Positions 1 to 32,000 of a stretch of DNA of 32,000 bases are shown piece after piece. Positions within the stretch are counted from its first letter, which is position 1. Each line of letters begins with the position of its first letter. Origin of the DNA: Synechococcus sp. A15-28 (lineage in GTDB: Bacteria; Cyanobacteriota; Cyanobacteriia; PCC-6307; Cyanobiaceae); assembly GCF_014280175.1 (NCBI RefSeq), contig NZ_CP047931.1, positions 1,680,001-1,712,000 of the forward strand. Reading direction: 5' to 3'. The notes below the pieces were generated by a model. The model did no database searches, had not been told where the DNA came from, and worked only from the letters and a program-made list of their open reading frames with translations. Made by a program: the position numbers and the translations under genes.

Positions 1-959
1 AGCGACAGGCTGAAATCAAAAGCCGTTATGCCAACAACCTGCAGAAACAGCAGGAGGAACTCGGCAAGGTGATGAAGGAATTCGGCAGTCCCCTGGCGGG
101 ATGCCTGCCGTTGCTGGTGCAGATGCCGATCCTCTTCGCCCTGTTCGCCACGCTGCGGGGATCACCATTCGCTGACGTTCCCTACACGATCAATCTCAAG
201 GTTCTGCCCGCCGATCAGATCGCGGCCGTCGAGCCGAAGCCCTTCAACAGCGCCAGCCATTCAATCTTCATCGGTGAAACCGATCACGTTCCTGTGATCG
301 CCAGCCTTCCCCGCGGAACCAAGCTCGGCGTCGGCGACAGCGCCACCGTGAACCTCCACACCAAAGATGGTCGAGGCTTTGACGACGTGCTCACAGCCGT
401 TGACAACCCCTCAAGATTTGCCCCCAACTGGTCGATCACCAAAGGGGATGACGTGGTGAGCGTCAGCGACGACGGCACTATCACCGCCCTGGCCGCCGGT
501 GATGCCACCGCGGAAGCCAAGATCCCTGGCTTGGCAGCCCGCAGCGGTTTCCTGTTCATCAAGGCTCTGGGCCAGGTGGGCTTCTACGCCGACGGAGACA
601 TCAACTGGGACATCGCCATCCTCGTCGGAGGCTTCGGAATCACCCTGTTCCTGTCTCAGCTGCTGTCTGGGATGGGCATGCCCGCCAACCCCCAGCAGTC
701 CACCGCCAACAAGATCACTCCCGTAATGATCACGGGCATGTTCCTGTTCTTTCCGCTTCCCGCCGGCGTTCTGCTCTATATGGTGATCGCCAACATTTTC
801 CAGGCGCTGCAGACCTTCCTGCTCACCCGTGAAGCCTTGCCAGACAACCTGCAGAAAATCCTGGATCAGCAGATGACTCAGCAGACGGTGCCCGCCACGG
901 CGACCTCTGTGGGCGGTGGCGATTCACGCCTTCCCTTTGAACCCAAAGGCGGCAAATGA
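1..959 (+). CDS. yidC: Membrane protein insertase, YidC/Oxa1/Alb3 family (5' end cut by window edge)
   Basis: The frame is open from position 3 ([28 protein letters not shown]...). It has the characteristic [20 protein letters not shown] core and several C-terminal TM helices. Its stop overlaps the next start (ATGA at 956-959). Confidence 0.85.
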
Positions 960-1474
960 TTGAAGGCCTGGAGCCTGTTGCTCTTCAGGAACTCCGGGTG
1001 CTGGGTGCTCCCCGCCACTGGTCCGTCGAAGGCCATCTGGATCAATTGCCGTCATTAACCCCTGTTCGGGGGCAACTGAGCGCCGAACATCGCGGCAATG
1101 TCCTGATGGTGGAGGGAGAACTCAGCACCATCGTGACCCTGCGCTGCGATCGCTGTCTCGGTCAGTTCAACCAACAGCTGCGTTGCACCAGCTCCGAACT
1201 GATCTGGCTGGGTGAGGCGCCACCGACTCAAGACGATCTTCAGGAGTCCGAGGACATCTCCGAGATCGAAGGATTGGTCGAATGCCTCGACCCGAGGGGT
1301 GATTTCGATCCCCAGCAATGGGTGTTCGAACACCTCAATCTGCAGCTGCCCGTTGTGAATCACTGCGGCGAACACTGTCCGGGACCGCCGCTCCGTCGGG
1401 AAACGGTTGTGAACGAGGTGGATGAGGCGATCGATCCCCGCTGGTCGGTCCTCCGAAATCTGCAACAGCCATGA
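956..1474 (+). CDS. DUF177 / YceD-like protein
   Basis: 172 aa and acidic, with a CDRCL...HCGEHCPG cysteine pattern typical of the YceD/DUF177 family. ATGA overlaps on both sides couple it to yidC and the AAA gene. Confidence 0.7.
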
Positions 1475-2964
1475 CCGCCGGCACCATCTGGGGGGATCAG
1501 TTGGATCTGATGATCCGGGCGAGAACAGCTCTGATCTGGATTCGCAGCAACGAGGAGGCGCGGGTTGAAGCCCTGCTGCGGCAGACAGCGACTCGGCTGC
1601 AGCACCAGCTTGGTTGCTGGGATTTCATCGACGGCCTTCAAGGCGTTCTGAACGTCGAAGGACTGGGAAGCCGTCAGCCAATGGCGGTGCTGCAATGGCT
1701 GCGGGAGCTGGACAGCAGCAAGCCGACCCTCCTCCTGGTCAAAGACTTCCATCGCTTCTGCGATGACCCCGGCATCGCCAGGATGTTGCGCAACCTTCAG
1801 CAGGCACTGCGCAGCACATCCCACACGTTGGTGCTCTGCAGCGGCAGCTGGTCGCCACCAGCAGACCTTGAAGAAGCCCTCACCCTTCTGGATCTGCCTT
1901 TACCGGACAGCGATGAGCTCCGCAGGCTGCTGAACACCATCAGCCAGAGCAGCGGGGTCCCTCTGGAGCCGACAGTGCTCGAGGAGCTCACCCGAGCCTG
2001 CAGCGGCCTCAGTGAACAGCGGGTCCGCCAGGTGGCTGCCCGAGCTCTGGCCCGTCGTGGGCAGCTTGGCGCTGATGACCTGGAGGAGGTTCTCGAGGAG
2101 AAGCGTCAGAGCATTGCCCGCAGCGAGGTGCTGGAGTTTTGCGTCACGGAGACCGGCACGGATGCGATCGGTGGACTGGCTGCGCTCAAGGACTGGTTGC
2201 AGCAGCGTCATCGTGCCTTTTCCGACGAGGCTCGTCGCTTCGGACTCCCCATGCCTCGGGGCGTGCTGCTGGTGGGCCCCCAGGGGACTGGAAAATCGCT
2301 CACAGCGAAGGCCATCGCCCGCAGCTGGTCGATGCCCCTGCTTCGTCTGGATGTGGGGCGGCTGTTCGCGGGGCTCGTTGGTGCCAGTGAAGCCCGCACC
2401 CGTGAAACGATCCAGCGGGCGGAAGCCATGGCCCCCTGTGTTCTCTGGATTGATGAAATCGACAAGGGCTTCGGCGGCGATGGCCGCAGCGACGGCGGCA
2501 CGAGTCAGCGGGTGCTGGCCAGCGTGCTCACCTGGATGGCCGAAAAGCAATCGCCGGTGTTTGTGGTCGCCACGGCCAATGGTGTCGACCAGCTGCCGCC
2601 GGAACTCCTGAGGAAGGGGCGCTTTGACGAGATCTTCCTGCTGGACCTTCCCTCCACGGAAGAGCGTCACAGCATTCTCAGCCTGCACCTCAATCGACGA
2701 CGCCCAGGGCTGCAGCTGCCGCTGGACACGGTGATCAGTCGTTCTGACGGATTTTCCGGAGCTGAGCTGGAGCAGACCGTGATCGAAGCGATGCATCTGG
2801 CGTTCGCAGAAGGCAGGGAGCTGAATGAAACCGACCTGATCCGCGCTGCCTCCCAGCTGATCCCCCTGTCCCGAACAGCACGGGAACAGCTGGAGGCCCT
2901 TCAGGCATGGGCCTCCAGCGGCCGTGCCCGACCCGCCTCCATTGCGGGACGTAACGAAGCCTGA
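1471..2964 (+). CDS. ycf46: AAA+ ATPase, cyanobacterial/plastid Ycf46-like
   Basis: 497 aa. Walker A is [15 protein letters not shown], Walker B is VLWIDEIDK, and the sensor region is [21 protein letters not shown]. The N-terminal [20 protein letters not shown] segment resembles Ycf46 proteins. Confidence 0.75.
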
Positions 2965-2997
2965 CCCCACGTAACGAACGCGGCCTCGGGTGAAGAC

Positions 2998-3204
2998 TTG
3001 ATTAATAGCGATCCCTACGGTCCGATCAATCGATTTCAACCCGTGGAACGCCAGAACGACATCACCTCTCAGCTCGCTGTTGCCTGCCTCGGAGCTGGTG
3101 TGATCACCACCATGGCCGTGGCCCAGGGACAGAATCCGATCACGGCACTCGGCATCACCGTCTTCTCTGCCGTAGCTGCCGTGATGCTCGGACAGGTTCT
3201 CTGA
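2998..3204 (+). CDS. Small hypothetical membrane protein (two predicted TM segments)
   Basis: 68-codon ORF with a TTG start, in the gap between ycf46 and serS. It has hydrophobic stretches AVACLGAGVITTMAVA and ITVFSAVAAVMLG. The start codon is uncertain. Confidence 0.35.
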   Translation: MINSDPYGPINRFQPVERQNDITSQLAVACLGAGVITTMAVAQGQNPITALGITVFSAVAAVMLGQVL

Positions 3205-3245
3205 TCGGCCTGCCATAGGCTGCCGGCGCCTCCTCTGCAGGATCC

Positions 3246-4523
3246 GTGCTCGACCAGCGCCTGGTGCGTGAGAACCCCGACGTCATCGCCACTGAATTGG
3301 GACGTCGTGGCAAGGCCGTGGATCTCACCCGCCTTCAGGTGATCGCTCAGCAACAGCGCAAGCTGGAAGAGGAGCGCAGTGGGCTGCAGGCCGAGGGCAA
3401 CCGCATCGGCAAGGAGGTCGGCCAGAAGATCAAAGGGGGGGCCGACCCCAAAGGTGAGGAGGTCGCCGAACTCCGGCAACAGGGCAACGCCATCAAGCAG
3501 AAAGTGGCTGTGCTGGAAGAGGAGGAGAAGCACCTCTCCACACAGTTGAAGGAACAGCTGCTCACCTACCCCAACCTGCCCTCACCGGACTGCCCGGATG
3601 GCAAGGACGAGAGCGACAACGTCGAGCTGCGCCGCTGGGGCAACCCGCGACAGGAGGAGGGGCTGGAGGAGCACTGGCAGATCGCCGAGCGACTTCACCT
3701 GTTCGACACGGAGCGTTCCGTCCGCATCGCCCAGAGCCGTTTCGTCACCCTGATCGGCCAGGGAGCTCGGTTGGAGAGGGGATTGATCAACTTCATGCTG
3801 GATTTGCACACCAGCAAGGGGTACCGGGAAGTTTTGCCTCCAGTGCTGGTGAACAGCGCCAGCCTCACGGGATCGGGCCAACTGCCCAAATTCGCCGATG
3901 ACTGCTTCCGCTGCTCTGAAGACGACCTCTGGCTCACCCCCACCGCCGAGGTGCCGGTGACCTCACTGCATCGCGACGAAATCATCCCCGCCGATCAACT
4001 GCCTCTCCGTTACGCGGCTTACAGCCCCTGCTTCCGCAGGGAAGCCGGAAGTTACGGACGAGATACCCGCGGGCTGATCCGTCTGCACCAGTTCAACAAG
4101 GTGGAGCTCTACTGGTTCGCTCACCCGGACCACTCCGAAGACGCTCACGCTCAGATCACCGCCGATGCGGAGGCCGTTTTGCAGGCGCTGGAACTGCCCT
4201 ACAGGGTGCTTGATCTCTGCACCGCAGACATCGGCTTCTCAGCGCAACGCACCTACGACCTCGAGGTGTGGCTGCCGGGTGCCGCGGCCTATCGGGAAAT
4301 CTCAAGCTGCAGTGTCTGCGGTGATTTCCAGGCCCGACGCTCCGCCATTCGAACCAAAGAAGGCAAAGCCTCGAAACTCGTGCACACCCTTAATGGCAGC
4401 GGCCTGGCCGTGGGCCGCACCATGGCAGCCCTGCTGGAAACGGGCCAGCAACCCGATGGCAGTGTTCTGCTGCCCAAAGCGCTGATGCCCTACGTCGGCT
4501 GTGATCGACTCCAGCCAGAATGA
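3246..4523 (+). CDS. serS: Seryl-tRNA synthetase
   Basis: 425 aa with a GTG start. It has the N-terminal coiled-coil tRNA-binding arm and class II motifs (FRREAGSYGRDTRGLIRLHQFNKVE, TLNGSGLAVGRTMAALLE). Confidence 0.95.
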   Translation: MLDQRLVRENPDVIATELGRRGKAVDLTRLQVIAQQQRKLEEERSGLQAEGNRIGKEVGQKIKGGADPKGEEVAELRQQGNAIKQKVAVLEEEEKHLSTQLKEQLLTYPNLPSPDCPDGKDESDNVELRRWGNPRQEEGLEEHWQIAERLHLFDTERSVRIAQSRFVTLIGQGARLERGLINFMLDLHTSKGYREVLPPVLVNSASLTGSGQLPKFADDCFRCSEDDLWLTPTAEVPVTSLHRDEIIPADQLPLRYAAYSPCFRREAGSYGRDTRGLIRLHQFNKVELYWFAHPDHSEDAHAQITADAEAVLQALELPYRVLDLCTADIGFSAQRTYDLEVWLPGAAAYREISSCSVCGDFQARRSAIRTKEGKASKLVHTLNGSGLAVGRTMAALLETGQQPDGSVLLPKALMPYVGCDRLQPE

Positions 4524-4547
4524 CCCGATTGCGCGATTGAGAGCGGC

Positions 4548-5633
4548 ATGAATGTGTTTGCGGCCATGGCCGTTCTGGCGCTGCTGATCGTCATCCACGA
4601 GGCAGGCCATTTCCTCGCCGCCACCCTGCAGGGGATTCGCGTCAGCGGCTTCTCCATCGGCTTCGGCCCAGCGCTGATCAAGCGCCAGCGACGCGGTGTC
4701 ACCTACGCGATCCGGGCGCTCCCCCTGGGCGGCTTCGTGGCCTTTCCGGATGACGACGAGGACAGCACCATCCCTGCCGATGATCCGGATCTGCTGCGCA
4801 ACCGCCCCATTCCCCAGCGAGCCCTCGTGATTGCAGCAGGAGTGCTCGCCAACCTGCTGCTGGCACTGGTGGTGTTGTTTGGACAGGCTGCCCTGGTGGG
4901 GTTACCGGCGGAACCGGACCCTGGAGTGCTGGTGGTGGCGGTGCAACCCGGAGGAGCGGCTGATCGCGCAGGGCTGACCCCGGGGGACCGTGTCCTGAGC
5001 CTGGAAGGGGACCCTCTCTCCGCCGGCCAGGAGGGCGTCAGATCAATGGTGCAGACGATCAAGAGCTCCCCGGATCAGACGCTCCGGCTCCAACGCCAGC
5101 GGGATCAGCAATTGGAGGTGATCAACATGACGCCGCTCAATCAGCAGGGGCAGGGACGCATCGGTGCCCAACTCCAAATGAACCTCAGCGGGGACTCCAG
5201 AACAGCCGCCAACCCTGGAGAGTTGATCAGTTACACCCTGGGCGAATTCCAGAACCTGCTGAAACAGACAGTGGCTGGTTACGGAGGGCTGATCACCAAC
5301 TTCCGTGCCACCGCCAGTCAGGTGAGCGGTCCTGTGAAGATCGTGGAAATGGGGGCTCAACTCAGTGAGCAGGGAGGCTCAGGCCTGGTGCTGTTCATGG
5401 CGCTGATCTCGATCAATCTGGCGGTGCTGAACGCCCTGCCTCTGCCACTGCTGGATGGTGGACAGATGCTGCTGCTGGGGATTGAGGCGATCCGGGGGCG
5501 CCCGGTACCCGAGCGGCTTCAACTGGCGGTGGCGCAATCGGGGTTCCTGTTGATCGTTGGGCTGACCCTGGTGCTGATCGTGAGGGACACCAGCCAGCTG
5601 TCCGTCGTGCAGCAGCTGATGGGCCAGCGCTGA
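4548..5633 (+). CDS. rseP: RIP zinc metalloprotease, M50 family (RseP-like site-2 protease) with PDZ domain
   Basis: 361 aa. The HEAGHF zinc motif sits in the first TM helix, a central PDZ-like segment follows (GGAADRAGLTPGDRVLSLEG), and the C-terminus has NLAVLNALPLPLLDGG. Confidence 0.9.
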   Translation: MNVFAAMAVLALLIVIHEAGHFLAATLQGIRVSGFSIGFGPALIKRQRRGVTYAIRALPLGGFVAFPDDDEDSTIPADDPDLLRNRPIPQRALVIAAGVLANLLLALVVLFGQAALVGLPAEPDPGVLVVAVQPGGAADRAGLTPGDRVLSLEGDPLSAGQEGVRSMVQTIKSSPDQTLRLQRQRDQQLEVINMTPLNQQGQGRIGAQLQMNLSGDSRTAANPGELISYTLGEFQNLLKQTVAGYGGLITNFRATASQVSGPVKIVEMGAQLSEQGGSGLVLFMALISINLAVLNALPLPLLDGGQMLLLGIEAIRGRPVPERLQLAVAQSGFLLIVGLTLVLIVRDTSQLSVVQQLMGQR

Positions 5634-5692
5634 AGTCCGGTCAACCTGCAATGTAAACTCACTGGTTCGTCCTATCGCTGCTCCAGAGCTGC

Positions 5693-5995
5693 ATGGCCAA
5701 GAAGTCGATGATCGCCCGCGACGTCAAGCGCAAGAAGATGGCCGAGCGCTATGGGGCCAAGCGTGCAGCGCTGATGGCGGCGTTCAATGCAGCCGAGGAT
5801 CCGATGGATCGTCTGGAGATTCACCGCAAGATTCAGGCGCTACCCCGCAACAGTGCCCCCAGCCGCATCCGCAACCGTTGCTGGGCCACAGGCAAACCCC
5901 GGGGTTATTACCGCGATTTCGGCCTGTGCCGCAATCAGTTCCGCGAGCGGGCACACAAAGGCGAGCTGCCCGGCGTGGTGAAGTCCAGCTGGTGA
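5693..5995 (+). CDS. rpsN: 30S ribosomal protein S14
   Basis: 100 aa, [15 protein letters not shown]...[41 protein letters not shown]. This is the canonical S14 sequence pattern. Confidence 0.95.
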
Positions 5996-6032
5996 GATCC
6001 GCTTTGGACCCAACAGCCTGAATGGTTCTGCA

Positions 6033-6057
6033 AGGGGAGCTTCGGCTCCCCTTTTTT
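6033..6057 (+). terminator. Rho-independent terminator after rpsN
   Basis: Stem AGGGGAGC / GCTCCCCT with a TTCG loop, followed by a T-run (6052-6057). Confidence 0.6.
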
Positions 6058-6114
6058 GATGCCCGGATGCGGTGAAATGTCAAACTATCCGTTGACAAGT
6101 GGACATAAACCGTC

Positions 6115-8280
6115 GTGCAAGGACAAACCCAGTCGATCTCCTTTGACGGACGTGAGATTCGACTGACCACCGGACGATTTGCCCCCCAGGCGGGCGGATC
6201 CGTTCTCGTTGAATGTGGCGATACCGCCGTCCTCGTGACCGCCACCCGCTCCAGCGGACGCGAAGGCATCGATTTTCTGCCTTTGATCTGTGATTACGAG
6301 GAGCGGCTGTACGCCGCAGGGCGGATCCCCGGCAGCTACCAACGCCGTGAAGGTCGGCCCCCTGAGCGCGCCACCCTCACAGCCCGTCTGATTGACCGGC
6401 CGATGCGGCCGTTGTTCCCTGGGTGGCTCCGGGATGACCTTCAGGTGGTGGCCACCTGTCTTTCTCTGGACGAACGGGTCCCGGCGGATGTGCTGGCGGT
6501 GACCGGTGCCTCCATTGCCACACTGCTGGCGGGCATCCCCTTCAACGGCCCGATGGCGGCCGTGCGGGTGGGCCTCCTCGGCGATGACTTCGTCCTCAAT
6601 CCGAGCTACCGCGAGATGGAACGCGGGGATCTTGATCTGATCGTCGCCGGCACCCCGGAAGGTGTGGTGATGGTGGAGGCGGGAGGCAACCAGTTGCCCG
6701 AGCAGGATGTCATCGAGGCGATCGACTTCGGTTATGAAGCGATCTGCGAACTGATCAAAGCCCAGGAGCAACTGCTGAAGGATCTGGGTATCGAGCAGGT
6801 GAAGCCCGAGACGCCTCAACAGGACTCCACGTTGCCGGCTTACCTGGAGAAACAGTGCACCAAAGCCATCAGCGAGGTGCTCAAGAAATTCGAACAGACC
6901 AAGGACGAGCGTGACAAAGCCCTCGATGCCATCAAGGCTGAAGCCGCTGAAACCATCGCTGGGCTGAAGGAGGATGACGCCGTCCGTGTGGCGATCGCCT
7001 CCAATTCGAAGCTGCTCGGCAACAGCTTCAAGGCGCTGACCAAAACCCTGATGCGTCAGCAGATCCTCAAGGACGGCAAGCGGGTGGACGGTCGCGCCCT
7101 TGATGAGGTGCGTGCGATCAGTGCCATGGCTGGGGTGTTACCTCGACGGGTACACGGCTCAGGTTTGTTCCAGCGTGGTCTGACCCAGGTGCTCTCCACC
7201 GCCACCCTGGGCACCCCCAGCGATGCCCAGGAGATGGATGACCTCCATCCCAGCACCGAGAAGCTGTACTTGCACCACTACAACTTCCCGCCGTACTCCG
7301 TCGGCGAGACCCGGCCGATGCGCTCTCCTGGACGCCGTGAAATCGGCCATGGTGCCCTGGCTGAACGGGCCATCCTTCCTGTGCTTCCCGCCAAAGACAC
7401 CTTCCCCTATGTGGTGCGGGTGGTGAGTGAGGTGCTCAGTTCCAATGGCTCCACGTCGATGGGATCCGTCTGCGGCAGCACCCTGTCGCTGATGGATGCC
7501 GGCGTGCCCCTCAAGGCACCGGTGAGCGGTGCCGCCATGGGCCTGATCAAGGAGGGCGACGACATCCGCATCCTCACCGACATCCAGGGCATTGAGGATT
7601 TCCTCGGCGACATGGACTTCAAGGTGGCCGGCAGCGAAAAGGGCATCACCGCCCTGCAGATGGACATGAAGGTCACCGGTCTGCCGGTGAAAACGATCGC
7701 CGAGGCGATCAATCAGGCCCGTCCAGCCCGTCTGCACATCCTTGAAAAGATGCTGGAGGCGATCGACACGCCCCGCGAGGGCCTCTCCCCCCATGCCCCG
7801 CGTCTGCTGAGCTTCCGGATCGATCCTGAGCTGATCGGCACAGTGATCGGCCCCGGCGGCCGCACGATCAAAGGCATCACTGAGCGCACCAACACCAAAA
7901 TCGATATCGAGGACAGCGGCATTGTCACCATCGCCTCCCATGACGGAGCGGCGGCCGATGAAGCTCAGAAGATCATCGAAGGCCTCACCCGCAAAGTGAA
8001 CGAGGGCGAGGTGTTCTCCGGATCGATCACGCGGATCATCCCCATCGGTGCTTTCGTCGAGATCCTTCCCGGCAAGGAAGGCATGATCCACATCTCCCAG
8101 CTGTCAGAAGCCCGGGTGGAGAAGGTGGAAGACGTTGTGAAGGTGGGTGACGAGGTCACCGTTCGCGTGCGCGAAATCGACAATCGCGGCCGGATCAATC
8201 TCACCCTCCGGGGCGTGCCCCAGAGCGGCGATGGCTCCGGGGACGAGCCTCAGCCCACCCCGGTGGCCCCCCTGAGCTGA
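6115..8280 (+). CDS. pnp: Polynucleotide phosphorylase (polyribonucleotide nucleotidyltransferase)
   Basis: 721 aa with a GTG start. It contains two RNase PH domains, a KH domain ([10 protein letters not shown]) and a C-terminal S1 domain ([33 protein letters not shown]). Confidence 0.95.
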
Positions 8281-9198
8281 TCACACCTGAAAGCCGGGAT
8301 CGATCTCGGCCATGGCCCGCGTCGCACGCTCTCCGAGCTCGGCGTGGGCTTTTCCATGGCTGGCGATCAGGCAACCGGCCTGACGGACATCACCTGTGTT
8401 GTACGTCAGGTTGGTCTGATCGGCGTGGGTGAACCGGCCTCCTGCCGCCAGCAACACCGCTTCCGGGGCCGCCATGTCCCAATCCTTGGGGGCACTGCGA
8501 CCCGACAGGGACACGTAGAGGTCGGTCTCACCGCGCAGGATCGTGGCGACCTTGAAGCCAACGCTGCCAACCGCCTTGGATCCGCCGAGCTCGAGGGCGT
8601 CGATGAGCTTCACCAAGCGGTCGTCGCGGTGACTGCGGCTGGCCACGAGGATCAGATCCGACACCGCCGTGCGTGGGCTGAACCGCACGGGGGAACGCTG
8701 CCCTTGGCGGTCCTCACACCAGGCGCCTTCGCCAACGATGCCGATCCAGAGTTCGTCGGCCTCCGGCAGCAGCACCACCCCGATCACGGGCCGCTGACCC
8801 AGTACCAGAGCCAGGTGAACGGCATATTCCCCCGTGCCCTGCAGAAAATCCTTGGTGCCATCGAGGGGATCGAGAATCCAAAGCCACTCGGCCGGCACGG
8901 GTTGGCCTTCCGTGAGCTGGTCCTTGGCCGTCTCTTCACTGAGCAGGGTCCAGTCGGCCTTTGGGAACGCAGCTGACAGCCCATCCAGCAGCCATTGATT
9001 CACCGCCAGATCAGCTGCGGACACGGGGCCTTCTCCGCCGTCATCGACGCTCAGGGCTTTGGGGAACCCATGGGGCGGTTGCTCTCCCCGTGCGTAAGCC
9101 CGCAGGATGTCGGCGGCACCCCAGCTGAGGCGTCGGAGTTCCGACAACAGAGCGTCCTGGCTGACGCCGACGGGCAGAACGGCAGAGCTTGGCATCAT
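8281..9198 (-). CDS. cysQ: Inositol monophosphatase-family phosphatase, CysQ-like 3'(2'),5'-bisphosphate nucleotidase
   Basis: IMPase signature WILDPLDGTKDF plus LSEE and a downstream GS.G.K pattern. I prefer the ATGATG start at 9198. The ORF-track start at 9273 would overlap the divergent rsmI start. Confidence 0.75.
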   Translation of the reverse strand: MMPSSAVLPVGVSQDALLSELRRLSWGAADILRAYARGEQPPHGFPKALSVDDGGEGPVSAADLAVNQWLLDGLSAAFPKADWTLLSEETAKDQLTEGQPVPAEWLWILDPLDGTKDFLQGTGEYAVHLALVLGQRPVIGVVLLPEADELWIGIVGEGAWCEDRQGQRSPVRFSPRTAVSDLILVASRSHRDDRLVKLIDALELGGSKAVGSVGFKVATILRGETDLYVSLSGRSAPKDWDMAAPEAVLLAAGGRFTHADQTNLTYNTGDVRQAGCLIASHGKAHAELGERATRAMAEIDPGFQV

Positions 9199-9221
9199 GA
9201 TCAGAACAGGCGCTGGCCATT

Positions 9222-10082
9222 GTGATGCAGCGGGATGAGCCTGCCTCCGGATGCCTGTATCTGGTGGGCACACCGATCGGTCATCTTGGTGACCTGTCTC
9301 CGCGGGCCAAGGCGGTGCTGGCTGGGGCGACCGTGATCGCCTGTGAAGACACGCGCCACAGCGGTCAGCTGCTCAGCACTCTTCAGGCCAAGGGACGAAA
9401 ACTGTCCTTCCACCAGCACAACACCCGCACCCGTCTGCCGCAGCTGCTGCAGGCGCTGAGCGATGGCGACAGTGTGGCGGTGATCAGCGATGCCGGCCTT
9501 CCCGGCATCAGCGACCCAGGCGAGGAGCTGGCAGCGCAGGCCCGTTGCGCAGGCTTTGAGGTGATCTGCGTCCCTGGTCCTTGTGCCGCCACCACAGCCC
9601 TCGTCAGCAGTGGACTTCCCAGCGGTCGCTTCTGCTTCGAGGGATTCCTGCCGGTCAAAGGAAAGGAACGTCGACAGCGTCTGGAACAGATCGCCACAGA
9701 GCCGAGAACAACCGTGCTCTATGAAGCACCGCATCGGCTGCTGCCGCTCCTGCAAAGCCTGGCGGAGCACTGTGGTTCCGAACGCCCTCTGCAGGTGGCG
9801 CGGGAACTGACCAAGCGACACGAACAGCAGGTGGGACCCACCATTGCGGCTGCGCTGGATCACTTTCAGTCCCTGCGCCCCCAGGGGGAATTCACCCTTG
9901 TGCTCGGGGGCTGTCCAGAGCAAGCACCGTCAGAACCCGACGACCAGGAGCTGTTGGCACGGCTGCAGCAACGGATCGGTGAAGGGGCGAGCCCCAGTGA
10001 TGCAGCTCGGCAACTTGCCATCGAAACCGGCATCAGTCGTCGACGCTTGTATTCCCTGCTTCACCAGGACCCGTCAGAATGA
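9222..10082 (+). CDS. rsmI: 16S rRNA (cytidine1402-2'-O)-methyltransferase
   Basis: 286 aa with the tetrapyrrole-methylase fold motifs of RsmI: LYLVGTPIGHLGDLSPRA, IACEDTRHSGQLL and ISDAGLPGISDPG. Confidence 0.9.
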   Translation: MMQRDEPASGCLYLVGTPIGHLGDLSPRAKAVLAGATVIACEDTRHSGQLLSTLQAKGRKLSFHQHNTRTRLPQLLQALSDGDSVAVISDAGLPGISDPGEELAAQARCAGFEVICVPGPCAATTALVSSGLPSGRFCFEGFLPVKGKERRQRLEQIATEPRTTVLYEAPHRLLPLLQSLAEHCGSERPLQVARELTKRHEQQVGPTIAAALDHFQSLRPQGEFTLVLGGCPEQAPSEPDDQELLARLQQRIGEGASPSDAARQLAIETGISRRRLYSLLHQDPSE

Positions 10083-10101
10083 GGGCGTCCATCTGAGGTC
10101 G

Positions 10102-10332
10102 ATGTTGTTGCGTCTCCGACTGATGCTGATCAGCCTGGGGGCAGGGACAGTGCTGTTGCTGCTGTTGTGCCTGGGGGCTCAGAACCTGAAGGACCGACAC
10201 AGCATTCAGATTGGACCCGCACGATCGGTGCCGCTGCCCACAGGCTTCCTGGTGGGACTCTCGATGGTGATTGGTGTGGTCAGCGGCGGCAGTGCTGCTG
10301 CTGTGATGCTTCCCGAGCAACGCTGGGATTGA
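10102..10332 (+). CDS. Small hypothetical membrane protein (76 aa)
   Basis: An internal ATG of the 9844..10332 ORF lies just after the rsmI stop. Translation is MLLRLRLMLISLGAGTVLLLLLCLGAQNL...GFLVGLSMVIGVVSGGSAAAV, giving two TM helices. Confidence 0.45.
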   Translation: MLLRLRLMLISLGAGTVLLLLLCLGAQNLKDRHSIQIGPARSVPLPTGFLVGLSMVIGVVSGGSAAAVMLPEQRWD

Positions 10333-10336
10333 TCAA

Positions 10337-11098
10337 TCAGCCCTGAGCCTCTGCATCCAGCGCGATCAGGCTGCCATCCATGACCAGACGGGTGATCCCT
10401 CGCGCCAGCAAGTATTCGCTCGTGCGTTCGAACACGGCCGTGTCCGGCACTTTGATCACCCGCTGACTACGACCGCACTGGCGCTTGGCGGCTCGGGGAT
10501 TGCCGTACAGAAGCAGGCCCTCACGGTCGAGCTCAGACTCCTCGAGGTGACCAAGCTCTGGGAAGTCGCGCAGCGGCCTGGCATCCAGCTCCACCACCTT
10601 GTCGACAAGCATGTAGACGCTGTTCGGCAGACACCCTGGTAGCAGCGGCTGCACCTCCACTGGAACCCGATCACTGAGATCAGCCACCCCCACCAAAGGC
10701 ACAAGTTCAGTGAAGGTCTGGCTCGCTGCGGAGACATCGTCCTCCGTACTCCCTTCCTCGTCATTCACCTCATCGGTGTCTTCACCGAAGTCGTCGGCAT
10801 CGTCCAATGCCAGTGTTGAAGCGCCCTCATCGTTGTCTTCGTCCTGCACCGCATCAACCGATGACTCCTCTTCCGCGGCAGGAGCAACCGTTGGCGTTGG
10901 TGTGATTGTTCCGGTCTTCTGGCGACTGGCCTTGAGAGCGGCATAGGCCTCTGGGGGCAGCAACGCCTTCACCGTGCGCGTCACGGTGTTTGGGCTGCAG
11001 CCAAAGGCCTCCGCAAGGGCAGCGGTGGACTCTCCCGCCTTGTAACGACCCACCAGGTCCTGCTTCTCGCTTTCGCTGAGACGACGTGGGGCCATCAA
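10337..11098 (-). CDS. HTH-domain protein with acidic linker (putative DNA-binding protein)
   Basis: 253 aa. An N-terminal helix-turn-helix (SEKQDLVGRYKAGESTAALAEAFGCSPNTVTRTVK) is followed by a D/E-rich low-complexity linker and a conserved-looking C-terminal domain. Confidence 0.7.
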   Translation of the reverse strand: MMAPRRLSESEKQDLVGRYKAGESTAALAEAFGCSPNTVTRTVKALLPPEAYAALKASRQKTGTITPTPTVAPAAEEESSVDAVQDEDNDEGASTLALDDADDFGEDTDEVNDEEGSTEDDVSAASQTFTELVPLVGVADLSDRVPVEVQPLLPGCLPNSVYMLVDKVVELDARPLRDFPELGHLEESELDREGLLLYGNPRAAKRQCGRSQRVIKVPDTAVFERTSEYLLARGITRLVMDGSLIALDAEAQG

Positions 11099-11157
11099 TG
11101 TCGTTTAGGAGCCCTGAACTCTAGGAGCAGCCGGTGGCTGTCAGAATGGTTTTAGGA

Positions 11158-11231
11158 GCTCCCTTAGCTCAGCTGGATAGAGCAACTGCCTTCTAAGCAG
11201 TCGGTCGATGGTTCGAATCCATCAGGGGGCG
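11158..11231 (+). tRNA. tRNA-Arg (anticodon TCT/UCU)
   Basis: I folded this 74-nt cloverleaf by hand. Acceptor stem GCTCCCT/AGGGGGC has one G-U pair. D arm is GCTC-AGCTGGATA-GAGC. Anticodon arm is ACTGC-CTTCTAA-GCAGT. Variable loop is CGGTC, T arm is GATGG-TTCGAAT-CCATC, and the discriminator is G. CCA is not encoded. Confidence 0.93.
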
Positions 11232-11287
11232 TTAACAGTCATAACAATGGTTTTCAGCGATTTACTGGGAGCCGTTTTTTCTTGAAA
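11189..11287 (+). repeat. att repeat, left copy (3' part of the intact tRNA plus terminator)
   Basis: Identical 16-nt core, then imperfect homology to 23817-23909 running through the T arm, acceptor strand and downstream hairpin to GCCGTTTTTTCTT. Confidence 0.75.
11249..11283 (+). terminator. Putative tRNA terminator (hairpin plus T-run)
   Basis: GGTTTTCAG / CTGGGAGCC stem (with G-U pairs) followed by GTTTTTTCTT. A homologous hairpin with compensatory changes lies at 23874-23907. Confidence 0.5.
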
Positions 11288-11296
11288 ACCAACATT

Positions 11297-11320
11297 TGTG
11301 CGCAGAATTGTGCGCAGATT
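11297..11320 (+). promoter_or_regulatory. Tandem 12-mer TGTGCGCAGAAT/TGTGCGCAGATT (candidate arm-type recombinase or regulator site, left arm)
   Basis: Nearly the same 24-mer occurs at 23665-23688 in the other arm, in the same orientation. A GTTGCAA motif follows at 11351-11357. Confidence 0.45.
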
Positions 11321-11581
11321 TGACCCAAGCTCAACTACACGGGGAGTGGAGTTGCAATTTCCGCGCACTGATCGCAAGGAGCGGTACCTGCGCTGGGAGA
11401 CGACTTATCACCAGCAAGGCCACTATTCAACGCTGCATCAGCAAGCTGTCGCCACACTGGGATGACGAACAGCTTGAAGCTGTTGTATCAATGTTCAAAG
11501 AGCACGGTCTACTTTGAGGTTTTACTGCTAACACGAAAATGAGACTTAGTACTACATTGTCAACAGAACACATCCCTCTCT

Positions 11582-12025
11582 ATGGATTTTGATAAGCCAC
11601 TTAATGTAGAACTCACTGGTGCCCTAAAAGATGGATACCTGGCAGGAGAAAAGGCCAGGCAGGCCGCTAAATCACAATACGATAAGTGGAGTCATCAGTT
11701 TTATAGGTGCTACGCATTTTTTCATGAAGAAGATAGAAAAAGAATTTCAAATCCATTTTGCTCGGTATTGCATAATTTGAGTTTCAACCCACTTCCTACA
11801 GAGGCATCGCCTGACCACGTTGGGGCATATGAAAATAAGTTTGTCTATCATTTGTATAACAAGCAAAATTATCATAAGGCAAGAACCGCTATTGAGCTTG
11901 TCAAGTCAAGTCGGAGTGGATTTGACTGCATCATTGAAAGGCATTATTCGACAGAAGATGTGATTTGTTTTAGAATTGAGGAGTATACGCAGAAACGTGT
12001 ACGCGAAAAGAGAGTGTTTCTCTAA
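11582..12025 (+). CDS. Hypothetical protein (147 aa), AT-rich cargo
   Basis: Clean ATG ORF with no competing frame. The coding-like composition matches the neighbouring cargo genes. I recognise no family motif. Confidence 0.55.
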   Translation: MDFDKPLNVELTGALKDGYLAGEKARQAAKSQYDKWSHQFYRCYAFFHEEDRKRISNPFCSVLHNLSFNPLPTEASPDHVGAYENKFVYHLYNKQNYHKARTAIELVKSSRSGFDCIIERHYSTEDVICFRIEEYTQKRVREKRVFL

Positions 12026-12034
12026 CCCTTAAAA

Positions 12035-12577
12035 GTGTTTCACCTGCTAGCTGCAACTGTTGCCCTTTCTCTTGCTCTCCCAGCTACTGCAATGCCAATT
12101 AGCTTCGATCAATTTATAGAGCAGTCAGCGCTTGAGTTGAGCGAAAAGCAAGCTGCATTTAATTCAACGTTTCAGGCGGCCGTAGGCAACAACTCAAGGT
12201 ATGAATACGATCTAGTCGAAGGGTGGATTAAGTTTGTAGACATTAAAACGAACAAGGAATTGCTTAAATACAAAATAGCTTCTGTAGGTTCATACAATAC
12301 AATTCGTGGCACCTGGCAGTGGGCTTGGGCAAAAAAAGAACGCACAAAAGAAGAAATAACCTTACTCGTAAGGCAAATATCAATTCTAGCTCAGACTTTT
12401 CCTGACAATAAAGATCTATTCAACGCAAGTCCATTTAAAACAGATGAGTTCTATGGACAAGAAGTTTCAGGCGCTTTGCTTAAGCTTTTGGATGGACAAG
12501 CAATTTACAATGCAGCCGACAATGGAGAAGATAGTGAGTACTGGATTTACCTCGTCCTAGTTGAGCCAATTAACTAA
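12035..12577 (+). CDS. Hypothetical protein, possibly secreted (180 aa from GTG; alternative ATG at 12092)
   Basis: The GTG start is 9 nt after the previous stop. The N-terminus FHLLAATVALSLALPATA-MP looks like a Sec signal peptide with an AxA site. A conserved-looking Trp cluster, RGTWQWAWAKKE, is present. Confidence 0.6.
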   Translation: MFHLLAATVALSLALPATAMPISFDQFIEQSALELSEKQAAFNSTFQAAVGNNSRYEYDLVEGWIKFVDIKTNKELLKYKIASVGSYNTIRGTWQWAWAKKERTKEEITLLVRQISILAQTFPDNKDLFNASPFKTDEFYGQEVSGALLKLLDGQAIYNAADNGEDSEYWIYLVLVEPIN

Positions 12578-12625
12578 TGACAAGCAGAGCTTTGCAGCTG
12601 TCCCAATAAATCGCCGCTGATCACC

Positions 12626-12691
12626 ATGGCAATCACCACCAAGCAGCAACGTCAGCAACGCCGCAGCGAGGCTCTAGAGGTAAAACCATGA
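12626..12691 (+). pseudogene. 21-codon remnant of a 13466-type gene start, overlapping the HNH start codon
   Basis: MAITTKQQRQQRRSEALEVKP compares with MARTSRAERHRRRESALALV at 13466. Nucleotide homology over 12616-12677 versus 13458-13523 is roughly two-thirds identical by eye and ends at the shared GGCTCTAG. The stop TGA overlaps the HNH ATG (CCATGA). Confidence 0.4.
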
Positions 12692-13416
12692 AAGATCATT
12701 ATTGGTATGTAGGTCTTGACAATGATGAATTTGCTAGACGATTTAGGTCGCGTTACAAAACACTCCCTAATGCTTTATTGGGTCAAGAGCTTTACGACAA
12801 AGTTGATGCTATGGAGGAAATTCACCTTCAACATCGTGGCAAATCAGAATTTGGTAGAGCCAAAATTGCCGAGCTGTGTGGATTTTGTGCGCAAAGAGAG
12901 GATGGAACCTTCAAGCGGCCTAATTACGTGGCTTTTAATATTGCTATTGCCCATATTTCAAGACAACAGCACGGCTACAGATCTTTGGGAAGGGAAGGCT
13001 ATTTAGAATCAGATAATACTGTCATCGACGAGCGTGATATTGCATCAATGACCACTAAATACCGCCCCAGGACTGGTGGTTTTAAAGAATCTGTTATCAG
13101 TACTCACGGCTTAGAATGTCAAGTTTGTGGGATGAAGATCAAGCCCTTGATAGAAGCTGCACATATTGTTCCTGTGGCCTTGAATGGTGTGGATCATTTC
13201 AGCAATGGCATACCTCTTTGCCCTAACCACCATGCTGCTTTTGATCGATACCTATTTGCCTTTGATCCAGTTGATCAATCAGTGGTCTTTAAAGATGGCT
13301 TGAATTACTCGGTGCTTGGAATCACCAAGCCAAAGTTAGTGGCCAACGTCAGTACTGAAGCTTTGAAAATCCGGTATGACCTTTTTCAGGAGAGCAACTG
13401 TGGCGGAGTGAGCTGA
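12688..13416 (+). CDS. HNH endonuclease (HNH_2-like, restriction-type)
   Basis: 242 aa. The C-terminal motif is CQVCGMKIKPLIEAAHIVPVALNGVDHFSNGIPLCPNHHAAFDRYLF, which follows the CxxC...AHI.P...NG..LC..HH..FD pattern. Confidence 0.8.
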   Translation: MKDHYWYVGLDNDEFARRFRSRYKTLPNALLGQELYDKVDAMEEIHLQHRGKSEFGRAKIAELCGFCAQREDGTFKRPNYVAFNIAIAHISRQQHGYRSLGREGYLESDNTVIDERDIASMTTKYRPRTGGFKESVISTHGLECQVCGMKIKPLIEAAHIVPVALNGVDHFSNGIPLCPNHHAAFDRYLFAFDPVDQSVVFKDGLNYSVLGITKPKLVANVSTEALKIRYDLFQESNCGGVS

Positions 13417-13465
13417 ACCCTTGTTTGGCGCCACAGAGACACATCGATTTTTTAGGGGCTGATCC

Positions 13466-13852
13466 ATGGCCAGAACCAGCAGAGCTGAACGCCACAGACG
13501 CCGTGAATCAGCGTTGGCTCTAGTCAGTCAGGGAAAGGGTTTCAGCGACGTTGTGACCGCACAGATGTCGCAATGGGGGTGCTCACGTTCATCTGCCCAA
13601 CGGGACTGTCGTTGGGCGCATGATCAGCTCCAACTGAGCATTGATTCACACGACGCTCAACACCTGATCTGCCACATAGCGACAAGCCTTCAACGCATCT
13701 CTCTAAAGGCCGAAGAGTCAGGCCAGTTCGCAGCTGCTGTCGGTGCCCAGAAGATGATTTACGAGCTTCTGCTGCGCCGGAAGCTTGACCATGAAGCTGA
13801 CAAAGCCAGTCGTCCTGGCTGGGGCTATCGCCACGGCAACACCAGAGCCTGA
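13466..13852 (+). CDS. Hypothetical basic helical protein with HTH-like segment (128 aa); GC-richer backbone gene
   Basis: The Arg-rich N-terminus is followed by GFSDVVTAQMSQWGCSRSSAQRDCRWA, which is HTH-like. Partial paralogs lie at 12626 and 23948-24246. A small-terminase-like or regulator role is speculation. Confidence 0.55.
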   Translation: MARTSRAERHRRRESALALVSQGKGFSDVVTAQMSQWGCSRSSAQRDCRWAHDQLQLSIDSHDAQHLICHIATSLQRISLKAEESGQFAAAVGAQKMIYELLLRRKLDHEADKASRPGWGYRHGNTRA

Positions 13853-14000
13853 CAGTGAGTTAACAGCGCGCTTAAACGCGACAGCGCCCTGCTTGTGGTG
13901 CGTACTGGCCCGGGGCTTGGACACCCCGGGATTTCTTCTGCAATATCAGGACTGGCTTAAAATTGAGGAGCTGTTTCTTGATAAGTTTCGGGTTTTATGA
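13785..14000 (+). CDS. Possible small ORF (71 aa) translationally coupled to the TPR gene
   Basis: It overlaps the 3' end of the 13466 gene in another frame, and its stop overlaps the TPR ATG (TTATGA at 13996-14000). There is no family signal, so it may be spurious. Confidence 0.25.
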   Translation: MTMKLTKPVVLAGAIATATPEPDSELTARLNATAPCLWCVLARGLDTPGFLLQYQDWLKIEELFLDKFRVL

Positions 14001-14737
14001 ATCGGCCTATCAGCATCTCATTAATGCTTGGACTTCTACTTCAGGCATGTGGGGCGTCGTCTTTTGTGCATTTGCGGATAGCCGAGGAAAGCTTGTATAA
14101 AAAAGGAAAAGAATCAATAGTGATCGAAGAATCGACTAAGGCATTAGATATCGAAGAAAGTGCAGAGGCTTATTACATGAGAGGGGTCGCTCATAATGAT
14201 CTTGATAATTTCGCAAAGGCCCAGGAAGACTTGTCCAGCGCAATTAGAATGAATAGCAAAGTAGCTAAATATCACTACGTTCTAGGAAACAACTATGATG
14301 ACCAGAATGAGTTCAAGTCAGCCATCAACTCTTATAGTCAAGCCATAGAAATCCAGCCTAAGCACATAAATGCCATTGGTAATAGGGCCCTTGCCAAGAG
14401 AAGTATTGGAGATTTGAATGGCGCGATTCAGGACTTCTCGATGGCTATAAACATCGATCCTATGCATGCAAATAATTTGCGTATGAGAGGCAATCTCAAA
14501 TATCAATTAAATGATTTTAGCTCAGCGCTAGATGACTACAATAAGGCTGCTTCTATTGACTCTAAAATAGCGGATGAAAAAGCTTGGCGCTCCGATATTC
14601 ATGCGGATGTCTTGTTTGACAGAGGGTATGCCCTGTTCAGACTTGAAAGAATAAGTGAGGCATGCAGTGACTGGGAAGAATCCCTTGCATTGGGAAATGA
14701 TGATAGCTCAATACCCATTAAGTACTACTGCCAATAA
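13997..14737 (+). CDS. TPR-repeat lipoprotein
   Basis: Signal peptide with a lipobox, LLLQAC-G. It is followed by several 34-residue TPR-like units (AYYMRGVAHNDLDNFAKAQEDLSSAIRMN, YHYVLGNNYDDQNEFKSAINSYSQAIEIQP and others). Confidence 0.75.
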   Translation: MNRPISISLMLGLLLQACGASSFVHLRIAEESLYKKGKESIVIEESTKALDIEESAEAYYMRGVAHNDLDNFAKAQEDLSSAIRMNSKVAKYHYVLGNNYDDQNEFKSAINSYSQAIEIQPKHINAIGNRALAKRSIGDLNGAIQDFSMAINIDPMHANNLRMRGNLKYQLNDFSSALDDYNKAASIDSKIADEKAWRSDIHADVLFDRGYALFRLERISEACSDWEESLALGNDDSSIPIKYYCQ

Positions 14738-14865
14738 TGGTTTGATGATGTTGACTGCAACGGGTCCTTTCTCTTGCGCCCTTTGTGGGTCATCCGAAGG
14801 CGCGTTGATCCTTTAGACAGTGGTTGTCAAAATATTGGACATTTAGAGACACCAGGAGACAGGCA

Positions 14866-15078
14866 ATGCAACTCATGAGTGTGAGTGCCGCTGCAAGGCA
14901 CCTTGGATATAAAAGCCGTTCGCAGCTGTACAAGCTGATGAATGACGGCTGGCTAGATGCCCATGTGCATGTCCAGATGCCTAGTGGTCAGCGTTTGCTC
15001 GATGTTGATGGACTATATAAGACCTTGCAGGGCACATGTCAGTGGCGCGTCGATAGCGTTTTTTTAAGACCCGATTAG
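14866..15078 (+). CDS. Small HTH DNA-binding protein (AlpA/excisionase/MerR-like, 70 aa)
   Basis: An ATG preceded by GGAGA at -9 gives MQLMSVSAAARHLGYKSRSQLYKLMNDGWLD, a typical HTH_17-like pattern. It is convergent with the helicase-nuclease operon. The ORF-track TTG start at 14824 is less likely. Confidence 0.5.
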   Translation: MQLMSVSAAARHLGYKSRSQLYKLMNDGWLDAHVHVQMPSGQRLLDVDGLYKTLQGTCQWRVDSVFLRPD

Positions 15079-15085
15079 AGAGGGA

Positions 15086-15448
15086 TCAATATTCGTAAAA
15101 CGCATCCTCCTGGAAGTCTCTATATTCACTTGCGCCTACGCACAAAGGGTCATCGCATCCATATAGCTCAGCGACTTCATCAGGGCCAAGCTCTCTCCCA
15201 TCTTGTGTGATTAGCAATAGGAGTGTGATCTCCTCCCATGTTTTATGGTGTTCTTCAAGTTCAGAACCGGCTTCATTAAATTCATGTTCCTCGAATTGTG
15301 GCTTGGGGTTTAAGTGTGGATAGAGTTCACTTGCGGCATTGTCATGCCAATAAAAGTCATAAAAATCTCCCTCTTTAAAGAAGAAAGTCTGGCCATGAAG
15401 AACAATAGAATCCAGACCCTTCATTGATGATTCAGTGGATTGAGTCAT
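15086..15448 (-). CDS. Highly acidic hypothetical protein (120 aa), last gene of the helicase-nuclease operon
   Basis: I count 28 Asp/Glu versus 6 Lys/Arg. It is aromatic-rich (FYDFYWHD, AFYEY). Its ATG overlaps the upstream ORF's stop (TAATG at 15446-15450). No competing ORF on either strand. Confidence 0.6.
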   Translation of the reverse strand: MTQSTESSMKGLDSIVLHGQTFFFKEGDFYDFYWHDNAASELYPHLNPKPQFEEHEFNEAGSELEEHHKTWEEITLLLLITQDGRELGPDEVAELYGCDDPLCVGASEYRDFQEDAFYEY

Positions 15449-15579
15449 TAAATGCTTTCCAATGTTTGGGCCATGTCAATAACCAATAGAGTCATTCTCC
15501 GCTCCAATCCATACGAGTTTTGAATAATATCTCTTGAAAAGGGAAAGTCATCATCTTCGGGGGGCACGAGCTTTGCCAT
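15448..15579 (-). CDS. Possible micro-ORF (43 aa) bridging the large gene and the acidic protein gene
   Basis: Internal Met of the 85-aa ORF gives MAKLVPPEDDDFPFSRDIIQNSYGLERRMTLLVIDMAQTLESI. It overlaps the end of the large ORF by 29 nt and is stop/start coupled to the next gene. Coding status is uncertain. Confidence 0.25.
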   Translation of the reverse strand: MAKLVPPEDDDFPFSRDIIQNSYGLERRMTLLVIDMAQTLESI

Positions 15580-18500
15580 CGCAATGTAGATCTTCACAGG
15601 GAAAATAAAAGCCAAATCTACTTTTCGCATAAACCGTTCTCGAACCACATTTAGGGCATTTAGGATTTTCTGATTGTGCCCAATCGACCATCGATGAGGG
15701 CGCAACTGGTCCAGGAAGTGAAAGAGATTTAGCCAATTCGAGAGCTATTCCAGGCTGCCTTACCAGCAACATTGACTCAAGCGTAGAACCAGCAAATGAA
15801 AGTGGATTTAGAGAACCATACCAGGCCAAGTCATCATCAATGAGCACAGCTTTTTGGTGAAGCTTGTTCCTCTGCTCAACCACAACACCTCTATCTCTTA
15901 TCAAGCGAACAAGATCAAATGATTTACTGGGATCAGACCTACCAAAGCTTCCATTTGTTTGATTGGTTGGCAGCACAAACTTTACCGTCACACCATCCTC
16001 AATAGGTTTTCGAAGGACAGTGAGAACCTCATCAACACGAGAAGGAGTGAAAAATCCAGAGAATATAACTATCGTATTTTTTGCCTCTTCAATGTTCTTA
16101 TATAACAGGGGAAAGAACGACGTCTCATCCACCATTCCATCCTGAATAGAGGTCTTAGCGACCGAAATGTGATTTACAGAGAGTTGAGCCTCAATAGCGC
16201 CTAACTCGCTTTTATCTACAAGGGCTCTTGCATCAACGACACGTCCCTTCATCTGCATAGAAAAGAGCACCTCCCGTAAGAAAGAGTAGTTAGACAATTG
16301 CTTATCAAGAACATTCAGATCAGCCAAAACAACCAATGACTTCTTGGCACGACTTATTGCTACATTTAAATTCTTGGCACCTTCATCCTGCGGCTTAATT
16401 GAATTAATAAAAGGGGCCAGGAAGTTCGATTCAGACTGTGCAACTACAGTATCAAACACAAGAAGATCACGTTCGTCACCCTGGAATTGGTGCACAGTAC
16501 CCACCGAGGTAATAACCTTTTGATCCTGTTCCGTAAGCAACTTAGAGAACAAGCGCGATTGAGCTGCGAAAGGTGTGCAATACCCTAAAGAAAGATTATT
16601 GGAATCAGCTACTTGTAGCAAAAGCTTTCTAGCGATATAAGCATGAAGAAGGTTTATCTTGCCGCCAGAAGCAGGCGTAGACGAAAACGAAAGCAAAGGC
16701 GAGGTGTCAATTAAAACAAGCTCCCCTAGCGAATCCAAAAGAGGATGGATAATGTTTATAGGATCAGACTTCAAACCCGAATGGAGCTGGTTGTTGTACA
16801 TATAGCCGGATATGAGATTACATATCGAAGGCTGCATTCGATACTGAGTGTCTAGAAATCCCAAGTTTTTTGACAAGCCAGAACCAGACCTAACGTCATC
16901 CTCGATACCACATACCTCAAAGATACTCTTACCGAGAATATCCTTAATCAACTTGTTGTCAGTTTGACAAATTGGTGAGAGCTGAGAAAAATCACCGGAC
17001 ACTATCACTCGCTTTTTAGCAATTGATGCTGCAACAAATAGCATTGGGAGAGAGGCCATCGAGGCCTCATCAATGATCACATTATCGTAAAATCCAAGAT
17101 CACCAAGGTTCATACATGTCTTAGCAAGGGTGGCACCAACAACAAAAGAATTTTCTATAATCGTCTGCTTAAGTGCCTGAAGAGATTCTTCAAGCTTTCT
17201 ACATCTAGAATCAATATCTCCAACATCTGCTTTAATCTTTAAAACTCTTGCATTCAAAGAATCCCTATCAATACCGGAGAGCTGTCTAGAAACTTCAACA
17301 TTACGAGTGGCAAGGTCTTCCGATAGATCTTTTAACCGCAGCAGCTTAGATCGATAGCCATCAAGGGTAGAATTTTTATGCAATATATCTTTCTCTAATG
17401 CATCTATCTGTCTTCTAAGAGTTTCGGGAGTTCTCCCGAAGACACCACCTAATCCACCTCGCCCCGAGCTTCTATCATTGTATTTTTGTCGAAGTTCATT
17501 GGCAGAATCTTCTAAAGATGATATCTCATCTCGTAGACTCTTTGCTAGAGCTTGAGTCTGCAAAAACTCTGATTTTGACCTCTGGATTTCAACTCCTACA
17601 CGATCAAGCTCATCAAACAAAGAAGATTTATCTAACAAGTCACTACTTTGATCAATAAGGTGACTCTTTCTGGACAGAAGCTGGGCGATTTCCTCTTTAA
17701 ATTCAAGTCCCAATTTCTCGGAGATACCCTCCACAGTCACTTGCTGTCGATGGTCTCTAATCAAGTCTTTATGACTAATATTGCCAATGCGAACAAACTT
17801 ATTTTCATCAACATACGACCTTGAATCCTCGCGACAACATTTCAAGAAGACCTGATCAACTGCCATATTTGTATTTGAACAGATCAAGGTCTTCTCTCCC
17901 GCATCGCAAAGATTTTTAATTACAGAAGTAAGAGTCTGCGTTTTTCCTGTCCCTGGAGGGCCCCAAAGAATTGAAAAATTATAACTTAAAGCCTTTTCAA
18001 TAAATGAGGCTTGAGAAGAATTCAGCTTCTCCAAATGAGAAGCCTTGATAGGTTCATCCAGTAATTGATATTGATTACTCAAAACGTTGGAAGCAAATTC
18101 AAGTAGCAATCCTTTCTTGGTCGACTTCTTATCCTTATCTCCCTTTCTTGAAATACCACATTCCCTCGCCAGCAAATCACGAATAAACATATCCATAGCG
18201 GTATCGTCAACGGATATGTCACCGCCGTTAAGGTGCTCACCCAAGTCCTCCTCTACTGTCAATGTCACTTCATTGCTAGAGGCGCCACTAATAGCAACAA
18301 CTCGCCCATCTGTTTTTCCATTGGCAGTCCTCAAAACCACTGATGAACCAGGGAAAAGCTCGTCAGCTCGGGAAGACACATTTACAATGTATGCAATGGA
18401 GTCTTCTGCTGAAGTAAGAGCAACAACTTTCCTACCTTGTTGAAAGGAGATTGATTTAGAACTCTTCTTCTTCGAGTCAGATATTCGCTGGTTAAGTGCA

Positions 18501-19024
18501 TGATAAAAACGCTCCGCCCAAGTCTTTCTAGAAATCTCAGAAACATCAAGCCCATCAACCGAACTTTCCTCTAAATTAAAAACCAAAGGATCGGGAGTAT
18601 CCATAAGCTCTGGCCCAGATTTACGAATTTCATGGATTGATATTTCCTTTTTTTCTGGCAATGGATGCTTTTCAAGATAATTACTCTCGGCCTTTGGAAT
18701 TAATGGATTATCAGCAGCAGGTTTTTTTTGAGCGGCATTATGGCCTAAATTCTTTTTGTGCCCTTCTTGCTTGTCTACTTGGTTCCGTTCCTCTCCTTCA
18801 TGAAAACTAGCCGCTGTAGAGCCAGGGGCAGTAGCATTCCTTGAAAGTTGCTTTTCAATTTTCTTTTTGATTGTCGATAGTTTTCTCTCAGCTCTTCTAC
18901 GTTTGGATATCTCCTCAAGAAGGAGCCGGAGTTTATTTGTATCAGCAGAGGCAAGTAGCTGCTCGGCCTGCTCAATGATTTCGTTGGTCCCAAGAGTTTT
19001 GTATGGCCTACTTGGTGATGCCAC
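15551..19024 (-). CDS. Fusion protein: Upf1-like SF1 helicase (AAA_11/AAA_12-type) + PLD-family (single HKD) nuclease + topoisomerase-type C4 zinc ribbon
   Basis: 1157 aa.
- Helicase motifs: I GPPGTGKT (aa 355-362, nt 17939-17962); II IIDEAS (nt 17060-17071); III VSGDFSQLSP; IV QYRM; V HQFQGDERD; VI VAISRAKKSLVV.
- A heptad-rich insert of about 190 aa spans aa 436-625.
- HKD motif HQKAVLID lies at aa 1056-1063 (nt 15836-15859), followed by GSLN.
- Zinc ribbon CPKCGS...FPCEDLHC lies at aa 1123-1148 (nt 15581-15658).
- The GTG start is the first codon after an in-frame stop. Confidence 0.9.
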   Translation of the reverse strand: MASPSRPYKTLGTNEIIEQAEQLLASADTNKLRLLLEEISKRRRAERKLSTIKKKIEKQLSRNATAPGSTAASFHEGEERNQVDKQEGHKKNLGHNAAQKKPAADNPLIPKAESNYLEKHPLPEKKEISIHEIRKSGPELMDTPDPLVFNLEESSVDGLDVSEISRKTWAERFYHALNQRISDSKKKSSKSISFQQGRKVVALTSAEDSIAYIVNVSSRADELFPGSSVVLRTANGKTDGRVVAISGASSNEVTLTVEEDLGEHLNGGDISVDDTAMDMFIRDLLARECGISRKGDKDKKSTKKGLLLEFASNVLSNQYQLLDEPIKASHLEKLNSSQASFIEKALSYNFSILWGPPGTGKTQTLTSVIKNLCDAGEKTLICSNTNMAVDQVFLKCCREDSRSYVDENKFVRIGNISHKDLIRDHRQQVTVEGISEKLGLEFKEEIAQLLSRKSHLIDQSSDLLDKSSLFDELDRVGVEIQRSKSEFLQTQALAKSLRDEISSLEDSANELRQKYNDRSSGRGGLGGVFGRTPETLRRQIDALEKDILHKNSTLDGYRSKLLRLKDLSEDLATRNVEVSRQLSGIDRDSLNARVLKIKADVGDIDSRCRKLEESLQALKQTIIENSFVVGATLAKTCMNLGDLGFYDNVIIDEASMASLPMLFVAASIAKKRVIVSGDFSQLSPICQTDNKLIKDILGKSIFEVCGIEDDVRSGSGLSKNLGFLDTQYRMQPSICNLISGYMYNNQLHSGLKSDPINIIHPLLDSLGELVLIDTSPLLSFSSTPASGGKINLLHAYIARKLLLQVADSNNLSLGYCTPFAAQSRLFSKLLTEQDQKVITSVGTVHQFQGDERDLLVFDTVVAQSESNFLAPFINSIKPQDEGAKNLNVAISRAKKSLVVLADLNVLDKQLSNYSFLREVLFSMQMKGRVVDARALVDKSELGAIEAQLSVNHISVAKTSIQDGMVDETSFFPLLYKNIEEAKNTIVIFSGFFTPSRVDEVLTVLRKPIEDGVTVKFVLPTNQTNGSFGRSDPSKSFDLVRLIRDRGVVVEQRNKLHQKAVLIDDDLAWYGSLNPLSFAGSTLESMLLVRQPGIALELAKSLSLPGPVAPSSMVDWAQSENPKCPKCGSRTVYAKSRFGFYFPCEDLHCDGKARAPRR

Positions 19025-19216
19025 TCAGGAATGGGTCTTTCTTGTAACCATCTTCGCTGAAAGAGTTTCGAGTGCGCATCCCACCTTTGACAAGGCTTGA
19101 CATTACTGGTGTCACCCCGAACCAACTGCGCTGCAACTGATCCGGGGGAATCTGACAAGAAAACAAGGATTCAGCACCGCTCACAACAGTGGGTGTTGCA
19201 AGCGGTGGGAGCAGTG

Positions 19217-20719
19217 TCAAAACCGTCGTTTCTTTGAAACTGACTGCGCTGCAATCGATTCCAGCTGACAGACGGGTTGTTTTTTGCTGTTAGTGCTGTC
19301 ACCAGGCATTGGCCGCAGTGACCTGTAGGTCAGCGAGCTGGTGTCCTCAACAACTTCGCCGTAACCGTGATCGCAGAGCATCTCCACGCAGGCAGCAAAG
19401 TCCTTGGTTTTGTAGGTGCGCCCACCCTTCCACGTCGCTTTGGCGTGGGAGAGCTTGTAGGTCACCTCACCAAGCTCCTGGCTAACGGAGTTGATGTGCT
19501 GCATGTACCGCAGCGCCCTGTCAGCAGACTGGTTGTGGAACAGCTCTGTCTCTTGGAGACATTGATCAACGATTGCCGCTGCCTGACGCATCAGATCAAC
19601 GCTGATCTCTTGATCTTCACCAACCCACAGCATGTGCAGGTTGCCCGCAAGCCGAAGCGCATGGGCACCAGCTTTGCCCCACATCGCTGAAATCACCTTT
19701 GGCGTTGATGGATCAATCGCCTTGAGATTCCGGGGCATAAACCAGCGGTTGTAGAAACGGCGGGCTTCCGCTGAGAGCTTGTATACGCGTGGTGGTGATT
19801 TGTGGAAGCGGTCGGCGTATTTAGCCAGCACCTTGCGGGCTTCATGCAACGCGGCTTCCTCTTCTGGGGTTTCATCCTCATCACGCAGGTTGAGCCCAAC
19901 CAGCGGCACCTTCACGCAGAGCAATCGTGCAAATTTGCCGGTGGCATCTTTGCCATTGATCAGCTCTGTCAAAGCATCCGGCTGGATGTTGCCGAACACC
20001 GAAACCATGCTGCCGTCGTAATGGCGAGCACCAGCAACAACGCCGTAGCTGGTGTTGCCACCACCATCGAACAGCTCCAGAAACTGCCCTTCAGCAGTGC
20101 CGCGCCCACGCTTGGTGTCAGCGTCCATTGCCCTTAGCAAGGCGCTGAACTCTTCACGCTTGATCAGCGCACCAAGGCGTTTTGCCTCGTAGTGAGGGAG
20201 CCAAACATCAAGAGCTTCAGGCGTGTACTGCTTGATGTGTGGGTACAGCGGAAGCGGCTTAGGTGGCCTGTCTTCCTTTTTCTTGATGGCCTTGCAGTCG
20301 TGTTCCCACTGCACAACCATGCGCTCGTGATGCTCTTTGGCATCAAGGCGAATGTGGGCTGATGGGGCATCAATCAGCTTGGTGGTGTGACCTGTCTTGG
20401 ACAAACCAGTAGGGCCTACAGAGGCGATAAACAGGTTCATCGGCACGCTGTACCGGGCGCTGCATTTGACGCGGTTGCCGAGCTTCAACAGTCCGGCACA
20501 ACCAACCAAAAAGATCAGCGTTGCCGTTAGGGCGTCAGCTGGATCTTCCTGGTTGATCAGCTCAACAGCAGCAGCCAGATCGGGTGGCAGCAGGTTGTCG
20601 TAGGTAAAGGCATCCCTACCAGCAGCCAACTCAATGACCCTGGATGCACCTTCAACGCCCTCTTCAGACATAGTGATTTCATTGCGGTCAACAGCCGCCT
20701 GAATTGCCTCAGTCGTCAT
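19217..20719 (-). CDS. DUF3987-like P-loop NTPase (putative replicative helicase of the element)
   Basis: 500 aa from the ATG at 20719; the ORF-track start at 20899 would overlap the primase gene by 190 nt. Walker A is VGPTGLSKTG (nt 20393-20416). The downstream ALIKREEFSALLRAMD...LELFDGG...VSVFGNIQPD pattern resembles DUF3987/P4-type helicases. Its start overlaps the primase stop by 11 nt. Confidence 0.7.
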   Translation of the reverse strand: MTTEAIQAAVDRNEITMSEEGVEGASRVIELAAGRDAFTYDNLLPPDLAAAVELINQEDPADALTATLIFLVGCAGLLKLGNRVKCSARYSVPMNLFIASVGPTGLSKTGHTTKLIDAPSAHIRLDAKEHHERMVVQWEHDCKAIKKKEDRPPKPLPLYPHIKQYTPEALDVWLPHYEAKRLGALIKREEFSALLRAMDADTKRGRGTAEGQFLELFDGGGNTSYGVVAGARHYDGSMVSVFGNIQPDALTELINGKDATGKFARLLCVKVPLVGLNLRDEDETPEEEAALHEARKVLAKYADRFHKSPPRVYKLSAEARRFYNRWFMPRNLKAIDPSTPKVISAMWGKAGAHALRLAGNLHMLWVGEDQEISVDLMRQAAAIVDQCLQETELFHNQSADRALRYMQHINSVSQELGEVTYKLSHAKATWKGGRTYKTKDFAACVEMLCDHGYGEVVEDTSSLTYRSLRPMPGDSTNSKKQPVCQLESIAAQSVSKKRRF

Positions 20720-21770
20720 GACGACGCCTCCAACCGTTATTGATGGCGTGGTGAAAAAGCGTTGCTGCCGTGATCTGAGCGCCACCACTGCGCACGATCT
20801 GGCTGATGTCCCAACCGCACTGCTTTGAAGGCGACCATGCCTCCAGCAGATCAACAGCGGTTTCATCGCTGTAACCGGCTTGATGGCAGGCATCCACAAC
20901 TGCCCAGCAGATGTTGCGGTGCTGGTTGTAGTTGCCTTGCCCAGCTACACGTCGCGGGATGGCAGACAGTGCTTCGCCGATCTCAGAGAGGGTGCTGTCT
21001 GGCCCGGAATAAACCTTCCGTGGACGTTCAATTGGCGGAGGTAAAGGCGGCAGCGACTCTTCAAACAGCTCAACGGGATAACGCTTGAAGCAGCCGGGCT
21101 TGATGACTGATGGCCAGCCAACTTTCAAGTCCTGGCTGATGTACCAACCACCAGGCAGGCGCATCAGACGGCTTGGATCCTTGATTGCTGTGTCGCTATT
21201 GCAGTGCTTGATCAACCGCTGCATCAACGGACGCCAGCGTTGAACTGAGATCGGCTGCTCCAGCGTCCAGAAGCTGTGGACTGATTTGCCACCGGTTGCG
21301 ACGCAAACCGTTGGATCAGGCAGACCAACCTCTGCTGGCCTAGCGAACTGTTGCCGCATGGGAATGTCGTCCCACTCAACAAACAGCGACTGACAGCTGG
21401 TTATGTCGGCGGCTTTGTCGCCACCAAGGTTTGGCACGGCGTAAAGGCCGTAGCCCTTGGCTTGAGCAAGCGGGAAGTCTTGCCAGTCATCTTTGAGCCA
21501 ACCGCTGTAAGCCCTGCCATTGCCACGCGGTAGTGCCCGGTAGCGGACATCAGCAGGATCACGGTTGAGGTAATGGCACCACCTTTCAGCCTGTTGCCAG
21601 TCGAAAGGGAAAAAATGCGCACCAAACTGCGCACAATCCTTACCCGAGGGCCACCAATCTTCAGGCTCCGGCCAGCATGTCACCGGAGTTACCAACTGCT
21701 GAAATAGCAGTGGGTCACCTAAACTGGGTTCAATCCACGGACCCAGGTCGGAGCTAATTGTTCCGGCCAT
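20709..21770 (-). CDS. Archaeo-eukaryotic-type primase-polymerase with PriCT-like C-terminal domain
   Basis: 353 aa. AEP-like motifs are LFVEWDD (aa 129-135), TGGKSVHSFW (aa 159-168) and DPSRLMRLPG (aa 198-207). The C-terminal NICWAVVDACHQAGYSDETAVDLLEAWS segment resembles PriCT domains. Confidence 0.7.
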   Translation of the reverse strand: MAGTISSDLGPWIEPSLGDPLLFQQLVTPVTCWPEPEDWWPSGKDCAQFGAHFFPFDWQQAERWCHYLNRDPADVRYRALPRGNGRAYSGWLKDDWQDFPLAQAKGYGLYAVPNLGGDKAADITSCQSLFVEWDDIPMRQQFARPAEVGLPDPTVCVATGGKSVHSFWTLEQPISVQRWRPLMQRLIKHCNSDTAIKDPSRLMRLPGGWYISQDLKVGWPSVIKPGCFKRYPVELFEESLPPLPPPIERPRKVYSGPDSTLSEIGEALSAIPRRVAGQGNYNQHRNICWAVVDACHQAGYSDETAVDLLEAWSPSKQCGWDISQIVRSGGAQITAATLFHHAINNGWRRRHDD

Positions 21771-21772
21771 TT

Positions 21773-22003
21773 TTATGCCTGCTCTTGACGACGGAGCATT
21801 CCAAGCCGGTGAAACTTTTCACGGCAGCGATCAACATCCCAAGTAATTGGGCTGGTCTTGTGTTGGCCAAGGAAATAATCCTCACCACCAATCAATGGAC
21901 CACCTTTGGTGTCCATTTGGCGTTTTAGGTGGCCTTGGCTGATTGCCATCACGTTGGCAGCATCAACCGTCTTCAAAACCAATCGTGGCTTCGTTAATTC
22001 CAT
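21773..22003 (-). CDS. Small HTH protein, excisionase/regulator-like (76 aa)
   Basis: The VDAANVMAISQGHLKRQM helix-turn-helix is followed by a W-containing tail (SPITWDVDRCREKF). It ends 2 nt before the primase ATG and is the first gene of the replication operon. Confidence 0.55.
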   Translation of the reverse strand: MELTKPRLVLKTVDAANVMAISQGHLKRQMDTKGGPLIGGEDYFLGQHKTSPITWDVDRCREKFHRLGMLRRQEQA

Positions 22004-22307
22004 TGGAATCAGAGGAATACAGAACTGTTTGCGGATTGCAGAGCTGCTATTCCTGACCCCACCGGCGTAACCGGTGACTCACACAGTTGAAATCGGGGGT
22101 GGAACCTCCCGATAGCCCGGTCAGTGTTTCGCCGTAGACGGAACTGAATTGCAAAGCGACTTGATTGCCGCTGATCAATATTTACAGGATGTCGCAACCG
22201 ATTGCAACTGAATTACCACCATAGATGGTGTCAACGATCCAAATCTGGCCTTTTTCGGGCCTTTTCAACACTATTTCTGGGTTTATCAACGGGGCCTGTG
22301 GACAAAC

Positions 22308-23633
22308 TCAGGGGGCAGGGATGGTGGACACACCAGCGTTCGTTTTGGCCAAAGCTGCATCCATTGATTCGCGATCAAGCCAGTGGCCGTAATGCTTTAG
22401 ATGCGTCAAAAGCGAATGCCGCAGCCACTTTGCGGCCACCCGTTCGTGCATGTGATTCTCAGATTCAATGTGAGCCCTGAAGGCCCAGGCGTGCCTCAAG
22501 CTGTTCGCCGTGACATCGGGGTTGCCTGCCTTGATTACGTCACACCAGTAAGGAAAACGATTCAGCTGCTGACCAACCTCAGCGCCAACACCTTGAAAAC
22601 TATTTTTCTCGCTGATCATGGCGATCTGATTTCTGACAGCCTTGGGCAACCGCACCAATCCTGATTCGAAGGCAGCCAACATCTGCTGCGCTTCACCAGC
22701 AGGACGACCAGCAATTGCAAGCGGCATCACTGGATCAGGTGCCTTAGCTGGTTTGAACATGTTGCGGTGGTTCCGCTTGATGTGGCCGATGGTTGCCTGA
22801 CCATCTTTGACCTGCAAAACGGAAACTTCACCAGGCCGCAAACCCAGATAACTGATCAATCCAACGCAAAGCTTGAGGTCGTGCCGACCTGCCTCTTCCA
22901 AAGCATCCAACAGGTCACTGATCTGATGGCTCTTCAACGGTGGCGTTGCCTTGGCAGCTTCAACCTCAGCTGTTGCCGTACCAACCAGCTCACGCATCAG
23001 TTCCGTATCTGCTGCACCTGATGGAGGCACAAACCGCGCAGGCAGCATTTGACGATTAGTTGCCCACTTCAGAAACGCCACGCAGTCCTTCAGCGCCCTG
23101 GCACGCCCAGTGCCACCTGCAGCGACAACAGCGTTGCCATCAGCGTCATAGAAGTGCTGAGCGGCGTAAGCCCTCAAAGCAGCTTCAGCGTTGCGTGGTT
23201 TTGGAGCCGTGCCAACGGTGTTCAGGAGCTTCTGCAGCCGTGCAGAGGTCCACTTAATGGTGTTGGGCCTGCAGCCGCTTTTCGTCGCCATAAAGGCTTC
23301 AAGGGCTGTCTTCCATGCCTTCTCACCTGACCTAACGGTTGCGGCTGCTTGCTTTGGATCAGCAAGGGAATCGCCGTACTGCTTAACCGCTTTTTTGAGG
23401 GGCAGGTTCTGCTGCTCCATCAGGTTTCTGATGGCAGTGACCCAGTTCAAGATTGGTGTGCCGGAGTCCTTGCGCCAGGGCAACGGCAGGTATGCCGAAG
23501 ATCTGCTGTCGTCTTCAAACCGGCGGGTCAATTGCACCGTGCCTCGGTGGTCACGAATGGACCAGCCAAAGCCGTGTTCAGCTTTCAGCTGCCTTCTGAC
23601 GGTGACGAACCACTGTTCTCGCTTTGCGGGCAT
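22308..23633 (-). CDS. int: Tyrosine recombinase / phage-type integrase
   Basis: 441 aa from the ATG at 23633 (MPAKREQWF...). Box I is LGLRPGEV. The C-terminal SLRHAWAFRAH ... WLRHS..THLKHYGHW gives the R..HxxR..H..Y catalytic pattern. It lies adjacent to the att repeat. Confidence 0.88.
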   Translation of the reverse strand: MPAKREQWFVTVRRQLKAEHGFGWSIRDHRGTVQLTRRFEDDSRSSAYLPLPWRKDSGTPILNWVTAIRNLMEQQNLPLKKAVKQYGDSLADPKQAAATVRSGEKAWKTALEAFMATKSGCRPNTIKWTSARLQKLLNTVGTAPKPRNAEAALRAYAAQHFYDADGNAVVAAGGTGRARALKDCVAFLKWATNRQMLPARFVPPSGAADTELMRELVGTATAEVEAAKATPPLKSHQISDLLDALEEAGRHDLKLCVGLISYLGLRPGEVSVLQVKDGQATIGHIKRNHRNMFKPAKAPDPVMPLAIAGRPAGEAQQMLAAFESGLVRLPKAVRNQIAMISEKNSFQGVGAEVGQQLNRFPYWCDVIKAGNPDVTANSLRHAWAFRAHIESENHMHERVAAKWLRHSLLTHLKHYGHWLDRESMDAALAKTNAGVSTIPAP

Positions 23634-23664
23634 GACCGACTGCCTAGGGGCAGCTGCTCGGGTC

Positions 23665-23730
23665 TGTGCGCAGAATTGTGCGCAGAATGGTTGCAACAGT
23701 CAAGAACGGGTTGCAACTTCTGTGCGCATG
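23665..23730 (+). promoter_or_regulatory. Integrase-upstream control region: 2x TGTGCGCAGAAT, 2x GGTTGCAAC, third TGTGCGCA
   Basis: Lies 32-97 nt upstream of the integrase ATG (23633, minus strand). Motifs are at 23665-23688, 23689-23697, 23709-23717 and 23721-23728. Confidence 0.45.
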
Positions 23731-23816
23731 GCCTGACAGCTAGCCCAGTTACACCAATAGGTTTTTCCAGTGATTACGAGAATTTGACCCCGTTACCAGC
23801 ACCTACTGACCAATTA

Positions 23817-23909
23817 CCTTCTAAGCAGTCGGCCGTAGGTTCAAATCCTACAGGGGGCGCTAGTTATACCAACGGTTCTCAGCCAAAGCTGGGGGCCGTT
23901 TTTTCTTAA
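23817..23909 (+). repeat. att repeat, right copy (displaced tRNA-Arg 3' fragment 23817-23859 plus terminator-like hairpin)
   Basis: CCTTCTAAGCAGTCGG-CC-GTAGG-TTCAAAT-CCTAC-AGGGGGC-G. This is a valid anticodon-3'/variable/T-arm/acceptor half with no 5' half upstream. Confidence 0.75.
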
Positions 23910-23947
23910 ATGTCACTTTTGGCACTCCAGACGGTACTCCGAAAAAA

Positions 23948-24246
23948 TCAACGGCGATGGACTGGATACGCGTGAGATCCCAGTCCACACAGGAGGTTTA
24001 GTTCCCTGAAGGCTGCAACGCATGCACCTGAGTTGCCTTTCTCCAAACCTTTCGCTGCTGCCGCATGCAACCAGTGAATCGAAAGCGCCAACAGCTCCTT
24101 TCGATCTACGGAAACTTGGTCAACGTCATCGTGAATTAACTGCCAACTGAGACGTAGAAGCCGGTATGCCGTTCTTGCAGAGACGTGCCACCCCTAACCA
24201 CTAGCTTTTCTTGCGCCTCGTGGAAGCTGCGGTCCTTGCTAGGCAT
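23948..24246 (-). pseudogene. Possible frameshifted relic of a 13466-type gene, just outside the right att repeat
   Basis: Frame a gives MPSKDRSFHEAQEKLVVRGGTSLQE..stop. The shifted frame gives TAYRLLRLSWQLIHDDV...SIHWLHAAAAKGLEKGNSGACVAAFRELNLLCGLG. This parallels SSAQRDCRWAHDQL...KAEESGQFAAAVGAQKMIYELL of the 128-aa protein. The span is 299 nt, which is not a multiple of 3. The similarity is weak and was judged by eye. Confidence 0.35.
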
Positions 24247-24283
24247 TTATATGGTCTAAGCAGCTGTCCCCAGTCCTTGAAGC

Positions 24284-24460
24284 ATGGGTACGAAAACCAA
24301 AACCACCGGCCCGATCGCTAGGGCTATTGCATGGGACAGGACCTTCCACAAAATGGTGCGAAAGCGTTTGGGCCTCAGCAAGTACCAGTACTTGACCCTG
24401 ACCTTTGCCAAAGGTCTGGTGGTCGGCTATGTGCTGGCGTTTCTGTTCCACCACCACTAA
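24284..24460 (+). CDS. Small tail-anchored membrane protein (58 aa), below the ORF-track cutoff
   Basis: MGTKTKTTGPIARAIAWDRTFHKMVRKRLGLSKYQYLTLTFAKGLVVGYVLAFLFHHH. It has a basic N-terminal half and a C-terminal TM helix, and a terminator hairpin follows about 65 nt downstream. Confidence 0.45.
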   Translation: MGTKTKTTGPIARAIAWDRTFHKMVRKRLGLSKYQYLTLTFAKGLVVGYVLAFLFHHH

Positions 24461-24518
24461 ATCCGCTGCCATCGTTAGCGCATGAAACCCCTTGATCGAC
24501 TCGGCAACTGAGGCGGCC

Positions 24519-24552
24519 AAAAAGAAACCCCCGCCAAAGGCAGGGGTTTTTG
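24519..24552. terminator. Bidirectional terminator hairpin between convergent micro-genes
   Basis: CCCCCGCC-AAA-GGCAGGGG is an 8-bp stem with one mismatch. It is flanked by A-rich AAAAAGAAA on the 5' side and TTTTT on the 3' side, so a T-run follows the stem on both strands. Confidence 0.55.
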
Positions 24553-24573
24553 GATCTTCTGATTAAGCCTGAA

Positions 24574-24675
24574 TCACTTGGCGTATGAAACGCCGCGATA
24601 GGTCAGAGCAGGCTTGTTAGAGGCGCCAGCCATTTTCTGCTGGTCGTACTTCTGGCCGCGATAGGTCAGGGTCAT
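24574..24675 (-). CDS. DUF4278-like micro-protein (33 aa)
   Basis: MTLTYRGQKYDQQKMAGASNKPALTYRGVSYAK. The duplicated L-T-Y-R-G-x-x-Y motif is typical of cyanobacterial DUF4278 peptides. A GAGGA sequence lies about 9 nt upstream of the ATG. Confidence 0.6.
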   Translation of the reverse strand: MTLTYRGQKYDQQKMAGASNKPALTYRGVSYAK

Positions 24676-25079
24676 TTGAGGTTCCTCAGAAATCCAGGTC
24701 CCCGTTCCTTGGCCTGGTGATCTGCGCCTTGCAGAAGCAAGGTGAACGTTGTCAGTAGCGGTTGCTACAACTCCTTTACAGAGGGGGCGTCAACACCCTT
24801 GTCGTTCAGGCGGATACATATCGTGCTTTTGGCTCGCCCTGCTCAGTGGCTTGCGCAAAAAGAAACCCCGGAGAGATCCCCGAGGTCAAAAATCCTTTCG
24901 GCTGATCCCCATCATCCGGCCGGACCCGATAAAGCTAACCTCATTGGACTCATTTGTGCCACGAGGAACTGATTTCCTCAATTGTGTATTGAAGTTCTGT
25001 TCCGACTTTGATGACACTATATGTGGGGCTAGTCAGCGCGAGGATGCTGCGCCATATTTGGATCTCCCCCATCACCCTG

Positions 25080-25109
25080 CCCGTTGTGCAAGTCACACCG
25101 GGTTTTTTT
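25080..25109 (+). terminator. Orphan rho-independent terminator (possible sRNA 3' end)
   Basis: CCCGTTGTG-CAAGT-CACACCGGG is a 9-bp stem with one mismatch, followed by T7. I found no convincing CDS upstream. Confidence 0.4.
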
Positions 25110-25200
25110 GTGCCCTAAAGCACTAGGGATGGTGCCATGAGCGGCCATTGCGGTCCAAAGACACAGCTTGGATCCACTGACCCTGTGGATAACTGAGGTC

Positions 25201-25228
25201 AAAAAGAAACCCCCGCCAAAGGCAGGGG
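25201..25228 (-). terminator. Second copy of the AAAAAGAAACCCCCGCCAAAGGCAGGGG element (terminator-like on the minus strand only)
   Basis: Identical 28-mer to 24519-24546. On the minus strand the hairpin is followed by TTTCTTTTT. It lies 129 nt downstream of the candidate minus-strand gene 25357-25533. Confidence 0.4.
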
Positions 25229-25356
25229 CTCCGAAACCTCACGGGGGTGTGACCTTGTTTCCAACCCGTGAAGTTTTCCCTCACAACTGAACTGTAAGCG
25301 TCCCAACTGTCACTGTGCCAGTTGGGCGGGGACAGCTTGTGGCTTGTCCTAAGCCA

Positions 25357-25533
25357 TCAAGCCTCGGCTTCTTTCTTGTTGGTCTGATTGTTGTCGATCT
25401 GCTCGGAGGCTCCTTCGGCAGACTTGCTGTACGAGCAACCGCCAGCATTGGCGATGTTGGCGAAGGCAGCCATGACCATGATCGCGATGATCACAGTGCC
25501 ACCAAAGAAGGCAATGTTCGGATGACGGTTCAC
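25357..25533 (-). CDS. Possible small membrane protein (58 aa, GTG start)
   Basis: (M)NRHPNIAFFGGTVIIAIMVMAAFANIANAGGCSYSKSAEGASEQIDNNQTNKKEAEA has one clear TM helix and a polar tail. It is more protein-like than either ORF-track frame here. Confidence 0.35.
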   Translation of the reverse strand: MNRHPNIAFFGGTVIIAIMVMAAFANIANAGGCSYSKSAEGASEQIDNNQTNKKEAEA

Positions 25534-25654
25534 AAGAGATAGTCAAGGGTCTGTGGACCCTATCGACTCAATTCGGATCCTGGGAACGATGTGAGCAACA
25601 ACGTCGGCGTTGATCGAGGGGAAACGGCACTCGGCTTGTCATGGCCATGCTCAA

Positions 25655-25713
25655 GCAAAAAAAGGGAGAAGGCCCCTCAGCCCACTCCCCTGACGCATCC
25701 GAGGCAATGCCTC
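25655..25713. repeat. Dispersed repeat family 2, copy 1
   Basis: GCAAAAAAA..AGGCCCCTCAGCCC..CTCCC..GACGCAT..hairpin GAGGCA-A-TGCCTC. It is homologous to 26297-26367. Confidence 0.45.
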
Positions 25714-26296
25714 AATACCGTTCACTACATCCATGCAGCTCGTCCGGTAGCCCCGCGAACCTGAGTAGCCATTGATAGGTATTACAACTTATGTGGGAAT
25801 CTTTCTCATCCAACCGATGATGAAGATGGAGCGATCACTACGGCAACGCCCTGGGAGATGAAAGCCAGCGGGTTCCCTCACCCGCTTCTCCCTAAAGACC
25901 TTTGGAACATTTTTGTTATTAGGTCAGGGAAATAACCAACTCCTAGCCGGCTCCTGGGGCCCAACCAGCCCCAGCACGCCACCCTTCCAGCCCTGCAGCT
26001 TACTTTCGTCGAAGAAATCCCAGTCCTCCATCGCCCATGGCCGCTAGTACACAAGCACTAGACTCGATGCAGGATTTTGTGCAACTACCTGCAAAGCTGC
26101 GCGCAATCTTGCGTGCAGACAGCAGAAATTCGCTGAGATCGACTGCCACCACTAGCTTTGCTAGAATGCAGTCTAGGGGGCGTCAATTCATGCAGATCTT
26201 GCGCAGGGCTCCCACAACAAACCTCAACGATCGTTGATTCCATTCTGATCGGGTCGATCAGAGCGGATTCTTCACCACCGCATCGCCCGTCATCTG

Positions 26297-26367
26297 GCAA
26301 AAAAAAGAGGTCAGGCCCCTCAGCCCTCCCTCCCATCGCTGGACGCATTCAAGGCAAAAATTGCCTT
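26297..26367. repeat. Dispersed repeat family 2, copy 2
   Basis: GCAAAAAAAA..AGGCCCCTCAGCCC..CTCCC..GACGCAT..hairpin AAGGCAA-AAA-TTGCCTT. The stem sequence differs from copy 1 but pairing is preserved. Confidence 0.45.
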
Positions 26368-26503
26368 CCAGATCACCATGGCTCAACGACTGCCCAACCA
26401 AGCACAGTGACATTTCATCCATCCAGATGCTTTCATTCGAGGTGATGATGGTCATCAGTATGGGGACTCCAGCCCGCTTGCTTCCTCTTCACTGCCATGG
26501 GTT

Positions 26504-26698
26504 ATGGCCAAACTTCTTCGACTCGCCCTCACAACATCTGCATCGTGGCTATCTCCAGCATCTGCACTGGCATCTGAATGCGTGACCATCTCGAGCAACA
26601 GTGATCCGAGTCGTGGTGACGTGGCATGTAAGCGTGTGGCCAGAAGCAGCACCAACGGGATCGGTTTCTGGCGTTGCTGCCGTGATCAATCTCAATAA
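26504..26698 (+). CDS. Possible secreted Cys-rich small peptide (64 aa)
   Basis: MAKLLRLALTTSASWLSPASALA-SECVTISSNSDPSRGDVACKRVARSSTNGIGFWRCCRDQSQ. It has a signal-peptide-like N-terminus with an AxA site and four Cys in the predicted mature part of about 41 aa. It is the most plausible of several overlapping ORFs here. Confidence 0.35.
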   Translation: MAKLLRLALTTSASWLSPASALASECVTISSNSDPSRGDVACKRVARSSTNGIGFWRCCRDQSQ

Positions 26699-26811
26699 AT
26701 GCGTGTTCCATCGACTGTGCTCAGCGGAATTGTTCGCACTGCCGACAAGCAACCCCTCAACACCTTAACGAATGAGGGCTGTTGAGTTATAATACTTCTA
26801 GAAAGAACAAC

Positions 26812-27066
26812 ATGAAGGACATCAAAGACAATCCTCTCTCATTTGCTGCCAAAGACGCAAAGAAGATTCAGCACCAAAGGCAAGCGGAAGCGTTTTTCCG
26901 GCAGGCACAAACCGTGATTGTGACGCAACAGGATTGGCAAGCCTGTGGATCCCTCATTCTCAAGGGCCTAGCCGAAGAGCGTAAAGCCATGAATTCAGGC
27001 GTTCAGGTGCTGAACGTGATTCGCCAACGACCCAAAACACGTCTTGAATTCAGTTTTCGCAGCTGA
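26812..27066 (+). CDS. Hypothetical protein (84 aa from ATG 26812)
   Basis: A perfect TATAAT lies at 26788-26793 with TTAACG 17 nt upstream, which argues for the internal ATG rather than the TTG at 26782. The protein is helical and charged, with no recognised family. Confidence 0.45.
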   Translation: MKDIKDNPLSFAAKDAKKIQHQRQAEAFFRQAQTVIVTQQDWQACGSLILKGLAEERKAMNSGVQVLNVIRQRPKTRLEFSFRS

Positions 27067-27254
27067 CTGCCCCCCTAATATCGCTTGGTCTTCATTTACA
27101 CCAACGGGATATATCAAAACAACCGCAATTCAGGGTCAAGATAAAAAAATTGACACCAGTGATTACAGCACCTCACAAAGCCAGTGTGATTAAATTATGT
27201 GTCAAGGAATACTTTCAATAACTGGAGTGCCTGACAAGGTAGTGCCATCCAAGA

Positions 27255-27560
27255 ATGAACAATGGCAGCGAAATTTCTGACAATATACGCGTGATCTGCA
27301 AGGAAGGTTGTGAGGAGTCATTTGTTGCCGCCACGGAAGCCTGGATCAACCCTGATGGAATGCTGGATGCTTATTGGGCGAAAACTGGAGAGCGGAGCTA
27401 CTGCTTCGTGGGTCTCTGGGAAAGTGAAGAAAAGCTTGTGGAAGCCCGACCACAGATGATTCAGCACCTCAACGAGGTACGAGATTTCCTACAGGAACTC
27501 TCGCCAGAACTTGGTGTAACGGATCCCGTTTCAGGTGCTGTGGTGACCCATAAGGAGTGA
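27255..27560 (+). CDS. Small ABM/Dabb-like (antibiotic biosynthesis monooxygenase-fold) protein
   Basis: 101 aa. The SYCFVGLWESEEKLVEARPQMIQHLNEVRDFL pattern (W-E-S-x-E...A...) is typical of ABM-domain proteins. The assignment is tentative. Confidence 0.5.
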   Translation: MNNGSEISDNIRVICKEGCEESFVAATEAWINPDGMLDAYWAKTGERSYCFVGLWESEEKLVEARPQMIQHLNEVRDFLQELSPELGVTDPVSGAVVTHKE

Positions 27561-27612
27561 TTGACAACGGCCTGTCCGCGGACCCATCACCATTCACCCC
27601 ACCGGCAAACCA

Positions 27613-27837
27613 ATGATCAGATTGCTGGGCCTGAATGCCGATGAAATCAACTTTGCTTTGCGGTCCTTCGCCGCAAAAGTTGTTCTGTTCTGGTTGGTTG
27701 AACTGCTGATCTGCAATTTGGACCACAAACGTGCAATTTGTGCTGTTGTTGGACGAGGTTTTCTCCCCTGTCTTTTCAGTTTTGCCGTTATGGATTGGCT
27801 GATCATTCCCCGAATGCGACGCAGACTCAGGAAGTGA
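27613..27837 (+). CDS. Possible small membrane protein (74 aa)
   Basis: It has two hydrophobic segments (AAKVVLFWLVELLICNL, FLPCLFSFAVMDWLII) and a basic C-terminus, RMRRRLRK. The antisense 154-aa ORF is not protein-like. Confidence 0.3.
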   Translation: MIRLLGLNADEINFALRSFAAKVVLFWLVELLICNLDHKRAICAVVGRGFLPCLFSFAVMDWLIIPRMRRRLRK

Positions 27838-27948
27838 TCCTGGACGTACGCCCATGTCAATTGAAACCTTGGAGCAAATCGTGGCTGTGCTGGTCACAGC
27901 AGGGCTCGTCGCGGGAAATTTCCTGATGTTCACCCCCTGGCGCGATGG

Positions 27949-28254
27949 TCAGGACCCGCGTGAGCTATCGGCGAAATGGGATGTGACCAAGCCCTGCAAA
28001 AGCTTGAGTGACTCCAGAACCTCCAAGCGTTTCTGGGCCTGAGCCAGCATCGGCTTGCCGTGGGGGACGCAGGACTCAATCAGGGATGCCGCCTCCGAAG
28101 CTTCCGCCTTGACCCAGCTCAAGCAGCGATCAATCTGCTGCGCCACATCCCCCTCATGGAGAGCTCCGGCGTAGTTCGGTCCGGCGATGGCCAGAAGCAA
28201 CGTCCTGACGGCCTGCTCGGTGGTTTCCTGAGTCGGGTTGAAAGAGTCAGTCAT
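27949..28254 (-). CDS. Hypothetical protein (101 aa from ATG 28254)
   Basis: MTDSFNPTQETTEQAVRTLLLAIAG...AQAQKRLEVLESLKLLQGL is helical and coding-like. Its ATG overlaps the upstream gene's stop (ATGACTGA). Confidence 0.45.
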   Translation of the reverse strand: MTDSFNPTQETTEQAVRTLLLAIAGPNYAGALHEGDVAQQIDRCLSWVKAEASEAASLIESCVPHGKPMLAQAQKRLEVLESLKLLQGLVTSHFADSSRGS

Positions 28255-28657
28255 CAAACACCGTGATGCCACTGGCCTGTTCTTCGAGATGGGCCGCTCG
28301 ATCCAGCACCGCCTTGAGCACCTCCTCCGCGGCTGGATCCAGCCGGAGTTGCTGCAGGGTGAAGGCCACATCCCGCGTTGAGGTCAAAACTGCCGGTGAA
28401 ACCTGTTCGAGGGGAATGGCCGGCCCTCGGCGGCGGCGTTTCGTGTGCTCGGCCTGCGTCCCCGCATCCTTTGCCATCCCCACTTCAGCCAATACATCAA
28501 TTATGACCCTTGTCCAAATGTGTCCTCGAGCACAGAAGGTGGCACAGTGATGGGAATGGATCATGAACCGAATGATGCTGAGCAGCCCTGCGTCGGAAAC
28601 GCGCCAGTGCAGCAACTGCGGAAAAACGCTTTCGCTCAATTTCTTCGCACTGGACAC
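28247..28657 (-). CDS. Hypothetical protein (136 aa; alternative 76-aa form from ATG 28477)
   Basis: The C-terminal half (MAKDAGTQAEHTKRRRRGPAIPLEQ...LKAVLDRAAHLEEQ) looks protein-like. The N-terminal half is H/C/W-rich and doubtful. The gene is coupled to the downstream ORF. Confidence 0.4.
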   Translation of the reverse strand: MSSAKKLSESVFPQLLHWRVSDAGLLSIIRFMIHSHHCATFCARGHIWTRVIIDVLAEVGMAKDAGTQAEHTKRRRRGPAIPLEQVSPAVLTSTRDVAFTLQQLRLDPAAEEVLKAVLDRAAHLEEQASGITVFDD

Positions 28658-28723
28658 CCGAGAATGCAGGCGCTGTGAAGCACAGCGGAACAGCCAGATG
28701 GAAGAAGCCCTCCAGCAGTCGGC

Positions 28724-30091
28724 CTAGAGCCCCTCGAAGACCGTGAACAGAGCGTGGCGTTGCAGATCCAGATCACTGACTCCTGGAAGCTGCGCCACCA
28801 CCCGACCATCAACCAACACCTGGCTGCCATCTCCACTGGAATCGAGCGTCACGGCAGTGGAGTCGACATCGAACACCAGCCGATCCTTGCGTCTGTGGAA
28901 GTCGGTGACCTCCACAAAGGCACCGGCTTGAGCTGAAATCCAGAACTGATCCCTCCCTTTGCCGCCGGTGACCCGGTTGCCACGGCCACCTCCGGCAACC
29001 AACACATCAGAACCTTTTTTTCCCTTCAGCCGATTGTCAGCTTCGTTGCCAATCAGGAGATCATCTCCCTTTCCTCCGATGGCAATTTCAATCACACAAA
29101 GCCCTGCAGGCTGGCCGAGGTTGGTGCCATCCCAGTCGTGCGCGATGGTGAAACCACCGAAGACACCGTCAACGCGGCTGACGTACCCGCCGGCATTGAC
29201 GTCTTCGCCGAGGGTCGCGTTGCGCAGATCGATGGTGACTGGAGCTGTGGCACCAGCGGCTGTGATGCGGTCCACCCCGCCGGTATCCCAGATCGAACGC
29301 CAGCCTGTTCCCTCACGGTTTTCCAAAGGCAAGACATAGGTGTCGTTGGCGGAGGCAGCGTTAGAATTGACTCCGTACATCCATTGCAAGGCAGCAATGT
29401 CCAGTGCCCCAGGCGTCTGAAGAAAGCCGTAGGCCTCCTTGGATTGCGGGACAATTCCATTTCGGGCCCCCTGGTCGACGTAGCTGAGCTGAGTGAAGGG
29501 GTGGGCGTTCTGATCGAAATCGCCTTTGTCGCGAAACTCGTTCGACTTGCGCGTTAACCCAGGGAAGCGGGGCTGATCAAGCAGGCCTTTGTCGTGAGGA
29601 TGCTTCAGGCCGACGGCATGAGAAAGCTCATGCAGAAACGTGATCCCGTAAAAGCTGCCGGAGGCAATCGAATCTTTGAAGCTGCCATCAGCGTTCTGGT
29701 AGGTCGACCAGTTGATGGCCACCAACCCCTCATCCGAGTCGCTGCCGGGGGTGTATGCAAAGCCGTAACTGTCGTCCGACTCCCGTTTGTCGAGGTTGTA
29801 GTACCAGATCTCCACATCATCGTCGTTGTCATCACCGCGATCGGTGAACTGAAGGGCACACACCGCTGAAATCTCAGCCATGGCCTGCTCCATCAGCTGA
29901 CGTTCTTCGTCGCTCCAGCCCCAGGAGGGGTAGCCCCCAAATTCGCCACCCTGGAGTGCAGAAGTATCGCTGATGAAGGTGTAGCCGACAGCAGGATCGA
30001 TGGTCGACGTTCCCCAGCGGTAGCCGTCCGTCAGCCCATCAATCCAGGCATTGCCTGACCGTGGCACTTCAATCGCAGTTTGGTAAGCCAA
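28724..30091 (-). CDS. Serralysin-like metzincin metalloprotease with C-terminal RTX (hemolysin-type Ca-binding) repeats
   Basis: 455 aa. Zinc motif HELSHAVGLKH is at aa 154-164 (nt 29600-29632). Gly/Asp nonapeptide-like repeats are GGKGDDLLIGNEADNRLKGKKGSDVLVAGGGRGNRVTGGKGRD. There is no N-terminal signal peptide, which is consistent with type I secretion. Confidence 0.85.
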   Translation of the reverse strand: MAYQTAIEVPRSGNAWIDGLTDGYRWGTSTIDPAVGYTFISDTSALQGGEFGGYPSWGWSDEERQLMEQAMAEISAVCALQFTDRGDDNDDDVEIWYYNLDKRESDDSYGFAYTPGSDSDEGLVAINWSTYQNADGSFKDSIASGSFYGITFLHELSHAVGLKHPHDKGLLDQPRFPGLTRKSNEFRDKGDFDQNAHPFTQLSYVDQGARNGIVPQSKEAYGFLQTPGALDIAALQWMYGVNSNAASANDTYVLPLENREGTGWRSIWDTGGVDRITAAGATAPVTIDLRNATLGEDVNAGGYVSRVDGVFGGFTIAHDWDGTNLGQPAGLCVIEIAIGGKGDDLLIGNEADNRLKGKKGSDVLVAGGGRGNRVTGGKGRDQFWISAQAGAFVEVTDFHRRKDRLVFDVDSTAVTLDSSGDGSQVLVDGRVVAQLPGVSDLDLQRHALFTVFEGL

Positions 30092-30181
30092 GAGTGAGCC
30101 GAAGAACTTGGTGTCGATTTAGTGCCAGAGCCAACAGCAACCCGCACGACACGACATCATCTTGGCAATACACCTGCTGCC

Positions 30182-30976
30182 ATGCAGACCCCCCGTTCAA
30201 TCAACGACCCTTCCACTGGTTTGGTGAGTCTGGTCGCCATTCTGCTGAGCGTGCTGCTGCTTCTGGGTCAGTCCCTGTTCATTGTTCCCGCTGGGCAGGT
30301 TGCGGTGGTCACCACCCTTGGCAAGGTGAGTGGAGGATCACGTCTGCCCGGCTTGAATTTGAAGATCCCCTTCGTGCAAGCGGTGTCTGGCTTCGATGTC
30401 CGCACACAGGTGAGGCCTGAGGAATTCGCCACCCTGACGAAGGATCTCCAGGTGATCGAAGCCACGGCAACCGTGAAATACGCCGTTCGCCCCGACGAGG
30501 CCGGTCGAATCTTTCGCACCATCGCCGGCAACGATCGTGAGATTTACCCCCGCATCATTCAGCCCTCGCTGCTGAAGGCTCTCAAGTCGGTGTTTTCGCA
30601 GTACGAGCTGGTGACAATCGCCACGGAGTGGAACGACATCTCATCATTGGTCGAACGCACGGTGGCTGAGGAACTCGACAAGTTCGATTACGTGGACGTG
30701 CGTGGCCTCGATCTCACGGGTCTGCAAATCGCCGAGGAATACAGAGCAGCCATCGAACAGAAGCAGATTGCCGAACAGCAGCTGCTGAGGGCTCAGACGG
30801 AAGTGAAGATCGCTGAGCAGGAAGCCATCCGTTACGACACGCTGAATCGCAGCCTGGACGAGCAGGTGCTGTTCAAGCTCTTCCTGGACAAATGGGACGG
30901 CCGTACGGAAGTGGTTCCGGCACTTCCCGGGACAACCGGAGGAATTCCTCCCGTCATCGTTGGTCGCAAGAGTTGA
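30182..30976 (+). CDS. SPFH/Band-7 (prohibitin-family) membrane protein
   Basis: An N-terminal TM helix is followed by VPAGQVAVVTTLGKV...LNLKIPFVQ...V and a C-terminal AEQQ-rich coiled coil. I prefer the ATG at 30182 over the upstream GTG at 30122. Confidence 0.85.
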   Translation: MQTPRSINDPSTGLVSLVAILLSVLLLLGQSLFIVPAGQVAVVTTLGKVSGGSRLPGLNLKIPFVQAVSGFDVRTQVRPEEFATLTKDLQVIEATATVKYAVRPDEAGRIFRTIAGNDREIYPRIIQPSLLKALKSVFSQYELVTIATEWNDISSLVERTVAEELDKFDYVDVRGLDLTGLQIAEEYRAAIEQKQIAEQQLLRAQTEVKIAEQEAIRYDTLNRSLDEQVLFKLFLDKWDGRTEVVPALPGTTGGIPPVIVGRKS

Positions 30977-31793
30977 AGATCTCTTAAATTTGACGGGCGA
31001 TCAACAACGTCTTTTAGAAGAATGCGATCGTCTTGACGAGCTTCATCGCAGTTACGACGGCGACGCCAGGCTGATCGCCACCCTCGGGCTGTTGGCTGAT
31101 AACGCCGCTGTGGTGATCGGAGCCATGGTGGTGGCACCCTGGATCCTCCCCCTCCGAGTCGCCGTCTTCGCCATCCTCGTCGGCGACTGGCGATTGCTTC
31201 CCCGTTCCGCCCTCACCCTGGTGGCAGTTGCCATCGTGACGGTGCTGCTGTCGATGTCACTTGGGCTGATCGCTCAGGCCAACGGCCTGTTGATCGTGGA
31301 TTCCTTCACGGGCGTGGATGACTTCACAGGGGAAATCCAAAGCCGATTAACGCCGACGCTCCTGGATCTCGGCATCGCCCTCGCCGCCGGCGCCATCGCC
31401 ACCTACGCGAAAGTCAACCCTGGTGCGGTGAGTTCCATGGCCGGAACGGCGATTGCCGTGGCCCTGGTTCCCCCGGTCTGCGTGATGGGGCTCATGCTGG
31501 CAGCGGGTGACTTCACAGACGCGCGGGGGGCCGGACTGCTCTATGCCGCCAACCTGCTGGGCATATTGATTGGGGGCATATTGATTGGGGGCATCTCGGT
31601 GCTGGCCATTCGGGAGCCCTATTTCCGAGACAAACTGCGCCGACAGCGACGTTCGCGGTTGCCGCTCCTGCTGGCCTTGGCTCTGGCCAGCTGGGTGGGT
31701 TCAAGCTCTATGGCCGCTATGAACAACACCTTTATGCCGTTAAACGGGACAACGCCAAGGTCAGGATCGAACAGGATATCAGCGCATATTTAA
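30960..31793 (+). CDS. DUF389-family membrane protein (start uncertain; reading frame appears to break near 31700)
   Basis: IATLGLLADNAAVVIGAMVVAPW...TYAKVNPGAVSSMAGTAIAVALVPP matches the DUF389/TIGR00341-type pattern. The last 30 or so codons of this frame look non-native. Confidence 0.7.
   Translation: MVARVEDLLNLTGDQQRLLEECDRLDELHRSYDGDARLIATLGLLADNAAVVIGAMVVAPWILPLRVAVFAILVGDWRLLPRSALTLVAVAIVTVLLSMSLGLIAQANGLLIVDSFTGVDDFTGEIQSRLTPTLLDLGIALAAGAIATYAKVNPGAVSSMAGTAIAVALVPPVCVMGLMLAAGDFTDARGAGLLYAANLLGILIGGILIGGISVLAIREPYFRDKLRRQRRSRLPLLLALALASWVGSSSMAAMNNTFMPLNGTTPRSGSNRISAHI
31561..31590 (+). repeat. Perfect 15-nt tandem duplication (GCATATTGATTGGGG x2) inside the DUF389 gene
   Basis: I read this directly from the sequence. 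It is in frame and encodes the GILIG-GILIG repeat in a TM segment. Confidence 0.9.
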
Positions 31794-32000
31794 AGCAGCG
31801 AACCCAGATCTTCGGCAGCAATGACTCCCTGGAACTGGAAAACATTCTGTTTGACTGGCCGGATTACTGGAGCAGCAATCAAACGCCGAAAATTTTATTG
31901 GTCGTTCGCGTGACTAATCCGACCACCCCCAGTTACAAACAGGTTCAGATCATTCAAGACCGTATCAATAAAAGACTATGCGAGCAGTTTGACGGTCTGA
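31706..32000 (+). CDS. Frame-shifted continuation of the DUF389 gene (3' partial at window edge)
   Basis: An alternative frame is open from 31508 to the window end. It reads ...GFKLYGRYEQHLYAVKRDNAKVRIEQDISAYLKQRTQIFGSNDSLELENILFDWPDYWSSNQTPKILLVVRVTNPTTPSYKQVQIIQDRINKRLCEQFDGL, which is clearly protein-like. Confidence 0.45.

Follow-up and report, generated by a model that had tools for sequence, protein, structure and literature searches.

A 12.6-kb mobile element inserted in a tRNA-Arg(UCU) gene of marine Synechococcus

Introduction

Tycheposons are a recently described class of ocean mobile element, and the work of Hackl et al. on them later appeared, reportedly, in Cell. One of the seven island tRNAs of Prochlorococcus is tRNA-Arg(tct), and the published definition of a tycheposon fits the element described below (Hackl et al., 10.1101/2020.12.28.424599). 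In Synechococcus, a distal recombinase followed by a tRNA remnant has also been described (Grebert et al. 2022, PMC8995045). For the cargo, the closest described system is Mokosh type II, a single gene that joins an N-terminal Upf1-like COG1112 helicase to a C-terminal PLD nuclease (Millman et al., 10.1101/2022.05.11.491447).

The locus considered here belongs to the chromosome of the clade III marine Synechococcus A15-28. All coordinates refer to the window, that is, the whole stretch of 32,000 nt that was analysed, whose host the initial annotation, made from the letters alone, had rightly called Synechococcus-like.

Insertion site and boundaries

A 12.6-kb mobile element is inserted in the tRNA-Arg(UCU) gene (Table 1). 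The inserted DNA is 11205–23832 (equivalently 11189–23816), 12,628 bp; the initial annotation had the insertion site right, but its span of 11189–23909 runs too far on the right, since 23833–23909 is host DNA. It had also predicted an empty site with a sole tRNA ending in the 23833–23909 sequence, and such a site exists in metagenome contig L031, in which the left flank (300/300 nt identical) runs without a break into the right flank (200/200 nt). This contig lacks the element and has a single tRNA-Arg, which is intact; its right part as a whole matches at 2567/2597 nt. Because the immediate flanks of the empty site are 100% identical, the gain or loss of the element is very recent.

In the window, ARAGORN and Rfam (tRNA, 67.6 bits) agree on one tRNA-Arg(TCT). 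The 16-nt core CCTTCTAAGCAGTCGG occurs in exactly two copies, at 11189 and 23817 as annotated at the outset, whereas none of 100 shuffles gave two matches. The imperfect direct repeats of about 95 nt noticed at the same time correspond to 11180–11286 and 23808–23910 (~80% identity), which cover the tRNA 3' half and the terminator hairpin and whose T-stems differ by compensatory changes (GATGG/CCATC vs GTAGG/CCTAC). Contig L031 changes from attL-left to attR-right sequence inside the core. To the right of the attR core, the sequence is that of the empty site and of the native terminators of relatives, a type found 3' of the tRNA in L001, L003, and L005 as well; to the right of the attL core, it is of the element type, also present in L002 and L010. 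The crossover falls within the 16-nt core, from the anticodon loop to the variable loop, and the element donates a new 3' tRNA half (11205–11231, T-stem GATGG/CCATC) with a terminator, the native 3' half being displaced to attR. The tRNA stays intact because of this replacement.

Table 1. Positions of the element's features and attachment sites in the window
Feature	Position	Strand	Basis
tRNA-Arg(UCU), functional, chimeric (host 5' part + core + element 3' half)	11158–11231	+	ARAGORN, Rfam, L031 comparison
attL core, 16 nt, crossover region	11189–11204	+	exact repeat, L031 switch
P' arm: donated tRNA 3' half, element-type terminator, two TGTGCGCA motifs	11205–11330	+	motif/repeat comparison
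orf73, adjoins P' arm	11296–11517	+	ORF list, L002 homolog
orf147	11582–12025	+	plus-strand cargo 11582–15078
DUF6882 protein	12035–12577	+	Pfam/PHROG/PADLOC/NCBIfam scans of cargo
HNH_2 endonuclease	12688–13416	+	Pfam/PHROG/PADLOC/NCBIfam scans of cargo
orf128	13466–13852	+	72% aa homolog in L002 (tblastn)
TPR protein with hydrophobic N-terminus	13997–14737	+	Pfam/PHROG/PADLOC/NCBIfam scans of cargo
84-aa HTH protein	14824–15078	+	homologs in tRNA-Arg islands of L002, L005 (tblastn)
orf120, downstream of helicase-PLD gene	15086–15448	-	outside the 15515–19090 homology common to L036–L038
1157-aa helicase-PLD protein, single-gene cassette	15551–19024	-	Pfam, PADLOC, motif content
DUF3987 P-loop protein, putative replicative helicase, Walker A GPTGLSKT	19217–20719	-	Pfam, PHROG, conserved order
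AEP-type primase-polymerase with C-terminal helical domain (predicted)	20709–21770	-	PHROG, family alignment, AF2, Foldseek
76-aa protein, putative excisionase/recombination directionality factor	21773–22003	-	positional inference
Tyrosine recombinase, inward-facing, 441 aa from MPAKREQW	22308–23633	-	PHROG, alignment, AF2/Foldseek
P arm: three TGTGCGCA arm-type motifs	23634–23816	+	offsets identical in L033 attP
attR core	23817–23832	+	exact repeat, L031 switch
Displaced native tRNA 3' half (T-stem GTAGG/CCTAC) and native terminator, host DNA	23833–23909	+	identical in L031

Arm sites and integrase

Copies of TGTGCGCA lie on both sides of the core, at 23665, 23677, and 23721 in the P arm and at 11297 and 11309 in the P' arm, whose element-type terminator occupies 11246–11284. 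Their offsets from the core are −152, −140, −96, +108, and +120, compared with −152, −140, −96, +104, and +116 in the related contig L033, so that the spacing is kept although the two integrases share only 68% identity. A 22-nt arm repeat is, like the core, exact at both element ends. The distance from the core to the int start is 193–195 nt in five contigs (L033, L034, L041, and L044 among these), and in L002 (twice) and L010 the tRNA is followed by the P'-arm terminator type and TGTGCGC motifs. A promoter-like sequence for int lies at 23703–23675 of the minus strand, where it overlaps the tandem TGTGCGCA pair.

The integrase ORF spans 22308–23696, with the true start at 23633. Its similarity in sequence to known integrases is marginal, comprising a match to the PHROG_1 integrase (1e-11) and none to Pfam PF00589, which 11/15 relatives match. 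The AF2 model (pLDDT 81) has full-length lambda Int (1z1b_B) as its best Foldseek match, followed by Cre, XerH, and IntI. An alignment of 15 relatives leaves R, K, R, H, and Y (R266, K286, R380, H406, and Y415 here) invariant, and the possibility of an inactivated integrase, raised beforehand, is not borne out, since all five of these residues, the nucleophilic Tyr included, are retained; the first His of HxxR, N377 in this protein, is replaced by Asn or Tyr. The element integrase is a divergent lambda-Int-like tyrosine recombinase.

The adjacent gene had been described as HTH/Xis-like. It is indeed small and conserved, the 76-aa protein having 68% aa identity in L033/L034 and 35% (E 3e-8) to the 84-aa product of the gene that follows the Prochlorococcus integrase in L039, but neither Pfam nor PDB gave a match, and the HTH/Xis label has no family-level match behind it.

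Replication module

The order of the modules, with the replication genes on the minus strand, is as first annotated, and so are the tight gene junctions: the 76-aa gene and the primase gene abut, and the primase gene ends 11 nt inside the DUF3987 reading frame. The primase has PHROG primase matches and invariant E132, D134, D135, and H165 in the family alignment. Its closest relative is the PrimPol of cyanophage S-2L (34%, tblastn), to which the AF2 model (pLDDT 83) is matched by Foldseek (6zp9_A; E 2e-16, TM 0.90, 33% identity), with RepB' (3h20) also found. The predicted structure supports an AEP fold with a C-terminal helical domain; of the original label, AEP primase-PriCT, the first half thus stands on structure prediction only and the second found no family-level match. 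The ORF of the DUF3987 protein extends to 20899, with a probable ATG at 20719; the protein matches Pfam DUF3987 (6.5e-27) and a PHROG 'DNA helicase', and its gene is kept after the primase in L033, L041, and L044. A replication origin was not identified, and repeats in 19046–19259 are weak.

Cargo

The backbone has a GC content of 0.55, between the 0.62–0.65 of the left chromosomal flank and the 0.40–0.50 of 11.5–19 kb, the latter in good agreement with the AT-rich cargo of about 7.5 kb noted initially (here ~7.7 kb). The helicase-PLD protein combines an Upf1-like SF1 helicase (Walker A GPPGTGKT, DEAS box) with a C-terminal PLD nuclease (HQKAVLID HKD motif) and a Zn ribbon, and it matches AAA_11 (4.6e-35), AAA_12 (9e-24), and PLDc_2 (4e-8) in Pfam and MkoA (2e-51) and MkoC (4e-38) in PADLOC. 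Its sequence is 100% identical to that of a protein from Synechococcus sp. A15-28. By its sequence motifs, this gene has the architecture of Mokosh type II, and HMM matches and domain architecture make a defence-type cargo likely. The nucleotide homology of the gene to other contexts (L036–L038, 86% nt) is limited to 15515–19090, and the backbone homology to L041 (83% nt) ends at 19093.

The protein orf73 matches nothing in Pfam or PHROG and has a 57% aa homolog in L002, in the same place after a partial tRNA copy. This bears on the reading that two elements, a plus-strand block at 11.2–15.1 kb and a minus-strand block at 15.1–23.8 kb, merged once an internal att site had been lost. Such a composite is unlikely, despite the convergent gene orientation, the uneven GC, the tandem arrays known from L002 with its two cores, and the homologs of orf73, orf128, and the 84-aa HTH protein in the tRNA-Arg islands of L002/L005 with no backbone in view. 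The element contains no internal core or partial tRNA, the whole block is absent at the empty site, and orf73 directly follows an element-type P' arm in L002 as in the window, which makes it part of this element family, at the end near the P' arm.

Nature of the element

Most probably, 11205–23832 is an intact tycheposon-type integrative element, a member of that class and not something new. The tycheposon assignment made at the outset gains from the integrase family, which includes a Prochlorococcus gene beside tRNA-Thr(GGT), the small downstream gene also being common to both; the order in L039 is tRNA-Thr(GGT), family integrase (profile E 1e-84), 76-aa-gene homolog, and helicase. L033 is a related 7.5-kb circular assembly with a 141-nt exact terminal repeat, holding int, the Xis-like gene, the primase, DUF3987, five small genes, and an attP with a partial tRNA, and nothing else. 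We infer from gene content and this one circular assembly of a relative that the element is self-replicating. The L033 relative is only 68% identical, and its circular form might also be the assembly product of a tandem array.

In the proposed mechanism, the catalytic and core-binding domains of the lambda-Int-like recombinase would contact the core, and its N-terminal three-strand/helix domain would bind the five TGTGCGCA sites, of which the P arm has three and the P' arm two. Excision is probably directed by the product of the 76-aa gene downstream of int, and the AEP primase-polymerase and the DUF3987 P-loop protein probably copy the circle together once it has left the chromosome. Cargo may be swapped at a fixed boundary (~19090) that lies immediately 3' of the replication module, and the Mokosh type II-like helicase-PLD nuclease and the HNH nuclease likely provide phage defence.

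Still less probable than a composite is a P4-like or PICI-like phage satellite, as also proposed initially, that would be induced by a helper cyanophage, rely on a primase and helicase of its own for replication, and travel in helper capsids. The module order (int, small gene, primase/helicase, cargo) and the S-2L-like primase would suit it, as would the existence of PICI-like tycheposons and the enrichment of tycheposons in viral fractions (Hackl et al., 10.1101/2020.12.28.424599). The satellite lifestyle is unsupported because no capsid or packaging genes were found: ORFs of at least 60 aa hold no capsid, terminase (terS), Sid/Psu-type, or packaging/interference gene by PHROGs and Pfam, and conjugation genes are likewise absent from the element. 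Moreover, neither a set of 50,697 phage genomes nor IMG/VR contains a relative of the integrase, and the attP pattern of this exact element is also absent from IMG/VR. PICI-like tycheposons were never seen with extra cargo (Hackl et al., 10.1101/2020.12.28.424599), whereas the element carries ~7.7 kb. A fixed, immobile remnant of an old integration is the least probable and is highly doubtful: all relatives have a variable island at this locus, degenerate att sites and motif copies lie nearby (26098–26119 in the window; a decayed att in L043), and the attP of this copy is missing from IMG/VR, but the backbone ORFs are all intact, the integrase catalytic residues, core, and arm repeat are preserved, the empty site has identical immediate flanks, and the 95%-identity clusters of integrase and primase have 198 and 145 metagenome members, respectively.

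Comparison with known systems

As in phage lambda, the core is flanked on both sides by repeated arm-type motifs, to which the integrase would bind, and a small gene adjoining int is a candidate Xis. The closest match to the predicted integrase fold is full-length lambda Int, down to an arm-binding-like domain at the N-terminus. Unlike lambda, the element has no phage genes, its core lies within a tRNA gene, and the His of HxxR in the integrase is replaced by Asn/Tyr. With P4-like satellites and PICIs it shares a similar size, tRNA or site-specific integration, accessory defence genes, and the order int, regulator or Xis, and primase/helicase, but capsid-redirecting, terminase, and packaging genes are lacking and the element has no known helper phage. 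The P4 alpha protein has a different primase type fused to a helicase, whereas the element encodes an AEP PrimPol as its primase and the DUF3987 protein as a distinct product. Like Mokosh type II, the cargo gene joins helicase and PLD with intact Walker A and HKD motifs; unlike it, the protein is extended at the N-terminus by ~330 residues and carries a Zn ribbon at the C-terminus, and the MkoC model is matched over its C-terminal part only.

The tycheposon-like insertions described by Grebert et al. (PMC8995045) upstream of the phycobilisome rod region resemble the element in their marine Synechococcus host, in a distal tyrosine recombinase followed by a tRNA remnant, and in variable cargo including defence genes, as judged from their published description. 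Those insertions target tRNA-Phe(GAA) instead of tRNA-Arg(UCU) and were described without the empty site, arm sites, replication module, and circular form that the element or its relatives have.

With Prochlorococcus tycheposons the element shares a tRNA target, an inward-facing tyrosine recombinase at one end, an adjoining small replication module followed by cargo, and a place in a persistent variable island, with tandem and decayed copies at related loci. The element integrase is only 26% identical to the Prochlorococcus one, the class assignment coming from the integrase family, locus comparison, and the published definition. The Prochlorococcus integrase lies immediately downstream of the tRNA in the same direction, whereas that of the element sits at the far end from the intact tRNA and, in attP, points away from the tRNA fragment. 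The host of the element is Synechococcus, and its cargo is a nuclease-helicase of likely defence type, in contrast to the nutrient-acquisition cargo of Prochlorococcus tycheposons.

Integration site and boundaries of the insertion

The only tRNA gene that ARAGORN finds in the window, with which Rfam concurs, is tRNA-Arg(TCT), and it contains a 16-nt core, CCTTCTAAGCAGTCGG, that occurs in two exact copies, at 11189 and 23817 (two matches arose in none of 100 shuffles). The core is embedded in an imperfect direct repeat (11180-11286 versus 23808-23910, ~80% identity) that spans the 3′ half of the tRNA and a terminator hairpin. Since the T-stems of the two copies, GATGG/CCATC and GTAGG/CCTAC, differ by compensatory changes, both copies resemble functional tRNA halves. 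GC content is 0.62-0.65 left of the tRNA, 0.40-0.50 at 11.5-19 kb, and ~0.55 at 19-23.9 kb.

A metagenome collection was searched for the junction of an unoccupied site, in which the 5′ part of the tRNA leads through the core into a 3′ half of the attR type, and 11 contigs were recovered. One of them, LXNH01012471.1 (L031), matches the window without a difference across the 300 nt before the core and the 200 nt that follow the attR core, agrees with it at 2567 of 2597 positions over its whole right part, and carries an intact tRNA-Arg(TCT) according to ARAGORN. In a three-way alignment, this contig tracks attL as far as the core and attR beyond; the inserted DNA is therefore 11205-23832, 12,628 bp, and the collapse to a single tRNA that the initial annotation had predicted for an empty site is found exactly as expected. 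The attB sequence reads …GCAACTG-core-CCGTAGGTTCAAATCC…. Because the flank gene is nowhere closer than 81% at the amino acid level in the species-representative genomes, that set provided no same-species empty site; the metagenome scan gave one.

The terminator type found right of attR also follows the tRNA in three relatives (L001, L003, and L005), and the type found right of attL, succeeded by TGTGCGC motifs, follows it in L010 and twice in L002, a contig of Synechococcus sp. AG-670-B23. The sequence right of attR is therefore native and that right of attL element-borne, the classical direction of exchange, which makes the present tRNA a chimera whose T-arm allele comes from the element.

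Coordinates of features in and around the inserted element
Feature	Position	Strand	Content or basis
tRNA-Arg(TCT)	11158-11231	+	ARAGORN, Rfam
attL core	11189-11204		
Mixed cargo	11582-15078	+	HNH_2 nuclease, TPR, DUF6882, 84-aa HTH proteins, several further ORFs
Helicase-PLD protein, 1157 aa	15551-19024	-	Pfam, PADLOC
DUF3987 P-loop protein	19217-20719	-	Pfam 6.5e-27
AEP primase-polymerase, 353 aa	20709-21770	-	Structure prediction
Inverted imperfect arm-motif pair	21611-21636	-	Hairpin and T-run
76-aa Xis-like protein	21773-22003	-	Conserved position only
Tyrosine recombinase, 441 aa	22308-23633	-	Without Pfam match; PHROG_1 integrase 1e-11
attR core	23817-23832		
Terminator-like sequence, copy 1	24515-24546		
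Glutamine-II riboswitch aptamer	24693-24751	-	Rfam RF01704, 60 bits
Terminator-like sequence, copy 2	24853-24884		
Terminator-like sequence, copy 3	25197-25228		
Degenerate 22-nt arm repeat	26098-26119		73%

Host and genomic island

A protein of the clade III strain Synechococcus sp. A15-28 matches the cargo helicase with 100% identity. The left-flank gene and tRNA-Arg keep their synteny across marine Synechococcus, and the distance from the tRNA to the Band-7/DUF389 genes (window 30.1-31.8 kb) is ~0.8 to ~8 kb in relatives and ~19 kb here. The tRNA-Arg locus is a standing variable island that varies in all relatives. The 23.9-27.6 kb segment, which is also present in the empty-site contig, is older island material.

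The right flank of the island holds further small features. The Glutamine-II riboswitch lies upstream of a small minus-strand ORF starting MTLTYRGQKYDQQ, with a terminator near 24515-24546; the empty-site contig also has the riboswitch, which is therefore outside the element. The terminator-like sequence GGCCAAAAAGAAACCCCCGCCAAAGGCAGGGG occurs three times at ~340 nt spacing, two copies being 97% alike, suggesting a tandem run of small transcription units in this older part of the island. In addition, a degenerate copy of the element's 22-nt arm repeat, ~2.3 kb past attR and likewise in the older part, may have been left behind by a related element that was once inserted there.

Integrase and attachment sites

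Residues R266, K286, R380, H406, and Y415 of the integrase are invariant in an end-to-end alignment of 15 relatives, and the first His of the HxxR motif is N377 in the window integrase and Tyr in distant relatives. PF00589 matches weakly in 11 of the 15 integrase relatives. The best Foldseek match of its AlphaFold model (pLDDT 81) is full-length lambda integrase, followed by Cre, XerH, and IntI (probability at least 0.96), and the modelled N-terminus, a three-strand sheet plus a helix, resembles an arm-binding domain. With the catalytic set and the modelled C-terminal fold, the protein belongs to the tyrosine recombinase superfamily.

The integrase family profile matches 998 representatives at E <=1e-3, with one cluster (E 1e-84) including a Prochlorococcus protein, and clusters at 95% identity comprise 198 metagenome members; the integrase P0003 of Synechococcus A15-24 is 78% identical. 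At a Prochlorococcus locus (L039, GC 0.30), the order is tRNA-Thr(GGT), integrase, a homolog of the 76-aa gene, and helicase, with a tandem motif of 12-bp spacing ~30 nt upstream of the integrase gene. No integrase relatives were found in INPHARED phage genomes or in IMG/VR. Both the Prochlorococcus match and this absence from phages would fit the 'distinct lineage' of tycheposon integrases.

The 76-aa gene abuts the primase gene and is kept beside the integrase in relatives, with 68% identity in a circular relative (L033) and 35% (E 3e-8) to the gene downstream of the integrase at the Prochlorococcus locus. Its protein has no match in Pfam (E up to 10) or in a PDB profile search with a three-sequence alignment, and its putative Xis role is assigned by position. 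The 232-aa gene that follows a tRNA-Ala-type integrase (L017) was considered as a counterpart and is not homologous.

Just within both element ends lies an exact 22-nt repeat, TGTGCGCAGAATTGTGCGCAGA. When attP was rebuilt by joining the two ends, the junction read …GACCAATTA-CCTTCTAAGCAGTCGG-TCGATGGTTCGAATCC…, with TGTGCGCA motifs at -152, -140, -96, +108, and +120 from the core. The attP of the circular relative, whose integrase is 68% identical to that of the window, has the same motif at -152, -140, -96, +104, and +116, with diverged intervening sequence, and the spacing between core and integrase start is 193-195 nt both in the window and in four relatives (L033, L034, L041, and L044). These motifs are putative arm-type sites for the N-terminal domain of the integrase; a promoter-like sequence of the integrase gene (a consensus match only) overlaps the tandem pair. 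The exact 23816|11205-type attP junction pattern has no match in IMG/VR, and the one match there to the arm-motif pattern (L040) is a GC-rich unrelated palindrome without shared genes.

Replication genes

The integrase gene points inward from attR and is directly followed by the Xis-like, AEP primase, and DUF3987 genes, an order common to four relatives (L033, L041, L043, and L044). Residues E132, D134, D135, and H165 of the primase are invariant in the family alignment. Its model (pLDDT 83) matches the AEP domain of the cyanophage S-2L PrimPol (6zp9_A; E 2e-16, TM 0.90, rmsd 1.9, 33% identity) as well as RepB′, LigD-Pol, and CAPP, and S-2L is also its best phage relative by tblastn. The modelled AEP fold, acidic motif I, and the sxH motif II point to an AEP/PrimPol enzyme; the PriCT label once attached to this gene was dropped, as the Pfam scan finds no PriCT domain in it. 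Primase clusters at 95% identity comprise 145 metagenome members. The DUF3987 protein carries a Walker A motif; the start of its gene overlaps with the stop of the primase gene. A search for a replication origin revealed no more than a weak family of 22-nt repeats at 19046-19259, to which the repeats of the circular relative are unrelated. Inside the primase gene, there is also an inverted imperfect pair of the arm motif (TGTGCGCAGTTTGGTGCGCA), flagged as terminator-like.

Cargo and modularity

In the 1157-aa protein, an Upf1-like SF1 helicase is joined to a PLD nuclease and a Zn ribbon (Pfam AAA_11, AAA_12, and PLDc_2), with intact Walker A (GPPGTGKT) and HKD (HQKAVLID) motifs, and PADLOC matches it to MkoA (2e-51) and MkoC (4e-38). 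Type II Mokosh (MkoC) is defined as one protein in which a COG1112/Upf1-like helicase forms the N-terminal part and a PLD nuclease the C-terminal part (bioRxiv 10.1101/2022.05.11.491447), and the predicted domains of the 1157-aa protein follow this architecture, pointing to a putative anti-phage role. Together with the HNH nuclease, this Mokosh II-like protein is part of a cargo of ~7.7 kb. Backbone homology to a relative contig (L041, 83% nt) extends between 23903 and 19093, and the helicase-PLD cassette has homologs in unrelated contexts (L036-L038, 86% nt) over 15515-19090; therefore, the backbone/cargo junction is at ~19090. The cassette is a self-contained single-gene unit. Pfam and PHROG scans of the element ORFs found no genes for capsid, terminase, packaging, relaxase, or conjugation functions.

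Evidence for mobility of the family

The evidence for excision consists of the empty-site polymorphism and the circular assembly of the 68% relative, a contig of 7,686 nt whose two ends share an exact repeat of 141 nt, which gives a circle of 7,545 bp. It contains only the integrase, Xis-like, primase, and DUF3987 genes, five small genes, and attP with a partial tRNA, and host DNA is absent; the circle is supportive, not decisive, because a tandem array could assemble identically. The tRNA-Arg allele in its attP differs (CAGCCGG, GTTGG/CCAAC) and is the one carried by other Synechococcus lineages (L010 and L015). For the copy in A15-28, we infer excision and replication, and likewise what the 76-aa protein does, the activity of the cargo in defence, and how the element passes between cells.

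Accretion and decay are seen elsewhere in the family. In the AG-670-B23 contig, two cores (6385-6400 and 9864-9879) are separated by 3.5 kb on the downstream side of tRNA-Arg; a homolog of the 84-aa HTH gene is present in the first segment, which lacks an integrase, and the second core is followed by an element-type P′ arm and homologs of orf73 and orf128. This arrangement is a tandem array, the distal part of which is beyond the fetched range. At ~1786-2170 of L043, a decayed core (CCTCAGAAGCAGTCAG) sits beside a 75%-identical integrase, with a good tRNA 3′ fragment ~190 nt further out, representing att decay or accretion within the family. The two loci show the tandem-and-decay pattern reported for tycheposon islands (Hackl et al., 10.1101/2020.12.28.424599).

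Five Synechococcus/Cyanobium-like metagenome contigs (L017-L021, GC ~0.60) carry a 39%-identical integrase divergent beside a full-length tRNA-Ala(GGC). Restriction-modification cargo of the MmeI type comes next, and the far end holds VapE-like and Prim-Pol genes. These contigs represent a sister family of elements that uses a second tycheposon-type tRNA and has its replication module at the opposite end.

Nine metagenome contigs (L022-L030, GC 0.38-0.42) contain an exact 42 nt of the native A15-28 attB, including the core. The two of the nine that were inspected, L022 and L027, are T4-like cyanophage-like fragments with nrdA, nrdB, primase, and tRNA arrays, in which the stretch falls within a tRNA-Arg(TCT) gene (3660-3735 and 10026-10101, respectively), and sequences resembling this tRNA match 228 'Synechococcus phage' and 50 'Cyanophage' records. 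As carriers of the element these contigs are rejected, given that the integrase is absent and the tRNA is the sole shared part. Because T4-like cyanophages have a tRNA-Arg(UCU) gene of their own and these contigs carry the exact attB stretch, the integrase might use phage genomes as a (secondary) attB as well, a proposal we regard as very improbable. If it were true, insertion into an infecting phage would let the capsid-less element ride phage particles or would damage the phage, linking the tycheposon transport problem to defence cargo.

Comparison with known systems

Likeness to P4 and PICI is limited to module order. No element ORF matches terS, capsid, Sid/Psu-type, or pac/cos functions in PHROG or Pfam, and the element is absent from IMG/VR; the satellite class put forward by the initial annotation is thus left without its defining packaging and hijack genes. 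The other half of that proposal, an intact tycheposon-class member, holds on architecture, target, cargo, and empty site. Tycheposons are defined by an integrase, usually a tyrosine recombinase of a specific lineage, together with tRNA integration, a hallmark gene set serving mobility and replication, and cargo; tRNA-Arg(tct) is among the seven Prochlorococcus island tRNAs, and these elements have been proposed as the main driver of island plasticity in Prochlorococcus (Hackl et al., 10.1101/2020.12.28.424599). Here, an island tRNA is present in full and partial copies at a variable locus with a known empty site, the primase and helicase classes fit the categories of that paper, the 76-aa gene has its Prochlorococcus homolog, and the predicted defence cargo would fall under local adaptation or phage interference. 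The element has the architecture, target, and cargo of a tycheposon, and is a real, intact, and recently polymorphic integrative element of that type in a cultured marine Synechococcus.

New here are exactly defined att sites, a conserved geometry of the arm sites, the Asn in HxxR, the S-2L-like PrimPol, the Mokosh II-like cassette with its junction, and the replaced tRNA T-arm allele. The locus provides a cleanly delimited Synechococcus example, with exact attL, attR, and attB, a rebuilt attP with arm-type sites, a circular relative, and a backbone/cargo junction, and, being delimited in a cultured strain, it opens integration, excision, and replication to direct testing. It further presents a tycheposon-type element that carries a single-gene Mokosh-like putative defence cassette and overwrites the T-arm allele of a host tRNA. 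These results refine known biology and do not overturn it. For Synechococcus, the record so far is limited to 'tycheposon-like' insertions at tRNA-Phe (PMC8995045). The layout differs from that of Prochlorococcus tycheposons in that the integrase sits at the end away from the intact tRNA, beside the remnant, whereas the Synechococcus insertions at tRNA-Phe described by Grebert et al. 2022 (PMC8995045) have the identical distal-integrase layout.

Follow-up and report, generated by a model that had tools for sequence, protein, structure and literature searches.

A zinc-ribbon-bearing relative of single-gene Mokosh type II, a probable defence cassette on a tycheposon-like element of marine Synechococcus

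The window analysed here, 32,000 nt of Synechococcus sp. A15-28, contains a ~12.6-kb element integrated at a tRNA-Arg(TCT) gene, with a tRNA-Arg remnant marking its far end and two additional repeat pairs (11265/23889 and 11297/23665) (Table 1). The integrase, a primase-like gene and a DUF3987 helicase all lie upstream of a gene for a 1157-aa protein, on the same strand, and this gene starts 192 nt downstream of the replication genes. Two small ORFs follow it. The G + C content was 0.40–0.44 over this block, 0.55 in the adjoining replication genes and 0.60–0.65 in the flanking chromosome, in agreement with an earlier sequence-only reading, which had described the block as AT-rich cargo of a mobile element directly downstream of its replication genes. 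In published tycheposon-like insertions of Synechococcus, the distal end holds the recombinase together with a tRNA remnant; among the tycheposons, some resemble PICIs and encode phage interference. The anatomy of the element fits these insertions, and we call it tycheposon-like on this anatomy rather than on an integrase phylogeny.

Table 1 Features of the element and of its helicase–PLD gene, in window coordinates.
Feature	Position	Residues	Strand	Evidence
tRNA-Arg(TCT), integration site of the element	11158..11231		(+)	ARAGORN; Rfam tRNA 67.6 bits
p120, 120-aa acidic protein	15086..15448		(-)	Purifying selection vs 74% homolog
43-codon ORF	15448..15579		(-)	Overlaps 3' end of the 1157-aa gene
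Mobile cassette extent	15515..19082		(-)	blastn, 86% DNA identity to metagenome contig L001; flanks unrelated on both sides
1157-aa helicase–PLD–zinc-ribbon gene (Mokosh type II-like)	15551..19024		(-)	ORF, GTG start, Pfam, PADLOC, hhalign
Four-Cys zinc ribbon, topoisomerase-I type	15581..15664	1121-1148	(-)	Cys >=90% conserved; PF01396 in homologs
PLD-family nuclease domain, single HKD (H1056, K1058, D1063, GSLN 1070-1073)	15728..16102	975-1099	(-)	PLDc_2, MkoB, MkoC C-terminal part
SF1B helicase core, Upf1-like (Walker A K361, DEAS 652-655, motifs III-VI)	16319..18028	333-902	(-)	Pfam, PDB matches, Foldseek
Insert of three very long helices, motifs Ia to II	17150..17707	440-625	(-)	AF2 helices 440-519, 533-581, 587-625
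Beta-barrel module before RecA1	18209..18457	190-272	(-)	AF2 strands
N-terminal helical bundle	18833..19024	1-64	(-)	AF2 helices 13-26, 29-40, 43-64, pLDDT ~90
DUF3987 helicase	19217..20899		(-)	Pfam DUF3987 E 6.5e-27; PHROGs DNA helicase family
Primase-like gene	20709..21770		(-)	PHROGs DNA primase family
Replication module of the element	19217..21770		(-)	PHROGs families of both genes
Integrase	22308..23696		(-)	PHROGs phrog_1, E 1.1e-11
tRNA-Arg 3' remnant	23808..23862		(+)	Repeat search; 82% identical to 11180-11234

The 1157-aa product matches, at 100% identity, an NCBI entry for Synechococcus sp. A15-28 named "AAA domain-containing protein". Every Upf1-like helicase motif quoted in the sequence-only reading was present: GPPGTGKT (355–362), DEAS, GDFSQLSP (677–684), QYRM (727–730), FQGDERD (847–853) and SRAK (891–894). 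The single HKD motif (HQKAVLID, 1056–1063, followed by GSLN) and the CPKC...C...C ribbon (C1123, C1126, C1143, C1148), also claimed there, were likewise found. Among 35 family members the helicase, HKD and ribbon motifs were invariant or at least 90% conserved, the PLD catalytic residues being invariant. The Pfam search recognized AAA_11 (E 4.6e-35), AAA_12 (E 9e-24) and PLDc_2 (33.6 bits against a cutoff of 27), but the Zn_ribbon_Top1 match was weak and below cutoff (14.5 vs 32 bits); PF01396 is recorded for many homologs. The helicase core also matched by sequence the PDB entries of Upf1, IGHMBP2, SETX, Dna2 and Sen1. Compared with its 84% homolog, the gene had a pS of 0.34 and a pN of 0.078. 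By sequence, the Upf1-like SF1B helicase is thus intact, and the same polypeptide continues with a PLD nuclease domain that has one HKD and ends in a zinc ribbon with four Cys.

The AF2 model (pLDDT 82) gave Foldseek hits for the helicase core against SETX, Upf1, IGHMBP2, Dna2 and Sen1, at E 4e-27 to 1e-20. The N-terminal helical bundle had no match among the PADLOC models and is followed by a disordered linker (residues 65–125, pLDDT <50). The beta-barrel strands were modelled at 190–200, 210–216, 228–233, 236–246, 252–257 and 268–272, and the family conserves G197, Y212, F224, G240, G262 and D273 in this region; judged by its position, the module may be the counterpart of the 1B barrel of Upf1-like helicases.

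PADLOC models of the Mokosh defence system recognized the protein. The MkoA model (PDLC03920) gave 173 bits over profile positions 568–1094, and the MkoC model gave 129 bits (E 3.7e-38), far below the 1373–1414 bits that bona fide MkoC proteins reach end to end. This is in line with the suggestion that the protein is a non-canonical Mokosh member. The MkoC match came in three colinear pieces, residues 355–577 on MkoC 272–489, 813–925 on 860–968, and 973–1079 on 996–1103; the PLD domain alone gave 40–42 bits against MkoB. The proposed kinship of this helicase–PLD fusion with Mokosh was borne out by hhalign, in which the 35-member family aligned with three full-length MkoC proteins over 729 columns (probability 100%, E 6e-47). 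The core was colinear with MkoC from residue ~311 to ~1100, through the HKD/GSLN motifs, at only ~19% identity. In E. coli, the YjhR (MkoC) remnant, which itself scored 464 bits with the MkoC model, aligned by BLASTP in one piece spanning the helicase–PLD junction (25% over 279 aa, E 7e-16). From these alignments we conclude that the helicase–linker–PLD core is homologous to and colinear with bona fide MkoC.

Two of the features once listed as departures from Mokosh are consequently shared with it. The C-terminal PLD domain is one, given the unbroken alignment with YjhR; the long coiled-coil insert is the other, as the three-helix insert aligns with an equivalent, longer one in MkoC (Walker A to motif II, ~400 profile positions vs 291 residues). 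The zinc ribbon does set the protein apart, no such Cys ribbon being present in YjhR or MkoC. Likewise, no homology was detectable between the N-terminal ~330 residues and the 266-residue MkoC N-terminus. On the sequence comparisons, these two regions and the low core identity are what truly separates the protein from MkoC, and the gene, with its zinc ribbon, is a distant relative of single-gene Mokosh type II. Since the helicase core fits the type I MkoA model better than MkoC, it may also represent an independent fusion with a different target or trigger. The weak, partial match to the MkoC model and an N-terminal third unrelated to MkoC both speak against reading the gene as a Mokosh type II-like defence cassette.

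The sequence-only reading had proposed a system of three translationally coupled genes, with the 43-codon ORF and the hyper-acidic p120 (pI 4.18; 28 D/E vs 6 K/R) as partners. The three ORFs adjoin one another on one strand, and the TAA of the 43-codon ORF overlaps the ATG of p120 (TAATG). The same link to the 1157-aa gene did not hold, because the 43-codon ORF begins 29 nt inside that gene in a different frame. It had no family match in Pfam or PADLOC, its counterpart in the 84% homolog has only 17 codons, and this unconserved ORF is probably no gene at all. For p120, the comparison with its 74% homolog (pS 0.77, pN 0.14) points to a real gene under purifying selection, but one independent of the helicase–PLD cassette: no helicase–PLD was present in the 363 nt upstream of that homolog, and the only domain fusion in the p120 family (9 relatives among 1.84 billion representatives) is with DUF6882, which is also encoded on the same island. 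Both small ORFs were missing from the 84% homolog, where the DNA likeness stops 36 nt past the stop codon. In five further loci of close homologs both are missing too, and the helicase–PLD gene is followed by a convergent gene or by nothing. A p120-family HMM found a p120-like ORF in none of 21 family loci, against the expected co-occurrence. The comparative context of the homolog loci largely refutes the three-gene module, which we find scarcely credible; judged by these loci, the 43-codon ORF and p120 are no part of the helicase–PLD unit. What survives of the proposal of a new variant or new system is the variant, of the known single-gene Mokosh type.

The DNA shared with the closest homolog (84% aa) reaches 58 nt beyond the gene at its upstream end and 36 nt at its downstream end. 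The G + C content is 0.41–0.42 in the gene, and 0.50 (L001) and 0.55–0.65 (window) in the flanks. The gene thus travels, to judge from its flanks, between unrelated contexts as a ~3.6-kb unit without a conserved partner. The family is very sparse and patchy: a search of 5.8 billion proteins gave 126 matches at E<=1e-10, of which ~35 show the complete architecture, spread over many phyla. Of 63 genes neighbouring the family loci, no more than 2 belonged to any one gene family. Some relatives are lone insertions, and some lie within integrative elements or beside R-M, BREX, DRT or Cas1 genes, the neighbours including Type I R-M, PglX/PglZ, type IIG, RT-RmuC and Cas1 fragments. Several relatives are located among ordinary metabolic genes, an observation that counts against a defence role.

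Such metabolic flanks, together with the likeness in sequence and fold to Dna2, IGHMBP2, Upf1 and SETX, would suit a Dna2- or IGHMBP2-like housekeeping or repair enzyme without a role in conflict. This is very improbable, considering the patchy distribution, the composition foreign to the host, the location inside an integrated element and the cassette-like transfer. The gene follows the primase and DUF3987 helicase on their strand at a distance of 192 nt, which makes a role in the DNA metabolism of the element possible, with the protein processing replication or transfer intermediates rather than attacking invaders, and a 33% relative adjoins an integrase, a D5 primase, VRR_NUC and UvrD inside another integrative element. 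However, the flanks of the closest homologs are unrelated and have no primase/DUF3987 replication genes, other relatives are lone insertions or neighbours of R-M or BREX genes, and the sharp G + C fall at the cassette edge (0.42 vs 0.55) points to separately acquired cargo. The homologous MkoC core, moreover, belongs to an experimentally validated defence protein. We consider such an accessory function unlikely.

Alternatively, the element could be a PICI-like satellite, whose protein degrades or blocks the genome of a helper cyanophage and thereby favours packaging of the element. PICI-like tycheposons with interference genes exist, and the integrase, primase and helicase hallmark genes are all on the element. 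On the other hand, no terS, capsid, terminase or other packaging gene was detected among its ORFs with Pfam and PHROGs, the viral contigs of IMG/VR yielded no full-length or full-architecture relative, and relatives occur in chromosomal, non-satellite contexts. This reading, which differs from ordinary defence only in the beneficiary, appears quite unlikely.

The sequence evidence favours, with a fair degree of probability, a single-gene Mokosh type II-like cassette for defence against phages or other mobile genetic elements, carried as cargo by the tycheposon-like element of a marine Synechococcus. In such a defence, the helicase would load onto single strands of nucleic acid that infection produces, be it phage RNA, ssDNA or replication intermediates, and would use ATP to translocate 5'->3', as Upf1-like SF1B helicases typically do. 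The zinc ribbon could contribute an ssDNA-type contact, and the PLD domain would cut the substrate. A single HKD motif is only half of a PLD active site, so that nuclease activity probably needs two paired PLD domains, and the protein, otherwise a monomer, may therefore be switched on when its substrate drives it to dimerise. The dimerisation step is purely conjectural, and EcMokosh II was a monomer (132 kDa) in vitro; it is also described as protecting against an ssDNA phage only. The sensing or regulatory specificity, in which the protein would differ from MkoC, is probably set by the ~330 N-terminal residues that are particular to the family, with their helical bundle, disordered linker and beta-barrel.

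Among known systems, Mokosh type II (MkoC, E. coli YjhR-family, PADLOC PDLC03924) is described as a single gene with an N-terminal helicase and a C-terminal PLD domain, whose defence is lost in Walker and PLD mutants. Here too, in a single protein of ~1150 aa, an Upf1-like SF1 helicase whose Walker A and motif II are separated by a long helical insert precedes a C-terminal PLD domain with one HKD; both systems lack conserved partner genes and are carried on plasmids, islands and other mobile genetic elements. The 1157-aa protein differs in its unrelated N-terminal region and in the added, conserved four-Cys ribbon. Mokosh type I (MkoA helicase with a kinase domain, plus the MkoB PLD nuclease) provides the best match to the helicase core, but has two genes instead of one; Pfam found no Ser/Thr kinase domain in the 1157-aa protein, and the N-terminal part of MkoA (PADLOC profile 1–567) was unmatched. 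Mokosh has been linked to the piRNA pathway in published discussion, and the eukaryotic MOV10L1 and PLD6/Zucchini similarly pair helicase and PLD nuclease activities. Each of these is a protein of its own, with different accessory domains, the likeness being at the domain level only, and among eukaryotic Upf1-like helicases the helicase fold is nearest to SETX, Upf1 and IGHMBP2. No description of a Mokosh-like gene as tycheposon-type cargo was found in the literature searched. With the tycheposons of Prochlorococcus and Synechococcus the element shares tRNA integration, the tRNA remnant at the far end, a distal integrase of the tyrosine-recombinase type, like that reported for Synechococcus, replication genes for a primase and a helicase, and AT-rich cargo, while differing in its site, tRNA-Arg(TCT).

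The helicase-PLD gene was called as a single ORF with a GTG start, and its 1157-aa product is identical to the NCBI "AAA domain-containing protein" of Synechococcus sp. A15-28. All the helicase, PLD and zinc-ribbon motifs quoted in the sequence-only reading were recovered in this ORF. Across an alignment of 35 full-length relatives, the helicase motifs (GPPGTGKT, DEAS), H1056, K1058, D1063 and GSLN were invariant, and all four ribbon cysteines were at least 90% conserved. The Pfam check that it proposed placed AAA_11, AAA_12 and PLDc_2 above cutoff, but left Zn_ribbon_Top1 below it. In some distant family members a second CxxC zinc-ribbon unit apparently follows the first (C-terminal columns of the family alignment, consensus '...p~Cp~c~~~m').

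An AlphaFold2 model of the protein, with the family alignment as input, had a pLDDT of 82 and a pTM of 0.66. Foldseek searches against the PDB returned SETX, Upf1, IGHMBP2, Dna2, Sen1, ZNFX1 and nidovirus nsp13 (E 4e-27 to 1e-14), in agreement with the PDB sequence matches of the protein. The sequence search with the 1157-aa protein found no Mokosh structure in the PDB. In the BFVD fold search, RNA-virus SF1 helicases were the sole matches.

Features of the element, its surroundings and the 1157-aa protein (nt, position in the window; aa, residues of the protein)
Feature	Position	Strand	Evidence
tRNA-Arg(TCT)	11158-11231 nt		
DUF6882 protein	12035..12577 nt	+	
HNH_2 endonuclease, 242 aa	12688-13416 nt	+	Pfam E 4e-15; weak PADLOC HNH/type II REase matches
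TPR protein	13997-14737 nt		
120-aa ORF (p120)	15086..15448 nt	-	
43-codon ORF	15448..15579 nt	-	
Helicase-PLD gene	15551..19024 nt	-	ORF call
DUF3987 helicase	19217..20899 nt		
Primase-like gene	20709..21770 nt		
Integrase	22308..23696 nt		phrog_1, E 1e-11
Remnant of the tRNA-Arg 3' part, 82% copy	23808-23862 nt		repeat search
Glutamine-II riboswitch	24693-24751 nt	-	60.1 bits, gathering score 33
Cyano-1 RNA, sub-threshold	25230-25290 nt	-	38.6 bits, gathering score 41, E 2.8e-4
N-terminal helical bundle	13-64 aa		AlphaFold2 model
Disordered linker	65-125 aa		AlphaFold2 model
Beta-barrel	190-272 aa		AlphaFold2 model
AAA_11	333-687 aa		Pfam E 4.6e-35
Two RecA-like domains with three very long helices	helices 440-625 aa		AlphaFold2 model
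AAA_12	720-902 aa		Pfam E 9e-24
Compact PLD domain	963-1100 aa		AlphaFold2 model
PLDc_2	975-1099 aa		Pfam 33.6 bits, cutoff 27
Zn_ribbon_Top1	1122-1144 aa		Pfam 14.5 bits, below cutoff 32
Small beta-ribbon	1132-1143 aa		AlphaFold2 model

The helicase-PLD gene is carried by an insertion at the tRNA-Arg gene, part of which is repeated; the insertion also encodes a site-specific recombinase and replication proteins. Two further repeat pairs were in register with the tRNA-Arg and its remnant. The G + C content was 0.40–0.46 in the cargo, 0.55 in the replication genes and 0.60–0.65 in the chromosome. Tycheposon-like insertions in Synechococcus carry their recombinase at the distal end, beside a tRNA remnant, and the element, likened to them by layout and gene content, matches this description. 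The same AT-rich cargo holds the HNH_2 gene, possibly another gene with a role in conflict, which adjoins the DUF6882 gene, the TPR protein and small HTH proteins.

Past the tRNA remnant, between 23900 and 28000, the G + C content was 0.50–0.55, compared with 0.57–0.60 from 28 kb on, and long ORFs were few. A further copy of the att-adjacent repeat (73%) was found at 26098. Such a stretch would be consistent with insertions that entered at the same tRNA earlier and have since decayed. Shortly beyond the element's distal end, a 33-codon ORF (24574-24675, minus strand) with a repeated TYRG motif (MTLTYRGQKY...ALTYRGVSYAK) lies directly 3' of the Glutamine-II riboswitch, the classic "downstream peptide" arrangement. 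A 32-nt element, GGCCAAAAAGAAACCCCCGCCAAAGGCAGGGG, occurs in three copies (24515-24546, 24853-24884 and 25197-25228), ~340 nt apart, where long ORFs are lacking. Read on the minus strand, it resembles a hairpin with a T-run after it, and the copies may serve to terminate small transcription units arranged in tandem.

Downstream of the helicase-PLD gene, both small ORFs of the sequence-only reading exist. It had linked them to the gene and to each other by stop/start overlaps, but the only such overlap is TAATG, where the stop of the 43-codon ORF meets the start of the 120-aa ORF; the 43-codon ORF itself starts 29 nt within the helicase-PLD gene. p120 is strongly acidic (pI 4.18) and a real gene, with a pS of 0.77 against a pN of 0.14.

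That the two ORFs are partners of the helicase-PLD gene, as had been proposed, is contradicted by the comparison of loci. The closest homolog (P0002, 84% amino acid identity) was present on three contigs, in which DNA similarity to the window began 58 nt before the start codon and ended 36 nt beyond the stop, with unrelated flanks on either side. On one of them, the metagenome contig L001, positions 2255-5821 matched window positions 15515-19082 with 86% nucleotide identity and sharp breakpoints at both ends. At the P0002 locus the small ORF had 17 codons and p120 was absent. Homologs with 57%, 58%, 51% and 40% identity had a convergent gene or nothing downstream, and a tightly coupled small acidic ORF was absent at 12 genome loci with full or near-full architecture. 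The suggested search for co-occurrence of p120 with helicase-PLD homologs, by a p120-family HMM over 21 family loci, matched the window only, and L006, a locus with a 74% p120 homolog, had no helicase-PLD gene upstream. From these comparisons, a three-gene module was rejected.

The p120 family is tiny: a word-based search gave three relatives, and a profile search run exhaustively over 1.84 billion representatives gave nine. In one member, P0246 (346 aa), DUF6882 is fused to a p120-like domain, and a separate DUF6882 gene lies in the same island as p120. For a partner of p120, if there is one, this fusion suggests DUF6882, and the two may be a functional pair. p120 had no match in Pfam, PADLOC, NCBIfam or PHROGs, and the low quality of its AlphaFold2 model (pLDDT 57.5) precluded a fold search. 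One paper mentioning DUF6882 was found and is apparently unrelated.

The helicase-PLD gene was AT-rich relative to its flanks both in the window and on L001. By eye, the sequences at the boundaries of the two showed no flanking repeat that could account for the exchange, and a promoter and terminator scan gave nothing beyond shuffled expectation. As for MkoC, the single-gene Mokosh type II, no neighbour was conserved across the 21 loci. In 11 genome loci, 63 flanking ORFs were surveyed, and none of their families had more than two members. Type I R-M subunits, PglX/PglZ (BREX), a type IIG enzyme and an RT-RmuC (DRT) protein were among these neighbours, as were ordinary metabolic genes. Other relatives were located in an integrase/D5-primase element, beside Cas1 fragments, or as a lone insertion amid metabolic genes. 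No close or full-architecture relatives were found on the viral contigs or JGI metagenome contigs scanned. Together, the neighbour contexts, the homology to a validated defence protein, the foreign composition and the cassette-like transfer point, at the level of sequence, to a single-gene defence cassette.

Few anti-phage systems have been recognised in marine picocyanobacteria, and their resistance to phages is mostly attributed to surface changes that genomic islands encode. The helicase-PLD gene would exemplify nucleic-acid-targeting defence as exchangeable cargo of a tycheposon-like element, with sharply defined cassette ends. In the proposed mechanism, the helicase would translocate 5'->3' on single-stranded nucleic acid, driven by ATP, the zinc ribbon would contact ssDNA and the PLD domain would cleave the substrate; two single-HKD domains might have to pair. 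In the sole biochemical report found, EcMokosh II was a monomer and its protection was limited to an ssDNA phage.

In Mokosh type II, one polypeptide joins a COG1112/Upf1-like helicase to a PLD-family nuclease domain that lies C-terminal to it, and mutation of the ATP-binding or PLD catalytic residues abolishes defence (Millman et al.). The 1157-aa protein has AAA_11, AAA_12 and PLDc_2 within one ORF, with the ATP-binding and PLD residues intact in the 35-member alignment. The order of helicase and C-terminal PLD, taken as unusual in the sequence-only reading, is thus the standard MkoC order. In a PADLOC scan at the level of single HMMs, the protein matched MkoA (173 bits, helicase part alone), MkoC (129 bits, E 3.7e-38) and MkoB (40 bits). 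Scanned piecewise, it matched the MkoC profile colinearly (residues 355-577 to 272-489, 813-925 to 860-968 and 973-1079 to 996-1103), with nothing matched by residues 1-330. These three pieces cover ~40% of the profile, whereas three plasmid MkoC proteins (Arsenophonus, Vibrio and P. syringae) scored 1373–1414 bits over profile positions 1-1135.

The E. coli K-12 MkoC remnant YjhR, with 464 bits on profile positions 812-1135, aligned to residues 813-1076 in one piece across the helicase-PLD junction (BLASTP, 25% identity, E 7e-16). At the yjhR locus of two other E. coli strains inspected there were remnants and no full-length MkoC; likewise, the matches listed in a homolog search with YjhR were all fragments, and full-length MkoC came from plasmids. 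The profile-profile comparison (hhalign with -norealign) of the 35-member family with the three full-length MkoC had a probability of 100% (E 6e-47, 729 columns, 19% identity), spanning query columns 311-1157 of 1205 (residues 333-1157) and MkoC columns 267-1173. The N-terminal parts, residues 1-330 and MkoC 1-266, showed no relationship (hhalign probability 0.14%). The long helical insert is common to both and longer in MkoC, which lacks a counterpart of the zinc ribbon.

Mokosh type I, in contrast to this single ORF, consists of two genes, the helicase gene carrying a Ser/Thr kinase domain; Pfam found no kinase domain in the 1157-aa protein. Hhe (21 bits), Nhi (20.5 bits) and GajB (at most 29 bits) matched in PADLOC only at Walker A or motif V-VI segments, and NCBIfam Hhe scored 16.6 bits, where the cutoff is 2000. 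Membership in Nhi, Hhe or Gabija GajB was rejected, a family-level match being absent. Literature searches for the "PLuB system", a partial NCBIfam match, and for Mokosh in Synechococcus turned up no relevant papers.

The higher score of the helicase on MkoA than on MkoC may reflect an independent fusion. We regard it as possible, though rather unlikely, that the family is a third Mokosh architecture: its own fusion of a kinase-less MkoA-like helicase to a PLD, combined with an N-terminal sensor of its own and a ribbon of the topoisomerase type that binds ssDNA, spreading as a 3.6-kb single-gene cassette among tRNA-targeting islands of marine picocyanobacteria and giving resistance to cyanophages or ssDNA elements through a trigger unlike that of E. 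coli MkoC. The sequence-only reading was right in calling the protein Mokosh-like and non-canonical, but not in seeing a possible new multi-gene system, and the gene does not represent a new kind of system. The clade extends the Mokosh family, since its N-terminal module differs and an ssDNA-type zinc ribbon has been added, and it could help to dissect what Mokosh proteins sense. The gene is of the known Mokosh-like single-gene kind; what sets it apart are mainly the divergent N-terminal and zinc-ribbon modules and the marine picocyanobacterial, tycheposon-like setting.
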